Numbered from the stretch's first letter, positions 1-64,000 are shown. The stretch is 64,000 bases of DNA from Thermoplasmata archaeon (GCA_021792255.1 JAJYUZ010000003.1:192001-256000), one strand, 5' to 3'. The notes: generated from the sequence alone by a model not told the origin. Translations and numbers: made by a program.

Positions 1-816
1 GAAAAGAATCTCAAAGAGAGTATTGATTTCATCACTCCTATTGAGATTGGGGGAGTAAATTCAACTGTACCTTTGGCAGTGGCGGGCATGACGGGTAAAC
101 CCGTAGTTGATGGCGATGGTGAGGGAAGGGCCTTCCCGGAGCTCCAGATGGTCACTTTCCACTTAGGAGATATCCAGGCGTCTCCAGTCGCAATGTTTGA
201 TGAACGCGGAAACAACAACATTGTAATGGCCACGGATAATGTCTGGGCGGAGCGCATAGCTAGATCTGTCACGGTCAGATTTGGTGGGAGCGCGTACGTC
301 GCCCTCTATCACATGAAAGGGATAGACTACAAAAAGTGGGCAGTTCTGAATACCATTACAAAATGCATAGACATAGGCGATGCTATTATGGACGCTAAGA
401 GATCTGGTAGAAATGTTTTTGACGCCCTCCTTGACGAGACAGGAGGGGTTATGATCTTTTCAGGAAAAATCATCGAAGTGAAAAGGGAAGTGGAGAGAGG
501 ATTTGCGAGGGGTTCCACTGTTATAGAAGGCTCTGGGGAATTCAGGAACAAACATATGAGGATAGACTTCCAGAACGAGAACCTTATGGCCAGTATAGAT
601 GGCGAAATCATCACCAGCGTGCCCGATCTCATAACCATCCTAGACAGCGAAACTTCAGTTGCAATAACCACAGAGCACCTAAAATATGGGTTTCGTGTAA
701 ACGTGATGGTAATGAAATGCGACGAGAGATGGAGAACAGCTAAGGGACTGGAGACAGTTGGCCCCAGATACTTTGGGTATGACATAGAATACAGACCGAT
801 GGAGGAATTAATTTGA
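1..816 (+). CDS. DUF917 family protein (5'-truncated by window edge)
   Basis: Frame is open from position 1 (EKNLKESIDFITPIEIGGVNS...); motifs EIGGxNS, DGDGEGRAFPELQM, FQNENL, VPDLI. Confidence 0.85.
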   Translation, partial: EKNLKESIDFITPIEIGGVNSTVPLAVAGMTGKPVVDGDGEGRAFPELQMVTFHLGDIQASPVAMFDERGNNNIVMATDNVWAERIARSVTVRFGGSAYVALYHMKGIDYKKWAVLNTITKCIDIGDAIMDAKRSGRNVFDALLDETGGVMIFSGKIIEVKREVERGFARGSTVIEGSGEFRNKHMRIDFQNENLMASIDGEIITSVPDLITILDSETSVAITTEHLKYGFRVNVMVMKCDERWRTAKGLETVGPRYFGYDIEYRPMEELI

Positions 817-2363
817 AGGTAAGAATTGGGATTGATGTCGGTAGCACAAACACGGATGGGGTGGCCCTTGATGAAAACAACAACGTGCTCACCAAAGAAA
901 AGTTCCAGACTACGGAAGACATTTCCACAGGTCTTTTCAACACCCTTAGAAAGGTCATTCAGAATCTCGGCAATTCGAAAGGATATATTGGAAGTGTAAT
1001 GATTGGAACCACTCATGGATTAAATGCCATTACATCTCGGGTAGGGCTTACAGAGGTTCTAGCGATCAGGATAGGTCTGCCTGCCGGAGAGGGGATTCCT
1101 CCCCTGTCAGATTGGCCAGAGGAACTGAAGGAGGCCATAGGAAACCATATCCTTATGGTAAGGGGAGGACACGAATATACTGGAGAAGAGATAGTTAAAT
1201 TCGACGAAAATGGTCTGAGAAATTACCTTGCAAATTATAGGGGAAAGATTAAGTCTGTTGCCATCACTTCGATCTTTTCGTTCGTAAACCCAGAACACGA
1301 ACTCAAAGCAGAATCCATAGTGAAAGAAGTATTAGGGGAGGAAGTCTTAGTAACACTCTCCAACAAGATCAGCAGTCTCGGTCTACTTGAAAGGGAGAAC
1401 TCTACGATTCTCAACGCAAGCATAAGACCACTAATGATGAGAATTATTGTGTCAATAGAAGAGATACTCAAGAATCTTGAACTGGGAGATGTAAAACTGT
1501 ATTTTGCACAGAATGATGGAACCGTCGCCTCAGAAGACTTTGTGCGGAAATTTCCGATTTTCACCGTAGCAGGACCAATATCAAACAGCATCAGGGGTGC
1601 ATTTGTACTCACAGGAATCGAAAATGCCGTTGTCTTTGATGTAGGGGGTGCCACTACCAACGTGGGGGCACTGACAAACGGTTATCCGAGAGAGTCCAGC
1701 AATCCTGTCATAATAGGGGGTGTCAGGACGAATTTCAGGATGCCTGACATCTTATCCATACCGCTTGCGGGTGGGACTATAGTCAGGGATAAGATAGGAC
1801 CTGATACGCTCGGTTTCAGGTTGACAAAAGAGGCAATATCATTTGGAGGAGATGTATTGACGGCTACAGACATTGCGCTGAACGCGCTGAAGATTGATCT
1901 TCCTGGAGCCGAAAGGTCTAGGGTTTTGAAAAAGTTTGACAATGATTTCATAACAAGTAAATATGTGACGATGAGAAATATGTGGGAAAATTGCCTTGAT
2001 AAGATAAAGACAAAAGCCGGGGATGTCAGGCTTGTGACCGTGGGTGGTGGCGCCTTCATGATACACAGCAAGCTTCGAGGTTCGTCAGACGTGATAAGAC
2101 CGGAAAGTGCACAGTATGCTAATGCAATTGGGGCAGCAACAGCCCTTATTGGTGCAAGGATTGACAGAGCATATTCTTACGAGGCTGTGAAGAGGGAAAA
2201 GGCCATAGAGGAATCAATTGAGCAGGCAAAATCTATCTCTGTAGAGGCGGGGGCAGTACCGTCGACCATAGAAGTGAAGGAAGTGGAAGAGGTGTCTATG
2301 CCTTACCTCCCGGGTAATTCTGTCAAGATATCAGTAAAGGTAGTGGGAAAAATGGCACAATGA
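813..2363 (+). CDS. Hydantoinase/oxoprolinase family protein (HyuA-like, ASKHA fold)
   Basis: IGIDVGSTNTD, IGTTHGLNA, NPEHE, GLLERENSTILNA, DVGGATTNVG; overlaps both flanking DUF917 genes by 4 nt. Confidence 0.88.
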   Translation: MKVRIGIDVGSTNTDGVALDENNNVLTKEKFQTTEDISTGLFNTLRKVIQNLGNSKGYIGSVMIGTTHGLNAITSRVGLTEVLAIRIGLPAGEGIPPLSDWPEELKEAIGNHILMVRGGHEYTGEEIVKFDENGLRNYLANYRGKIKSVAITSIFSFVNPEHELKAESIVKEVLGEEVLVTLSNKISSLGLLERENSTILNASIRPLMMRIIVSIEEILKNLELGDVKLYFAQNDGTVASEDFVRKFPIFTVAGPISNSIRGAFVLTGIENAVVFDVGGATTNVGALTNGYPRESSNPVIIGGVRTNFRMPDILSIPLAGGTIVRDKIGPDTLGFRLTKEAISFGGDVLTATDIALNALKIDLPGAERSRVLKKFDNDFITSKYVTMRNMWENCLDKIKTKAGDVRLVTVGGGAFMIHSKLRGSSDVIRPESAQYANAIGAATALIGARIDRAYSYEAVKREKAIEESIEQAKSISVEAGAVPSTIEVKEVEEVSMPYLPGNSVKISVKVVGKMAQ

Positions 2364-3430
2364 CGTGGAGACTGAGGCACGAAGACATCGACATATTGAC
2401 TCTTGGAAGTTCTCTCCTGGGTTCAGGCGGAGGAGGAAACCCATACATTGGAGGCCTCTTGCTAAAGAAGTCGATGGAGAAATTAGGCATAGATGGGATA
2501 GAAGTTATCGCCCCCGATAGTATTAATGACGATGCTACAATAATCGCTTCTGCAGGGATGGGCTCTCCGACAATTGGATCTGAAAAATTGCCGAATGGTG
2601 AAGAGTATGCCCGGTCGTTGTCGAGACTTGAGAAAGATATGGAAATTGAATTTGAATACGTGACGCCTTCGGAGATTGGAGGGGCCAACTCGGTCGTACC
2701 CTTCATAGCTGCTCTGTTTAGGGGCCTTCCAGTGCTTGATGGCGATGGTGAGGGAAGGGCCTTCCCGGAGCTCCAGATGACGACCTTCAATCTGTACGGT
2801 ATCTCTTCCACTCCAATGTGTCTTGCGGACGAGAGAGGAAACGAACTGATCATCAACTCGGTTGATAATCTCTGGGCAGAAAGCATTGCAAGGTCTGTGA
2901 CCGCACGTTTTGGGGGAAGGGGATACGTGGCCAATTACCCAATGAGTGGAAAGGACTACAAGAAGTCGGCAGTAAAGAATTCAGTGAGTAGAGCAAGAGA
3001 TCTCGGAGAGCTCCTCTCCAGGGGGATGAGGAACAATTCGGTTGAAGATGTGCTGACAAAAGAAGCAGGCGCCAGCGAGCTTTTCGATGGCAAATTGACA
3101 GATCTTGTAAGAGAAAACAATGGTGGTTTTTCCATAGGCTATGCGATTTTCCGGTCGACAGAAGGAGAGAAGACCTCAAGAATTAGATTTCAGAACGAGT
3201 ATCTGTTCTTTGATGAGAAAATCGAAGGAGATATGATAGAGATTGTTACTACTCCCGAGATTATCTGCATACTCGATAGGGAAACATACATGCCAATAAC
3301 AACGGATAGGCTACGATACGGCCAGAGGTGCAAGGTATTTAGTCTTCCAGTTGGCGAAAAGTGGAACCATCCACTTGCGGATGATCTGGTAGGTAGAAGA
3401 GTATTTTCGGTTTTGAAACACTTTCAGTAG
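2360..3430 (+). CDS. DUF917 family protein (second paralog)
   Basis: LGSGGGGNP, GMGSP, EIGGANS, DGDGEGRAFPELQM, FQNEYL. Confidence 0.87.
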   Translation: MTWRLRHEDIDILTLGSSLLGSGGGGNPYIGGLLLKKSMEKLGIDGIEVIAPDSINDDATIIASAGMGSPTIGSEKLPNGEEYARSLSRLEKDMEIEFEYVTPSEIGGANSVVPFIAALFRGLPVLDGDGEGRAFPELQMTTFNLYGISSTPMCLADERGNELIINSVDNLWAESIARSVTARFGGRGYVANYPMSGKDYKKSAVKNSVSRARDLGELLSRGMRNNSVEDVLTKEAGASELFDGKLTDLVRENNGGFSIGYAIFRSTEGEKTSRIRFQNEYLFFDEKIEGDMIEIVTTPEIICILDRETYMPITTDRLRYGQRCKVFSLPVGEKWNHPLADDLVGRRVFSVLKHFQ

Positions 3431-3833
3431 GGTAGACTTACTTGTGCCAAAGAAGGGTGTTCCCCGAAGAGACCCATAGTTCATCCGGAGCAAGGTTTCG
3501 CACTGATTTATCACCACCTGTCTTGGAAACCATAAGTAATCTGTGTTGACCCACAGCTTCGTTTGGAAGATAGTCGGTTAAACATATTCTTTTGGGAAAT
3601 GTTTTCGGTGGGACCCACTTGACCGGTTCTTTAATCAATAATGGCACTTACTGGTGACTCACCATGACCAATTATACAGAAGTGGGGCGACTCTTGACTT
3701 CAATTCGTAACTTCCTTTGTAGCTCCCGCTGGGCTTCGTGACGTCATGACACTTCATCATTATCTTGAGTTGAGATGGAAAATTGGTTTCTCCCTTACAA
3801 GAGGACTAAATAAGGAACTTGATTTTTGACTAC

Positions 3834-4284
3834 ATGAAATTTAAAACAGACGATCGAGGACTAGATTTTGGGGTCTGACTGACAGTGGAGAGAGAATTAC
3901 ACTGAGTGAAAAATTGAAAGAAGGACCAGTCCTCTTGTACTTCTATCCGGAGGATGAAACTCCTGGATGTACTACAGAGACGTGCTCATTCAGAGACAAC
4001 TGGGATGAGATAAAGAAGGTGAGAGCGACTGTGCTGGGAGTGAGCTTTGACTCAGTTGATTCCCATAAGAATTTTAAATCGAACCGGCCCCTACAGTTCA
4101 TCCTCGTTTCTGATGAGAGTAAGGCGATCAGAGAAGCATATGGAGCTACTGGTCTACTGATACCCCACGTATAGCTTTTGTGATAGACAAAGGCGGAACG
4201 ATAAAGGAAGTCTATAGTTCTCAGCTCAATGCGACCAACCACGCTGATGTAGCACTGAAAACATTGAAATCTGTTAGGCAGTAA
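3834..4284 (+). pseudogene. bcp: Peroxiredoxin Bcp/PrxQ with two frameshifts
   Basis: Core LYFYPEDETPGCTTETCSFRD. The N-terminus (ATG 3834, ...DF/GLTDSGERITLS) and the C-terminus (RIAFVIDKGGTIKEVY...VRQ stop 4284) each lie in a different frame; shifts at ~3870 (GGGG) and ~4163 (CCCC). Confidence 0.8.
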
Positions 4285-4347
4285 TTGCCGGGGACTACGT
4301 AGAAAGAATTCAAGAGCGGTGAAGCGACCTGATATAGTAGATCTCAG

Positions 4348-5097
4348 TCATTCTGCGAGCTTTCGTTGCAGGACTGCTCGTTCCAGTTTTATTAGGGCAC
4401 CTGCAGTCTCCCCCTTCTTTTTGGATTGATCGGAAACAGGGTCATTCAGGAATCTCCTAGCCCTCTCCAGGTGAGCCTGTGTCTCCTTCATATCTTTCAT
4501 TGAAAAATACATGTTAGCAAGAGATAATTCCGTCCTTGCATCATCTATAACGTCATCCGGAGATTTTGTCGCGACAGCATACTCGGTTCTTGAGTACCTT
4601 GGGTCTGGAGGCTGACTCGAAACGTACTCCTTCTTCACTTGCTTGAGGTAGTACGAATTCACTATACTAGTTGCCACGATGCTGCTTATAAAGACCACAA
4701 ATATGGCTGCAAAGAAAACGATGTATGAGATGGCTCTGAGGAAATAAGCTGCATAAGAAGCAACGTATCCTATTAGCAGAATTATGGGGCTTAAGTATCT
4801 TAGAACTACGGGAAGCTGAACAATTGGAGGAGCCGTAGGGTTGTTTATGCAGAAAGATATCGTGCCAAGCAGATTGACAGCCTTCTTATCTTTCTTGCAC
4901 TCGGGATTTTGGACTGTAGTAAATGCGTCATTAAGCATCTCTCTTGCTTTCGACGGTGCACCCGACAATTTGTAGAGTTGGGAAAGTTCGAATTGCGTAA
5001 ATCCAATTTTATAATAGTTATGGCCCTGTCTGTTTGCTGCAGTCTCTCTTTTCAACAGTTTCTCAAGCTGAGAAATCCTCCGCTCAGCTGTTGTCAT
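4348..5097 (-). CDS. Hypothetical membrane protein (2 central TM helices, TPR-like helical ends)
   Basis: 249-aa ORF with two hydrophobic stretches flanked by amphipathic helices. Confidence 0.6.
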   Translation of the reverse strand: MTTAERRISQLEKLLKRETAANRQGHNYYKIGFTQFELSQLYKLSGAPSKAREMLNDAFTTVQNPECKKDKKAVNLLGTISFCINNPTAPPIVQLPVVLRYLSPIILLIGYVASYAAYFLRAISYIVFFAAIFVVFISSIVATSIVNSYYLKQVKKEYVSSQPPDPRYSRTEYAVATKSPDDVIDDARTELSLANMYFSMKDMKETQAHLERARRFLNDPVSDQSKKKGETAGALIKLERAVLQRKLAE

Positions 5098-5380
5098 TTA
5101 CACTGAACCTCTTTGCACCTTCCCTTTCGGGAACTGCTGATACTTAATCGAAATTTAACTTAAAAATTTAATGAAAGTATTTTCTTCTTTTGGCATCTCA
5201 AATATAGCAATTTTTTCCTGATACTTCCTCATTCTGGAATGAATTTGGTTTGCAATCAGATAACTACCTGTGAATTCGTCAATGCTCGATACAGTGATAT
5301 GAATAGAAAGTGCTGGACACCCAAGTGATCTGGCATTTGCAAAAACCACCCAGGACCATTGATCTTGTAGAGTGGTAAGA

Positions 5381-6571
5381 TCAAAGCTTGCTCTTTACAA
5401 AATCTATGAAGACCTCTGCATCTCCGAAAACATTGGACAGTTTGGCATACTCATTGGGCATGTGTTCAGTTTCATCAAGAGTGCCCCATACTATTGTGTC
5501 TAGCCCTTTGTTCCTAAAGAATGCTCCGCAGGTCCCTCCACCTATTCCAACTCTGTTGACTTCAATCCCCCTGATCTTCTTGATACTGTTTATGAATTTC
5601 TGAACAAATTCCTTTCCTTCTGGAGTATTGGAAGATGGGTTTGCCCTGTTGATAAATTCAAGCTGAACTTCCACTCCAAATTCCTCCTTAAATTCGTTAG
5701 TCACTTTCTCCACTTCTTTGAAAACTTCATCAATTGAGTATCTCGGAAGAATCCTCATATCGAAATAGAAGCTCTCTTTACCGGGGATGATGTTTATCGA
5801 TGTCGTCCCGGGTTCCACTTTTGTAGGTTCAAACGTGCTCATAGGAACAGTGAATTCTGAATCGGTCGCGTTGAATTTTGAATGGAGATCTTTGTCCAAC
5901 CTCAACTCCAGCTCCCTTGCTAATCTATGGGCGTTCTTTCCAGCATCCGGGGTCGATGCGTGACATTGCTGCCCCACGACGCTTATCTTGAGCCATATCA
6001 ATCCCTTTTCCGCTATCTCCACCGAGTCCCCTTCCGGAGTGCCAAAATCAGGAACTACGAATTTGTCGTTTTTACTGAATTTCTTGTTACGAAGAACGTA
6101 GTCTATACCGAAGGTGCTTCCAGCCTCCTCGTCTGAAACAAATATTACGCCTATGTTGTTCTGCAATTCCTCTGGACACTCCAAGAAGTACTTTAGTGCG
6201 ATCAGGGAAGAAATTCCTCCTTGTCCGTTATCGCACGTCCCTCTTCCATAAATTTTATCTCCATCGATTGTGGCCTGGAAAGGGGGATATTTCCATAGAC
6301 TTAGGTCGCCCTCACTTACTGTGTCCATGTGCGCGACAAACCAAACAGTCTTCTCCTTTCCCTTGTCCAGTAGAAACAGGAGGTTCGGTCTCTTGATTCC
6401 ATCGGATACCGCTACATACTCTTCGAATTTCAAGCCCTTGTTCCAGCTCAGTATCTCCCTCTTAAGGAATTCGGCTCTCTTTTCTTCCCCTCTTCCTCCA
6501 CCGGCAGGGTTAACTGCATTTATTTCAATCATCTTTGAGTACAAGTCTAAGAAGTAGTCCCTATCACTCAT
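5381..6571 (-). CDS. M20 family metallohydrolase (DapE/ArgE-like)
   Basis: AHMDTV, GRGTCDN, SDEEAGS, HASTP, EHMPNE. Confidence 0.9.
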   Translation of the reverse strand: MSDRDYFLDLYSKMIEINAVNPAGGGRGEEKRAEFLKREILSWNKGLKFEEYVAVSDGIKRPNLLFLLDKGKEKTVWFVAHMDTVSEGDLSLWKYPPFQATIDGDKIYGRGTCDNGQGGISSLIALKYFLECPEELQNNIGVIFVSDEEAGSTFGIDYVLRNKKFSKNDKFVVPDFGTPEGDSVEIAEKGLIWLKISVVGQQCHASTPDAGKNAHRLARELELRLDKDLHSKFNATDSEFTVPMSTFEPTKVEPGTTSINIIPGKESFYFDMRILPRYSIDEVFKEVEKVTNEFKEEFGVEVQLEFINRANPSSNTPEGKEFVQKFINSIKKIRGIEVNRVGIGGGTCGAFFRNKGLDTIVWGTLDETEHMPNEYAKLSNVFGDAEVFIDFVKSKL

Positions 6572-6763
6572 GCGAATCGTTCGTTAATTGACTGCAACGA
6601 GATAAGCTTTGATGAGCTACGTTGAGCGCGCTTATGATACTGCTCGCTATCCTTAAATTATCTCTTGAGTAAGTCTGTGGTTCATGAAGCAGTTTACCAT
6701 TACGTAATGAAATAGGAACCGAATTATATTTCGTGACCCTTGATTTTATTGGGGGGCCAAGAG

Positions 6764-8758
6764 ATGTATATTCGCAAAGAAAGGAAAATTATAATTTCTT
6801 TACTGGCAATAATTATCGTACTGGGAAGTTTTGAACTCTTGTTCGATGAGCAGAACACCGTTAATACTGAAGCACAGCATGCGGCTTCAGCGAGCCTGAA
6901 TCTGATACCTTCAACGGATCTTTCTTCTATTTCTCTTAGTTCGGTTCAGACCGGACCGATGAACGCTTTTCCTGGGCAATTGATTAATGAGTCCTACTAT
7001 CTGGGAACAACGGATCCTTCTGCGTCATACTATGAAGTTACTGTCACTCTCAACAATTCATCATATGAAACATTGGATGTATTTCCTACTGGCACAAGCG
7101 CTCTAACTCCTAGCGGGTACTATCTTCTTTTTTCTTTTGAGATGCCAAACGATCAACCCGGTATGTGGTGGACCGTGGGATATCATATTTTACCCGTTAC
7201 GGTTTCTACTATTCAAGAAGGAGAACAGACCATACTAACAACAGAAGGAAGCCAAGTTTGGATGCAGTATTCAACTGAATCCATGGCAGGTAATTACATG
7301 ATTAAGGGTACCGCAAATTTTTCTTTTACAAGCAACTGTACAGAAGTTCAGTTGTATCCGTCTAATCCTCAAGGCACAATAATAGTATCTTCACAAGTAA
7401 ATTATTGGAATTTTGGATCAGGAGTTATTAAAGTTGACTTTTCCCTTTATGAAAATATTGGAAACTCGAATGGGCTCACAACTCCACCATTGGTGTCTGC
7501 CTCAATTGACTATGATGTCCCTTCGTCCTTGGCAACATCTGGGAGTTTGATATCCGGGTCAGATTACAGAATTACTTTGATTCAAGGAAACGGAGCATAT
7601 ATAATGGGAATAACTTCAGGACAAATTGCCGAAATTACTGATGCTATGAACCAGACTCTTTCCATACCTATTTCGCAGTTGAATGCAGCAGTTGTATCAA
7701 TAAACGGAGACGTCGCGACCTTACAAACATCATTCGGAACAATGCTGACAGATCTCAGTTCAATAAACGCTTCTATCTCAACAATAAGATCGGGAGTTGC
7801 TTATCTGAACACTTCCATCGGGCAAGTCAAGACTTCTCTATCATCCATAAACGCTACCATCGTGACCATAAAAGATGACACGATCACCCTAGAAACTTCT
7901 CTAGGGACCATATACACAAATCTTAATGCCGTGAACGCGACTGTTTCAAGCATCAAGAATGATCAGGCTACGATAACTACAGCAATAGGAAATGTTCAGG
8001 TCTCTCTGAGCAGTATCAATGCGATAATTCTTTCTATTGAGAATGGTGAAGCCAGTATAATTACCGACATGGGATTAATTGAAACTTCTCTCTTTAATCT
8101 CAACGCGACCCTCGTCTCTGTAAGTTCGGGAGAGGCCAAAATTTCTACCGATATTGGAGATATAAACACGTCTATCCGTTCGCTGAATGCTTCATTTGAT
8201 GGAATTAGTGGAACGGCAGCGGTAATTCAGACAGATATAGGGATAATAGAGACTTCACTGAACTCAATTAACGCCACTATCTTCTCGATTCACCTAGGAA
8301 TTGTGGGATTGAATACTTCGATCGGTAAAATAGAGGTTTCATTGAAATCTCTAAATGCTTCGATAATTGGACTCTCGGGAGACACGGCTAAAATCATGAC
8401 GATAGCTGGAGAGGTCAACGCATCCTTGAGTGACCTGAATACGACCATTTTTGTTTCAGGAAGCGGCACTTCTTGGTTCAATGACACTTACGCAACTATA
8501 GAAACGTGTTTAGGAAACATAACTGGAACAGTCACAAAGGTCTCTAACGATACCGCGACAATCGAGACCAATCTTGGTGTTGTCACGGCATCTGTGAATA
8601 GCATAAAGACGATGAACGGTCAAGACCTGAGTGGAGATTCTTTTTCCCTTTTCGATATCATTGTCATTGCGTTGTTGGGGGCATTGATTATCATTGCATC
8701 CCTAGCAATGCTAAGCTCCAGAAGCACACTCAAGATAATGGGAGATAGAGTGAAATGA
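6764..8758 (+). CDS. Membrane-anchored surface glycoprotein with 28-aa repeat stalk
   Basis: N-terminal signal/TM after RKERK, Ser/Thr/Asn-rich body, nine 28-aa repeats, C-terminal TM (IIVIALLGALIIIASLAML). Confidence 0.75.
   Translation: MYIRKERKIIISLLAIIIVLGSFELLFDEQNTVNTEAQHAASASLNLIPSTDLSSISLSSVQTGPMNAFPGQLINESYYLGTTDPSASYYEVTVTLNNSSYETLDVFPTGTSALTPSGYYLLFSFEMPNDQPGMWWTVGYHILPVTVSTIQEGEQTILTTEGSQVWMQYSTESMAGNYMIKGTANFSFTSNCTEVQLYPSNPQGTIIVSSQVNYWNFGSGVIKVDFSLYENIGNSNGLTTPPLVSASIDYDVPSSLATSGSLISGSDYRITLIQGNGAYIMGITSGQIAEITDAMNQTLSIPISQLNAAVVSINGDVATLQTSFGTMLTDLSSINASISTIRSGVAYLNTSIGQVKTSLSSINATIVTIKDDTITLETSLGTIYTNLNAVNATVSSIKNDQATITTAIGNVQVSLSSINAIILSIENGEASIITDMGLIETSLFNLNATLVSVSSGEAKISTDIGDINTSIRSLNASFDGISGTAAVIQTDIGIIETSLNSINATIFSIHLGIVGLNTSIGKIEVSLKSLNASIIGLSGDTAKIMTIAGEVNASLSDLNTTIFVSGSGTSWFNDTYATIETCLGNITGTVTKVSNDTATIETNLGVVTASVNSIKTMNGQDLSGDSFSLFDIIVIALLGALIIIASLAMLSSRSTLKIMGDRVK
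7679..8434 (+). repeat. Nine tandem degenerate 84-nt (28-aa) coding repeats
   Basis: Units start LNAA/INAS/INAT/VNAT/INAI/LNAT/LNAS/INAT/LNAS at exact 28-aa spacing; a tenth partial unit (LNTT) starts at 8435. Confidence 0.85.
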
Positions 8759-8944
8759 CGAGAGGAGAGTTTAGAGTTGAAGCTCAACTCAATAATCTTC
8801 TCTTTTTTCACAAAATTAAGAATGTTTAATATCACATAGTCCATTAACAAATTTACCAATGAACTCGCACGCGCCAGAAATAAAGACAGAACTGGAGAGA
8901 TGCGTTGATGCACTTTCTAGAATAGATTACAGGAGGAATGAAAA

Positions 8945-9817
8945 TTGGAACTAATTTCTTTACTTTATGGGATATATCCAAGATCGGAGAATCTTAGACG
9001 TTCTTATGGAAAATGGGAAAAAGGACAATTGAATACCAAGGAAATTTCTGATAAGATACAGGAGGAATCTTCGATTTACTACGAGCTAGTGAAAGAAGCG
9101 GCGTTGAATTACTTCACGGATCCCCTGTTCAACTGGTACGATTTACTTCGTCCGATCGCGCTGTCAGTGGAGGGGATAAGGCTAGGTTCCCTTACTAGAT
9201 ACAAAGAAACGAACACCTTCTACAGGCAACCAGAAATAGATGCTATTGGAAAACTTAGGGAGGTGAAAGGCTTCAAAGAATTAGAGGAGAATCCTCCTTT
9301 CCCGATGTACCACGAACTAGAGAATGAATCATATCTACATTTCCTACCGGGAATCAATTCATTCGTAAGAATGAGCAAGGTCTCTGGAGACTTTTCAAAG
9401 GTCAGAAATGAGCTAAAAGACATCTACCTAAAACTTATAGAAATGCTAAAGATCAAACGTCTACTGATATACGAACCCTTCGAGGCCGAAGATTTTGAGA
9501 TCTACAATGAACTAAAAAGTGTCACTTCCTTATTTCTAGTAATAACTGGAAACAGTGGAAGATTCAGCGCTGATGGAGGAAAAAAATTCTATTCGATAAT
9601 TGGAAATGACCCTTACGCGTACTCTAAATATTGCGAGGTTCCAGGAATAAAAGTTGTCGATGCTCAAAGCACAAAAATTGACGATGGAGTACTGGAGAAG
9701 GTGAAGGCTCTGTCTAGCGATTTTGATAAACTCATAGTCGCAAACACGGAAAGCTTTGATTTTCTACCTAGAATCATAGCTGACAAGAAAGTATTCAGTT
9801 TCAAAGGTGATGCATGA
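8945..9817 (+). CDS. Cobalamin-independent methionine synthase, N-terminal-like subunit (split MetE)
   Basis: GIYPRS, FTDPLFNWYDLLRP, LTRYKETNTFYRQP, FDFLP; overlaps the catalytic half by 4 nt. Confidence 0.75.
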   Translation: MELISLLYGIYPRSENLRRSYGKWEKGQLNTKEISDKIQEESSIYYELVKEAALNYFTDPLFNWYDLLRPIALSVEGIRLGSLTRYKETNTFYRQPEIDAIGKLREVKGFKELEENPPFPMYHELENESYLHFLPGINSFVRMSKVSGDFSKVRNELKDIYLKLIEMLKIKRLLIYEPFEAEDFEIYNELKSVTSLFLVITGNSGRFSADGGKKFYSIIGNDPYAYSKYCEVPGIKVVDAQSTKIDDGVLEKVKALSSDFDKLIVANTESFDFLPRIIADKKVFSFKGDA

Positions 9818-10824
9818 TGGAAGAACTTATAACCCAAGAAATAGGGAGTTTCAGGAAGCCCACTTATCTATCCTCTAAATTCAGATCTTTCAAAGAGAAT
9901 GAATTTCAAGAGGTTGCGAAGAAAGCTACTCTAGAAACGCTAGACCTTTTCGAGAAGAGCGGACTGGAGAATATCGGGGTTGGCGGTGAAATGTTCAGAT
10001 GGGAGATGTACGAGCATCCCATTTCAAGAATGGATGGCGTGAAAATCTTCGGCCCAGTGAGGTCATTCGACAATAGGTACTACAACAAGGGAAGCGTGTA
10101 CGAAGACCTCAAGAGAAAAGAGCCCTTCCACTTGGAGGAGATCCAACTATTCAACCAACTGAAGATGAAGAACATCAAGCTCCCTGTGACGGGACCGTAC
10201 ACACTAATGGACTGGTCTTTTAACGACCACTACAAGAGCAGAGAGGAGCTTGCTCTTGTGTTTGGCAAGATAATGAATCAGGAGTTACGGGAACTGAAGT
10301 CTGCGTGGGGAGACGGCACTCTCCAAATTCAGATAGACGAACCTGCTGCGACAACCCATCCCGAAGAGATGGAATTAGTCAGAGAATCCGTGAACGAAAG
10401 TGTGAAAGGAATAGATGGGATCGAAACGCATCTTCACGTTTGTTTCAGCACGGACTATGGTCTCCTTTACAGCATTGCTCCATCCCTAGATATTTCTGTC
10501 TATAACTTGGAGTTCGCAAACAGGGATCCAATCTCACTCCAAGACCAACGGAATGGATACGATGACGTCAGAAGATTCAAGGAGACTGCAGAAACGATGA
10601 CGAAAAAGATAAGTCTGGGGCTGGGGGTAACGGACATTCACAAGGATTTCATCGAGCCTCCCCAACTCATTAAGGAGAGAATCGAATACGCTCTCAAGTT
10701 CCTGGAACCCGATCAGCTAAGGATCAATCCGGACTGTGGATTGAGGACGCGAAGCAGGGAAATCGGGTATGAAAAACTGAAGAACATGGTGACAGCCACG
10801 AACGAGGTCGTGAAGGCTCTATAA
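9814..10824 (+). CDS. metE: Methionine synthase, catalytic (MetE C-terminal type) subunit
   Basis: TQEIGSFRKP, PVTGPYTL, QIDEPA, zinc ligands HLHVC and NPDCGLRTR. Confidence 0.88.
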   Translation: MMEELITQEIGSFRKPTYLSSKFRSFKENEFQEVAKKATLETLDLFEKSGLENIGVGGEMFRWEMYEHPISRMDGVKIFGPVRSFDNRYYNKGSVYEDLKRKEPFHLEEIQLFNQLKMKNIKLPVTGPYTLMDWSFNDHYKSREELALVFGKIMNQELRELKSAWGDGTLQIQIDEPAATTHPEEMELVRESVNESVKGIDGIETHLHVCFSTDYGLLYSIAPSLDISVYNLEFANRDPISLQDQRNGYDDVRRFKETAETMTKKISLGLGVTDIHKDFIEPPQLIKERIEYALKFLEPDQLRINPDCGLRTRSREIGYEKLKNMVTATNEVVKAL

Positions 10825-10853
10825 ACATATATTCTAAAATTTCATCCTGAAGC

Positions 10854-11867
10854 ATGCAAAGAGCAGCGGTTCTCACCAAGATCAAGGAGTACCCTCAAGT
10901 CAAGGAAATTGAAGATGAACCTCTTAGAGAAAATGAAGTCCTGATCGAACAGACTGAGACTGGAATTTGTTATAGAGATATCCTGACGATGGAGGGATTT
11001 TTCCCCAGACTAGTCCTTCCTATCGTCCCGGGCCACGAAATTTCAGGAGTGATTAAGAAGACTGGTTCAAAGGTCACAAAGTTCAAGGAAGGAGAAAGAG
11101 TTTCTAGTCTGATCTATGTCCCGTGCGGAACGTGCGAATACTGCAAATCCGGTAGAGAAAATCTGTGCAGAAATAGGAAGACTTTCGGGGAAAGTATGAA
11201 TGGAGCTTACAGGAAATACATTCACGTCCCAGAAATATCACTTGTCAAGGTTCCTCCTGGAGTTAGCAGTGAAGCGGCTGCAATATCTGCGTGCGTCACA
11301 GGAATGATCGTAGAGGCACTGGAAGTAGTGGGAGGGCTGAAAGAGGGCCAAACAGTCTTGATAACTGGTGCAGGAGGGGGAGTCGGGTCCCACGCAGTTC
11401 AAATTGCCAAAGCACTTGGAGCAAAAGTAGTTGCGGAAACTAGTAGCGAATGGAAGAAAGAGATGATTCAGAAAGTTGGCGCAGATTTTGTCGTTGGAGG
11501 ACAGAATTTTTCACAGAAGGTTAAGGAGATCACTGGAGAGGGAGTCGATCTCACATTGGAGACAGTGGGATCACCTACCTTCAACGACACGTTCAGATCA
11601 CTGAAATTTGGAGGCAGAGTAGTTGTCGTTGGCAACGTCGATGTCAATCCTGTCAGCCTACCACTAGGAAACCTGATACTCAAAGGAAACTCTATAGCAG
11701 GAAGCATCAGTTCGACCAAGAAGAGCGTGGAGAAGGCGCTGAATCTTTCAAAGGAAGGAAAAATATCCCCCGTCGTAGGCAAAGTGTTTGAGCTTAACCA
11801 AGTCGCGGACGCCTATAAGGCGATGAAGAACAGGGAACTGTTCGGTAGAGCCTTTTTAAGACTCTAA
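10854..11867 (+). CDS. Zn-dependent MDR oxidoreductase, acryloyl-CoA reductase-like
   Basis: GICYRD, PGHE, CGTCEYC...C, ACVTGM, TGAGGGVG; resembles the Sulfolobales acryloyl-CoA reductase subfamily. Confidence 0.8.
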   Translation: MQRAAVLTKIKEYPQVKEIEDEPLRENEVLIEQTETGICYRDILTMEGFFPRLVLPIVPGHEISGVIKKTGSKVTKFKEGERVSSLIYVPCGTCEYCKSGRENLCRNRKTFGESMNGAYRKYIHVPEISLVKVPPGVSSEAAAISACVTGMIVEALEVVGGLKEGQTVLITGAGGGVGSHAVQIAKALGAKVVAETSSEWKKEMIQKVGADFVVGGQNFSQKVKEITGEGVDLTLETVGSPTFNDTFRSLKFGGRVVVVGNVDVNPVSLPLGNLILKGNSIAGSISSTKKSVEKALNLSKEGKISPVVGKVFELNQVADAYKAMKNRELFGRAFLRL

Positions 11868-12373
11868 TTTTTTGGCTTTAGAGATATATTTTTCTCGTCA
11901 ACGAATTTCGATATATTTTCTATATTTCCGTTGATTATTTCAAGAACCACTGCATCGAAGTCTCCAGATATTGATGCGGACCTAAAACTGTTAATGTTGT
12001 CAAGTAGGTCTATGGAATTTCTGAATCCAGCTTCGTCCAAGAGATAGAGTTTCTGAGCGTCCGGCTCAGTTATCATAAGGGGCTCCGATGGGAGTGCCAC
12101 TTTCATGTTCTTTAGCTCTTCGATTTTCCTGTAGACCTCTCCCGCTTTGTCCTTTTCGTCGTGCTTGTCGTACATCTCCAGGTTGTCGATCGCTGCCTTG
12201 AAATTCGTCAGAGATACATCTACCCTCTTTTTTATGTCATCACTGAGGATCTGTGAAGAAATCCTCGCATCCGTTCCAATCTTGTATCCTTTGTAGCCAC
12301 TCAATTTGTTTTGAATTCGCTTGAGAATGATTGCGGCCTTGTCTGGAGGTAGGTCAATTCTTATACTGCTCAT
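11864..12373 (-). CDS. Conserved hypothetical helical protein
   Basis: ORF from ATG 12373 (MSSIRID); SGYKGY...KLYLLD pattern. Confidence 0.6.
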   Translation of the reverse strand: MSSIRIDLPPDKAAIILKRIQNKLSGYKGYKIGTDARISSQILSDDIKKRVDVSLTNFKAAIDNLEMYDKHDEKDKAGEVYRKIEELKNMKVALPSEPLMITEPDAQKLYLLDEAGFRNSIDLLDNINSFRSASISGDFDAVVLEIINGNIENISKFVDEKNISLKPKN

Positions 12374-12685
12374 CTTTCTTGCGATAATAGAGATATATAT
12401 TAGGGTTGTGAGAGCCTGGAATTGACAATTTTCATTGCCAAGAGGATAGATCATTTCAATACTATGCCATTTTTATACCAGAAAATATAATTTAATTCTA
12501 TTATTCTACTCTGGTCCCCTCCTATAATAAAATAGGGACCAATCCATACCCTTATCTGTTATTGCACCATCAAATGCTCATTGCCCAGTTTCTAGGATAT
12601 AACGGTTAGGATCAAATATCAGAGTCTTCATTTTCACAATATTCTGTTTCGCGGGAACTATGCTACACGACACAAAAGAGCTTTA

Positions 12686-13312
12686 CTATTTCGATTTTCT
12701 GGCATAGATGTAACAATAGTCAAATGGTCTCATATAGTCATCGGATTCGATAAACATCTCTGATATTTCGAAACGAGCCTTGTTCAGGAGCAATCGCAAT
12801 TTATCTGGGGTGTAATAGTTTACATTTATTTTCCCCCCTTCTCTAGATTCTTCCTCTCTTGTCAAATCTTCATTCCCGGTTCTTGTTGCGACAAAGAATG
12901 TGCCATCTTGTTTTAGAACACGTCTTGACTCTTCTAAGGTTGCCATTACTCCATTTTCGTCAAGGTGGAGAAGACATCCAGAATTCCAGATTCCATCAAA
13001 ATAATCCTCGGAGAACCGGAGAAACCTCATGTCCATCTCAATAAACTCCGCGTCTGGATTCGCTCTAATGGCGATTTTGAGCATAGCTTTAGAGACATCT
13101 ATTCCAGTGACTCTGTAACCATCCCTCATGAAATACTTGACAAATCGCCCTGTACCGCAACCGGCGTCCAGTATATGACCGGAATGCTTGACGTTCCTGA
13201 TGAACCTAGTATATCGCGTTATGGCTTTCTGAATCATCGCTGGATTGTTGATTTCTTCATTAAAACTCCGATGATAATTCTCCGCCGCTTCTTTGGAACT
13301 GTAGTGATCCAA
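12686..13312 (-). CDS. Class I SAM-dependent methyltransferase
   Basis: ILDAGCGTGR, VTGIDVS, FDGIW...CLLHL. Confidence 0.88.
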   Translation of the reverse strand: MDHYSSKEAAENYHRSFNEEINNPAMIQKAITRYTRFIRNVKHSGHILDAGCGTGRFVKYFMRDGYRVTGIDVSKAMLKIAIRANPDAEFIEMDMRFLRFSEDYFDGIWNSGCLLHLDENGVMATLEESRRVLKQDGTFFVATRTGNEDLTREEESREGGKINVNYYTPDKLRLLLNKARFEISEMFIESDDYMRPFDYCYIYARKSK

Positions 13313-13457
13313 CTACAAACAATAAGTCAGTAATGCTTAGACATTTTGTCTAAGGTAAAGAGACTTTAAAGAGAGGAGCGAAAGAAAGCACAAAATGGCC
13401 ACACTCAGTTCTTTATTCTGTCTCACTTGATTTGCATTCATTATAAAAAGAAATCAA

Positions 13458-13495
13458 TTTATAATAAGTCACAATCCTGTTTGCTTAATAGGTGA
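13458..13495 (+). promoter_or_regulatory. Putative TATA box (TTTATAAT) and SD (AGGTGA) of rpl15e
   Basis: TTTATAAT at 13458-13465; GGTGA at 13491-13495 before TTG 13502. Confidence 0.5.
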
Positions 13496-13501
13496 ATAAA
13501 A

Positions 13502-14095
13502 TTGCCCTCAAAAAGTAGCTATTCGTTCCAGTCTGATAACTTTCTCACATCCAAGGAAGAAATGAAAGGAATGGTCAGGCAAAGGATGACAGAGTGGAGA
13601 GCATCAGGCACAGTAGAGAGGATTTCAACTCCAACAAAGTTATCGAGGGCCAGGGCACTCGGATATAAGGCCAAACCTGGATTTGTTGTCGTTAGAGTTA
13701 AGGTAAACAGAGGTAATATTCACAAACCAAAGATACTCGGTGGAAGAAGGCCAAGGAGATACGGTTACAACAAACTTACTCACGGAAAGAGCGAGAAATG
13801 GATCGCTGAAGAAAGGGCGCAGAGAAGATATCCCAATCTCGTTCTCCTGAATTCGTATTACCTAGCAGAGGATGGAAAGCACAAATTCTACGAAGTTATG
13901 TTTGTGGACCCGGAGCATCCCTCAATTGCAAAAGACAAGAATCTGAATTGGACCGCCGATAAAGCGCAGAAAGGGAGAGTATTCAGAGGACTTTCGACTG
14001 CGGGTAAGAAATCAAGAGGACTCGCAACAAAAGGCAAGGGCACTGTGAAATCCAGACCATCCATTAGGGCTAAGGGTAGACTCAGGAGACACTGA
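13502..14095 (+). CDS. rpl15e: 50S ribosomal protein L15e
   Basis: RARALGYKAKPG, IAEERAQRRYPNLVLLNSY, GRVFRGLSTAGKKSRGL. Confidence 0.97.
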   Translation: MPSKSSYSFQSDNFLTSKEEMKGMVRQRMTEWRASGTVERISTPTKLSRARALGYKAKPGFVVVRVKVNRGNIHKPKILGGRRPRRYGYNKLTHGKSEKWIAEERAQRRYPNLVLLNSYYLAEDGKHKFYEVMFVDPEHPSIAKDKNLNWTADKAQKGRVFRGLSTAGKKSRGLATKGKGTVKSRPSIRAKGRLRRH

Positions 14096-14447
14096 GTAAA
14101 TATTTCTTTCCCCATCTCTTTATTTCTATCAGATTGTCAGGGTTCTCTAACTTGACCTTCAGACCCCTTTTCTCAAAGCTGGGAGCAAAAAGGTCTATGA
14201 CCTCCCTAGAACCTTCTATTTTGAAAGTACTACCTTTGATCTCGACTTCTTCTGGATTCTCGTTGACTAAATAGCACCATTTACCGCTCACGTTCTTCGT
14301 TCCCTTCATATCTGGGAAAATGAACAGGAAATGAAAGTTGTTCCTTTCCTCGTAGAACTCGACGCTCATCGAGATCAGAGATTCCCTCGTTTCTTTGGAG
14401 CGCTCCCTTCGGACGAGTAATGCCTTCACGACTTTTAATTCCGACAA
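14082..14447 (-). CDS. Small protein with THUMP-like C-terminus
   Basis: GLKVKLENPDNLIEI resembles the THUMP VdLxxPD motif; the rest is unrecognised. Confidence 0.45.
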   Translation of the reverse strand: MSELKVVKALLVRRERSKETRESLISMSVEFYEERNNFHFLFIFPDMKGTKNVSGKWCYLVNENPEEVEIKGSTFKIEGSREVIDLFAPSFEKRGLKVKLENPDNLIEIKRWGKKYLLSVS

Positions 14448-14483
14448 GGAAAATAAATTTATGCGTGAATTTATTGATATTTA

Positions 14484-14963
14484 GTGAATTTTTCAGTTGT
14501 GCACATCGAAAAAGATGACGAGAATGTTGTGCTAGGACAATCCCATTTCATCAAGACAGTAGAAGACCTCTATGAAGCAATAAAGAATTCTTCTCCATCG
14601 GCCAAGTTTGGGATAGCATTCTGCGAAGCATCGGGGAAGAGATTGATCAGATTTGATGGAAATGACGATGCTCTCACAAAGCGTGCAGTAAGGAACGCTG
14701 AAAAGCTAGGAGCGGGTCACGTCTTCATAATCCATCTAAGGGATTCTTTCCCGATTAACATCATTCCTCACCTGAGGGGGGTACCGGAGGTACTTTCTCT
14801 ATTTGCAGCTACATCCAACTCTCTTTCCGTGATCATTGGCGAAGATGGAGACAGCAGAGGAGTAATTGGAGTGCTGGATGGAGACAGACCCCTTGGTGTC
14901 GAAAAGGATGAGGACATCAAAGAAAGACAGGAGTTTTTGAGGAATATAGGATATAAAAAATGA
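14484..14963 (+). CDS. Adenosine-specific kinase family (DUF355)
   Basis: LGQSHFIKTVEDLYEA, FGIAFCEASG, RGVIGVLDG, FLRNIGYK. Confidence 0.9.
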   Translation: MNFSVVHIEKDDENVVLGQSHFIKTVEDLYEAIKNSSPSAKFGIAFCEASGKRLIRFDGNDDALTKRAVRNAEKLGAGHVFIIHLRDSFPINIIPHLRGVPEVLSLFAATSNSLSVIIGEDGDSRGVIGVLDGDRPLGVEKDEDIKERQEFLRNIGYKK

Positions 14964-15652
14964 AGGAGATCGAAGATTTCTACGACTTCGAATCGCTGTA
15001 CTACGATGACATATACGGCATATTCAGTCAGGACATAACGTTCTATAAAGCAATGACAGCGACTTCCCCGTGCCTTGAACTCTTTGCAGGCACAGGGAGA
15101 ATAATATGCAAGTTTAGCGGTGGGATAGGTCTAGAAATTAATCCAAACATGTTGCGCAGGTCTAGAAATCATTTCACTAAAGTGATGGGAGATGCGAGGA
15201 TTTTGCCTTTCAAGAAGCACTTCAACACCGTTATCATCGGATTGAACAGCCTTCTATTGGTTCCCAACGGGCAGAAGAGGCTGATACTAAGAGAGTCGAG
15301 GAGGGTACTGAATATAAATGGATACCTCTTCGTGGATGTGTTAAACGGGTTTAACCTTAATAAGGGAACCTACAACATTTCTGATTTCGACGACGGTAAG
15401 ACCAACATTTCTCTGAAAATGAGAGCGAAAAGTCTGAGAGATAGTTACCAGCTAAAGTACACCTACAGGATATTCAATAAGACCAAGAAAAAAGTGGAAA
15501 AGACTATAACCATTTATCCGATAACTTCGATGGAGCTTGAGAAGATGCTGTCTACGGAGAATTTTGAAGTGGACGGAACTTTTGGCGATTACGATCTTTC
15601 TCCTCTACGAGATGACTCAGAGAAGCTGTTGGTGAGAGCAAGGGCTATTTGA
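14960..15652 (+). CDS. Class I SAM-dependent methyltransferase
   Basis: YYDDIY...DITFY, CLELFAGTGR, FGDYDLSP. Confidence 0.85.
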   Translation: MKEIEDFYDFESLYYDDIYGIFSQDITFYKAMTATSPCLELFAGTGRIICKFSGGIGLEINPNMLRRSRNHFTKVMGDARILPFKKHFNTVIIGLNSLLLVPNGQKRLILRESRRVLNINGYLFVDVLNGFNLNKGTYNISDFDDGKTNISLKMRAKSLRDSYQLKYTYRIFNKTKKKVEKTITIYPITSMELEKMLSTENFEVDGTFGDYDLSPLRDDSEKLLVRARAI

Positions 15653-15659
15653 TTAGAGA

Positions 15660-16076
15660 GTGGGTCCGTTGAGTGCAAAAGACAACGTCGGAAGGATCTT
15701 CAAGTCACTAGAAGACCTGAGAGAAAGGAATCTCTCTGTACCCATAATAGTCGAAGGAATTAACGATGTTAGGGCCCTGAGAAAATTGGAGTTTAAAGGG
15801 GAAATTCTTCAACTTCATTCGTTAATGACGATTGAAGGATTCTGTCGAAATCTATCGAAGAATCACAAGGAAGTCATCCTCCTCCTTGACTGGGACAAAA
15901 AAGGCAAGAGGCTCACCTCTTCGCTCATAAGGCATCTCAATTCCTATGAGGTCAAGAGTGATTATGATTTTTGGAAACTGTGTTTTTCAATGGTATCGCA
16001 GCTGTCGAATGTGGAATCTCTACCTTCAGTCTTTTATAGATTAAACGCTGGGAATGGAGCTTTCCCGCACACCTGA
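15660..16076 (+). CDS. Small stand-alone TOPRIM domain protein
   Basis: IIVEGINDVRAL and VILLLDWDKKG (E and DxD motifs). Confidence 0.85.
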   Translation: MGPLSAKDNVGRIFKSLEDLRERNLSVPIIVEGINDVRALRKLEFKGEILQLHSLMTIEGFCRNLSKNHKEVILLLDWDKKGKRLTSSLIRHLNSYEVKSDYDFWKLCFSMVSQLSNVESLPSVFYRLNAGNGAFPHT

Positions 16077-16188
16077 CACACAGTTCTAACTTTGCTACGT
16101 AGTGTTTCGTACAAACGGGTTTGCCACACATCTTACACGTTACGCCTGCGGGCAGTCCGCATATGTAGCAGAGAGAAAGAACTGTCAT
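15952..16188 (-). CDS. Small Cys-rich zinc-finger protein
   Basis: CYICG...CKMCGKPVCTKH...CVRC; its ATG overlaps the MFS stop codon. Confidence 0.7.
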   Translation of the reverse strand: MTVLSLCYICGLPAGVTCKMCGKPVCTKHYVAKLELCVRCAGKLHSQRLIYKRLKVEIPHSTAAIPLKNTVSKNHNHS

Positions 16189-17345
16189 TTTTCTTTCCTG
16201 GCATAATTCTCTTTGACGGATATGAACCTTTTGTAAAACGCCAAATCATAAGCTATTTTTATTGCTCCTCCGACCACGAAGGAAAGTGAGCCTGCGGCGA
16301 TAGAAATCAAGTAGGAGGAGATGTACGGGCTGGCACCGTTAGATGCACTTCTGACGGCATTCGATACTCCTACAACGTAGCTCCTGTCATCTCCTTCCAC
16401 TACGCTATTGAGGTACGACTGTCTTGTCGGCACGTCCATCTGACTTAAACTCTGCCTCAGAAAGAGGAATAGAAGGGATAGTGATAGGGTAGGGACCAAC
16501 GGGATTAGAATCAAGAAGACGTTAGAAGGTAGGTGAGTGAAAACGATCGTTCTGACCAGACCTATTTTGGAAGCAATATATGGAGTCAACAGGACCGATA
16601 CGGCGGTTATTATATCGACAACCGTGAAAACGTACCCAAGCTGTGAAAGACTGAAGGAATATTTCTCGTGGAACCAGTATGCCATTAAGCTCTGCAGAAC
16701 AAATCCCCCGGCTATCGCATCGAGGGAGAAAAGGGCGCTTACATCCCTAGCAATGATTTTGCTCCTCTTCGTTACTGGAGCCTTTCTTACGCTCTTCTTC
16801 CCCTCAATGGACGGTATGAAGAAATACGAGCCTATCACCATAGCAGCAAACAACATCGAAAGCTCAAACGACAAATTCAATCCGAGGTTTAGTGCCAGAG
16901 CTCCTAGTGAAGCTGCGATGTAACCTCCAAAAGTGTAGCGTGCAAACAGTCTGTTTTTCTCTCTCTGATCCTCCTTGATCATTGCGATGATTGGTTGCTC
17001 GTATGCAGAAAAAAGAGTGTTATCAGATGGATTCACTCCAAGGGATCCGACTATTGCAAACAGTGCCTTTGATGCTGGATTGGTTGTGAGAAAGAGACCA
17101 GAAATTCCAATGAACAACAGCAAAGAAAAAACGATGAGGAAGACTCGAGAATAACCCGTACCAAATCTCGAAGTGATGAGAAAGGTGAAAAATGAATTAA
17201 CTATGATAGAGGCAGTTACCGCAATACCGGCTTCCAGAGGGGTTAGTCCACTCTCTATCAGATAGATTATTGTTATGACTGAGAACACTCCGTATATGAA
17301 GCCTCTAAGGGTTCTTGTCAGGAAGAGGAGATATCTCGAGTCCAT
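16185..17345 (-). CDS. MFS transporter
   Basis: About 12 TM helices; FSLDAIAGGF, IGLVRTIVFTHLPSN, SQMDVPTRQSY. Confidence 0.9.
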   Translation of the reverse strand: MDSRYLLFLTRTLRGFIYGVFSVITIIYLIESGLTPLEAGIAVTASIIVNSFFTFLITSRFGTGYSRVFLIVFSLLLFIGISGLFLTTNPASKALFAIVGSLGVNPSDNTLFSAYEQPIIAMIKEDQREKNRLFARYTFGGYIAASLGALALNLGLNLSFELSMLFAAMVIGSYFFIPSIEGKKSVRKAPVTKRSKIIARDVSALFSLDAIAGGFVLQSLMAYWFHEKYSFSLSQLGYVFTVVDIITAVSVLLTPYIASKIGLVRTIVFTHLPSNVFLILIPLVPTLSLSLLFLFLRQSLSQMDVPTRQSYLNSVVEGDDRSYVVGVSNAVRSASNGASPYISSYLISIAAGSLSFVVGGAIKIAYDLAFYKRFISVKENYARKEK

Positions 17346-17438
17346 TATGTCAAAACGTTGCTCCTTCTAAATACCTTTTCACTCGAATTGGACGGATAGA
17401 ACAGTTTTATTCTTCTAAATCATACGGTAGCGATCGAT

Positions 17439-18770
17439 ATGAGCGGCGACCTATCAGAGTTGCTAAAAGAGTTGAAGATCCAAAGTACAGACGAACTTTT
17501 CAAGGACATTCCGGAATCAATCAGGACCAAGACACTTGGTCTCCCCAAAGGAATGGACGAAGACGAAGTCCGAAGAGTAGCAGGAGAGTATGCGGGAATG
17601 AACAAGACCGTAAACCAGTCACATTCATTTCTTGGTTTTGGTCTCTACAACCATTTCGTTCCAGCTGCTATCGCCAACGTGGTAAACAGGAATGAATTCT
17701 TGACTGCTTACACCCCATACCAAGCAGAAATATCGCAGGGGATAATGCAGGCTTTGTTCGAATATCAAAGCTTGGTCGCAGAACTACTGGAGATGGACGC
17801 AGTGAATTCGTCAATGTATGATGTCTCTACTTCCCTGGGAGAAGCCGCTAGAATGGCTAAGAACATTACAGGTAAGGATGAATTCATTGTGCCAAAGTAC
17901 ATAAGCAGGAACAAGCGCGCGGTTCTGGAGAATTATGCCAAAGGTGCTGAAATAAAGATCAAGGAAGTAAATTTAGATGAGAATGGAATGATCGATCTCA
18001 CCTCTCTTAGAAAGGAACTTACCGATGATACATGCGGGGTCTATGTAGAATATCCAAACATGTTTGGCATCATAGACACTAACGTCTCGAAGATAAAGGA
18101 AATAATCGGAGACGAGAGAATATTCGTTGCCGGAATTAATCCGATATCCCTTGGTGTGCTTGCCCCGCCAGGCAAATTCGGAGTCGATATCGCGATAGGA
18201 GAGGGTCAAGTTTTGGGACTCGGACTCAACTTTGGCGGACCGGTCGTAGGTATATTTGGAACCAAGGAACAATACATAAGGAAGATGCCTGGAAAAATCA
18301 TGGGAATTACCAAGGACCACAACGGAAAAGTCGCGTATTCGATGATTCTCCAGACAAGAGAGCAACACATTAGGAGAGAAAGAGCAGTCACGAATATGAC
18401 GAGCAATCAAGCGCTGATGGCTATAGCATCGGCAGTTTACCTCTCACTGCTTGGCGATTCAGGACTCAGAAAGATTGGCGAAGTAAACATGGGAAGAACG
18501 AAAGAACTAATCGAAATTGTGAACGAATTCGGTATAACCATGCCGTATCAGGCATCTCCCGTATTCAACGAATTCCTAATCAGATTGAATGAATCCAAAA
18601 CTTTCGTGGCAAGGATTGCCAAGAAATATAACCTCATACCGGGTTATATGCTCGGCAAAGAGTACGGATTCAACGATAGAAACAAGTCAAATATTGTAGT
18701 AAACGTCACAGAAAGAAACACCGATGACGACTTCAATGCATTCAGGGAATTCCTGAGGGAGGTGGCATAG
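17439..18770 (+). CDS. gcvPA: Glycine cleavage system P protein subunit 1
   Basis: EFLTAYTPYQAEISQG, NSSMYD, LQTREQHIRRERA. Confidence 0.95.
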   Translation: MSGDLSELLKELKIQSTDELFKDIPESIRTKTLGLPKGMDEDEVRRVAGEYAGMNKTVNQSHSFLGFGLYNHFVPAAIANVVNRNEFLTAYTPYQAEISQGIMQALFEYQSLVAELLEMDAVNSSMYDVSTSLGEAARMAKNITGKDEFIVPKYISRNKRAVLENYAKGAEIKIKEVNLDENGMIDLTSLRKELTDDTCGVYVEYPNMFGIIDTNVSKIKEIIGDERIFVAGINPISLGVLAPPGKFGVDIAIGEGQVLGLGLNFGGPVVGIFGTKEQYIRKMPGKIMGITKDHNGKVAYSMILQTREQHIRRERAVTNMTSNQALMAIASAVYLSLLGDSGLRKIGEVNMGRTKELIEIVNEFGITMPYQASPVFNEFLIRLNESKTFVARIAKKYNLIPGYMLGKEYGFNDRNKSNIVVNVTERNTDDDFNAFREFLREVA

Positions 18771-20243
18771 ATGTATCATCAGGCAATTTTCGATGAACCC
18801 AATATCCTTGACTTGAAGGGAAGAAGGACAATCAAAATTCCCCACGAGGATGAAAAATTCAAAATAGACGTACCAGCAATAATGAGAAGACAGACAACCG
18901 GAATTGGGGACAGGGAGGAATTTTCCATCATTAGACATTACGTAAAACTTTCCGAAATGAATTTTGGTGCGGATTCTGGGTTCTATCCTTTGGGTTCTTG
19001 TACGATGAAATATAACCCCAAAATAAATGACGAAATCGCGAGCCTTGAAGGATTTAGGATGATCCATCCTCTTCAGAGTAGCAACGAGGTACAAGGCGCA
19101 TTAAAGCTGCTTTACGAACTCACCGAATCGCTCAAAAAAATTACAGGGATGGATGCAATAACGCTACAGCCTCTTGCAGGGGCAAGCGGAGAATTTACAG
19201 GATTATCCATAGTAAGAGATTATTTCGAATGTACAAAACAAATCGATTGTCGGAGAGAGGTTGTAGTTCCAGATTCGGCTCACGGGTCTAATCCTGCTTC
19301 TTCTCGGATGGCGGGTTTCGATGTTGTCCAGATACCTTCTACCAGCGATGGTACTGTTGATATGCAAAAGTTCAAGGAAGCCGTAACGGAAAAAACGGCA
19401 GCGTTTATGATTACTAATCCAAATACTCTTGGAATTTTTGAGGACAAGATTGTGGAGATGGCTAACTACGCTCACTCTAGGGGAGCGCTCCTGTACTATG
19501 ACGGGGCGAATTTGAACGGAATCATGACGAAAACAACTCCCGCTAAAATGGGATTTGACATCGTTCATCTGAATCTCCACAAAACCTTCTCGACTCCCCA
19601 CGGAGGAGGTGGCCCAGGCGCTGGACCCGTCGGTGTTGTAGAGAAACTGAAGGATTTCTTGCCATATCCTCAGGTCACGTTTGATGGCACAAAATATCAC
19701 TGCGATTACATTCCGCCCAAAACAATAGGTAAGGTGGCTAGCTTCTACGGTAACTTCGGAGTATTGGTCAGGGCTTGGACGTACATCAAAATGATGGGAG
19801 AAGATGGACTCAGGGATGCCTGCGATACTGCGGTGCTAAACTCAAACTACATGCGAAAGAAAATGCAGGAGTTCATGCCAGTGCCGGGAAAGGCCATCAA
19901 GAAACACGAGTTTGTCGCATCTTCGATGGGAGCCAATATGCCAAAGGCAGGAGACATCGCGAAGCATCTGATCGACAATGGAGTCCATGCACCGACGATC
20001 TATTTCCCGCTCATAGTGCCAGAGGCCCTAATGATAGAACCGACGGAGAGCGCAACTAAGTCTGAAATGGATTTATTCATTGAGACGGTCAGACAGACCC
20101 TGAAGCTACCTCACGAGACTTTCGAAAAGGAACCCGTGAACTTGAAGGTGACTAGAATAGACGACGTCGATGCTTCAAAGAACCCGAGGCCGTCTCTAAG
20201 ACTCGTGAGGGAACAGAGAGAGCCTTTGCAACAGGTTATTTAA
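18771..20243 (+). CDS. gcvPB: Glycine cleavage system P protein subunit 2
   Basis: YPLGSCTMKYNPK, YYDGANLN, PLP-lysine motif HLNLHKTFSTPHGGGGPG, MIEPTES. Confidence 0.95.
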   Translation: MYHQAIFDEPNILDLKGRRTIKIPHEDEKFKIDVPAIMRRQTTGIGDREEFSIIRHYVKLSEMNFGADSGFYPLGSCTMKYNPKINDEIASLEGFRMIHPLQSSNEVQGALKLLYELTESLKKITGMDAITLQPLAGASGEFTGLSIVRDYFECTKQIDCRREVVVPDSAHGSNPASSRMAGFDVVQIPSTSDGTVDMQKFKEAVTEKTAAFMITNPNTLGIFEDKIVEMANYAHSRGALLYYDGANLNGIMTKTTPAKMGFDIVHLNLHKTFSTPHGGGGPGAGPVGVVEKLKDFLPYPQVTFDGTKYHCDYIPPKTIGKVASFYGNFGVLVRAWTYIKMMGEDGLRDACDTAVLNSNYMRKKMQEFMPVPGKAIKKHEFVASSMGANMPKAGDIAKHLIDNGVHAPTIYFPLIVPEALMIEPTESATKSEMDLFIETVRQTLKLPHETFEKEPVNLKVTRIDDVDASKNPRPSLRLVREQREPLQQVI

Positions 20244-20264
20244 CTTCCCATCAATTCTCCCCCA

Positions 20265-20349
20265 GCGGGGGTTGCCGAGCTTGGCCAAAGGCGACAGACT
20301 CAAGATCTGTTCCTATAGGGGTTCGCCGGTTCAAATCCGGCCCTCCGCA
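20265..20349 (+). tRNA. tRNA-Leu(CAA)
   Basis: Acceptor GCGGGGG/CCTCCGC, anticodon arm ACAGA-CTCAAGA-TCTGT, long variable arm, T arm GCCGG-TTCAAAT-CCGGC; CCA not encoded. Confidence 0.95.
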
Positions 20350-20701
20350 TTCTCTTGGGTGTGCTATCTGCTACTGTAAATATTTCCCCTTTTGAATATA
20401 AATACCCTTCGTTTTCCTTAGATTGTAGCTTGTGATGTCAATATGTAAACTTGTCCGTTTTCGAAATTGTAGCGTTTAAGAGATGACTAACAAAAAAGAA
20501 CTTAGAATAGAAAATACAAAAATTACTTGACCACTCTTTGCAAGCCATTTGAGTTTCTAAGCAAATCCAATATCATCCAAGGATTCTAGTCACCTACTAT
20601 TACAAATTTAAATTGAATCTCTCAGCCTTAATGAATTGAGAGCTTTCTAACGAAACTAAAAAAATTAATTAAAAAAAAAGATATTGATCATTGTTGCAGT
20701 T

Positions 20702-21269
20702 CTAAGATTTTTCTGGCAAGTAGTGTACTTTCCCAGTCTCATGAAACATATACTTATAAGAAAGGGCACCGAGAGAGCCACCAAGTATGGGCGCGACCCA
20801 ATAGATCCACTGATAATACTGACCCTTGAGGAGTATTCCAGATAAGACGGCCGGTCCAAACGACCGAGCTGGATTAATTGATCCACCGCTCACGGTCGCA
20901 AGCAGGAATATCATTATGGTGACGTATATACCAATAACGATTGATATAATGGCTGTATTGGTAGTTCTTGAAGTGACTCCCATAATTGTCCAAAGGAAGA
21001 AAAACGTCATTATGAACTCACCAAAGAATGCTACCCACGGACCCCTTATCCCGGGAATAGTTGCACCAAACTGAACAAGATTTGCAGTGTTATATCCATA
21101 AAATACTGCAACAGTCGCAGAAGCCAAGACAGCACCGATAAGCTGTGATACGATGTACGGAATAACGTGCTTGCCTGGGAATCTTCCGGCCAAATAGAGT
21201 GATACCGTCACAGCCGGATTAACGTGACCGCCTGATATGTTTGCTACGGCCATAATTGCTATGGCTATA
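20702..21269 (-). pseudogene. Aquaporin (MIP family), 3' part, interrupted by IS607
   Basis: ISGGHVNPAVT and GGSINPARSFGPA (both NPA motifs), WIYWVAPILG; the N-terminus is displaced to 23156-23310. Confidence 0.9.
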
Positions 21270-21283
21270 CCGTTCTCAAAACA

Positions 21284-22519
21284 TTATGCATTGTTGTGCA
21301 TAATATCGTTCGAAGCGTATACCATCTCGGTCCCTCCTGCTCCCGCAATATCAGGTTTATTGCGGGTGTGAAGGTATTCATCCATCACCGATGGTAAAGA
21401 GGCTATCGCACTCACGGTGAACGGGTCTCCGCACAGGTAGAGGCCACGGAGGGTTATTGCCAGTGATGACAACCTGTCCCTGTCGTAGTCCTTACCACAG
21501 TTTTCGCATCTGGATATCTTCCAGGTAGGGTGCTTCAGTCTTCCACCACAAACGGGACATTCAGAAGAAGTCCCTCCCGGATTCACGTATAGGGTCTTGT
21601 ATTTACTCTTGTATTCTATCATCCTCTGGAACTGGGAATAGGGCCACCTGTTCAGATATGTTCTCATCTTCTTTGATTGTGGTCTTGAAGTTTTTCTTAT
21701 GTTCCTCAGGTCTTCAAGGACGAACGATGAGTCTTGGTGTTCTTTTACTATGGAAGAGGAGAGCTTGTGAAGGGCGTCGTTGATGCGTTTCCTCTGCCTT
21801 CCCCTAGTCTGCTTGAGTTTCACGATCCTCTTCCTCTTATTCCTTATGTGCTTCTGTAGTTTCCTTCTCCTCCTCGAGAAGTCGTTCTGTATTCCGACTA
21901 TGTTAGAGGTTGATTTTCTTATGACCTCCCTTATGCCTTTGTCATAGACCGTACCAATTGTGTTGGAGAAGTTCAGGTCCATTCCGATCTTCCTATTTGA
22001 TATCTCCCTGCTGTCGGGAATGGAGAAAGAGAGTGATATGACTCTGTCAGTGATGAGAACTTCTCCTATCCTGTGCTTCGAATACTCTTCCCACTTCTTA
22101 TTCTTGGTGTTGATTGGGATGAATTCGTATTCACCTGGCCTAATTGTTACCCTTATGCTACCGTCAACGATCTTCACAAGCTCTGAATCGAGTCTGATAG
22201 CGAGCCTGTTGACTTGAGGGTATTTCTTGTCACGATTGTTCTTTCTGAAGGATCGGAGAATGGCCGTGGAAGATCTGCACACCGGGTTGATGTGGTGCTT
22301 CGCATAGCCGTAATTGGAATCAAACCACGACTTCATCTCCCTCCTCAGGTCTATGGGGGAGGGTATAGTGCCATTATCCTTCCAGTGCAGGTAAGATTTC
22401 GTCACCCCATACCTAATGGCATCCCTCATGTCGCTGAGGTAATGCATTATGGCGGGTGAAGGTTCGTAGTACCACCATACCGTCCTCTTTGAACCAGAAG
22501 ACTTCCAGGGATGGGTCAA
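21284..22519 (-). CDS. tnpB: TnpB RNA-guided endonuclease
   Basis: RuvC-I GMDLN, RuvC-II VLEDL, Zn finger CPVCG...CENCG, RuvC-III DRD. Confidence 0.92.
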   Translation of the reverse strand: MTHPWKSSGSKRTVWWYYEPSPAIMHYLSDMRDAIRYGVTKSYLHWKDNGTIPSPIDLRREMKSWFDSNYGYAKHHINPVCRSSTAILRSFRKNNRDKKYPQVNRLAIRLDSELVKIVDGSIRVTIRPGEYEFIPINTKNKKWEEYSKHRIGEVLITDRVISLSFSIPDSREISNRKIGMDLNFSNTIGTVYDKGIREVIRKSTSNIVGIQNDFSRRRRKLQKHIRNKRKRIVKLKQTRGRQRKRINDALHKLSSSIVKEHQDSSFVLEDLRNIRKTSRPQSKKMRTYLNRWPYSQFQRMIEYKSKYKTLYVNPGGTSSECPVCGGRLKHPTWKISRCENCGKDYDRDRLSSLAITLRGLYLCGDPFTVSAIASLPSVMDEYLHTRNKPDIAGAGGTEMVYASNDIMHNNA

Positions 22520-23100
22520 GACTTCACCTCGTCCAATATCCTCTTCATCTTGTGGGATCTCAACCCGTACAACCTTGCGGAAAAGGATGTTATGACGGAT
22601 ATCAGGTCTTTCTTGAGCTCTTCATTCGCTGAAAGAATTTCCTCGCCATCTATTTCAATTATTTCCGTTCCATGAATTTCACACACCCTTTCTACGAGAT
22701 CGAAGCCGAAACGCGCCAGCCTGTCCTTGTGAGTTATGTAAATGGTTGAAACCTTATCGTTCTCGATCATGTCCAAGAGACTCAGGAAACCCTTGCGTCC
22801 AAACTTCATACCGCTTCTAACATCTGAAAAAACTTCCGATTCCCTTGAGAATTCCCTGAGCCTCTTTATCTGGGTGACGAGGTCTCCCTTCTGGTCGTTC
22901 GAGGAAACTCTTGCATAGATGTACGATTTCCTGTCTTTTTTCTTACCCAGGATCCTGTCTATTTCGCTCTCGGGTATCCTTCTGTATCTGTTCTGGAGCC
23001 TCACGCACCTGATCTTCCCTTCGTTGTCCCATCTCCGGAGTGTAAATGGGTTGACGCTTAACATCTCACTAGCCTCCCTGATTGTGTAGAGTTTTTCCAT
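22516..23100 (-). CDS. tnpA: IS607 serine transposase
   Basis: N-terminal MerR-like HTH (TLRRWDNEGKI), catalytic YARVSS, DRLARFGF, FSARLYGLRS. Confidence 0.95.
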   Translation of the reverse strand: MEKLYTIREASEMLSVNPFTLRRWDNEGKIRCVRLQNRYRRIPESEIDRILGKKKDRKSYIYARVSSNDQKGDLVTQIKRLREFSRESEVFSDVRSGMKFGRKGFLSLLDMIENDKVSTIYITHKDRLARFGFDLVERVCEIHGTEIIEIDGEEILSANEELKKDLISVITSFSARLYGLRSHKMKRILDEVKS

Positions 23101-23155
23101 TGTGACAGTATAGTATTGCATAAAAGAGTATAAAGATTGCGATTAACGGTTAAAC

Positions 23156-23310
23156 CCCAGACCAAAGGTTGTTGCCAGGTAAAACAGGGTGGACGAATTC
23201 AGTGTTGTTTGAAATACAGCAATAAATGCTACGATGCTTCCGGGACCAAATAAGACAAAAATATAGGTACCTATCAATTCTGCTATGGATTTTCTTAATA
23301 AATTTTCCAA
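23156..23310 (-). pseudogene. Aquaporin 5' part (MENLLRKSIAELIGTYIFVLFGPGS...TTFGLG)
   Basis: Manual minus-strand translation from TTG 23310 gives the MIP TM1 motif AELIGT; not in the ORF track. Confidence 0.88.
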
Positions 23311-23440
23311 GGGCCGGGATTTTTTGTAATTATATAAATCCTTGCGACTAAAAACAGGCTCTATGACATTATCGCGACAGTTCTTTGTGCGGGTGTCGTA
23401 GTTAGAACAGTTTATATAGACTCATTCTGTTTTACCTTCA

Positions 23441-23965
23441 ATGAACACTGAAGATAATTTGGGGGTTCTCATCGCCTCCTCAAGAAAAATTTCAGACAAT
23501 GGTTCTCTAGTGATCTATAACCTCACAAATGGAATCGATTTTTCCGATCCTAGAAAGGTCGCAGACGCCCTTGCAACAGTCTTCTTTGAGAAGGACGCAT
23601 CCAAATGGTTCAAGACAGAGGGAGATCATGTAGAGTTCAATCCAACGTACAAGGTTAGAATTCTCTTGGCGGAGGAACACAATAAACTTCTAGGTAAGAC
23701 CGTGACGGATTTTCTTGAAGATCTCAAGAGCAAGGAACTGAATCTGAAGTTTTCAAAACAAATTAAGGATATTTCGACCAATGAAGAAAAACTCAGGACG
23801 GTCGTAGGATTAGCTGCAATTGGCGCTTTCTTCAATAGACCATTCGAAAAGAAGGACGATAAGTTAGAGATTGAGGATCAACTTTTCACCGAACTGCTTG
23901 GATCAATGGAGATAAGGACGCCAGACAACTCGGATCTGATTGACTGGGAAAATCTTCCTATATGA
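23441..23965 (+). CDS. Hypothetical protein
   Basis: 174-aa ATG-start ORF with TTTATATA about 30 nt upstream. Confidence 0.65.
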   Translation: MNTEDNLGVLIASSRKISDNGSLVIYNLTNGIDFSDPRKVADALATVFFEKDASKWFKTEGDHVEFNPTYKVRILLAEEHNKLLGKTVTDFLEDLKSKELNLKFSKQIKDISTNEEKLRTVVGLAAIGAFFNRPFEKKDDKLEIEDQLFTELLGSMEIRTPDNSDLIDWENLPI

Positions 23966-24310
23966 AACCTTAGAGAATTCAATGCTGCTCTGAGGACAGT
24001 CTTTGTTCTCGCTGGTCGGACCATACAGCAAATGGATACGCCACATTTTTCTATCTCAACTTCAAAGATCTCACGGGAAGCATTGGATTATTGTCTACTT
24101 GACCTTCTCATCGCGCGAGGCGGATTTGCTTGGTATGTTTCCTCAAAATTGGAAGCGAGGCCCCGTCACTGACCGACCTCAAAAGTATGAATGTCAAGTG
24201 AGTTAATTTTGGAACAGTGGCTGGTTATGTAACTGCTTTAGAAGATATCTTGCGATATATGGAAAGAAGGAAGAACTGATCTGTCACTGGATTGAGAAGA
24301 TACTTTGGTG

Positions 24311-25303
24311 TCAGGTTCTTTCCAGTTTGAGCTTCCTGAGAGCAATTTCTTCATTTATCTGCTTCATCTGCTTCTCAGCCCTCTTGTGTGCGTCCATCAG
24401 CTCTTTGAGGGATTTCAAGTAGGCTAGTTTGTCTCTTACGTAGGCTGTTCTCTCGTTCAAGTATTCGTCAATGGTAACTCCGTCTTCCTTGACAGTATCG
24501 AGAATTTTTTCCATTGTAGGAACGGTCAGTCCGAGATTCATTAGTTCCTCAAAGTACCTTGAGATTTTGAGAAACTGATCGATGCTTAAGTCTCTCTTTC
24601 CGATCAGAGCAATCTGTGCTGAAATCTCTTGTATTTTAGCAACATCATAGTTAGAGTGCTTTAGACCCTCTATGACGTTCTTTATTGCGTTTTCGTCTTC
24701 CGATTCTCTGGGGAGTTCCCGTTTCAGGTAATTAGAAAATGCTAGTTGCCTTGAAAAGTTCTTGCCCTGTTCTTCTATGCTCTCTAGCTCATTTCTTACT
24801 TTTGATAATCTCTCACTCAATTCCAAATTCTGAATTTCCTTGCTCTTAATCTCCCTATTCAACTCTTTACCCCTTTCGACCATTTCTTCTATTGCCTTGG
24901 GAATTTCAACGTAGTCTATGTTATCGTACTTTGCCAGCTTCATCATCTTTTCAGCCGTTTTCACAAATTGGTCTCTCTTTTCTTCGCTCAGCGAATAAAT
25001 TTTGTTGACTATTCCGATGATCTTTTCCCTGTCCTTGTCTTTGAAAATGCCATAATATTGATACCCTTCAACTAAGTCGTGCGGCGTAATTTCCTTATCT
25101 CTAATGAGAAATGCTAGTTCCTTGAGCTCCTTTGCAATGTCGTTTCCCAAGTCCATATTGATGTACCCTTGTCTCCATTCTTCTATCACCTCCTCTACAG
25201 TACTCAGCGATATTTTCTCTTCAAGTGAAATGTCTTCTAACTTCCTGCCATTTATGAACTTGACTATAACTCTATTTTGAGCTTTGATCGGAACTGAACT
25301 CAT
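24311..25303 (-). CDS. Hypothetical protein, N-terminal HTH-like region plus long coiled coil
   Basis: GRKLEDISLEEKISLSTVEEVIEEW is HTH-like; E/K-rich heptads follow. Confidence 0.6.
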   Translation of the reverse strand: MSSVPIKAQNRVIVKFINGRKLEDISLEEKISLSTVEEVIEEWRQGYINMDLGNDIAKELKELAFLIRDKEITPHDLVEGYQYYGIFKDKDREKIIGIVNKIYSLSEEKRDQFVKTAEKMMKLAKYDNIDYVEIPKAIEEMVERGKELNREIKSKEIQNLELSERLSKVRNELESIEEQGKNFSRQLAFSNYLKRELPRESEDENAIKNVIEGLKHSNYDVAKIQEISAQIALIGKRDLSIDQFLKISRYFEELMNLGLTVPTMEKILDTVKEDGVTIDEYLNERTAYVRDKLAYLKSLKELMDAHKRAEKQMKQINEEIALRKLKLERT

Positions 25304-25441
25304 CTAGGTTTCAAGGAAAATCCAATATTTAACTGTTTTTTTAATCCCTTATCCTGTTTAACTGTGATGAAGATTTCCCCTTCATTTTTGGCCTTATCCG
25401 AAGAAATTATATCTCTAGAATCTTCTAAGATTGGTAGGTTA

Positions 25442-26062
25442 ATGGAAATTGATAGGCTGATAGTTGGACCTTTGCGAACCAACTGTTACATACTTAGCGA
25501 AGGAAGAGACTGTATCGTGATAGATCCAGGAGGAGATCACGACATTATTATAGGACATCTGCAGAAGAAGAATCTTACGCCTACAAAGATACTTGCAACC
25601 CACGGACACTTTGATCACATTCTATCAGTTTCTGCAATCAAGTTGAAATTTGACATACCTTTTTTTGTTTCCAAAAAGGATGAGCCAATCATAGAAGGAT
25701 TTAGGAAGTTCGTCAAGACTTATTTCGGTATGGATCCTGGAGATCCTCCAGTCCCAGACAAGGATATCAACAACGAAGATATCTTTAGGATTGGCAGCAA
25801 GTCCCTAAAGGCCGTTGAGAACCCTGGCCATACGCCTGGAAGCCATTCGTTTATGGTAGATAACGCAATGTTTTCAGGAGACTTCGTTTTCAATGGATCT
25901 ATAGGCAGAACCGATTTTGGAGGTTCGTACAGTGAAATGTCGAACAGTATCCGAAGCCTTAAGAAACTAGAGGGCGACGTGAACATCTATCCGGGCCATG
26001 GAGAGTTTACCACATTAGAGGACGAAAAAAATAATAATCCGTTTTTCAAGGAAATATTCTGA
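25442..26062 (+). CDS. MBL-fold metallo-hydrolase (glyoxalase II-like)
   Basis: THGHFDH, PGHTPGS, FSGD, IGRTD, PGHG. Confidence 0.92.
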   Translation: MEIDRLIVGPLRTNCYILSEGRDCIVIDPGGDHDIIIGHLQKKNLTPTKILATHGHFDHILSVSAIKLKFDIPFFVSKKDEPIIEGFRKFVKTYFGMDPGDPPVPDKDINNEDIFRIGSKSLKAVENPGHTPGSHSFMVDNAMFSGDFVFNGSIGRTDFGGSYSEMSNSIRSLKKLEGDVNIYPGHGEFTTLEDEKNNNPFFKEIF

Positions 26063-26108
26063 TCTTCAACGGTCGCAGAAGCTTTGAAGGTTGATTTCCA
26101 CGACGTAA

Positions 26109-26375
26109 TCACCGTAACAGATCTGCGACACTAATCGATTTTTTGTCTTTTAGGATAACAACGGTGTCATCATACTCAGAGTCTATAGCCATATTTCTCC
26201 CCTTTCCCGTGACGATGAGAAAGAAAGATTTCTTTTCCTTCCCACCGAGTACTACTCTGAACTTGTTCGAAATTTTACCCCCAGATTCGTAACCATAAAC
26301 GACAAATTCCCCAGAATCGAGGTAAACTCTTTTTTCTGTGATCCCTTTCTTTGTCACAGTTTCGTATTCTTCCAT
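26109..26375 (-). CDS. Small hypothetical protein
   Basis: 88-aa ATG-start ORF filling the gap, protein-like composition. Confidence 0.55.
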   Translation of the reverse strand: MEEYETVTKKGITEKRVYLDSGEFVVYGYESGGKISNKFRVVLGGKEKKSFFLIVTGKGRNMAIDSEYDDTVVILKDKKSISVADLLR

Positions 26376-26481
26376 AGAGAGAATAGGAACCTAGAGTTAT
26401 AATAGTGTTCTTGATAAAAATTAAGATTTCTAATTACTTGGGGCAACAAAATTTTTTTATGGAAGTTTCATTGTTACAATT

Positions 26482-26745
26482 ATGAGAATTGTAACTCACG
26501 AAAGATCCGGACCGTACAAAATGAAAGTGAGAGACTTACCCGGAGCAGAAAAGCTTGACCCTAATTCAAAGCTACTAGATCTCCCACTAGAATTTTGTGG
26601 ATGCGGACTTTCCCGCGATAAACCGTTTTGTGACGATAGTCACAGAATAACTAGAGATGAAGAACCCGGCAAAATATATGTCTATAGTGAAAGCAAAGAA
26701 AGAATAATCTCTGGTAAATTTTATAGGTCGGAAGACAAAATCTGA
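26482..26745 (+). CDS. CDGSH iron-sulfur domain protein
   Basis: CGCGLSRDKPFCDDSH. Confidence 0.9.
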   Translation: MRIVTHERSGPYKMKVRDLPGAEKLDPNSKLLDLPLEFCGCGLSRDKPFCDDSHRITRDEEPGKIYVYSESKERIISGKFYRSEDKI

Positions 26746-26824
26746 ACGATTCTCTTTCGATGTAAGTTAGCCCTTTTTCTTCCATACTAAGTATTTTTTA
26801 TATACTTAAGTCTCATTTAGTATT

Positions 26825-27718
26825 ATGAACAGTAATTTAGGAAACAATAATGGCTTAGTGGCCCCTATCCTCATTCTCAAAGGAAAAGAGGTTCGAGATG
26901 GCGCGGGAGTAAAGTTGTCGAGACTGTTTGGCTCCCCCAGAACTTATGAATTCACGGATCCTTTCCTTCTTTTGGACTATTTTGGTTCGGATCGGCCTGA
27001 AGACTACTTGAATGGATTTCCCTGGCACCCTCATAGAGGAATAGAAACACTGACTTATTTGCTCAAGGGGAAGGTGGAACACGAAGACAGTATGGGAAAC
27101 AAGGGAGTGATCCATCCCGGCGAGATCCAATGGATGACTGCCGGGAGTGGAATATTTCACCAAGAAATGCCCAGTTCCTTTGGGCAAAATAATGATATGC
27201 TTGGATTCCAGCTCTGGATTAATCTTAGGAAGAACGACAAATTTGCAAAACCTACCTATAGGAGCATAGACGTGAATCATCTAAACAAGATACAATCAGA
27301 GAAAAAGGAAATAAAGGTAATATCGGGAAGCATCTTGGGTGCAGACAACCCATCTATGGAAAAGCACAGTCTAGACGTGAGCTATTTTGATGTATCCTCC
27401 AATGGTGGAATTCTTGAAATATCAAAGCAAGAAGGGTTCACATCTATGGTCATCCCGCTAGAAGGTAATTTAACTGCAAACGGTGCATCATTAAACAAGC
27501 TAGAAGTGGCTGTTTTCGGAACTAATGAGGGAATCATCAAGATAGAGGGCAAACAGAGGCATCGCTATATTTACATTTCGGGAAGAAGGACAAATGATAA
27601 GATAAGTTGGTACGGGCCAATAGTGATGAACGAGTGGAACCAAATAGAGGATTCTTTTAGAGAGCTTCAGAATGGCACCTTCATAAAAGATAAGAGTCCG
27701 AACTTTAGCTCATTCTGA
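26825..27718 (+). CDS. Pirin family protein
   Basis: DPFLLLD, GFPWHPHRGIET, QWMTAGSGIFHQE, GPIVMN. Confidence 0.93.
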   Translation: MNSNLGNNNGLVAPILILKGKEVRDGAGVKLSRLFGSPRTYEFTDPFLLLDYFGSDRPEDYLNGFPWHPHRGIETLTYLLKGKVEHEDSMGNKGVIHPGEIQWMTAGSGIFHQEMPSSFGQNNDMLGFQLWINLRKNDKFAKPTYRSIDVNHLNKIQSEKKEIKVISGSILGADNPSMEKHSLDVSYFDVSSNGGILEISKQEGFTSMVIPLEGNLTANGASLNKLEVAVFGTNEGIIKIEGKQRHRYIYISGRRTNDKISWYGPIVMNEWNQIEDSFRELQNGTFIKDKSPNFSSF

Positions 27719-27782
27719 ATTGAAAGGCATGTAGTTACCAGTGTAAGATAAGTCATATTTAGTCCATCGTTATCAATTCGCA

Positions 27783-28706
27783 ATGAAACTCCTCGTTCCG
27801 TTCAAACTGGATGAAAAGTACAGGAAATTAGGAATTGAAATTCTCGGAAAAGAAAATATCATTTGGTTTCCTGAGACGGGAGACGCAGAGATCATTCTGA
27901 TAAAGGACAACGATTTTCCAAGGGACAGGAATTTCAAATTCATACAAACAATAAGCGCTGGAACAGATCATATAGACATGAGTGGTGTATCTGAAGGAAC
28001 CATAATAGCTAGCAATGCTACTGCATATTCTATATCGGTTGCCGAGCATGCCTTCGCCTTATTGCTAGAGAGGTCGAAGAGGATTTCTGTGTTTAACGAT
28101 GAGACAAAGAGAGGACTCTATGCTCCAAAACCGACGAAACTTCTCTATGGGAAGACCATCGGAATAATCGGTTATGGGGGGATTGGTAGCAGAGCAGCCT
28201 CCATAGCAAAATCGTTTGGCATGAAAGTAATAGCGGTCGGTAGAAGTTACAGAGACGGAAACTCTGATAAATTCCTCAGGATGGATGAACTCGATGTATT
28301 ACTTCAAGAGTCAGACTTTATTCTAATTTCAATTCCGTTGACCAGTAAGACAGCCAGCCTCATAGGAGAGGTACAATTGAAAGCGGTGAAGAGAGATTGC
28401 ACTATCATCAATGTTGCACGACCAGAGATAGTCAGAAAAGAAGACCTACTAAAGTTCCTGGAAGATAATAAGGAGGCATCGTACCTGACTGATGTTTGGT
28501 GGGGAGAACCCAAGCTAGAAGTTTCTAATCACGAGAATATCGTGATAACTCCTCATGTCGCTGGCGGTTTATCAGGAGAAGTCATGGAGCACGCCTTCGG
28601 ACAAGCATTTGAAAACATCAAGAGATTTATGGAAGGACAGGAACCGCACAACTTGGTTAATAGAAAAGAGAGCATTTTCGTTGGCAGACAAAAAATTGGA
28701 GTTTAG
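27783..28706 (+). CDS. D-isomer-specific 2-hydroxyacid dehydrogenase
   Basis: SVAEHA, GIIGYGGIG, INVAR, DVWWGEP, TPHVAG. Confidence 0.9.
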   Translation: MKLLVPFKLDEKYRKLGIEILGKENIIWFPETGDAEIILIKDNDFPRDRNFKFIQTISAGTDHIDMSGVSEGTIIASNATAYSISVAEHAFALLLERSKRISVFNDETKRGLYAPKPTKLLYGKTIGIIGYGGIGSRAASIAKSFGMKVIAVGRSYRDGNSDKFLRMDELDVLLQESDFILISIPLTSKTASLIGEVQLKAVKRDCTIINVARPEIVRKEDLLKFLEDNKEASYLTDVWWGEPKLEVSNHENIVITPHVAGGLSGEVMEHAFGQAFENIKRFMEGQEPHNLVNRKESIFVGRQKIGV

Positions 28707-28785
28707 ATATCAATTCGATAATTTTAGGAAAAGATATCGTATCCCGATAAGAGAAAATCCTTTAAGTCCGTCGAACTGAAGAATT

Positions 28786-29430
28786 ATGTCTTCTGGAGAT
28801 ATAACCAAAATCAAGAGGCACCCCGAACGAGCTCATTCTGAAAAAGAGACTCTTCTGGACATCCTTAACAATGGTTTTGCCTGTCAGGTGGCATTTCAAG
28901 TAGATGGACAACCCTTTATAATTCCTATGACCTATTATAACAATTCTGAGTACATCTACATCCACGGAAGCCCTGTTGCGAGAATTTCCGATACACTTAG
29001 AAACAAGACTCCAGTTGCCATATCCGTTCTAGAATTGAATGGGCTCGTGCTTGCAAAGGGACTCGCAGACAATTCAATGAACTACAGGTCGGCTATTGTC
29101 TTTGGGAAACCAGAAGAAGTCGTTGGAGACGAAGAAAAACTCTCCTTCTTCATAGAGTGGATAGAAAGACTCGTTCCAGGGAGGAAGGAAAATACTGAGC
29201 TGCCCAACAAGGATGAGCTGAGAGGTGTTTCTGTATTCAGGGTAAAGTTAGAGCAATTTTCTGTGAAAATAAGAACTGGAGGACCATCGGAAGTTAAACG
29301 AAATCCTGAAATATGGTCGGGTGTGGTGCCCTTCTCAATAAAATTATCGAACCCAGAATTTGCTTCTGGGACTCAAATTCCTGACTACGTGAAGAGATTT
29401 ATAGACATTAGAAACGGAGAAAAGAAGTAG
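28786..29430 (+). CDS. Pyridoxamine 5'-phosphate oxidase-like FMN-binding protein
   Basis: QPFIIPM, IYIHGS, SMNYRSAIVFG, SVKIRTGGP. Confidence 0.88.
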   Translation: MSSGDITKIKRHPERAHSEKETLLDILNNGFACQVAFQVDGQPFIIPMTYYNNSEYIYIHGSPVARISDTLRNKTPVAISVLELNGLVLAKGLADNSMNYRSAIVFGKPEEVVGDEEKLSFFIEWIERLVPGRKENTELPNKDELRGVSVFRVKLEQFSVKIRTGGPSEVKRNPEIWSGVVPFSIKLSNPEFASGTQIPDYVKRFIDIRNGEKK

Positions 29431-29530
29431 AAAATACAATTTAAAAGGAATTTAGAGAACTCTAATCCGTAGTACGATCAGGAATAGTCTAGGTTTAATT
29501 TACCTAGTTTCATTTGGTTTCTTCGCAAGC

Positions 29531-31375
29531 TCATTTTCGTTCTTTCAGCCACTTGAAAATCTCTTCATAGAACTGTTCTATGTGCTTTCTTTCCTTAAAC
29601 CCGTGTCCTTCCCTCGGATATAATAGGAGTCTCACTTCCTTACCTTTGTCTTTTAGTGCTCTGTAGAATTGATAATATTGGCCAACTGGTACATAAGGGT
29701 CCTCTATGCCGTGTGCGAGCAGTACGGGAGTCTTAACTTTGTCTACGTACCATAGAGGTGAGAATTTTACGAACCGGTTGAATTTGTATGGATCCTCGTT
29801 GTAGTGTATACTGTCCCACTTTGGAAGATTGCTTACTCCGTGGAAGCTAATCCAGTCTGATATGCCAAAGAGCGAAACTGACCCCTTGAAAATGTCAGTC
29901 TGGGTAATGGCCCATGCGGAGATGTATCCGCCGTACGAACCACCAGTAATGAAGACATTCTTCCTATCTACCCCTTTGTTCTTGACTAGATATTCTATTC
30001 CTGAAAGGATGTCCTGCAGATCCATTCCCCCCATATCACCTAGGTTCTTTTCTGCAAACTTCCTCCCTTTTCCAACGCTCCCCCTGTAGTTCGGTAGAAA
30101 TACGGAATAGCCATGCGAGATGAACAGAGTTGGGTTTCCGATGAATGAGTCTGTCGATGAACCTGTCGGACCTCCATGGACTATCACCATGAGTGGGGAA
30201 TTCTTTCCCGCCGGTCTGTAAATGCCCGATATTTCTAATCCATCCTTGGACTTCCAGGTGATTCTTTCGGAATCGTAACTTTTGCAGTTCTCAAGCTGTT
30301 TGTTTATACTTGTTATTACCTTTTCCTTCCTAGTAGATAGATCAATAAGGAATACTTCATCAGGTTGGTTTGCACTTTCGAACGATAGAGCTGCCTTGTC
30401 ATTAGAGATAGAAAATGAGGGAGACCACGGTTTATATACCGATCCATATTTTGACCAATTAGTTCTTTTCTTGTTCCCTGAGAACGTGGAAATTGAGAAC
30501 GTGCCGTCCCTGTTGGAGAGTACGTAGAACTCTTTTTCATTAATCCACTGCATTTCTGAATAACTCTCTTCTTCTCCCTCTGTGAGATTCTTCGACTTGA
30601 GGGTCTTTAGATCTATTTCGACTATATCTCCCGAGTTTACTCCCCTATCGCTCCAAAGTGACTCAAGGAGGACAAGTTTCCTGTTGTTCGGAGATAGTCT
30701 CGGCTTGGCGACCTGTCTATCCTTTATTGAATAAATTTTCTTGACTCTTCCGTCTCTCAGATCAATTAAGGAAACTGCGGATTCGTACCATGACCATTCG
30801 AAAGGAAGGGAAGAGGTGATCGCACCGATCAGACCGTTATTGACGTCAAACTCCCAAACTTGGATTCCTTCAGTGATCCGGCGAAAACCAGATGCTGTAT
30901 CGTACTGCCATAGCGAATCAAATCTTGGGTCCTCTTCGAAGAAGTATCCATCATCTCCCTTGTCTTTCTCTTCTTTCAGTTGATCCTTGTCCTTTATGAG
31001 AAGGACTAGGGAATCGTTATCGACCCAGTGCAGAGCATCCGCGGCGCCTTCCACGACAACTTCTTGCCCTGAATTTTTTTCTAAATCATAAATGAACAAT
31101 CGGTATTCTTCTTCCTTCTTCGATAAGTACGCGAGCTTTCCGCCAGATTTGTTCAACTTCGGAGAATAGTTATTCCACTTTTCGTGTGAGAATAACTTTT
31201 GTTTACCATCTTTTACCGTAATTACAGCAACATCTGATCCAAATTCTTCTTTGAAATTCTTGTAAACTCCTGCGACAGTAAATGCGATTCGTGAACCGTC
31301 CTTACTAAAATCTAAGTCAGATGCATACTTTGAATTCAGATAATTGTTTATGTTGTGGTCGTGAAGCCTTACCAT
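29531..31375 (-). CDS. S9 family peptidase (acylaminoacyl-peptidase-like)
   Basis: Beta-propeller N-terminus; VHGGP, PNYRGS, GGSYGG, HGIEDPYV, REGHG; start could also be 31405. Confidence 0.92.
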   Translation of the reverse strand: MVRLHDHNINNYLNSKYASDLDFSKDGSRIAFTVAGVYKNFKEEFGSDVAVITVKDGKQKLFSHEKWNNYSPKLNKSGGKLAYLSKKEEEYRLFIYDLEKNSGQEVVVEGAADALHWVDNDSLVLLIKDKDQLKEEKDKGDDGYFFEEDPRFDSLWQYDTASGFRRITEGIQVWEFDVNNGLIGAITSSLPFEWSWYESAVSLIDLRDGRVKKIYSIKDRQVAKPRLSPNNRKLVLLESLWSDRGVNSGDIVEIDLKTLKSKNLTEGEEESYSEMQWINEKEFYVLSNRDGTFSISTFSGNKKRTNWSKYGSVYKPWSPSFSISNDKAALSFESANQPDEVFLIDLSTRKEKVITSINKQLENCKSYDSERITWKSKDGLEISGIYRPAGKNSPLMVIVHGGPTGSSTDSFIGNPTLFISHGYSVFLPNYRGSVGKGRKFAEKNLGDMGGMDLQDILSGIEYLVKNKGVDRKNVFITGGSYGGYISAWAITQTDIFKGSVSLFGISDWISFHGVSNLPKWDSIHYNEDPYKFNRFVKFSPLWYVDKVKTPVLLAHGIEDPYVPVGQYYQFYRALKDKGKEVRLLLYPREGHGFKERKHIEQFYEEIFKWLKERK

Positions 31376-31508
31376 AGTACTCCCTTGTATTTTGAAAACG
31401 CGCATGTCATAATAAAATTTGTCAAAACTTGGTTTTAATTATACTTGATTGTCTTATGACTTATAAAAGAGTTCGACCGTGGAGCTACTCTGTAATTGGA
31501 AATGATTT

Positions 31509-32678
31509 TCAGGTTGAATTGAAATCTCTGGCTACGTCTTCTCTGAATTTTCTGTCCTCAGTAAACTCTTTTGCCGTTTGGCTCAGCACAGTTATTATTG
31601 TAAATAGAGACTCTTTCGCCCTCTTGGTCTTTGCAGCTTCTAGCGACTGTCTAGAGTGCCAAGGCGTGCCTTCCGGTGCAATTTGGAAGCCCACTTCCAA
31701 CGCGGGAACGACCTGCGAGACGTTGGCAAAATCAGTGGACCCCTTGGGCAACTCGGAGAACGTCTCTTCAAGAGTTAGACAGTCTATGCCTTCCTCAATG
31801 AGATTTTTTCTTATTATATTTGAGAGCGTTCTGTTGATCTTTGTAGTCGAAAACAGGGGACCAATTTTCTTGATAGAATAATTCGTTTCGGTCGCAATTG
31901 CACATCCTTTCACGATCTTCTTGAACCTTTCGACGAGTTCATCGTGATAGACTAAGTCTGAGGTCCTTATACCATAGGTTATAACGGATTTTTCTGGGGT
32001 GACATTTGAAGCGGTCCCTCCATCCTTAATTATACCGTGCATTACAAAATTTGCATCTCTTCTAACGTGCTGTCGCATCATGTTGACTGCATTGTAGGTG
32101 AGTACCGCTGCGTCAAGGGCACTTCTTCCTTCGTTCGGACTTGCCGCTTCATGTGCCGCTTTCCCCCTGAATGTGACCTCAAAGTCTTGAACTGCAAGGG
32201 ACTGGTCTCCCACGCTCCATCTATCTCCGGGATGTGAACCTAGGACCAGATCTATATTTCTAAAAGCCCCTCTGTCGGCCATGAGAATCTTGGATCCTGC
32301 CCATTCTCCCGAACCTTCTTCGTCTGGGGTACCTATCACGGAAATCGTTCCGTTGGTTATTTTTTCGGATGCCTTAATGGCAGAGAAGACAGCCGAAGAC
32401 GCGATCAGGTTGTGACCACAAGCGTGTCCAATGCCAGGGAGGGCGTCGTACTCTGCTAAGAAGGCAATAGATGGTCTACCATTGCCAATCTGTTTCTCTG
32501 CCTTGAATGCTGTAGGAATGTCCATGAATCTGTCCTTGATCGTAAAACCGTGTGTTCTTAGTACATTAATTAGAAGCTTAGATGATTCAAATTCTCTGCT
32601 TCCTATTTCACTTAACTCGTGAATTCTAATGGCTATGTCCCAATAATCCGTATTTTCAGGTAAAAGATAACCTGACAT
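31509..32678 (-). CDS. M20 family amidohydrolase (AbgB/ACY1L2-like)
   Basis: AEYDALPGIGHACGHN, GTPDEEG, GSTDFANVS. Confidence 0.9.
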   Translation of the reverse strand: MSGYLLPENTDYWDIAIRIHELSEIGSREFESSKLLINVLRTHGFTIKDRFMDIPTAFKAEKQIGNGRPSIAFLAEYDALPGIGHACGHNLIASSAVFSAIKASEKITNGTISVIGTPDEEGSGEWAGSKILMADRGAFRNIDLVLGSHPGDRWSVGDQSLAVQDFEVTFRGKAAHEAASPNEGRSALDAAVLTYNAVNMMRQHVRRDANFVMHGIIKDGGTASNVTPEKSVITYGIRTSDLVYHDELVERFKKIVKGCAIATETNYSIKKIGPLFSTTKINRTLSNIIRKNLIEEGIDCLTLEETFSELPKGSTDFANVSQVVPALEVGFQIAPEGTPWHSRQSLEAAKTKRAKESLFTIITVLSQTAKEFTEDRKFREDVARDFNST

Positions 32679-32727
32679 AGATTTGCATAAGAACTTAGGT
32701 AAAAAGACTTAGTTATTCTGAGACGAG

Positions 32728-33522
32728 TCAGATGTGATAGAAAGAAATAAAGTAAAGAATTGCAGAAAGGACTCCAAAGGCAATTATGATATATCCCTGA
32801 AAAAATCTCAGCGAAGATTGAGGAGCTTTACTAATAACTCTTGAACCCAGAATTCCCCCAATCACAGCACCGATGACCAGCGGAGGAGCGAATAAGATGT
32901 TCACGAATCCTGTATAGTAGAAGTGTATTGCCGTTCCTGCGATTGTGACGGGAAACATCGCTGCGATAATACTCGCAAATGCTATTTTCGGCGTGGATCT
33001 CTTTATTGCAGTAAGATACGTTCCCATTATACCCCCTATACCAATGCCTATAAATCCCGACACCAGTCCAGCGATGAAAGAAAGAGCTCCGATATCTGGC
33101 GAGTGAGGAGGACTAACGTAGTGACCTTCAATCCCTCCCCTCGTCTGCGTGCGGGATGAGTATACTGAGAATAAACCGATGCAAATAACAATGATGCTGA
33201 AGATCCCTTTGAAAGTGCTCGGGGATATGTAATTGGTTACCACCGATCCTGCTATCGTCCCTATGACCGCTGCGATTGCCATCACCTCGAACAATCTCAT
33301 ATCCACAAGCCCTTTCCTCGTGTTTTGGATGAGCCCTGAGAGAGAGCTGAACACTATCGTTAGAAGGCTTAGGCCGGCTGCGTCCAGCGGACTGAGCTTG
33401 AACACATAGATCAGGAAAATGACAATAATGACCCCACCACCTATACCTGCAATGTTCCCTATTACGCCAACAATCAAGGCAATTGCAAGCACTATTATGG
33501 CTGTAAGGAAGAGCACTGACAC
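32728..33522 (-). CDS. Sulfite exporter TauE/SafE family membrane protein
   Basis: Duplicated Gly motifs GIGGGVI and GIGIGGI, about 8 TM helices. Confidence 0.85.
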   Translation of the reverse strand: MSVLFLTAIIVLAIALIVGVIGNIAGIGGGVIIVIFLIYVFKLSPLDAAGLSLLTIVFSSLSGLIQNTRKGLVDMRLFEVMAIAAVIGTIAGSVVTNYISPSTFKGIFSIIVICIGLFSVYSSRTQTRGGIEGHYVSPPHSPDIGALSFIAGLVSGFIGIGIGGIMGTYLTAIKRSTPKIAFASIIAAMFPVTIAGTAIHFYYTGFVNILFAPPLVIGAVIGGILGSRVISKAPQSSLRFFQGYIIIAFGVLSAILYFISFYHI

Positions 33523-33616
33523 CTCAGGCGTTGCAGATATTTAAGAACGGTCTGCGCAGTCCAGGGGTTCAATTCATCCTTTCTGCCTCCCATCTTTCGC
33601 GTCAAATCGTCTGTGT

Positions 33617-35038
33617 TCATATAAACCCAGCTGCTACGAGCCTATTTATGATCTTACTTCCTACGGTCTTGCTGCTGATTAGTGCGATTGCTATTCCTCC
33701 CAATATGGCGGCGGCAAGCACCGTAATCGTTAAAGCAAGAAATTGCAACCCTAATTCTAGGAAGCCATAGGAGAGAGCGACGAAGAACCATGCCGGTGAA
33801 GCAGGGAGGAGTGTGGCCATCTGCCTCAAATTAAACTGACCGGGCATCATTAGGTCTTCCTTTATTTGAAATGGACTAAGGAAGGCCGATGTGTATACCA
33901 CTATCACGATAAGCGAGGGAATTTCCACCAATAACAGAAGACCAAAATTCAGAGCTTGCAGGTTACCCTGAACTGCAATGAGGAAATTGGACACAGCGAG
34001 TGGAGCAAGGAGTACGGTCATTGAGAGGGATTTGGCCGTTAATTTATCTCTCAAGTAGTGAGTTGGATCACGAGTCATGAAACCTAACCACAGTCTTTCG
34101 TTTCCAAGGACGCCCATCGTGAAAAACATGATGAAAATCACAGAGTAAATGGAAAGGACCATGATGGCTACTTCTGCCTCTTGCAATGGCAATTTTGTGA
34201 TTGAGAATAGGTAATAATATACGGCAGCTAAGACCGCACTAACTATAATTCCATTTTTTAACTTGAATCTTGCTGATCGGTATGCCCCACCACCTCCGAT
34301 AGAGTTCATTCTACCTGCTATTTCTACTGTGAAAAAATTCTCTGCATAAATTGCTTTTATTGGAGTCATCCCGCTAAATCTTCTTGTGTGCTTGACTTGG
34401 CCAGATGTGTACCTCGTAAACGTCTTCATCAGATCAAGATCTACTCTTGAAAGTGATCTGAGTGCTAAGGGCACTGTGACTGCTGCAAGAACTACTGAAG
34501 ACACATCTGCAAAAATGGGATGACCAGTATAAATCGCTGCAGGAGAAAGAGGAAATCCGAAGAAAACGGACAATGACCAAAGTGCAAGTAAAAGTGCCAG
34601 AAGAGCTCTCCACCAAGGTTTCAGCGAGTACGTTATGGGCCCCAACGAAGTCATTGCTAGGATTAGCCCAGTGATGTCAATAAGCGCATAAATGAATACG
34701 GGCTTTAAGTTTGAAAAAGAGTATCCCAATATATAAACGATTATCAGGCCAAAGCTAAGAAATTGCACTATAAAAAGCGAGACTGCAAGGTCCGATCTCT
34801 TTACAGGGAGGGTGAACAGAAAATCTCTGTCTGATTTCAGAACTGCTATTCCGCCACTCAGAATGGGCAGTACTAGGAAGAACGCAAGAAATGCCGGTCC
34901 ATAAATTTCGAATACGTTACCAGAAGGACCAGTTTTAATTGATGTGTAAATCGAAAAGGCAAAAAGTACGATCATCAGAACCAGAAGTTGCTTAGAAAAC
35001 CTGGACATTATAACGAACTTTAGTAGCTTATAGAACAT
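33617..35038 (-). CDS. Putative ABC exporter permease
   Basis: Polytopic membrane protein with [11 protein letters not shown]; overlaps the ABC ATPase gene. Confidence 0.75.
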
Positions 35039-35756
35039 CGGTTAACATCCTCGCCACGACACGCTCAATCGACTCTCCCTCTTTTCCCAATTTCTTCAAT
35101 TCTACAAGCGTTCCTTTCCATATGACCACCCCACGTGAGATCATAATTACCTTGTCCGTCAATCTGGTCGCTACTTCCATTATGTGAGTGGACACCAGTT
35201 GCGTCGAATTAAAGCTCTTTAGATAGTCGATGACGTTCTCCTGAGTCGGTATATCGAGATAATTTAAGGGCTCGTCGAGCAAGAGTACTGAAGGCTTGTG
35301 AACGATTGCAAGTGCCAAAGCCAGCTTTTGAACGTTTCCTCTTGATAGACTCCCTACCTTTGATCTTTCATATTCCCTCAGCTGGAGATAGTCGAGAAGT
35401 CTGTCCACTTTATCAGAAACATCCTCTACCCCTCTAAGTGCTCCTATGTACTCCAGATTCTCCCTTACACTGAAAGACCTGTAGGGTGAGGCATCGTCTG
35501 GCAGATAACCCACGATCCTGTGTGCCTCTTCTGAGGATGGAGAAAAGTCCCCAATTCTAGCTTCTCCTGAATTAGGGCTCAGGAGCCCTACTAGGATTTT
35601 AAGAGTTGTTGTTTTCCCTGCGCCGTTGGGTCCCAGGAGAGCATATCTTTCCCCTGGCTCAAGTCTAAAGGTAAGTCCTTTCAATGCCTCAATGTTTCCG
35701 TAATATTTTGAAACACCTTTCAATTCTATTGATGGCGGGGTCATTGATCTTTCCAT
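35028..35756 (-). CDS. ABC transporter ATP-binding protein
   Basis: Walker [10 protein letters not shown], signature LSRGNVQK, Walker B LLLDEP, STH. Confidence 0.93.
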
Positions 35757-35958
35757 GAGCTCACTCACTCTCAGCAGAAACAAGCCGAGATTCAGTTGAA
35801 GGGAATTCAGAGTTCAGAACAGAAATGACGTTCCATATAGTTAGATATGAATCTGAATAGTTCGTCTGTCCCATTATTCTAAATTTTTCTCGACGATTTA
35901 ACGATTCTGTTCTTTTGTCAAGCCCGTTTACTGTGGTGTCTCTGATTTAAGCGTACAA

Positions 35959-37029
35959 TTATGGGATGCGTCTCCTTCTCGCTAGTCTCTTTGAGACCCC
36001 CCAAACCAATCCAATAACGACACCGATTAAGGATACAAGAAGTATGAAATCTAATAGGGAGAACATGTGTGGTACTTCCAGTGGAACGAGTTCGACGTTG
36101 TGAAGCACTGTTGGATAGGTTTTAGACGTCACCGTGAAATTGTAAAAGTAATTCCAGTATCCTAGAGAAGTCACCTCCATTTCGTATTTATGGCCAGCCG
36201 GTAGGGTTAATGTGAAAACTCCGCCTATTGTAGTAACCTGCTTACCATTCATAAACATAGAGGCTCCGTCAGGCGTCACAGAACCCGTAAAGGTAATTGA
36301 GTATATACTGAACTGAATATTCACTGCTGCACCAGAGCCATCTATTATAATGGTTCCAGTCGTTGGAGAAGTTGTGTAATTCATCGGTACATTGATGGTA
36401 TAAGGATAGGAACCATTTTTTTCCAATAGTAAGATGCTGTCTGATGAGGGAAAACTCGTGATTCCGTTGAATGCAATCGACCACTTAATTCCACTTGGAA
36501 GTCCTGTTTCACGGAACATCACTTGGTATAATCTAGAATACGTTATCGTAATGTTCTCCGAAGCGCCCGATACTGAAAATGAACCTGCGAATGGAGCCAC
36601 CGTGAAGTTGTGTATTAGACCTACGATATAGCCATAACTGCCATTGGGTCTTAGGAAAGTTATTTCGTTCGACAATGATGATTCGTTTGTACCGTTAAGA
36701 GATATATACCAACTGGTCCCGGTGGGGAACCCTCTTTCTATGAAAATGACATCATATTCCTTAGGACTCAAACTTGTCGTTTCTCTGACGTCGCTTAGGG
36801 AAGCAGTCTGTTTGTCTTCTCCACAAAGTTCGCACATTGCGAAACCGTTAGAATAGTCGGTAGGGATTAAATGGTGCGCCCCGGAGTCTCCAATGCTTGC
36901 AATTAAAGGAGGCGAGGGATGCGCATCTAAAATCATTGCCGATCCGGAAGGAACAACGTTTGAACTCGTAGTCATTGAAACGAGACAAAATAGAATAATT
37001 ACCAGGAGTAATTTCTCTTTATCTAGCAT
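35959..37029 (-). CDS. Surface protein with thermopsin-type Ig-like repeats and C-terminal TM anchor
   Basis: Two repeats, VIFIERGFPTGTSWYISLNG and VMFRETGLPSGIKWSIAFNG, each with NGSY; signal peptide; TM followed by basic tail. Confidence 0.75.
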   Translation of the reverse strand: MLDKEKLLLVIILFCLVSMTTSSNVVPSGSAMILDAHPSPPLIASIGDSGAHHLIPTDYSNGFAMCELCGEDKQTASLSDVRETTSLSPKEYDVIFIERGFPTGTSWYISLNGTNESSLSNEITFLRPNGSYGYIVGLIHNFTVAPFAGSFSVSGASENITITYSRLYQVMFRETGLPSGIKWSIAFNGITSFPSSDSILLLEKNGSYPYTINVPMNYTTSPTTGTIIIDGSGAAVNIQFSIYSITFTGSVTPDGASMFMNGKQVTTIGGVFTLTLPAGHKYEMEVTSLGYWNYFYNFTVTSKTYPTVLHNVELVPLEVPHMFSLLDFILLVSLIGVVIGLVWGVSKRLARRRRIP

Positions 37030-37278
37030 AAATTAGTTAAGGATAGTATCGCATAGTTCGTTTATTATATTTTCGATGAAGTTGCAGAAAGCTAACTCTT
37101 GGACCGTTTTCAAATGCTAGATTCAATAAAAGAGGAATTCAAAATAGTGGAGATTCTTTGGTTCTGTTTGATGAATTTACATCATGCTGTTCCAACATTA
37201 AGAGGACACAGAGCAGTTCGAAGTTCATTATTTCTCAAGAAGTTAAAGAGTTTGGCCAAATCAGAATTTCGAAACTAT

Positions 37279-37908
37279 CTATTTCACTTTCTTTACTTTA
37301 TTTTTTCCGTAATCTACAGCTTCTTGATATTTTCCCGTTCGCACGAATTGCCAGAATTTCTCATCGTCCAATAGATTTCCAAAGAGCTCTGAGCTAGCAT
37401 GTTGGCCAATTCCCTTTGCTGACTTCCTTATCTCTTCTATCACGGGCAGAGCGACTGAACACTCCTCGGCCTTCTGCCTCAATTGTTTTCTGATGAACTT
37501 CGAGAATGAGGGGGAACGACCTTCGGTAGACACAGCCACTGTGACGCCATTTGTGGTAAACGCTGCCGGAAATATGAATGGGCTATCAACCCTATCAACG
37601 CTGTTGAAGAGCACTCTTTTGGCATCGCAGTACTTTCGCATCTCATCGTTAAATCTTGCGTCGTCGCTTGCTATTATGACTATAGTATCTCTATTTATAA
37701 AATTCTCCACAGATGATGGCGTGTCTAGATGCAGTACTATCTTTTCCACATCCATACCGTCTATGTATGGGTCGAATTTCTCAGAGATTACAGTAATTTT
37801 GTCGAATTTAGAATGAAGATTTCTCAGCTTAAGTGCTGCAGCCGTGCCGCCACCAATTATTGTGAGCTTTTTTCCGGTAACGTTGAGCATTACAGGTATA
37901 AATCTCAT
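37279..37908 (-). CDS. Precorrin-2 dehydrogenase / sirohydrochlorin ferrochelatase (CysG N-terminal/SirC-like)
   Basis: IIGGGTAA, FNSVD...FIFPA, VAVSTEGRSP. Confidence 0.88.
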   Translation of the reverse strand: MRFIPVMLNVTGKKLTIIGGGTAAALKLRNLHSKFDKITVISEKFDPYIDGMDVEKIVLHLDTPSSVENFINRDTIVIIASDDARFNDEMRKYCDAKRVLFNSVDRVDSPFIFPAAFTTNGVTVAVSTEGRSPSFSKFIRKQLRQKAEECSVALPVIEEIRKSAKGIGQHASSELFGNLLDDEKFWQFVRTGKYQEAVDYGKNKVKKVK

Positions 37909-37910
37909 TA

Positions 37911-38771
37911 TTACCTTTCCTTCGATCCGTCTTCGGGTGAACGCCTTGCTAAAATTATGCTATCTAAGGGGTTTTTTAAAGTTCCCCTCAAGTTCGTTGC
38001 AGTAATGAAACCGCTGTCAGTGAGGGCATTGATCACCCTACCTATTACGATGATGCTGGGAGCCTTCACTTCAAACTTATCGACGATTTTTGGAAGGTCA
38101 CTCAGCAGCCCAACGAATATTCTCTGATCTTTCTGGGTACCATTCTCAATTACCGTGACTCCCGTAAACGGGTCCATACCCCTCTCTATGAGATTTCTCG
38201 CTATTTCTAATGAGCTTCCAACGCCCATTAGAACAACTATGGTACCGTCGAACCTCGCAATGTTGTCCCAGTCGTTCTCGATCACAGAATCCTTCCGATG
38301 GCCAGAAATAATAAGGAGAGATGAGGAATAATCTCTGTGAGTCAGGGGGATTCCTATTGCAGTCGCTACAGCTATGGCTGATGTCAGGCCAGGGACAACC
38401 TCGTATGGAATGTTCTTCTTCTTCAGGAATTCTATCTCTTCGCCCCCTCTACCAAATATGAATGGATCTCCGGACTTGAGCCTGACAACGTTCTTCCCCT
38501 GTCTGTAATACTTCAGCACGAGTTCGTTTATTTTTTCCTGCTTAAAAGATGATTCAAGTCCGTGACTTGTCCCGACACATACCTTCTCGCAGGTATTGGG
38601 TACGAGTTTCACTATCTCGTAGCTGACCAGCCTATCGTACAAGAGAACGTCGCATTTTTTGATCAGTTTCGTGGCTTTGACAGTAAGATATTCTGGGTTA
38701 CCTGGGCCAGCACCGACCAAGTACACTTTCCTGGATCTCTTACCGGATTTTCCGGACTTATTTGCCTTCAT
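37911..38771 (-). CDS. cobA: Uroporphyrinogen-III C-methyltransferase
   Basis: VYLVGAGPGNPEYLT, LYDRLV, RLKSGDPFIFGRGGEE, VPGLTS, GIPLTHR. Confidence 0.93.
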   Translation of the reverse strand: MKANKSGKSGKRSRKVYLVGAGPGNPEYLTVKATKLIKKCDVLLYDRLVSYEIVKLVPNTCEKVCVGTSHGLESSFKQEKINELVLKYYRQGKNVVRLKSGDPFIFGRGGEEIEFLKKKNIPYEVVPGLTSAIAVATAIGIPLTHRDYSSSLLIISGHRKDSVIENDWDNIARFDGTIVVLMGVGSSLEIARNLIERGMDPFTGVTVIENGTQKDQRIFVGLLSDLPKIVDKFEVKAPSIIVIGRVINALTDSGFITATNLRGTLKNPLDSIILARRSPEDGSKER

Positions 38772-38783
38772 GATACATCAATC

Positions 38784-40187
38784 TTAAGGCACGATTGCCT
38801 TGTAGACAAGGTCCATTAATCCGGAATAGGCAAGGGCCTGGTCGTGTTTCTTATTAAGGCGCGGAAGAGTGTGACTAAGTTGTGCTTTACAAATAGCGCA
38901 GGGTCTTATCACGTGTGTACCGCCAACAGATATGGCGTCCTCATACCATAACTTAGCATATTCTGTTCTCAATGGAAGCAGTTCATCACTGAGCAGACCG
39001 CCTCCACCTCCGCAACACCACGTTCTTTCTCTTGAATGTGGAGAGTTTTGATAACTACTTACCACACTAGATAGTACAGATCTTGGTTCATCAATCAGGT
39101 CCCCTCCTCTTGCATAATTGCAGGGGTCTTGGTATACGTAGGAGGGCCCATCGTTATTTTTGGGCTCTAGTTTTATTTTTGCACTTTCGATAGCATCCTC
39201 TACAAGATGGAACACGTGCAGCCCAGATAATCCTTTTTTCTCCAGTTCTGGAATTACATAATTCTTGAACGCTCTCCAACCGTGTCCACACTCTCCCGCA
39301 ATAACTGCTTTGACCCCAAGTTCCAGTGCGACATTCACCACGTGATTCCCTATTTCCCTGAGATGTTTCGCATCCGTAAACAGACCAAAATTTGCAAGCT
39401 CAGCGTGCTTAGTTGTGAACGTATAATCGAATCCTATGGAATGAAAAAATAACATGTACCCTTTCAGTGTTTCTATGTTACTAAAGAAATCAGCAGAAGG
39501 AGGAATAAACATTGCATATGCGGGTTGATCGATTTTTGGAATCACTTTTACTCCCTTTTCTTCTAAGATCTCGTCTCTGGCAAATTCTATAGTGGATTTT
39601 AGTGCGGCGGGCGGGAGAGCCATGTTGTTTCCAGTCCTTTCCACATTACCAATGACTACTGCGGTATATCTCGATATTTTACCCATATCGTACAGAACTG
39701 ACCTAATCGTTCTGGTAACATCTGCCTGGTCTATACCAAAAGGGCAGATTTCTCCACATCTCCTGCACTCTAGGCACTGATAATAGTAGGTCGAAACGTC
39801 CTCTAAGGATTTGTTGTTTAACTCCCTCGCTCCAACCGCTTTCTTAAATATCTTTCCAGAAAGTTTGGTCGATTTTAGGAGCCCCCTAATCAAATCGGCT
39901 CTTCCGACTGGAGAGTTGTATGTATCTTCAGTAGTTAAAAAAGTGGGACAGGCATTAAGACAGGCTCCGCAATGCACACACGCATCTATAGCGAGTTTGA
40001 CGTTCCTATTCCGTTTAACTTCTCTCTTTACGTTCTCTACAAAAAAATCCACTTGATTTTGATTTGGGGTCTGCGTGTGACCAACCTTATCGTAAAGCGC
40101 ATTTACGAGCTTTTCGTCAGCCCAGAGAGATTCAAAATTTGAAGTGTCTCCTTTCCTAAACTCTATTTCGTGCGGTATTGTGTTCAC
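38784..40187 (-). CDS. dsrK: DsrK, Fe-S / CCG-domain catalytic subunit
   Basis: CVHCGACLNACP, CLECRRCGEICPFGID, GECGHGWR, QDPCNYAR, CCGGGGG, PCAICKAQ; directly follows dsrM. Confidence 0.9.
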   Translation of the reverse strand: MNTIPHEIEFRKGDTSNFESLWADEKLVNALYDKVGHTQTPNQNQVDFFVENVKREVKRNRNVKLAIDACVHCGACLNACPTFLTTEDTYNSPVGRADLIRGLLKSTKLSGKIFKKAVGARELNNKSLEDVSTYYYQCLECRRCGEICPFGIDQADVTRTIRSVLYDMGKISRYTAVVIGNVERTGNNMALPPAALKSTIEFARDEILEEKGVKVIPKIDQPAYAMFIPPSADFFSNIETLKGYMLFFHSIGFDYTFTTKHAELANFGLFTDAKHLREIGNHVVNVALELGVKAVIAGECGHGWRAFKNYVIPELEKKGLSGLHVFHLVEDAIESAKIKLEPKNNDGPSYVYQDPCNYARGGDLIDEPRSVLSSVVSSYQNSPHSRERTWCCGGGGGLLSDELLPLRTEYAKLWYEDAISVGGTHVIRPCAICKAQLSHTLPRLNKKHDQALAYSGLMDLVYKAIVP

Positions 40188-40962
40188 CTTCCTCGTCGAT
40201 TCTTAGCATATACGCTTCCGTCTCCTTAAATCTCTTTATTTTGAAACTCGTCTTCGTTATAGTTGGCTGAAACAAGTATGCAACTATATGGATTATTTTT
40301 CCGAATGGGATGTACGCTATGAATACAAAGGCTAAGGTTATGTGGATCGCTGTTACCGGACTGACTTGGGTCATCGTGGCTATTTCAGGCCTGAACTCTA
40401 CTATGGAGGTAAGCCAAGGCGAAACGGTAGAAATGAAATCGGGTCGTATATAGAGCGTCTGTGTAAGCCCGAGTATAATCAGCGCCAGAAGCATTGAGAT
40501 TGCAAAATAATCGTCTAAGTAGCTTATGCGCCTCACTTTCTTTACTTGTAATCTCCTCGCAGCAAGAATTAGGATACCGATAAAAGCGCTGATGCCAGCA
40601 CTTCCACCCATGTAGAGCGCTACCATCATATGAAATTGGATGGAGACGGGTAAGGGAACGACCATGGCAAGATGTCCCAGCAGTGAGAACCAGATTCCAT
40701 AGTGAAACAAAATCGATCCGACGATGAGCGTTCTGTCTTTTTCCATTTTTGGGAGAGTATAAAAGAGAAAAACTCTTTTGGCCAGGTCTTTCACTATCGA
40801 AAAAAGACTGAATGTACCGGGAACTATAGCGACAGTCTTTAACTCCGTTAAACCCTTGGCAGAGATCCAGCTGGCTATTCTGTATATGAATCCGACAAGA
40901 AAAATAGCAATTGCACTATAAGGAAGGAAAATAAATAAAATACTTGCGAGTAGATTGTTCAT
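40156..40962 (-). CDS. dsrM: DsrM, NarI-like membrane cytochrome b
   Basis: His heme ligands in LFHYGI...LGHL and IHITL...PFGKIIHI; about 6 TM helices; lies between dsrB and dsrK. Confidence 0.88.
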   Translation of the reverse strand: MNNLLASILFIFLPYSAIAIFLVGFIYRIASWISAKGLTELKTVAIVPGTFSLFSIVKDLAKRVFLFYTLPKMEKDRTLIVGSILFHYGIWFSLLGHLAMVVPLPVSIQFHMMVALYMGGSAGISAFIGILILAARRLQVKKVRRISYLDDYFAISMLLALIILGLTQTLYIRPDFISTVSPWLTSIVEFRPEIATMTQVSPVTAIHITLAFVFIAYIPFGKIIHIVAYLFQPTITKTSFKIKRFKETEAYMLRIDEEGEHNTARNRV

Positions 40963-40970
40963 AATGATCT

Positions 40971-42080
40971 TTACCGAACGGGAAACTGCCTAATCCCGAA
41001 CTCGGAACTTACGAACTCAGTGTTGTTCCACCTTGTTACAGGAATATCAAGTGCTTTTTGAAATTCCCTTAATCCAATTCTCCGCACATAGTCTGCGAGC
41101 CTTTCACCCGCCACAGCATTCCCCTTCCACATATCTATGATCTTCTGTAGAACCGCGACGACTTCACGATAATTTGGTGGGCTTATTGGAATCCAAGGGA
41201 TGAGGACCATTGCAAGATTCTGTCCTCTTCCAGTGTTGCTACTCTTGCCTCCGACCAATATCGAGATTCCGATTTTTGTGGTATCAAATGTGATGTAATC
41301 GCAGACATCCTTGCAACGACCACAGGCTATGCATTTTTCGCGATTGATTTGAATGCCGACGGTGTCATCGTCCTTTTTGAAAGCGGATATACATTTCATC
41401 GGGCAGACCATGACAACTTCAGGAACAGCAACCTCTAATGCCTTCGCACTTCTGGGGAGGCATAAACCTATTTTCTGTGGATCGAAAGAAGGAGCATCGC
41501 CGTAATGGCCCACAACTACTATATCAGACGTGAGTCCACCACAGGCCGTAGGACATCCTGCAACACTAATCCTCAATTTGGCGGGAATACTTTCCTCATC
41601 AGTAAAATATTTTCCAAATTGATCGTAGAGGACTTTTGTGATAGAAGAAGAGTCTGCGACTGCCGTGGTACAGGAAAGGTACGCTGTGCACGACCCAATG
41701 GACCATAATGAATTACGCCACCCTCCTGCGTGAAATCCCATTTTTTCTATCTCATTTTTGATCAGCAAAGACTTTTCAAGACTGTCGGAGATAAATTCCA
41801 CATTTCCCGATCTTGTGAACCTCAGAGTCCCAATTCCAAATTTATCCTCTATATCAGCAAACACCCTGAGGGTATTAGAGCTAAATCTAGCATTTGGCGG
41901 GCTTCCGACCTTAATCGTAAACAAATGATCGCCTTTTTCAGAAATGTGTTCGATTATTCCGCCGCCGTGGAATTTTCTATCTGCCCATTTACCCAGATTA
42001 CTCTTAATTTCCTCTGGAAGCGAGTCCGTGTATGGCACTGGCAATCTTTTTTTCATTCTTTCTGATAAGTTTGTTGACAT
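40971..42080 (-). CDS. dsrB: Dissimilatory sulfite reductase beta subunit (archaeal type)
   Basis: GIIEHISEKGD, RFTRSGNVEF, CTAYLSC...GCPTACGG, CIACGRC, VGGKSSN, GERLAD. Confidence 0.92.
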   Translation of the reverse strand: MSTNLSERMKKRLPVPYTDSLPEEIKSNLGKWADRKFHGGGIIEHISEKGDHLFTIKVGSPPNARFSSNTLRVFADIEDKFGIGTLRFTRSGNVEFISDSLEKSLLIKNEIEKMGFHAGGWRNSLWSIGSCTAYLSCTTAVADSSSITKVLYDQFGKYFTDEESIPAKLRISVAGCPTACGGLTSDIVVVGHYGDAPSFDPQKIGLCLPRSAKALEVAVPEVVMVCPMKCISAFKKDDDTVGIQINREKCIACGRCKDVCDYITFDTTKIGISILVGGKSSNTGRGQNLAMVLIPWIPISPPNYREVVAVLQKIIDMWKGNAVAGERLADYVRRIGLREFQKALDIPVTRWNNTEFVSSEFGIRQFPVR

Positions 42081-42083
42081 TCT

Positions 42084-43304
42084 TCACTCCCCGTACTCCT
42101 TTACAATATTGTCTACCCATTTAGAGTAACCTTCTCTCTCTTCATCAGTCAGTACTGCACTGGCAATTATTCTTTGTTGTCCAGTTGGATGCCCTTCAAT
42201 TTCAGTCGGAAGACTGCTGCTGACTGCTTCCACTGTTTTGGAGAATCCTGATTTGAAAAGCATGTCTCCTATCCTGTCTTTGTGGGGAGAGCCATCTTCC
42301 CAGATGCTGATTATCTTCATTATGAATTCCTTAGCCTGGGCATAATCATCCAGAATTGATACAGGCTTTCCCATTTTTGGACCAAACCTTCCCTTTATAT
42401 TTCCACCTGCCAGAAGTGCAACTTTTCTGTTCTTTCCTGGTTTAATGGCAGGGAAGGCATACCTTATGCAGTTCATGGATTTTTTGCACTTTTCAGAATC
42501 TATTTTGATTCCTCCTGATTCTCGATTTTCAGATATTGCACCTGATGGACATTCCTTGATTAAACGTTCTATCTTCAGATCATCCTTCCTTATCTTGTCT
42601 TGAAGTAAACCCCAGTCAACATCTGGACTCCCCTCCCACGTTCCAATGAATCCGAAATCAGCCCTGTGAGACGCCCTCGCACAGTCCATAGGACATCCGC
42701 TGAATTTGAGTTTCACCTTGAATGGGAATAACTGATTCGAAAGGTTGTTGTATATCGGTTCATAAGTCATGTAATGGTCCCTTGCTTGGAGGGTGTCGTA
42801 TAAAGAATATTCGCACAGTGCAGGGCCGACGCAAGATGCAAAATCCCTGTAAGTATCGCCCGTATCTCCAACATCTGTTCCTAGGTTCCTTATTGCATCA
42901 ATTGCCTCATCAGCCCTTTCCGGATTCATTGAAATTATCATCCCTCCTGTCTGTCCGATAACTTCTATGAGACCTAGTCCGTACTCATCAGAAAAATCAA
43001 GAATTTTCCTTAACATTTCTGTTCTGTAGAATTGTCCGGAAGGATGATAAATTCTGAAGTGAAGTTCTGAGTCTTTTCCGTCCTTGGTCCGTCTGGCTAT
43101 AAAACCAGTATAGACATATCTTATCTTTGCCGACCCTCCATACCATTGAGTTTCGCCAATGGCTAGTCCACTGGAGTACGCCCTTATAGGATACTTAGTT
43201 TTCTTGATTTCTGTAACGTGACTTGGCCATTTCCCACTCTCCAAATATTCAAGAATTTTAGCACCTTTATCAGAGATGGCGATGTCTTTGTCATTTACAG
43301 TCAT
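42084..43304 (-). CDS. dsrA: Dissimilatory sulfite reductase alpha subunit (archaeal type)
   Basis: LESGKWPSHVTEIK, HFRIYHPSGQFY, siroheme motif CVGPALC...KFSGCPMDC, DFGFIGTW. Confidence 0.93.
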   Translation of the reverse strand: MTVNDKDIAISDKGAKILEYLESGKWPSHVTEIKKTKYPIRAYSSGLAIGETQWYGGSAKIRYVYTGFIARRTKDGKDSELHFRIYHPSGQFYRTEMLRKILDFSDEYGLGLIEVIGQTGGMIISMNPERADEAIDAIRNLGTDVGDTGDTYRDFASCVGPALCEYSLYDTLQARDHYMTYEPIYNNLSNQLFPFKVKLKFSGCPMDCARASHRADFGFIGTWEGSPDVDWGLLQDKIRKDDLKIERLIKECPSGAISENRESGGIKIDSEKCKKSMNCIRYAFPAIKPGKNRKVALLAGGNIKGRFGPKMGKPVSILDDYAQAKEFIMKIISIWEDGSPHKDRIGDMLFKSGFSKTVEAVSSSLPTEIEGHPTGQQRIIASAVLTDEEREGYSKWVDNIVKEYGE

Positions 43305-43323
43305 TATCGCTCACCTTCCGTTA

Positions 43324-43551
43324 TTAAGGTCCGCGTTTTAAAAGAAATTCTACTGCCCCTTGCTTTTCAGTAATTTCAATAATCTTGTTCCCTGTCTGTT
43401 TGGACCAAGCATCAAAGTCGGATTTCGCTGCGGGATCATCAACGATCACCCTGATTTCATCTCCGACTGCTATTTCCTTTATCGCCTTGGCCGTCTTAAT
43501 AATCGGCAGGGGACATTGCAAACCCTTAAAATCAAAAACTTTAGCGTTCAT
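43324..43551 (-). CDS. tusA: TusA-family sulfurtransferase
   Basis: DFKGLQCPLP, DDPAAKSD; ends 19 nt before dsrA, which has its own SD (AAGGTGA). Confidence 0.92.
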   Translation of the reverse strand: MNAKVFDFKGLQCPLPIIKTAKAIKEIAVGDEIRVIVDDPAAKSDFDAWSKQTGNKIIEITEKQGAVEFLLKRGP

Positions 43552-43571
43552 CAAATTTCAATCTACACTTG

Positions 43572-43606
43572 ATATTAATAACTTTCCCTTGAAATATTAA
43601 GGGAAA
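43572..43606 (-). promoter_or_regulatory. Putative BRE/TATA of the tusA-dsr operon with overlapping palindrome
   Basis: Minus strand GAAAG-TTATTAAT about 25 nt before the tusA start; inverted repeat TTTCCCTT-N8-AAGGGAAA at 43583-43606. Confidence 0.55.
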
Positions 43607-43998
43607 ATTAAATCCACGTTGATAATGGATGGTAGTAACGGTGCCACTGTGACATCCTCAGAATGCCTTCCTTCGTCTTGAATCTGTGCTTTAGCAACCA
43701 TGACATTGCAGAAAGTCACTTCTACCCCTAAGGATCAATAGAAACGGCAGGGAAGTTCATATCATTTGGTGTGTAGGATGTTTCACCAGTAAAATCGTTC
43801 AAGTTGGTTGTGATGATTCTATTCTTGACGAATGTGTATCTGTGAATCTTCACATTACATTTCCTTTCATGTATATTTCATGCTTTCCCACATTATTTCT
43901 GGGAATGTTCAAAACCTACTGAACGATACAAATTCAACTTATGCTTGACATTCTCTATTCAGCAAAAGGTTCTTATAAGGGCTAAGCGTAGTATTAAC

Positions 43999-44433
43999 AT
44001 GAGTGAAGAAACTCCTTCAAAGAAAAACAAATTGGTAATAGTTTTAAGCAAAGGGACGCTGGATGCTGCATACCCAGCCCTGATAATAGCCACATCCGGC
44101 GTTTCTCTGGGGATGGAAGTTTACATGTACTTCACCTTTGGTGGAATGAAATTTCTTACAAAGGGACAGAGCGATACTGCCGAGCCCTCAAAAGATCTCG
44201 GTCTCTCAAAAGAAGAGTTGAAAAATTTGATTTCACAAGGAGGAATGCCATCTGTTCAAGATATGCTGAAAATGGCAGTCGAGATGGGAGTCCACATTAA
44301 TGCGTGCTCCCCGACTATGAAATTGTTCGGTACTACCCAAGAGAATTTGACACTGAAAGAAGCTGACGTTGTTGGGGCATCAACTTTCCTAGGATGGGCA
44401 TCGGATCCTTCTGCTATAACGCTGTTCATATGA
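43999..44433 (+). CDS. DsrE2-like (DsrE/DsrF/DrsH family) sulfurtransferase
   Basis: SKGTLDAAYPALIIA, YFTFGG, INACSPTM, VGASTFL, TLFI. Confidence 0.85.
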   Translation: MSEETPSKKNKLVIVLSKGTLDAAYPALIIATSGVSLGMEVYMYFTFGGMKFLTKGQSDTAEPSKDLGLSKEELKNLISQGGMPSVQDMLKMAVEMGVHINACSPTMKLFGTTQENLTLKEADVVGASTFLGWASDPSAITLFI

Positions 44434-44484
44434 TATAACTAAAATTTGGTAACGATGGTCAATAACAATTAGGGAGGAAAGAAC

Positions 44485-44847
44485 GTGGAAGAAAATAGAA
44501 AGAAGATAGCTTTTTTCTGCACGATTTCTCCAGGAGATACAGCTAGGCTAGATACGATGCTTGGGTATGCGGCTGCAGGGATAGCGATGAACTATGAAAT
44601 TAAAATATTCCTAGCTCTTGATTCCGCACTCGTGGTGAAAAAAATGATATTTGAGAAGCTTGATACCAAAATAAAAGGACGGATAACGGACTCTATAAAA
44701 GAAGGAGCGGATATAGGTGTTTGTTCTGCCTCTGCAAAAACATTCGGGATCGGAGAAACTGACCTGATAGAGGGAGTTAAAATAGAAGGGATAGCCTCAT
44801 TCTACTACTATGCAGAAAACGCTGATATAGTGCTTTCCTGGAACTAG
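44485..44847 (+). CDS. DsrE family protein
   Basis: IFLALDS, GADIGVCSASAKTFG, LIEGVKIEG, ADIVLSW; SD GGAGG before GTG. Confidence 0.8.
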   Translation: MEENRKKIAFFCTISPGDTARLDTMLGYAAAGIAMNYEIKIFLALDSALVVKKMIFEKLDTKIKGRITDSIKEGADIGVCSASAKTFGIGETDLIEGVKIEGIASFYYYAENADIVLSWN

Positions 44848-45114
44848 GAAACCTTTCCTCTTACTGACAGTGATGCCCCCTACAGTGGGCACACTCCTTT
44901 CTTCTTCAGACAGCTTTACAGTAAAAATCTAATGGAGTTTCCGTCGTATCGGGGTGTTAGCATTCCAATGAAATTGAACGACTGATCATCAACAGCCCAT
45001 GGCCGATAGAGGTCAGTAGCACTCTGGGAAACGATATCGCATTTTATTTGTCATAAAATCCAAGTCTAACTTATGTTAGTAAAATGTCCTGGACAATTAC
45101 ACAGGACTATTTTT

Positions 45115-46482
45115 CTAAGGTTTTTTCACAGCAAATTTTTGGGAGATAGTTTTGACAAAGTCGTGGACTGCTGGGTGAAGATGTGCATATTGAGCGAAAG
45201 TATTCTTCACCTGTATCCCATCAAACTTACCTTCTATTCCAGTTCCTTTTTCGTGTAAAAGATTGAATTCATATTTTTCCTTCAGAGAAATTTTCGAATA
45301 ATGAAATTCATGCCCTTTCAGTATGTCGCCTTTGTCCGAAATCAGGTTGTCTTTTAAAACGCTCGCAATTGAATAACCATGCGCAACAGGTTGATCATTC
45401 ATCAGAGTCCTTCCATTTATTAGTCCAACAAGATCGTATTCCTCACCATTGAAAGTGACAGAATTCGTTAGGTAAATGAGACCACCGCATTCTGCATATA
45501 TGATGCCCCCATTGTCGCCAAAAGACCACACGGAGTTGCGAAAACTTTTGTTTTTTTCAAGATGCTGAGCGTAGACTTCTGGGAAACCGCCTCCTATGAT
45601 CAACACATCCAAATTAGGCAATTCATTATCTTTTTCGGGATCGATGAACCTTACAGTCCCATAAAGACTTGCCTTTTCAATAGTTTCTGGGTAGTAGAAA
45701 GTGAAGGATTTCCCACCCATTATTCCAAATTTCAAGTTAGACCTAGTCATCGATTTTTTTTCTGACCCACCTACCCACACATCAATGTCCTCTGACTCGC
45801 TTTTGGCAAGTTTCATTATTCTGTTTGTCTGAAACGATTCAGCTGGTAGTTTATCTAGTATGGTTTGAAAGTCGTAAGATGGGCCCTTCTCGGTAACAGG
45901 TTGTAATCCGAGATGCCTATAGTGGAAGATGTCTGTGATATCTCTGTTTCTGTATATAACTCCGAGGACGGGTACGCCTTCTTCCTCTATCACTTCCCTC
46001 ATCTTGTCATACTGACGTGGAATTATATTTGTCAGGACTACCCCTATGATCTTCACCTTATGGTCAAATTGGATTAGTCCTCTGAGAATTGCACCTGCTG
46101 TCCTATTTATTCTCTCCCCATCAATCACTAGTAAGATCGGGGCTCCCAGAAGCTTGGCCAACTGTGCCGTACTTCCGGTTTCGCTTATACCATCGATGCT
46201 GTCGTATAATCCGTGATTTCCTTCAATCAAGGCTATGTCGGACCCCTTTGATTGCTGGTAGAATAATTTTGTAACTGTATCTCCCATAAGGAAAAAATCA
46301 AGGTTTCTTGAATATTTGCCGCTTGCAGCTTTATGATAGGTAGGGTCGATAAAATCCGGTCCGTTTTTGAATGCGCTGACTTTGTAACCTTCCTTGGAAA
46401 GAGTTTTTAAGAGAGAGACAGTGACGAGAGTTTTTCCAGTTTTTCCCTTGATAGAGGTGATAACGATCCTTGGTACGGTTAT
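45115..46482 (-). CDS. dsrN: Cobyrinate a,c-diamide synthase-like protein, probable siroheme amidase DsrN (no canonical start codon)
   Basis: Frame extends 65 codons upstream of the ORF-track ATG (ITVPRIVITSIKGKTGKT...FKNGPDFIDP...RNLD); also EGNHGLYD, RHLGL, GGGFPE, AECGG, GHEFHYS. Confidence 0.82.
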   Translation of the reverse strand: MTVPRIVITSIKGKTGKTLVTVSLLKTLSKEGYKVSAFKNGPDFIDPTYHKAASGKYSRNLDFFLMGDTVTKLFYQQSKGSDIALIEGNHGLYDSIDGISETGSTAQLAKLLGAPILLVIDGERINRTAGAILRGLIQFDHKVKIIGVVLTNIIPRQYDKMREVIEEEGVPVLGVIYRNRDITDIFHYRHLGLQPVTEKGPSYDFQTILDKLPAESFQTNRIMKLAKSESEDIDVWVGGSEKKSMTRSNLKFGIMGGKSFTFYYPETIEKASLYGTVRFIDPEKDNELPNLDVLIIGGGFPEVYAQHLEKNKSFRNSVWSFGDNGGIIYAECGGLIYLTNSVTFNGEEYDLVGLINGRTLMNDQPVAHGYSIASVLKDNLISDKGDILKGHEFHYSKISLKEKYEFNLLHEKGTGIEGKFDGIQVKNTFAQYAHLHPAVHDFVKTISQKFAVKKP

Positions 46483-46681
46483 TTTTTTTCTAATAATGGT
46501 TATTTTACCCCATCCCCGATGCTATTTTTCACTCTGCAGCGAATTTTCAATAAAGACCTCGAAGGAACGTTTCAACGACCTGTCTAATTTAGCCTGAGGA
46601 ACAGTAGTACATGGGAATCCACAGTATCGCGGCGGTCTCCACGTGTTTAACTCCTTAACAAATTAAACGGTTCGAAGAGTA

Positions 46682-47020
46682 TTAGACGCACCCAGTCGGT
46701 TTGGGAGCCCCTGCTACTTTACAGGCGCCATGGGCAGGGCCATCGGGAAAAAGTTCGAACATTTTTTCAAGTGTGATTCCGGTCTTTTTGACAATCATTT
46801 TGATTGGCGGGCAGACTCCAAAGGTTCCCCAGTACTCTCTCAAATACCGAATGAGTACCCAGTGCTCTTCGGTCATATCTGGAACTCCTGCTTGCTCTTT
46901 TGCAATCTTTTTGGCTATTTCTTCATTCCAAATTTCCGGACTTTGCATGAATCCATCCTCGTCAAACAGGACTTTTACCCCGTTGACCTCAAACGACTCA
47001 GATTTTTCATCCGTTGTCAT
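46682..47020 (-). CDS. dsrC: DsrC sulfur carrier protein
   Basis: DEDGF, MTEEHW, LFPDGP and C-terminal ACKVAGAPKPTGCV with both conserved Cys; ATG at 47020. Confidence 0.95.
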   Translation of the reverse strand: MTTDEKSESFEVNGVKVLFDEDGFMQSPEIWNEEIAKKIAKEQAGVPDMTEEHWVLIRYLREYWGTFGVCPPIKMIVKKTGITLEKMFELFPDGPAHGACKVAGAPKPTGCV

Positions 47021-47313
47021 ATTTATCGATTTGTACAATTTGATATTGTTTAAATAAATTGTGCGTGACTTTACATGATTCAATACTGATTGCCGGTAGT
47101 ATTGCATTATACGATGTCTGTGGTACATTGGGACCGTTGTACCTATGTCTGTTCTATCGGATTCATTTTCTTCAGATAATAACCAAGGGTGAAATTTCCC
47201 AGACCAGACATAATCTAATATTTCGAGAATAATACTGCCTGTTAAACGATGCAATAGACAGCGTGAGGAACGTGAGAATTTTTCTAGGGCAGAATAGTTT
47301 GGATTTGGTGCGA

Positions 47314-47386
47314 CGCCCCGAACGGGATTTGAACCCGTGTCACGAGCTCGACAGACTCGTATGATAGGCCACTACACTATCGGGGC
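47314..47386 (-). tRNA. tRNA-Asp(GTC)
   Basis: Minus strand GCCCCGA...CGAGT-CTGTCGA-GCTCG...ACGGG-TTCAAAT-CCCGT-TCGGGGC-G. Confidence 0.95.
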
Positions 47387-47407
47387 TTTCCGTCGTATTG
47401 TCTGAGT

Positions 47408-47845
47408 TTATTTAACACTTTCTTGTGGATGGGTGAGTGGGAACAATCTCCTCAGTGCTTCTATCTCTCCCTTTAATATATGAATTGCGGCGAAGCGCGT
47501 AAAGGGATACCACAGCCCCTTCATTTTCAGATCCATCCTTATTACGACCTTTTTGTCAAAAACCTGAAAGACTTGATAGCCCTTTATGGGACCATCTCCA
47601 TACTTAATCAGTATGGACAGATCCTCCTTCCTTCGACCGATCCATTCTGTCTGTCTCTTGTTCCTAAAAGCCAGTACGGACTCCCTGTTGTTTTGATCTA
47701 TCCTCTTGATTGCAAGGTGCCCTCTCCAAATTTCGGTGTCGTCGATGCTTTCGATCAATTTCTGGAAGGCATCCTCGGGTTGTTCGATTAAAGGAAATTC
47801 GTAGTAGACACGCACCAAGTTGGATTGATTTCTGAAATATAACAT
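47408..47845 (-). CDS. Hypothetical protein, possibly SRPBCC/START-like
   Basis: 145 aa; IW...YGDGPIKG...C-terminal helix EALRRL. Confidence 0.5.
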   Translation of the reverse strand: MLYFRNQSNLVRVYYEFPLIEQPEDAFQKLIESIDDTEIWRGHLAIKRIDQNNRESVLAFRNKRQTEWIGRRKEDLSILIKYGDGPIKGYQVFQVFDKKVVIRMDLKMKGLWYPFTRFAAIHILKGEIEALRRLFPLTHPQESVK

Positions 47846-47925
47846 TTTAAATCATGATATAGTTTCTAAGCTTTTCTTCCCTTTCGTTTTGGAGCTAAAG
47901 GATTAATTGTCTGTTCAGATAATGT

Positions 47926-48912
47926 GTGATGGTTGGTCTATTCGATGAGAACGGAACAAACAAGATCGGGTTAGGGACGTGGCAACTCGGGCTTAAGGGG
48001 TGGGGAAGAGACTATGAAGAGAGTGAGCTCGTCGAGGGCCTAAAGTTTGGAATTAATAATGGACTGAACTTCGTCGATACCGCAGAAATATATGGAATGG
48101 GAAAATCCGAGAGTCTCGTCGGAGAAGTTGTAAGTGAGTTCGAAAGAAAACAGCTTTTCATCGCCACAAAACTTGCAGGCTTTAACGCAACCAAGGGAAG
48201 AGTGCGCAAAAGCCTAACAAACAGTCTGAAAAGACTGAGAATGGACTATTTGGATCTCTACCAGGTCCACTGGGAACCCAGTCTATACACGAACCTGACG
48301 GATCTATTCAGGGAACTCGAGGAGGTAGCAAAAGAAGGCTTGATCAATCATATCGGAGTATCTAATTTTAGTGCCAAAAGCATAGAAAAAGCCAACGGTT
48401 CTATGAAAGAACTAAAGATTGAAAGCAATCAGATCAAGTTCAATCTGGTAGAGAGACCAAATTCAGAACTATTGAGTTTTATGAAAGCAAACGCAATTAA
48501 ACTTATAGCTTGGAGCCCTCTGGCTCAGGGATTTCTTTCTGGAAAATACTCTAGCGAGAGCAAACCATCTGGAAGCGTCAGGAAAATCAATAGACTATTC
48601 TCTCCATCCAGTTTTGAAAGATTTGGCCCTTTGCTTTCAGAACTGCGCAGAATATCAGATGAGAGGAAACTTAGTCCGATTCAGCTGGTTCTGGCCTACG
48701 AAAAACATATTGGTATCCTTCCTATCCCCGGATTCAAGAACGTAAAACAGGTGAAGGACTTGGTCTCTGCTAATTCTCTGGAGCTATCAGAACAAGAAGT
48801 CTTTTCAATTGACTCGGCTCTTCAAAAAAGCGGAGTTTTGGAAACGTCAATAGGTTTCTATCCAAGAATACTTCCAAATTTCATCGCAAGATTGGGGTTT
48901 CTGCTGATCTAG
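47926..48912 (+). CDS. Aldo/keto reductase
   Basis: IGLGTWQ, DTAEIYG, IATK, DLYQVHW, IGVSNF, AWSPLAQG. Confidence 0.93.
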   Translation: MMVGLFDENGTNKIGLGTWQLGLKGWGRDYEESELVEGLKFGINNGLNFVDTAEIYGMGKSESLVGEVVSEFERKQLFIATKLAGFNATKGRVRKSLTNSLKRLRMDYLDLYQVHWEPSLYTNLTDLFRELEEVAKEGLINHIGVSNFSAKSIEKANGSMKELKIESNQIKFNLVERPNSELLSFMKANAIKLIAWSPLAQGFLSGKYSSESKPSGSVRKINRLFSPSSFERFGPLLSELRRISDERKLSPIQLVLAYEKHIGILPIPGFKNVKQVKDLVSANSLELSEQEVFSIDSALQKSGVLETSIGFYPRILPNFIARLGFLLI

Positions 48913-48980
48913 TATAGACAAATGTCGAATGATAATGTCGGCAAAGGCTAAATAACCGATGAAATTCTGAGATGATTGTA

Positions 48981-50027
48981 ATGAGTTCAATAGTGTCCTA
49001 TGGATCTTACGTTCCGAGGTTCCGAATCAAGTCCGAGGAGATCGCAAAAGAGTGGGGAGAGATTCCTGAAAACATCAAGAATGGACTCTTTATCTTCAGC
49101 AAATCCGTTCCGGGACCTGACGAGGATGTCCTAACTATTTCAGCAGAGGCTGCAAAGAATGCACTCAAAAGGGTTGACCTTGATAAGAACAAAATAGGCG
49201 CAATATACGTTGGTTCTGAAAGTCATCCATACGCCGTAAAGCCTACGTCGTCAATTCTCGTTGAAGCTCTTGGCTTATCTTACGATATCCATTCTGCAGA
49301 CTACGAGTTTGCGTGCAAAGCGGGAACCGCCGCAATGCAAAATGTAATGTCTATGGTCGACAGCGGGCAGATCGAGAATGGAATCGCAATTGGGGCTGAC
49401 ACTTCCCAGGGAGCACCGGGAGATGCACTTGAATACTCCGCGTCCGCAGGTGGAACAGCGATTTTGATCGGAAAGAATGGTTTTGCGGACTTCAATGCTA
49501 CTCTTTCGTTCACAACAGATACACCAGATTTCTGGAGGAGGGAGGGGGAGAAGTACCCGAGCCATGGGGGTAGATTCACTGGAGAACCTGCATACTTCAA
49601 GCACGTTCTTACCGGTGCAAAGAAAATGATGGAAAGGCAATCGACGAAACCAGAAGATTACGATTACGCAGTGTTCCACCAACCCAACGGTAAATTTCCA
49701 ACGAGGGCAGCAAAAATGCTCGGCTTTAAGGATGAACAGGTAAAAGATGGTCTGCTCACTCCATACATAGGCAACACGTATTCCAGTTCAATGATCATTG
49801 GTCTGTCAGCAATCCTGGACAAGGCAGAGAGCGGAGACAGGATACTCGCCGTTGCGTTTGGTAGCGGAGCAGGCTCGGATGTTTTCGATCTGACTGTCAA
49901 CGATCACATCAAAACCCTGAAAAGAGAGAAGGCTCCGGGAGTGATGGAGCAAGTCAACAAGCAGATATGGATAGACTACGCTACTTACGTTAAATACAGG
50001 GGCAAGATAATTATGAGGGGGGCGTGA
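48981..50027 (+). CDS. Hydroxymethylglutaryl-CoA synthase (archaeal type)
   Basis: [11 protein letters not shown], catalytic [31 protein letters not shown]. Confidence 0.95.
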
Positions 50028-50031
50028 TCCA

Positions 50032-51189
50032 ATGAGGGACGTTTACATTCTCGGGGTAGGTACGACAAAATTCGGAGAACTGTGGGATTCAAGTTTAAGG
50101 GAGCTAGCATCCGAGGCGGGTCTGAAGGCAATTGTGGATGCAGGAATCTATGCGGAAGATGTTGATGCTCTGTATGGCGCAAATACGAGTGGAGGTCAGT
50201 TTGTTGATCAGGAACAGATAGCTGCCCTGATTGCTGACTATTCTGGGATAACCGAGCTCAATATCCCTTCGATAAGGGTAGAGGCAGGATCGGCGAGTGG
50301 GGGGGCTGCGTTGATGCAGGCTTATCTGGCAGTAAAGTCCGGTCAATACGACACAGTAGTTGTCGGGGGTGTGGAAAAGATGACCGATGTCCCTTCCGAG
50401 GTCGCGAACGAAATAATTGGAGGATCGCTGGACGCAGAGTGGGAAACATTCTTCGGTGCTACTGAGTGTTCAATTGCAGCCATGATAGCCAGAAGACACG
50501 AGTACGAGGGAGCAGCAAAAAGGGAAAACTACGCAGTGTTTCCCGTGATATCGCACAAACACGCATCAATGAACGATACATCCCATTTCAAGAGTGTTAT
50601 CAAGATTGAGGATGTAATAAGAGCTTCACCGGTCGCTGAACCGCTCACGGTCTTCGACAATGCACCCATTAGCGATGGAGCATCTGCACTGGTAATATCT
50701 GCCGACACTAAGAAGATCAAAGGAGTCGCACGACCCATAAAGATAAAGTCGAGCTCGGCTGCGAACGATTTTCTATCCCTTCACGACAGAAAATCTATCG
50801 ATTCATTCAGGGCCGTTAAGAAAAGCACAAGCAATGCTCTGAAGTTAGCGGGTCTTGATGTCGGAAAGATCGATGGGTTCGAGATCCACGACTCTTACAG
50901 CATTGCAGCACTCATCCAGATGGAAGAGATTCTAGGAAAAGCGGCAGTGAAGATGACAGAGGGAAATGAATTCTACTACAATTCTTCTCATCCCGTCAAC
51001 GTCTCAGGGGGTCTTAAGGCCCACGGAAATCCACTCGGGACCAGTGGACTGTACCAAGCAGTCGAGGCGACGTTGCAGCTCAGAGAAAAGGCAGGGCAAC
51101 GTCAGGTAAAATCACCGAGCAATTTTCTCATACACAATATGGGTGGTCTCGGGACGACTTCCGTTTCGACTGTAATAGGAGTTGATTAA
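50032..51189 (+). CDS. Thiolase-family protein (archaeal HMGS-associated), catalytic motifs altered
   Basis: TKFGELW, GGVEKM, PISDGASA, PVNVSGGLKA; VEAGSASG, HDSY and GNP replace the usual VEAACASG, HDCF and GHP. Confidence 0.88.
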   Translation: MRDVYILGVGTTKFGELWDSSLRELASEAGLKAIVDAGIYAEDVDALYGANTSGGQFVDQEQIAALIADYSGITELNIPSIRVEAGSASGGAALMQAYLAVKSGQYDTVVVGGVEKMTDVPSEVANEIIGGSLDAEWETFFGATECSIAAMIARRHEYEGAAKRENYAVFPVISHKHASMNDTSHFKSVIKIEDVIRASPVAEPLTVFDNAPISDGASALVISADTKKIKGVARPIKIKSSSAANDFLSLHDRKSIDSFRAVKKSTSNALKLAGLDVGKIDGFEIHDSYSIAALIQMEEILGKAAVKMTEGNEFYYNSSHPVNVSGGLKAHGNPLGTSGLYQAVEATLQLREKAGQRQVKSPSNFLIHNMGGLGTTSVSTVIGVD

Positions 51190-51190
51190 A

Positions 51191-51595
51191 TTGAGCGAAG
51201 TACCGAGGTTTTGGAGAGAGTCGAGGCACAGGTACAGATTAGTTGGAACTAGGTGCCTAAACTGCAATACACTATATTTCCCCCCGAGGGTAATATGCCC
51301 ATCTTGCAGAAGAGAATCTGTGGGAAAAATGAAGGAGGAAGAGATGTCTGGAGCGGGGGAAGTATTTTCCTTCACCGTCGTTCACGATGGATTAGAGCAG
51401 TTCAAGATGCAGATTCCGTACATTATGGCATTGATCAAGATGAAAGAAGGTCCGTTTGTAACTGGACAGATCGTCGACTGTTCTCCCGATGACGTCAAGA
51501 TTGGGACCAAGGTCTCGGCCACACTGAGGAAAGTGAGGTCAGAGGGGAAAGAGGGCATAATACAGTACGGGTATAAGTTCACCGTTTCTCCCTGA
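51191..51595 (+). CDS. DUF35 Zn-ribbon/OB-fold protein
   Basis: CLNC...FPPRVICPSC, GEVFSFT, IIQYGYKF; third gene of the HMGS-thiolase-DUF35 triad. Confidence 0.92.
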   Translation: MSEVPRFWRESRHRYRLVGTRCLNCNTLYFPPRVICPSCRRESVGKMKEEEMSGAGEVFSFTVVHDGLEQFKMQIPYIMALIKMKEGPFVTGQIVDCSPDDVKIGTKVSATLRKVRSEGKEGIIQYGYKFTVSP

Positions 51596-51691
51596 TTGAG
51601 TTACGTCGGGCTGACTGCGTTTTCTATCCTTGGATCGTATTACCTTTATCCCTGCTCACCAGAAGCTAACTGGCTGTCATTTTTGCGTTAC

Positions 51692-52510
51692 TCAGGCCTT
51701 CACCGTTACTATCTCTACGTAAAAATACAGAGTCTTTCCTACGAGGTAGGAGTTATCGTTTATGCAGTAGTAGCTGCCAGTTACGGCGCTAATATAAGAA
51801 CCGGAGTTTAGTATAGTGCCGTTCACAACGTTGGTGTAATAGTCGATAGTAGTGTTGTTTCCACTTCCCGTAATATTCTGAGTCACAATACTGAATCCCT
51901 TGGTCGTTTCATATGGGTAGTACTGCCCACCGACGACCGGTTCGTTTTCAATTTGTGCATACCATCCATTGAAGCTCAGCACGTGAACGCTCCATCCATA
52001 AATAGGGCTGGTTAATGTTTCTCCAGCATTGGGAAACACTCCGAACTCGGCTCTGAATGCGCTATAGTTGAGTAGCTGGTAGGCCGGAACACTTCCGTTG
52101 ATACTGTGCCTGTGAATCAGGCTGGTATTCTCTAGACCGTACCCTTGAGACGGCTGGATCGTTATGATCCCAGATTCTCCCTTTGCCATACCGACCAGCC
52201 CGCTGTCAAATCCCTTTATCATGGATCCGGAACCAACGGTGTCGTTGAGGACTTTGAACGGAGGGTGATAGCTGAAATCAGGAGCCTTGATGTAAGTCGT
52301 GTTGTTGTTGGCCACGTTCGCTATGTTTGTGTCGAAGATCAACGGATTGCCATCCACGACTATATACCCGTAATACCAGAGCGTGACGTTATCTCCTTGT
52401 TTAATAACAGTTAGCTTGGGCTGGAGATAATAGTGGTACGCCCCGTATGATGCCACTGGGACTATAATCACCAGTGCAATCAACAGTATTATCAGGGTCC
52501 TGAACTGCAT
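51692..52510 (-). CDS. Membrane-anchored FKBP-type peptidyl-prolyl isomerase (SlyD-like)
   Basis: GDNVTLWYYG, IFDTN, VGSGSMIKGFDSGLVGM, PSQGYG, LVGKTLYFYVEI; N-terminal TM. Confidence 0.85.
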   Translation of the reverse strand: MQFRTLIILLIALVIIVPVASYGAYHYYLQPKLTVIKQGDNVTLWYYGYIVVDGNPLIFDTNIANVANNNTTYIKAPDFSYHPPFKVLNDTVGSGSMIKGFDSGLVGMAKGESGIITIQPSQGYGLENTSLIHRHSINGSVPAYQLLNYSAFRAEFGVFPNAGETLTSPIYGWSVHVLSFNGWYAQIENEPVVGGQYYPYETTKGFSIVTQNITGSGNNTTIDYYTNVVNGTILNSGSYISAVTGSYYCINDNSYLVGKTLYFYVEIVTVKA

Positions 52511-52617
52511 TTACCCTGCAACAGTATCACAAATAAAAAACTACTCATTTATTTAAGTAATTAGAAATTCAAATTGCTGCGACACAAAGCATTTTTTATT
52601 AAGAGCGCTTCAGCCCG

Positions 52618-53469
52618 ATGGATAGGAAAGTTGCTTTCGGGAGCCTTTTATTCGTAGCAATAGTCTGGGGTTCGACGTTTCCTATCATCAAAGTATCCCT
52701 GAGCTACATAGATCCTATGTCATTTCTTCTCTTCAGGTTTGTCATCGCTTCACTCGTACTGTTACCGTTTATATACAAGAAGATAAACAGGAGAGACGCC
52801 CTCTACGGTTCTCTTGTAGGAGTGCCACTTTTCGTGGGCTATGTTACTCAGACCATCGGCCTGGAATATACCTCTCCGTCAATGTCTGGTCTTATCACCG
52901 GGATTTACATCATCTTGACCCCCATTCTCTCGATCTTCGTATTGAAGAATGGAGCCGATTTGGTCAAAATTTATCTTGCCATGGCGGCATTCGTCGGGAT
53001 GGCCCTAATGACCGTGTCTTCCACATCAGGGGAGATCATTGGGAATTTACTGACCCTGGTGACAGCCGTGTGTTATGCTTTGCAGATGGTCCTAACCGAA
53101 AAGTATCTGTTGAAGGGAGACCCATTGGTCTTTACCTTCTTTCAGTTGGTCATCGTTGCGGTGCTGAGCTTGCTGGTAAGTCCCGGCTCGGTAATGAAGG
53201 TCGGTGCTCTGACAAACAGCTACGTCCTATTCTCGGTATTATTCAACGCGATATTGGGTACCTCGCTTGCCATCTGGTTCATGAGCGCTGCGATCAGGAG
53301 TATAAGCGCTTACCTATCCGCACTGATATTGGTAATAGAACCCGTTTCAGCAGTGGTCGTCTCCACCATATTCTTCCACTTCCCAATCTCTGGATTGATG
53401 GTATTAGGTGGAGTAATCATACTGGTCGCGATGGTGCTTGCGATAAATAGGGAAAACAAGAAAATTTAG
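52618..53469 (+). CDS. EamA/DMT family transporter
   Basis: VWGSTF, RFVIA, QTIGLEYTS, EPVSA; about 10 TM helices. Confidence 0.9.
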   Translation: MDRKVAFGSLLFVAIVWGSTFPIIKVSLSYIDPMSFLLFRFVIASLVLLPFIYKKINRRDALYGSLVGVPLFVGYVTQTIGLEYTSPSMSGLITGIYIILTPILSIFVLKNGADLVKIYLAMAAFVGMALMTVSSTSGEIIGNLLTLVTAVCYALQMVLTEKYLLKGDPLVFTFFQLVIVAVLSLLVSPGSVMKVGALTNSYVLFSVLFNAILGTSLAIWFMSAAIRSISAYLSALILVIEPVSAVVVSTIFFHFPISGLMVLGGVIILVAMVLAINRENKKI

Positions 53470-53512
53470 GAAAGACAGTTGAAAGTGCCTCTCTTTTTTC
53501 TTAACCTCCATT

Positions 53513-53992
53513 CTATTGCTTGGAACTTTCTACTGCTCTCCTGAAAAGAGATTTCCTGAGAGACTGCAGACCACCAAATCTTGCATATGTAAATCCCTCA
53601 GCAAATCTCGGTATTCTGGACATCTTTACGTAGAGCGACATAACGTCTCGTGCCTTTGACTGTGCCCGGATCAAGATGGCTGGAGCCTCAGTTTTGGCCC
53701 GCAGGAGAACGTCGGGTATTTCATCTTGTGAGTCCACATCATCTAACAGGTCCTTCAGAAAGTCTGACTCTGGAGCACCTCTTTTAAAAATAATGGATGT
53801 CTCTAAATCGGCTAGGTAACGCAGAATTTTCTCGTAATTCTCCTTCCATTCCCTGTCCTTGGACAATAACAGCCCTATGTCGGATTCAAGTGATGCCATC
53901 GCAGTAAAGAAAGTCTCAACCTCCGAATCGTACTCCTCTTCTGTGTTTGAAATTGCGCACCCAAACTTCGGAAACTCTTTCGCATGCTCCAT
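53513..53992 (-). CDS. Hypothetical helical protein (tandem paralog A)
   Basis: Paralog of 54102-54578 (FPxFxCxI, LESDxG, DFL, PAILIR, RFxxGF). Confidence 0.7.
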   Translation of the reverse strand: MEHAKEFPKFGCAISNTEEEYDSEVETFFTAMASLESDIGLLLSKDREWKENYEKILRYLADLETSIIFKRGAPESDFLKDLLDDVDSQDEIPDVLLRAKTEAPAILIRAQSKARDVMSLYVKMSRIPRFAEGFTYARFGGLQSLRKSLFRRAVESSKQ

Positions 53993-54101
53993 ACTTTCCT
54001 AACTGTGTGCTGCATCTAAACTTATTGATTGAAGAGACGCTAAAAGAAATGGTTCAAGTGAAGGACCTTTTCGGAAGCTGCGCTAGCCTGATACGAATAC
54101 C

Positions 54102-54578
54102 CTACCTCGATTTCTTGATTGCCCTGATAAATAATGCTTCGCTCAGGATCCTTAGACCATCGAATCTTTCTTCAGAGAATCCTTTTGAAAATCTCTCTAT
54201 TCTGGATACTCTTATGTAGAGTGCCATCAGTTCTTCTACCTCCGCGGCGGTTCTGATTAGTATTGCGGGAACACTGCTACTAGAATGCAGCATAACATCA
54301 GCTTCGTCAACATCCTTCGGTTTGTCGACCAGAAATTTGTCCAAAAAACCAGAATCTGGAGGACTCCTCTTCATGATTATTGACGAGCCAACGTCCGAGA
54401 CGTACTGGAGCATCTTGGCATATTCATCATTCCAATCTTGGTCTAGATGCATTAGGATGCCCAGATCAGATTCGAGATAGATTAGATGTCTGAAAAACTC
54501 CCACGCTCCAGAGTCATAGTCTTCTGGCGCGCCCGTAATCACGCATTCAAAAGTCGGAAACTGCTTCGTATCCTTCAT
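54102..54578 (-). CDS. Hypothetical helical protein (tandem paralog B)
   Basis: Paralog of 53513-53992. Confidence 0.7.
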   Translation of the reverse strand: MKDTKQFPTFECVITGAPEDYDSGAWEFFRHLIYLESDLGILMHLDQDWNDEYAKMLQYVSDVGSSIIMKRSPPDSGFLDKFLVDKPKDVDEADVMLHSSSSVPAILIRTAAEVEELMALYIRVSRIERFSKGFSEERFDGLRILSEALFIRAIKKSR

Positions 54579-54660
54579 CTTTATCGCGATCTATTCTAAG
54601 ACTGGGTTTAAGTCTATTGTTATGTGGTTAATGAAAAAAAACAGAATGATAAATGGGTGT

Positions 54661-54975
54661 TTATGATTGAAGTTTCACTTCTATGTTTATTCCATCAGGT
54701 AGCTGAATCCTCATCACTTGCCTGATCGTTCTCTCGTCTGCATCGATGTAAATGAGTCTTCTGTGTACCCTCATTTCCCATCTGTCCCAGGTTGCTGTTC
54801 CAGCCCCATTCGGAGCTTTTCTTATGGGGACGAGTAACCTCTTTGTGAGAAGCGGAATCGGACCCTTCATCTCGACGCCTGTCCTGCTGGCCAATTGCCT
54901 AATCTCTGTGCAGACATTATCGACTTTTTTGACATTGGTTCCGGACAGTGAAATTTTCATTCGGTAAGAAGGCAT
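54661..54975 (-). CDS. rps10: 30S ribosomal protein S10
   Basis: [30 protein letters not shown]. Confidence 0.96.
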
Positions 54976-54984
54976 TGAGATCCA

Positions 54985-56265
54985 CTACTGTGTTTTCTTT
55001 TCCAGATCAATACACTGTCCAGCTGCCACGGTCTGTCCCATATCCCTTACTGCGAATCTCGCCATCTGGGGGAATTCTGACATCTTCTCTATGACCATTG
55101 GCTTGGAAGGAATGATCTTGACAATTGCGGCATCTCCAGTCTGGATGTGCTGGGGATTTTCTTCTTTCGTTGTTCCCTGTCTTGGATCTATTGTCTTGAT
55201 GATTTCTGTGATCGTACACGCGACCTGTGCTGTGTGGGTATGGAATACGGGCGTATATCCTGCAGCGATTACGGAGGGGTGGTTGAGTACCACTATCTGA
55301 CCAGTGAAACTCGAAACTACGGTCGGAGGGCTCGAAACCAAACCGGCAACGTCTCCTCGCCTTATGTCTGTCTTTGAGATTCCTCTGACGTTGAATCCAA
55401 CGTTGTCTCCAGGCTCTGCTTGCTGAATGTTTTCGTGATGCTCCTCGATCGATTTGACCTCTCCCACTTTGTGAGAAGGTTCGAATATGATGTTATCTCC
55501 AACCTTCATTACCCCGGTCTCGACTCTTCCTACTGGGACCGTTCCTATACCTGTAATGGAATAGACGTCTTGTACGGGGAGTCTGAGGGGCTTGTCGGTT
55601 GGTTTTGGCGGAATTGTAAGCTGATTAAGGAGGTCAAGTACGGTCGGTCCAGACCACCAGGAGAGGTTGGGGCTCTTCTTCATTATGTTGTCTCCCTTGT
55701 ATCCTGATATCGGGACGACTGGAACATTCTTGTATCCAACGGAGAGAAGGAGCTGCTCAATCTGTTTCTTGACTTCCTCAAATCTCTTTTGAGAATAGGG
55801 CGGCTGGGTGGCGTCCATCTTGTTTACTAGAACTATCAACTGTGGAACCCCTAGGGTCCTTGCAAGGAAAACGTGTTCCCTCGTCTGGGCCATGACACCT
55901 TCTCCATCTCTCGCTGAAACGACGAGGAGAGCAGCGTCCGCCTGACTCGTTCCTGTTATCATGTTCTTTACGAAGTCTCTGTGACCGGGAGCATCGATGA
56001 GGGTGAAGTAGTACTTGTCAGTCTCGAATTTTCTGTGTGCTACATCGATAGTAACACCTCTTTCTCTTTCCTCTTTCAGCCTATCCATAACCCAAGCAAA
56101 CTCAAAAGTTGCCTTTCCTTTCTCTTCTGCTTCTTTCTTGTATTCTTCTATGATATGAGCAGGGATTTCGCCGTGCTCGAATAGCAGTCTTCCTACTGTT
56201 GTTGATTTACCATGATCCACGTGACCAATGGTTACGAGATTCAGATGTGGTTTTTGCGTAGCCAT
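54985..56265 (-). CDS. tuf: Translation elongation factor EF-1 alpha
   Basis: [49 protein letters not shown]. Confidence 0.98.
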
Positions 56266-56398
56266 ACTATTGTGCCTCCATATTTGTACCTAGCTACCGC
56301 CTATTTTATCTCCGTATAAATCTTTTGTTGTGTTCATTTCCCGGTTCTATCATTGAGCGTGGTGGTCACACCGCCAGATCACGTCAAAAACTGATAGG

Positions 56399-56980
56399 TC
56401 AGCCGTAGAAGTAGATATAGATCGAAGTCAAAAATAGTGCGACCACGAGTATATAGTCCACAGTCGTCGGTTTCAATTTTGACAGATTCTTCACCACTCC
56501 TGTCATGACCACCGCAAGCACTACCAGTAAAGCCAAGATACTCACCGCTATGAACGTCACGCCGATAACGGTCAATTCAACATTTCCCAGCGGGTATGAT
56601 GCCATTATGATCGGCAGGAGAACTGGATCTGGAAGTATGCTCACTATTAGTGATGTGCTTTGTATATTCTTGGAGCCCTTCTTTTCCCTTAGAGTGTTTA
56701 TTAGTACATACATCGCTACCAAGACGAGAACCACGATCGAGACTTCTTTAAGGTCATTCAGACCAAACGCGCTGACGCCCACGAATAACGCCAGCATGGA
56801 GAGAAGCACAGAAGTCGATCCGTGGAGGAACCCCAGGACCGTCGAAATTTCTAAAACTCTTCTCCTCTTGTAACCCTCCTTTAGAGATAGGGCGGTAAGA
56901 GGGAGCCAGTGATCTGGTGCGATCATATGAAGAGATGCAACCGCAGTCGCGAGAGCAATGAAGACCAGAGGAGAATACAT
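56399..56980 (-). CDS. Membrane protein, NiCoT/RcnA-like metal transporter superfamily
   Basis: LHMIAPDHWLP (HxxxPDHW), GFLHG; about 6 TM helices. Confidence 0.65.
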   Translation of the reverse strand: MYSPLVFIALATAVASLHMIAPDHWLPLTALSLKEGYKRRRVLEISTVLGFLHGSTSVLLSMLALFVGVSAFGLNDLKEVSIVVLVLVAMYVLINTLREKKGSKNIQSTSLIVSILPDPVLLPIIMASYPLGNVELTVIGVTFIAVSILALLVVLAVVMTGVVKNLSKLKPTTVDYILVVALFLTSIYIYFYG

Positions 56981-57100
56981 TTACTCCCGATGCCTTAAAG
57001 TTATTAATAAATCCTTGTTGCAGAGAATCAAAATTGCGAAAAGAAAAATCGTTGACCAGAGAGAGTTTTCCCTCCCTCCAGTCATTTCTGAAAAGTGCGG

Positions 57101-59305
57101 CTATAGGTTTGCGTAGTAATTCGCATCGTAGGGTTCCGGTTTTAGTCCCTTTCTTTCCCTGATCTTCGCAACCACGCCGGCCTGCAGGTCCCTCGGGACT
57201 ATCTGGTGGCCGTGATTCTCCGTCGACCACAGGACTCTTCCACCCGTCGCACCCCTTATGGCGGATGCAAATCCGAACATTTCGGGTACTGGAACCATGG
57301 CTGATATCTTTGACTGCTCTCCTTCCTGCTCCATTTCAGTGATGACTCCCCTTCTCTGCTGGAATTCCCTTGTGACCGATCCGGATTCCTCCAACGGCGT
57401 ATCTACGAATACCTTCTGAATCGGTTCAAGAAGTATCCTGTTGGCCAGACACATTGCGCCGTAGATCGCATTCCTCACCGCAGGAATTACCTGGGCTGGT
57501 CCTCTGTGGATGCTGTCTTCGTGAAGCTTTGCATCGACCAGCATGATCTTTGTTCCGTACACTCTTTCGGCGGCCAACGGTCCCCTGTCTATAGCTTCGA
57601 CGAAGGCCTCCTTCACTAGTTCCATCGTCTCATTGAGGTACTGTATTCCTTTTGTAAGATCTAGCAGGATGTTTGGACCATGAACGGCTTCTATCCCCTT
57701 GGCCTCATCTCTATCGAGACCGAGTTCCTGGAGGGTCGCAATGACCGCCTTTTTGTCCTTGATCCTCTCAGCCTGTAATATGTCTCCCTTGAGAATTGCT
57801 TCCGTGATGGACTTTTCTAGTGGTGCAACTTCTATGTAAAACCTGTTGTGCTTGTTTGGGGACTTGCCTTCGAATGGTCCGCCCTTCCCTTGAACCGTTT
57901 CTCTGTAAACTACGATTGGATCCGAGGTATCTACCTCGACTTTGTGCTCGTTCTTTATCCTGTAGAGAGTCACATCCAGATGGAGTTCTCCCATACCGGA
58001 CATAAGGTGTTCCCCTGTTTCTTGATTGATTTCGACTTCGATGCTGGGGTCTGCCTTTGCAATAGTCCTCAAAACTTCGATGAGTCTCGGAAGATCTTTG
58101 GTGTGCTTCGCTTCTATTGCGACCGTCACGACCGGTTCCGAGTAATGTATCATCGGCTCGAAGACTTCCATATCGGCTATGCTGGATACTGTAGATCCGG
58201 CTATGGCATCCTTCAGTCCAACAACTGCCGAAATGTTTCCTGCGTCCAATTCATCGACAGGAATCCTGTCCGGTCCGACCATCATGGCAAGCTGCTGCAC
58301 TTTGTATCTTCTATCCCCTGCCCCTGAAATGTAGAGTTCTACCCCCTTGACGAGCTTTCCGCTAAAGAGCCTTCCGACTGCGACTTCGCCTGCGTGCTCA
58401 TCGACTATGATCTTGGTGACCATCATCATCACCGGACCATTAGAATCGCAAGTAGTCATTGCCTTTCCGACATCAGACGTAATGTCACCCTTCCAGATCT
58501 GTGGTATCCTGTAGACCTGGGCCACTTTCGGCGGAGGGAGATGGTGTACCACTGCGTCCAAGAGGACCTTATGCAGAGGAGTTTTTTTGGCTAGCGTTTT
58601 CTGGTCTCCGGCCGTCAGGTGCTGGTATACCTCCTTGAAACCTATTGATGATTTTGGGGTATACTTGGTGGAGAGAGCCCAGTTATTGAACGCGGATCCA
58701 AATATGACGGATCCGTTCTCGACGTTTACCTGCCAGGCTTCCTTGAACTCTTCTGGGGCATATCTCTTCAGCAACCTGTTGACTTCTGTGATTATCTTCA
58801 CGAAACGCTTCATCATGTCGTCTGGTCCGAGCTTCAGTTCGTTTATCAGCCTGTCGACCTTGTTAATGAAGAGAATTGGCTTAACTCTCTCTCTTAGCGC
58901 CTGCCTGATGACAGTCTCTGTCTGCGGCATTGGACCTTCAACTGAGTCAACGACGATGACCGCACCGTCGACTGCCCTCATTGCCCTCGTGACGTCTCCT
59001 CCAAAGTCAACGTGTCCTGGTGTATCTATTAGATTTACGAGATATGAAGTCCCTTCAACTTCGTGAACCATTGATGCCGATGCAGCGTTGATCGTGATTC
59101 CTCTTGCCTGCTCTTGCTCATCGAAATCCAGGACGAGCTGTTTGCCAGCTAGCTCCTCGCTCATCATTCCCGCGCCAGCGATCAGATTGTCCGATAACGT
59201 CGTCTTTCCATGATCTATGTGGGCGGCTATTCCTATGTTTCTTATTCTGGTTATATCCTTCATTATTTCGGAGGCTTTCTGAATGTTGTCTTCTTTTCTT
59301 CCCAC
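57101..59305 (-). CDS. fusA: Translation elongation factor EF-2
   Basis: AHIDHGKTT, DTPGHVDF, NKVD, diphthamide motif HEDSIHRGPAQ. Confidence 0.98.
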   Translation of the reverse strand: MGRKEDNIQKASEIMKDITRIRNIGIAAHIDHGKTTLSDNLIAGAGMMSEELAGKQLVLDFDEQEQARGITINAASASMVHEVEGTSYLVNLIDTPGHVDFGGDVTRAMRAVDGAVIVVDSVEGPMPQTETVIRQALRERVKPILFINKVDRLINELKLGPDDMMKRFVKIITEVNRLLKRYAPEEFKEAWQVNVENGSVIFGSAFNNWALSTKYTPKSSIGFKEVYQHLTAGDQKTLAKKTPLHKVLLDAVVHHLPPPKVAQVYRIPQIWKGDITSDVGKAMTTCDSNGPVMMMVTKIIVDEHAGEVAVGRLFSGKLVKGVELYISGAGDRRYKVQQLAMMVGPDRIPVDELDAGNISAVVGLKDAIAGSTVSSIADMEVFEPMIHYSEPVVTVAIEAKHTKDLPRLIEVLRTIAKADPSIEVEINQETGEHLMSGMGELHLDVTLYRIKNEHKVEVDTSDPIVVYRETVQGKGGPFEGKSPNKHNRFYIEVAPLEKSITEAILKGDILQAERIKDKKAVIATLQELGLDRDEAKGIEAVHGPNILLDLTKGIQYLNETMELVKEAFVEAIDRGPLAAERVYGTKIMLVDAKLHEDSIHRGPAQVIPAVRNAIYGAMCLANRILLEPIQKVFVDTPLEESGSVTREFQQRRGVITEMEQEGEQSKISAMVPVPEMFGFASAIRGATGGRVLWSTENHGHQIVPRDLQAGVVAKIRERKGLKPEPYDANYYANL

Positions 59306-59311
59306 TTAAAA

Positions 59312-59878
59312 TCACCTCGCCGAGGAAGCCTGCCTTTCCTTGTCGTCCTTCTCCTTTATAGAATAACAGTTCGGGTCGTTCTTCGCTGCTGCGATTATTT
59401 CATCCGCTAGCGCTACCCACATGTTTTTCTTTGTCTTCTTGGCCGTTTGCCTGGCTCCAAATGAGATGTTTCTAATCGCCAGATCCAATCTTCTAGATGA
59501 ACTCGTATCAACGGACTTAGGAACGGCGATTCCTCCATATTTCAGTCTCGTGATCTCTTCCCTCGGCCCAGCATTCTGTATTGCGTTGACGTAAACCTGG
59601 ACGGGATTCTCTTTCGTCTTCTTCTCTACCGATTCGAAAGCGAGTTTTACCGTCCTGTAAGCGCTCTGCTTTTTTCCAGTCCATCTGATGGTCCTCATAA
59701 GATTGTTTATGAGGCGCTCGACCACATTCATTCCTGCTTTGCCCATGAACTTGTTTGCGTGTTTCCCTCCGCTGTGGAGAGTAGCGGTTGGTTTCAGAGA
59801 GATGTATTTCGAAAGTGCAGGATCTACGACAGAAATTCCCTCCGTTTCCCACTTTTCAAAAACGAGAATACCCACCAT
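59312..59878 (-). CDS. rps7: 30S ribosomal protein S7
   Basis: VERLINNLM, NPVQV, GPREE, RRLDLA, ERQASSAR. Confidence 0.96.
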   Translation of the reverse strand: MVGILVFEKWETEGISVVDPALSKYISLKPTATLHSGGKHANKFMGKAGMNVVERLINNLMRTIRWTGKKQSAYRTVKLAFESVEKKTKENPVQVYVNAIQNAGPREEITRLKYGGIAVPKSVDTSSSRRLDLAIRNISFGARQTAKKTKKNMWVALADEIIAAAKNDPNCYSIKEKDDKERQASSAR

Positions 59879-59883
59879 TCATA

Positions 59884-60312
59884 TCACCTTACTGGTTTCT
59901 CCTTTCTTCCCTTTACTAGCTCTTTCAAGGAAACGTTGTTCACCTTAATGACCTTGTATCTCACGCCGGGGATGTCTCCTTTTGACCTTCCCATTCTTCC
60001 ACCTATTCCTTCCACAACGACTTCGTCGTGTTCGTCTATGAAATTTATCGCTCCGTCTCCCGGTGCAAATGCGGTCAGTTGTCTTCCGTTCTTTATCAAC
60101 TGTATCTTCACGCATTTCCTTATTGCGGAATTAGGCTGTTTTGCTTCAATACCAACTTTTTCAATGACGATTCCTCTTGCCTGAGGTGCACCCTCAAGCG
60201 GGTCACTTTTTATCTTCAATCTCAGTACTCTTCTCTTGTAGTCTCTATCCGACCATCGTAACTTGTCTCTATTGACTCTAACTTGTTTTCCACCCATTAG
60301 TCCGTTAGGCAA
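59884..60312 (-). CDS. rps12: 30S ribosomal protein S12
   Basis: [30 protein letters not shown]; TTG start at 60312 after SD GAGGTGA. Confidence 0.97.
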
Positions 60313-60458
60313 TTTATTCACCTCAAGGCGCCTTTCAAAATGGAGAAGCAATATAAGAGACTATCGATGTACGTCTTGGATATGTGCTCTTACTTACGAG
60401 GACGAAATCTTTTCCAAAAACTGGAAAATCCCTATTGATAGAAAGACCGTTCCCTCTT

Positions 60459-60872
60459 TTAGAGGAGAGAAATCACTTTAGGATAGAGCTCTGCTTCTTC
60501 CTGTTTATTGTGCTCGGCCAGAAATTCTTTCAGCGTATTGAGATCGTTCTCCGTTTCTGTCCATCCAGTGTATGTTGATTCAACGGACTGCTCGACCAGC
60601 TTCATTATCTTTGGATGATCCTGGAGTATCTTTATGTAAGGTTCTGATGCCTCCTTGCCTAACTTTTCCAAGAGAAATTTCAGCAACGTGGCTTCCTCAT
60701 CGATTATGTGCTGCGAGAGAGTTTCCCTCACTTCTGCAATCACGGGAAAGGCACCGCTGAGATTTCCAGTTTTGTAAGTTATGATTGCATCATCTATCAA
60801 GCCAGGGAGAGATGAATGCTCCTCCTTCAATTTTTCTATCAGTTCCTTTATGGGAATTTCTCTGGGTTTCAT
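60459..60872 (-). CDS. Hemerythrin-like domain protein
   Basis: EEH, HIIDEE, QDH, HNKQEEAELYP. Confidence 0.85.
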   Translation of the reverse strand: MKPREIPIKELIEKLKEEHSSLPGLIDDAIITYKTGNLSGAFPVIAEVRETLSQHIIDEEATLLKFLLEKLGKEASEPYIKILQDHPKIMKLVEQSVESTYTGWTETENDLNTLKEFLAEHNKQEEAELYPKVISLL

Positions 60873-60891
60873 AAGCCGTTAATTAGAATCA

Positions 60892-61905
60892 TCATTTAAC
60901 CTTTTCAACCCTTTCTGCTAAATAGAGGATGTCTTTGATTTTGAATACGAAAATCTGCTTCTCGCCTTGAAGGTCCTTTTCAAGAACTCTTCTCATCTCA
61001 TAATACTGAGAGGGATCGACCGAGTACCTGATAAAGACGCTCTTAGCATTCAGATCTAGTAGTCTCCTTCTTAACTCTTGGATGCTCCTCGCACTCTCTA
61101 AGAGTGAGTACGATTTTATGAGAAACGGGTTCTCGATGAGCTTATCGGATGTCAGCAGCGTCTTTTGCCTGTCTTGATGCAGTAAACTCAGTCGATCATC
61201 TTCTCGTAGATATTCTGGTACTAGGTCAGAATTAGAGAGGGAACCATCCAGATCGTAGATCCATTTTGAGGGTCGATCCACGATTTCAACTTTCCTCGTC
61301 AGGTCTTTGTCGCCTACAACTCTCGTCTTTGAAGGAAGGGTGATCGCGCTCCTTTCGAATCTCTTGGCTCCTCCAAGATAAACGCTCAATCTCTTTAGTT
61401 CTCCTTGAAGTGAAATATACTCGAGTTCCCAAGTGCTTGGGATGAGGCTAGGAGACATAGAAGCTGGAAGATCAAATGATACGTTGTCGGACTTATACAA
61501 CTTCAGTATTTCCATCGGATTGGGTGATAAATCTGAAAACGACCACCTATCCGCTGACTTTTGTCTGGATGGATCGGAGTGGACTACTTCCACATCTCCT
61601 ATCATCTCTACGGTGGATTTGTCAAGTGCATTTGAGGCTATAAACTCGATATTGGTGAGCCCCATTATTCCTGCGTTCTTTCTGCACGCTTCAATTCTCT
61701 CTGAATTGTTCTCAACGACCACCACTCTCTTCGAAACGAGTGCGAAGTTCAACGATTGGATTCCGATTCCAGCACCTAGATCTGCAATGCTATCCGCCTT
61801 CAGTCTCTCCGCCTTGTATTCTGCAATTAGGGGAGGTGTGCTCATCCTGAATCCCTCACTATCGTATAGCAGCTTTTCGTCGAGCCTCTTCTTGACTTCA
61901 GTCAT
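60892..61905 (-). CDS. SAM-dependent methyltransferase, probably acting on RNA
   Basis: STPPLIAEYKAERL, ADLGAGIGIQ, HSDPSR, EYISLQGELKR. Confidence 0.8.
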   Translation of the reverse strand: MTEVKKRLDEKLLYDSEGFRMSTPPLIAEYKAERLKADSIADLGAGIGIQSLNFALVSKRVVVVENNSERIEACRKNAGIMGLTNIEFIASNALDKSTVEMIGDVEVVHSDPSRQKSADRWSFSDLSPNPMEILKLYKSDNVSFDLPASMSPSLIPSTWELEYISLQGELKRLSVYLGGAKRFERSAITLPSKTRVVGDKDLTRKVEIVDRPSKWIYDLDGSLSNSDLVPEYLREDDRLSLLHQDRQKTLLTSDKLIENPFLIKSYSLLESARSIQELRRRLLDLNAKSVFIRYSVDPSQYYEMRRVLEKDLQGEKQIFVFKIKDILYLAERVEKVK

Positions 61906-62013
61906 ATAAGGTCCCTGCGATAAGGCGGTCAGATGAAATTTTCAATCCTTCGGAAACGTAGTTACAGCATAGAAAACTGATTTGAACGGTGCGATAGACG
62001 GCGGACAGTTCAG

Positions 62014-62604
62014 TCACTTTTCATCCTTATTATTTTCCTCTCCTATCATTCCTGTGACCTTCACGAATCCTTCTGAGATTGAATCCTTCATATCTTTTAC
62101 GCCATACGTCTTGAGGAAGCACTTGATCGCATCAGCGGTTATCCTTGAGGCCGCAAGACTGTATCCCGTGCCCATAAGAAGTAGTTCCACTTCATTTCCA
62201 TCGTTCTTGAGCTCCATTCTGGTCAGCGGGCTAAATAGAGAATACTCTTTGAATTCTTGAGATAAATTATTGATGTCAGGTATTGCGCTCTTTATTACCT
62301 CTCCAGCTATTCTACCAGCCTCGCACCACAAATCCATCACTTTGTTTTCGGAGGCATCAAGAGCCAAGTTAAGAGTTGCATCGAGGAGCAGGTTCGGAAC
62401 CGGGACAGCGTTGAGCGACTTGGATACCTCTTGGTACTTTAACAATCTCATCAGTTGGTTTCTAGATAATCCCATGCCTTTGAGGTGTAGATAAAGGTCC
62501 ACAGATTCCGTAATTACAGAGCTTATGGTTTTCCCATCTGCATCTGCGGATTCCTGAATCTTCTTAGCCATCTCGTTAGTAAGGGAGACATTGAGCCTAG
62601 CCAT
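62014..62604 (-). CDS. Ribbon-helix-helix (CopG-like) regulator with C-terminal ligand-binding-like domain
   Basis: RLNVSLTNEMAKKIQESADADGKTISSVITESV; divergent from the DUF981 gene. Confidence 0.65.
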   Translation of the reverse strand: MARLNVSLTNEMAKKIQESADADGKTISSVITESVDLYLHLKGMGLSRNQLMRLLKYQEVSKSLNAVPVPNLLLDATLNLALDASENKVMDLWCEAGRIAGEVIKSAIPDINNLSQEFKEYSLFSPLTRMELKNDGNEVELLLMGTGYSLAASRITADAIKCFLKTYGVKDMKDSISEGFVKVTGMIGEENNKDEK

Positions 62605-62714
62605 TGACGCTTGTGAATAACTAGAAGTATAAATGTGTTCACTTGGGCAAAGATGTGTCCTGAAGTGTCTGATAAGAGAAATAGACTGCAGTAATCTTGA
62701 ATTGGTGACCTAAA

Positions 62715-63311
62715 ATGGCGTGGTTATTTACAGACCCATTGGCTGCGAATCTTTTCGTGGTAGGAATAATGTTTTTTGGCTTTGGATCTTATGCAGTCTA
62801 CAGGTTCCTATTAAACAAGAACAATACGGAGGTGAATACTGGCTTTGCCTACTTTCTCATAGGAACCGGAGCATACGCTCTGCTTTATGGATTGCTTTAC
62901 AGTATTATCGTCCCATCACCTTTCACCGTAGCTGACGGAGAACTTTTCGGAGACCCCCTTGTATTCCTTGGAATTGTTTCAATCATAACCGGAATCATTT
63001 TGATAAAGCACGTTTCGCTGAGCTTCGCAAGCATATTTGCTTTCTTCGCTGGAATCTTTGGAATAACGTACGGCGTGGACGGATACAAACTCGGAATGTC
63101 TAGTCCCTTAGTGCTGTTACTGATGTACGTTGGCGCTGGAATAGGCGGTATACTGGTGGTTCCTCTCGTACTGACTCCCAACAGGAAGGTAGTGGCAGTC
63201 ACTGCAATAATAGCTGCAATAGCCTTCTTTGGAGTTGCGGTCCTGACGCTCTACGTTGGCACGACGGCAATTGGGGGACATCTCGTAGACTTCGCTAAAG
63301 CAAGGGCCTAA
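62715..63311 (+). CDS. DUF981 family membrane protein
   Basis: LFTDPLA, ELFGDP, YGVDGYKLGMS, AIGGHL; about 6 TM helices. Confidence 0.75.
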   Translation: MAWLFTDPLAANLFVVGIMFFGFGSYAVYRFLLNKNNTEVNTGFAYFLIGTGAYALLYGLLYSIIVPSPFTVADGELFGDPLVFLGIVSIITGIILIKHVSLSFASIFAFFAGIFGITYGVDGYKLGMSSPLVLLLMYVGAGIGGILVVPLVLTPNRKVVAVTAIIAAIAFFGVAVLTLYVGTTAIGGHLVDFAKARA

Positions 63312-63313
63312 AC

Positions 63314-63328
63314 TTTTTTTTATTTTTT
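63314..63328 (+). terminator. Putative archaeal oligo-T terminator
   Basis: Two T-tracts directly after the DUF981 stop codon. Confidence 0.45.
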
Positions 63329-63329
63329 T

Positions 63330-63512
63330 ATGAAAACTCTGCTGGTCTCCTGTCCAAATTGCGGATCTAAGGATTTTGTAGTACGGGAACCAGCAGCAAT
63401 TACTTATGAATGCTTTGTTCGGGTTCCATTTATCTGCAAAGGATGCGGCTACAAGGGTGACATAAAGGTCCTGAAAGAACGAGATAACGAAATAGAAGTA
63501 GTAATAGAGTAG
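63330..63512 (+). CDS. Small zinc-ribbon protein
   Basis: CPNCG...CKGCG, 60 aa. Confidence 0.65.
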   Translation: MKTLLVSCPNCGSKDFVVREPAAITYECFVRVPFICKGCGYKGDIKVLKERDNEIEVVIE

Positions 63513-63605
63513 ACAGAAGTTCACTCTTCCTGGTAATGAAGACAAATTTTGGTTTGTTGAGAACTTTACCGAAAAATTTATCCTAAAGTAGAGCTAAACT
63601 AATGT

Positions 63606-64000
63606 GTGTTTCTAAAGAAAGTGCAGATTTTCGTCGTTTTGATGATCGTCTTACTTTCTTCGGTGACATTTCTGGATTCTGCAATAAAAAATTCTCCGAC
63701 AACGAATGTTATACAGCAGGATCCTATCATCGCCAGACCCCCGTTGGGAAGTTTTGCGTTCTTGTCTGAGTTTGGATCAGGCGGTACTTACTCGAACTAC
63801 GGTTGGTCGCTCATAGATAAAGGCTCGGCTCCGCCTATAACGAATTCTCCTAACTATTTCGGCGAACCTTCTCTGAACGTTACGAACGGCACTACTCTTT
63901 TTTCGGACAGGAATATCACAAAGGGAGATCGATCTGTTTCGTTCCAATTCGCGATAAATGCAAGAGATGGAAATGGCTCATTTACCGTGACGAATGGTTC
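63606..64000 (+). CDS. Secreted/surface protein (3'-truncated by window edge)
   Basis: Manual translation from GTG 63606 gives MFLKKVQIFVVLMIVLLSSVTFLDSA...; open to the window end, with several N-x-S/T sequons. Confidence 0.65.
   Translation, partial: MFLKKVQIFVVLMIVLLSSVTFLDSAIKNSPTTNVIQQDPIIARPPLGSFAFLSEFGSGGTYSNYGWSLIDKGSAPPITNSPNYFGEPSLNVTNGTTLFSDRNITKGDRSVSFQFAINARDGNGSFTVTNG

Follow-up and report, generated by a model that had tools for sequence, protein, structure and literature searches.

Organization of the dsr locus

The window analysed here is a stretch of 64,000 nucleotides from the genome of a Thermoplasmata archaeon (genome G000), and between its positions 37279 and 47020 lie eleven genes of a dissimilatory sulfite reductase (dsr) locus, which has a tRNA gene as its right-hand neighbor. 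The features are as follows (profile scores in bits):

37279-37908, minus strand: sirC, CysG N-terminal-type precorrin-2 dehydrogenase and putative ferrochelatase, final gene of the operon (TIGR01470 71.2, cut-off 62.3; PF13241 61.6)
37911-38771, minus strand: cobA, uroporphyrinogen-III C-methyltransferase, first siroheme step (TIGR01469 290.6, cut-off 185)
38784-40187, minus strand: dsrK, cytoplasmic Fe-S/CCG subunit (NF045796 317.6, below the cut-off of 400; Fer4_8 and CCG domains)
40156-40962, minus strand: dsrM, NarI-type membrane cytochrome b (PF02665 124.6; NF038037 62.7, below the cut-off of 300)
40971-42080, minus strand: dsrB (TIGR02066 320.5, below the cut-off of 341.5; PF01077)
42084-43304, minus strand: dsrA (TIGR02064 316.8, below the cut-off of 392.85; PF01077)
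43324-43554, minus strand: tusA, sulfur-carrier protein, leading gene of the operon (PF01206 76.1)
43999-44433, plus strand: divergent DsrE2-like gene, DrsE_2 family (PF13686 87.5; NF047629 66.4, below the cut-off of 210)
44485-44847, plus strand: DsrE-family gene, 120 amino acids (PF02635 58.8)
45115-46497, minus strand: dsrN, siroheme a,c-diamide synthase type of the CobB family (TIGR00379 318.7, cut-off 261.4)
46682-47020, minus strand: dsrC (TIGR03342 104.4, cut-off 53.5)
47314-47386, minus strand: tRNA-Asp (ARAGORN)

Seven of these genes, tusA-dsrA-dsrB-dsrM-dsrK-cobA-sirC, are packed into one run on the minus strand (37279-43554), with intergenic gaps of 2-19 nt, the exception being dsrK and dsrM, which by their ORF coordinates overlap by 32 nt. 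The initial annotation had described this run together with a nearby dsrN and a two-cysteine dsrC, and the profile searches recovered every named gene at its place, dsrN scoring above the TIGR00379 cut-off. Two plus-strand genes of the DsrE family (43999-44433 and 44485-44847) had been overlooked.

DsrA and DsrB are adjacent paralogous subunits of the NIR_SIR fold, whose genes lie 3 nt apart and whose best models are dsrA and dsrB, respectively. The siroheme/[4Fe-4S] motif CX5C...CX3C consists in DsrA of C158, C164, C204 and C208, which are invariant in the DsrA alignment, and in DsrB of C131, C137, C176 and C180; DsrB additionally carries the ferredoxin-type insert CX2CX2CX3C (C250, C253, C256, C260). 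The scores of DsrA, DsrB, DsrK and DsrM all lie under the NCBIfam equivalog cut-offs. DsrC ends in CKVAGAPKPTGCV and therefore possesses both C-terminal cysteines. With the CCG domain of DsrK, the NarI-type DsrM and the CobB-type DsrN, the minimal DsrABC+MK+N set proposed earlier is borne out. In TusA the CPLP cysteine motif is visible, and both DsrE-family proteins retain a cysteine.

The siroheme branch is represented by CobA and the CysG-N/Met8-type protein, both encoded by genes that score over the model cut-offs; the latter probably also has ferrochelatase activity. The dsrN gene has no ATG, GTG or TTG start: ahead of the listed ATG, the same frame encodes a P-loop N-terminus, and ATT stands at the position where the copy in G469, a genome of another family (f3), has ATG. 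Siroheme amidation may therefore be impaired. Of the proposal that the locus is self-contained and carries its own cofactor supply, the siroheme part stands (cobA, the CysG-N-type gene and dsrN lie in the locus), but self-containment does not, as aprBA and sat are located on another contig. For the supply of uroporphyrinogen, hemB is present outside the locus (C3:24882-25820).

Host and integrity of the locus

The assignment of the host to the Thermoplasmata is supported by elongation factor EF-2, which is 88-89% identical to proteins of 'Thermoplasmatales archaeon' MAGs, 74% to Aciduliprofundum boonei and 70% to Thermoplasma. The genome has a completeness of 93.55% and a contamination of 0.46%, it holds one single dsrAB, and it encodes a haem-copper oxidase subunit I (COX1, 366 bits). 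All 14 runs listed with the stretch are metagenomes of mine tailings, mine drainage or sediment, habitats in which partly oxidised sulfur would be expected.

It is very improbable that the locus is a chimera of binning or assembly or a relic in decay. The reading frames of the eleven genes are all open and their motifs intact, the G+C content of 0.41-0.45 resembles that of the surroundings, and contamination of the genome is low. Across 34000-47339 there are zero differences to the covering contigs from runs of three studies, the joint between cobA and dsrK is bridged in 4/4 runs examined, and the flank, cobA and dsr lie together on individual contigs of 12.9 and 9.9 kb, so that the continuity assumed earlier for 37-47 kb is confirmed. 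What would fit an artefact or a relic is the missing canonical start of dsrN and the tRNA-Asp gene to the right of dsrC, where public contigs end and contigs with differing flanks pile up; a tRNA-derived direct repeat was not found in 28000-47450.

Phylogeny of DsrAB and related archaeal systems

The concatenated DsrAB tree comprises 38 rows, with a sole Thermoproteota row containing both subunits. The sequence studied here forms one clade with G469, G461, G494, UBA61, bin_159 and Vulcanisaeta (UFBoot/SH-aLRT 100/100), and within it pairs with G469 (100/100; FastTree support 1.0). It thus belongs to the reductive archaeal type, apart from the oxidative and the bacterial reductive clades. The best named relatives of DsrA are those of a Nitrososphaerota MAG (64%), Thermoproteus tenax (59%) and Pyrobaculum (57%).

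The Thermoproteota (Vulcanisaeta, Thermoproteus, Pyrobaculum, Caldivirga) belong to the same DsrAB clade (100/100), with DsrA proteins 49-59% identical, and their archaeal-type systems have the minimal DsrABC+MK set, apparently lacking DsrD and DsrJOP, in common with the locus; that of Vulcanisaeta likewise holds a DsrE-family gene. In contrast to these, the host belongs to another phylum, its mine habitat is mesothermal, tusA is joined into the operon, cobA-sirC follow dsrK, and there is one dsrAB copy, while two DsrA matches were obtained for Thermoproteus tenax.

Distribution and composition of the locus

Genes for Dsr are rare in the phylum, as previously supposed, and were found in 6/401 sampled genomes. 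Among 168 genomes, 4 holders of type-A and 20 holders of type-B dsr were identified, the present locus being of type A; its DsrA is 33-40% identical to the order's other, type-B DsrA and falls into a separate clade. The locus layout, including tusA upstream of dsrA, is kept in the 3/3 other type-A loci of the order, and there the DsrE2-like protein is 70-77% identical. For the DsrE-family protein, identity reaches 67-73% in type-A loci and 48-54% in the type-B loci of congeners. Five congeners possess the type-B dsr with aprBA-qmoABC beside it. Their operon shares cobA-sirC behind dsrK with the present one but differs upstream of dsrA, where it has dsrC and a 100-aa ORF instead of tusA.

The identity tables separate two parts. 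Across the dsr block, identity to three genomes of family f3 is 66-84%: DsrA, DsrB, DsrK and DsrC share 75/78/76/84% with G469 versus 37/35/42/54% with the congener G448, for DsrM the figures are 71% with G469 and 27-31% with congeners, and DsrC shares 52-54% with congeners as a group. The opposite holds for CobA and SirC, which are 67/56% identical to G448 versus 41/39% to G469. More broadly, CobA shares 58-67% with its counterparts in congeners and 37-46% with the f3 copies except G505 (53%); for SirC the values are 46-58% against the copy of the congeners and 39-41% against those in the type-A loci of f3. Both are fast-evolving, which weakens the contrast: two congeners with 89% identity in DsrA share 65% in CobA and 54% in SirC. 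Flanking orthologs are 45-87% identical to those of congeners, and cobA occurs in 6 of the 18 genomes of the genus, which are precisely the dsr holders. These identities indicate a mosaic locus, in which cobA-sirC of the host lineage adjoin a dsr block that appears to move laterally (tusA-dsrABMK, dsrE2/E, dsrN, dsrC).

Archaeal-type (RA-)DsrAB have already been published for Thermoplasmatota, mine-drainage MAGs included (mLife 2026, PMC12948486). In its main text, clades are split at 60% identity, and frequent transfer is described between clades at family level in the Thermoplasmatota and Thermoproteota. The two dsr types and their patchy spread observed here represent this phenomenon. The gene cluster is real and complete, but of an already published kind. 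The main text of that study does not use the terms AprAB, Qmo, Sat or TusA, and the mosaic of cobA-sirC with dsr, the lineage of Apr, the missing Qmo and the contrast with congeners appear to be additional to it, although the supplements of the study may list the genome.

Genes for the sulfate-to-sulfite step

The initial annotation had found no dsrD, dsrP, dsrL, sat, aprAB or qmo in the window, which is consistent with the genome-wide searches: on contig C3 lie aprB (156.6 bits, cut-off 135.65) and aprA (924.6 bits, cut-off 641.75) at 351-353 kb and sat (324.2 bits, cut-off 322.95) at 418-419 kb, and for DsrL a partial match only (28-31%) was obtained on contig C6. With aprBA and sat on another contig, the reading of a self-contained, sulfite-only system, in which the organism respires sulfite or thiosulfate rather than sulfate, fails. 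The YNP-TEG 'Diaforarchaea' likewise are Thermoplasmata with DsrABC+MK, but are without sat and apr in the relevant passages of Colman 2020 (PMC7174415); with both present, the genome does not fit this sulfite-only kind. Thiosulfate use is not supported by a Phs/Psr-type enzyme: neither a molybdoenzyme of the thiosulfate-reductase type nor an NrfD/DsrP-type protein was found in the genome, and the lone molybdopterin enzyme is a formate dehydrogenase. DsrD was matched neither by the PF08679 profile, whose control likewise matched nowhere, nor in tblastn, where a Pfam-verified DsrD from Archaeoglobaceae as the single query reached at best E 0.17 over 11 residues.

In a rival reading the organism would be a full dissimilatory sulfate reducer: Sat would activate sulfate, AprBA would reduce APS to sulfite with electrons from a donor other than QmoABC, and Dsr would carry out the last step. 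Sulfate reduction has been proposed for Thermoplasmata of acidic springs that possess dsrAB and aprAB (PMC11094006). For the present organism the full pathway appears doubtful. Sat exceeds its cut-off and aprBA do so by far, but sat is a family-wide housekeeping gene, present in 21/25 family genomes including dsr-less relatives, and the dedicated second Sat of type-B holders is absent. In bin_159, a second Thermoplasmata lineage, aprBA 71% identical to those studied here lie between dsrK and dsrE within a type-A dsr locus, an arrangement in favor of this reading, whereas the congeners with aprBA-qmoABC beside dsr contrast with the solitary aprBA on another contig in this genome. QmoC is missing (genome-wide best 39 bits versus a cut-off of 300). 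With the congeners' QmoA and QmoB as queries, the only match was an Hdr fusion (27-35%), a HdrA-HdrA-MvhD fusion on contig C11 adjoining a HdrCB fusion. Such a pair could serve as donor; QmoAB-HdrBC forms without QmoC are described for Gram-positive sulfate reducers in PMC10504309. The fusion, however, is found in 12/25 family genomes, 8 of them dsr/apr-less congeners, and in 0/5 Qmo holders, and is therefore no Apr-specific partner.

As sat is a housekeeping gene and QmoC is missing, the gene content does not establish sulfate respiration either, and without a Qmo complex the sulfate-to-sulfite step is possible on paper but lacks a known electron donor. In archaea that have sat and aprAB and lack Qmo, sulfite was reportedly used whereas sulfate did not support growth (PMC10504309, citing Chernyh 2020). 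Taken together with the housekeeping sat and the missing QmoC, this means that the sulfite rather than sulfate physiology guessed initially may still be right.

Direction of the pathway

According to the reading favored here, with a probability of roughly 0.55, this facultatively aerobic Thermoplasmata archaeon of mine waste possesses a functional Dsr module of the reductive archaeal type. Based on gene content, DsrAB would reduce sulfite onto DsrC, yielding a DsrC trisulfide, which DsrK on the membrane cytochrome b DsrM would reduce with electrons from menaquinol to release sulfide. TusA and the two DsrE-family proteins may ferry sulfane sulfur to or from DsrC. Siroheme would be supplied by the products of cobA and the CysG-N-type gene and amidated by DsrN, while the housekeeping Sat and an AprBA of a lineage common to aerobic archaea and sulfur-oxidising bacteria are encoded elsewhere in the genome.

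Against this reading stand COX1, the TusA/DsrE2/DsrE set, the proximity of AprA to that of sulfur oxidisers, the scores of DsrA, DsrB, DsrK and DsrM under their equivalog cut-offs and the missing canonical start of dsrN. The TusA/DsrE2/DsrE set is best known from sulfur oxidisers, and sulfur relays are known as TusA-DsrE2-DsrEFH in Allochromatium and as TusA-DsrE3 in Sulfolobales. Similarly, the genome encodes TusA with a CP cysteine motif and cysteine-bearing DsrE-family proteins beside dsr; unlike in the Allochromatium relay, it holds no DsrF or DsrH, the DsrE2 model reaches 66 bits versus a cut-off of 210, and the DsrAB beside it belongs to the reductive archaeal type.

Two further schemes are conceivable, yet we consider them unlikely: sulfane sulfur could be handed by TusA/DsrE to DsrC, and DsrAB would oxidise it to sulfite with O2 and the haem-copper oxidase as sink, or sulfite could be disproportionated, part being oxidised by AprBA and Sat with ATP formation and part reduced by Dsr. 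The conserved tusA, DsrE2-like and DsrE-like genes beside dsrA, the presence of COX1, the missing Qmo and the mine origin of the runs are in line with them. AprA is 65-69% identical to proteins of Marsarchaeota, Nitrososphaerota and sulfur-oxidising Proteobacteria (65-66% for Sulfuriferula, Burkholderiales and Hyphomicrobiaceae), a shared lineage that at the same time speaks against the complete sulfate reducer. No AprM-like conserved partner of aprBA was found, however, as the membrane ORF of 157 aa that precedes aprB is missing from 11/11 related apr loci compared, and the three other type-A holders of the order share the TusA/DsrE set but have no AprA at E <= 1e-80. DsrH had no match in the genome, nor had, by tblastn, DsrE/F/H of two Chromatiaceae operons or the small ORFs that follow dsrL in a Chlorobium operon. 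Oxidative DsrAB are moreover called exclusively bacterial in the main text of PMC12948486, which offers no precedent for an oxidative role of the archaeal type. Membership in the oxidative (reverse) Dsr system was rejected, with no DsrEFH, no full-length DsrL and DsrAB distant from the oxidative clade.

A more far-reaching scenario, which is speculative and rather improbable, starts from the mosaic. The dsrABMK(-C) block would be a swappable cassette in a conserved operon frame, and a Thermoproteota-like block would have displaced the Thermoplasmata-specific one beside the resident cobA-sirC, at least once in the genus and once in family f3, later being paired with an oxidiser-like AprBA without Qmo in an oxygen-respiring acidophile. 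If this were true, the archaeal 'reductive-type' Dsr may serve sulfite disproportionation or sulfur oxidation in this organism, which would constitute the first oxidative or bidirectional use of an archaeal-type DsrAB.

Gene content of the dsr locus

The dsr locus of G000, the genome under study, contains a tight minus-strand run of seven genes and, across a divergent spacer, a DsrE-family pair (window coordinates):

43324-43554, minus strand, tusA
42084-43304, minus strand, dsrA
40971-42080, minus strand, dsrB
40156-40962, minus strand, dsrM
38784-40187, minus strand, dsrK
37911-38771, minus strand, cobA
37279-37908, minus strand, CysG-N-terminal/SirC-type gene (sirC)
43999-44433, DrsE_2/DsrE2-like gene, on the opposite side of the 390-nt divergent spacer from tusA
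44485-44847, DsrE-like gene (120 aa), beyond the DsrE2-like gene

Beyond this pair come dsrN and dsrC, both minus-strand, and then a tRNA-Asp gene. Gene calls and family profiles recovered the whole tusA-dsrA-dsrB-dsrM-dsrK-cobA-cysG(N) run as well as dsrN and dsrC, as named in the initial annotation, from which only the two DsrE-family genes were missing. The CX5C...CX3C cysteines are present in DsrA as well as in DsrB, DsrB has a ferredoxin-type cluster motif and the C-terminal end of DsrC is CKVAGAPKPTGCV. As DsrA, DsrB, DsrK and DsrM do not reach the NCBIfam equivalog cut-offs, they represent a divergent lineage of the family. The start of dsrN (46474-46503, minus strand) lacks an ATG, GTG or TTG codon, with the P-loop N-terminus in frame; ATT at 46495-46497 takes the place of the ATG of its G469 ortholog and adjoins an A8 run, and public contigs are identical to the genome here. 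The gene either uses a rare ATT start or is weakened. Past sirC by 1.5-4.5 kb (32728-35783, minus strand) lie a TauE/SafE-family anion permease (134 bits), an ABC ATPase and two family-less ORFs. This group, of which permease and ATPase could act in sulfite transport, is not conserved next to other type-A loci.

On sequence evidence, the archaeal reductive-type set DsrABC-MK-N of G000 is complete and intact and comes with a siroheme branch of its own. From established family knowledge, DsrAB would reduce sulfite onto DsrC, DsrK would reduce the trisulfide with menaquinol electrons passed through DsrM, and TusA and the DsrE proteins would shuttle sulfane sulfur. The role we favour, at a probability of roughly 55%, is sulfite respiration, with the sulfate step unproven.

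Assembly support and host

The G000 genome comprises 1.59 Mb in 11 contigs and is 93.55% complete; the window corresponds to C7:192001-256000. Composition is uniform over the dsr locus, and 36800-41200 is present in full in runs of three studies, i.e., mine tailings, mine drainage and sediment metagenomes; 14 runs are listed with the stretch, none of them RNA. Contigs from four runs, of which three may be sources of the G000 assembly and the fourth shares a study with one of these, align to 34000-49000 with zero differences, and in all four a contig bridges the cobA/dsrK joint. Single public contigs cover 34000-45096 and 34000-42041. The locus is thus not chimeric, and that it is an artefact or relic is highly improbable given these contigs and a contamination of 0.46%. 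Public contigs stop at the tRNA-Asp (47314-47386), so that the right edge is joined in the genome record only. In the four runs, contigs with several differing left and right flanks stack very deeply on this tRNA, which marks an assembly breakpoint common to other community members. The host's assignment to Thermoplasmata was borne out by EF-2 of the window, which shares 88-89% identity with MAG proteins labelled 'Thermoplasmatales archaeon', 74% with Aciduliprofundum boonei, 72% with Thermogymnomonas and 70-71% with Picrophilus and Thermoplasma.

Lineage and distribution of DsrAB

The named relatives of DsrA are from a Nitrososphaerota MAG (64% identity), Thermoplasmata MAGs (55-59%), Thermoproteus tenax (59%), Pyrobaculum (57%) and Vulcanisaeta (49-50%). 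From loci with both subunits, a tree of joined DsrA and DsrB sequences was built for 38 genomes; Thermoproteus and Pyrobaculum, represented by DsrA alone, were left out. It holds 22 Thermoplasmata rows, one Vulcanisaeta (the sole Thermoproteota), one Archaeoglobaceae, two reductive bacterial rows, Verrucomicrobiota and Phycisphaerae rows, and 11 rows of the oxidative-type clade. Reductive bacteria and Thermoproteota are few since the related loci, at least 80 gathered with one peptide pattern, were mostly oxidative-type. G000 groups with G469, G461 and G494 (family f3), UBA61, bin_159 (from outside the order) and Vulcanisaeta at UFBoot/SH-aLRT 100/100, so that the phylogeny called for in the initial annotation places its DsrAB in the reductive archaeal type. 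A second clade of 15 rows contains Thermoplasmata only (100/100). Both archaeal clades are separate from the bacterial and oxidative clades, and FastTree was concordant. DsrAB of Desulforhopalus sp. IMCC35007 (locus L041) was found with Chlorobium in the oxidative-type clade (100/100), not with the reductive bacterial rows.

DsrA matches at E <= 1e-40 occur in 6 of 401 sampled genomes of the phylum and in 24 of 168 genomes of the host order. Four of the latter hold type A, namely G000 and the three f3 genomes (66-75% DsrA identity); the other 20, five of them from the 17 further species in the host genus, hold type B (33-40% DsrA identity to G000). G000 has one dsrAB copy. The host genus therefore includes species without dsr, species with type-B dsr-apr-qmo, and G000 with other dsr and apr types and no qmo. 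Two further f3 genomes, G091 and G533, have AprA (57%; 80-89% in two pieces) and no DsrA match at E <= 1e-40; Apr without Dsr thus occurs in the order.

Sat, AprBA and the missing Qmo

By the criterion set in the initial annotation, the proposal that the organism uses sulfite only was refuted by genes elsewhere in the genome: contig C3 encodes aprB and aprA, far above cut-offs, and, 65 kb from aprBA, sat, barely above its cut-off. This refutation is qualified by the distribution of sat, the lack of a Qmo match and the lineage of AprA. Full sulfate reduction, with AprBA fed by a donor other than Qmo, would draw on these genes; we consider it unlikely, as Qmo was not found in the G000 genome (best QmoC score 39 bits against a cut-off of 300) and sat is common to dsr-less congeners. 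It is present in 21 of 25 family genomes, these congeners included (72-76% identity), and by this distribution Sat of G000 is a family housekeeping gene. A second Sat type (34-37% identity) occurs in type-B congeners and not in G000. In five of these congeners aprBA-qmoA-qmoB-qmoC adjoin dsr (QmoC of G445, 344.7). QmoC exceeds the cut-off in 7 of 168 order genomes, none of which holds the AprA type of G000. The congener island, ordered sirC-cobA-dsrKMBA-(100-aa ORF)-dsrC, dsrE, aprBA-qmoA-qmoB-qmoC and located about 10 kb from hemB, is by its gene content a full sulfate-reduction set in Thermoplasmata:

G448:C7:32300-47600, congener island
G445:C5:32300-48000, congener island
G446:C6:8400-23900, congener island

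Two candidate partners of AprBA were rejected. A 157-aa membrane ORF that precedes aprB matches no family and is missing in all 11 related apr loci checked. An HdrA-HdrA-MvhD fusion (1144 aa), encoded with formate dehydrogenase alpha (FdhA), EtfBA and an HdrC-HdrB fusion (374 aa) at G000:C11:127495-136550 (locus L013), is not Apr-specific and further argues against full sulfate reduction: of the 12 family genomes (out of 25) that have it, 8 are congeners without dsr or apr, and it is found in none of the five Qmo holders. Seven of ten full-length orthologs contain in-frame TGA, TAG or TAA, possibly selenocysteine or errors.

AprA of G000 is 73-77% identical to f3 genomes versus 54-57% to its own genus. 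Beyond Thermoplasmata the nearest named sequences are from Marsarchaeota and Nitrososphaerota (67-69%), and sulfur-oxidising Burkholderiales, Sulfuriferula and Hyphomicrobiaceae share 65-66%. No AprA was found in the other three type-A holders at E <= 1e-80 (completeness 77%, 92%, 97%), so that among 168 order genomes only G000 combines type-A Dsr with AprBA; in bin_159 an aprBA 71% identical to that of G000 lies within the type-A locus.

Markers of an oxidative mode

G000 encodes a haem-copper oxidase subunit I (G000:C3:329079-330398, 366 bits) 21 kb from aprBA and no cytochrome bd; oxygen respiration by this dsr holder is likely. The oxidase would suit an oxidative or disproportionating mode, as would an AprA resembling that of oxidisers, the presence of TusA and DsrE proteins, and the habitat; such a mode nevertheless appears doubtful, as DsrAB stands apart from the oxidative clade. 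In G000, DsrH was not found, there was no match to DsrE/F/H of two Chromatiaceae operons or to the small ORFs that follow dsrL in a Chlorobium operon, and a DsrL query matched only partially (28-31% identity). DsrD gave no Pfam match, in a search whose positive control matched nowhere either, and no tblastn match with one Pfam-verified query. No NrfD is present, and hence no DsrP or Psr/Phs anchor; a thiosulfate or polysulfide reductase was likewise rejected, the sole molybdopterin enzyme being the formate dehydrogenase.

Probable mosaic origin of the locus

In G469, G494 and G461 the type-A locus is laid out alike, with tusA-dsrABMK, divergent dsrE2/dsrE and dsrN; two of these three genomes also yielded dsrC. 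G000 was compared with G469, the closest type-A holder, and with the congener G448:

Identity of G000 proteins to G469 and G448
DsrA, 75% to G469, 37% to G448
DsrB, 78% to G469, 35% to G448
DsrK, 76% to G469, 42% to G448
DsrC, 84% to G469, 54% to G448
CobA, 41% to G469, 67% to G448
SirC, 39% to G469, 56% to G448

The CobA and SirC values to G448 fall inside the range of flanking orthologs between G000 and congeners (45-87%) and are no lower than when two type-B congeners are compared with each other (65% and 54%). Across the order, CobA of G000 is closest to the genus (58-67%), then f4 (49-55%), then f3 (37-46%; G505 of f3, 53%), and the CobA most similar to that of G469 comes from an f3 type-B holder (51%). 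Within the genus only the six dsr holders have cobA; hemB is present in 17 of 18 genomes. Many f4 matches to CobA in the order scan carry in-frame TGA, TAG or TAA and may be decaying copies or alignments past gene ends. Based on these identity tables, the simplest reading would be that the dsr block moves laterally, landing beside or recombining into a resident dsr-cobA-sirC operon.

tRNA-linked integration of the block was rejected, since 28000-47450 contains no tRNA-Asp-derived direct repeat and no integrase was seen. Replacement at an ancestral chromosomal site was discarded as well: the window flanks have zero genes in common with the congeners' dsr contigs, and C3 below 14.9 kb, syntenic to the congeners' island, carries unrelated genes in G000. 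The swap is therefore not placeable at one chromosomal site.

Relation to known systems and significance

The Dsr system of G000 is already a known kind. In the text available from each source, the archaeal minimal DsrABCMK(N) set is laid out together with the function of Qmo (PMC10504309), sulfate reduction is proposed for Thermoplasmata with dsrAB and aprAB from acidic springs (PMC11094006), and Thermoplasmatota archaeal-type DsrAB clades, mine-drainage MAGs included, are described with frequent transfers (PMC12948486). The sulfite-reducing Thermoplasmata in the accessible part of Colman 2020 (PMC7174415) have neither sat nor apr, in contrast to G000, which has both. The cobA-sirC/dsr mosaic, the differences within the genus and the co-occurrence of type-A Dsr and an oxidiser-like AprBA without Qmo are not described in the available text of these four papers on archaeal Dsr, whose supplements may hold part of this. 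The text of PMC11406059 does not cover Thermoplasmatota, and PMC9287336, as far as available, reports dsrAB in one Lutacidiplasmatales genome only, with no bearing on direction in G000.

In G000 the Dsr, Apr and Qmo parts travel together only loosely. Archaeal-type Dsr has been used as an argument for sulfite, not sulfate, reduction as the ancestral sulfur respiration. Because the parts vary within one genus, neither one locus nor the presence of sat and aprAB alone is a safe basis for calling a member of this group 'sulfite only' or 'sulfate reducer', and DsrAB trees fail to track hosts, even inside one genus.
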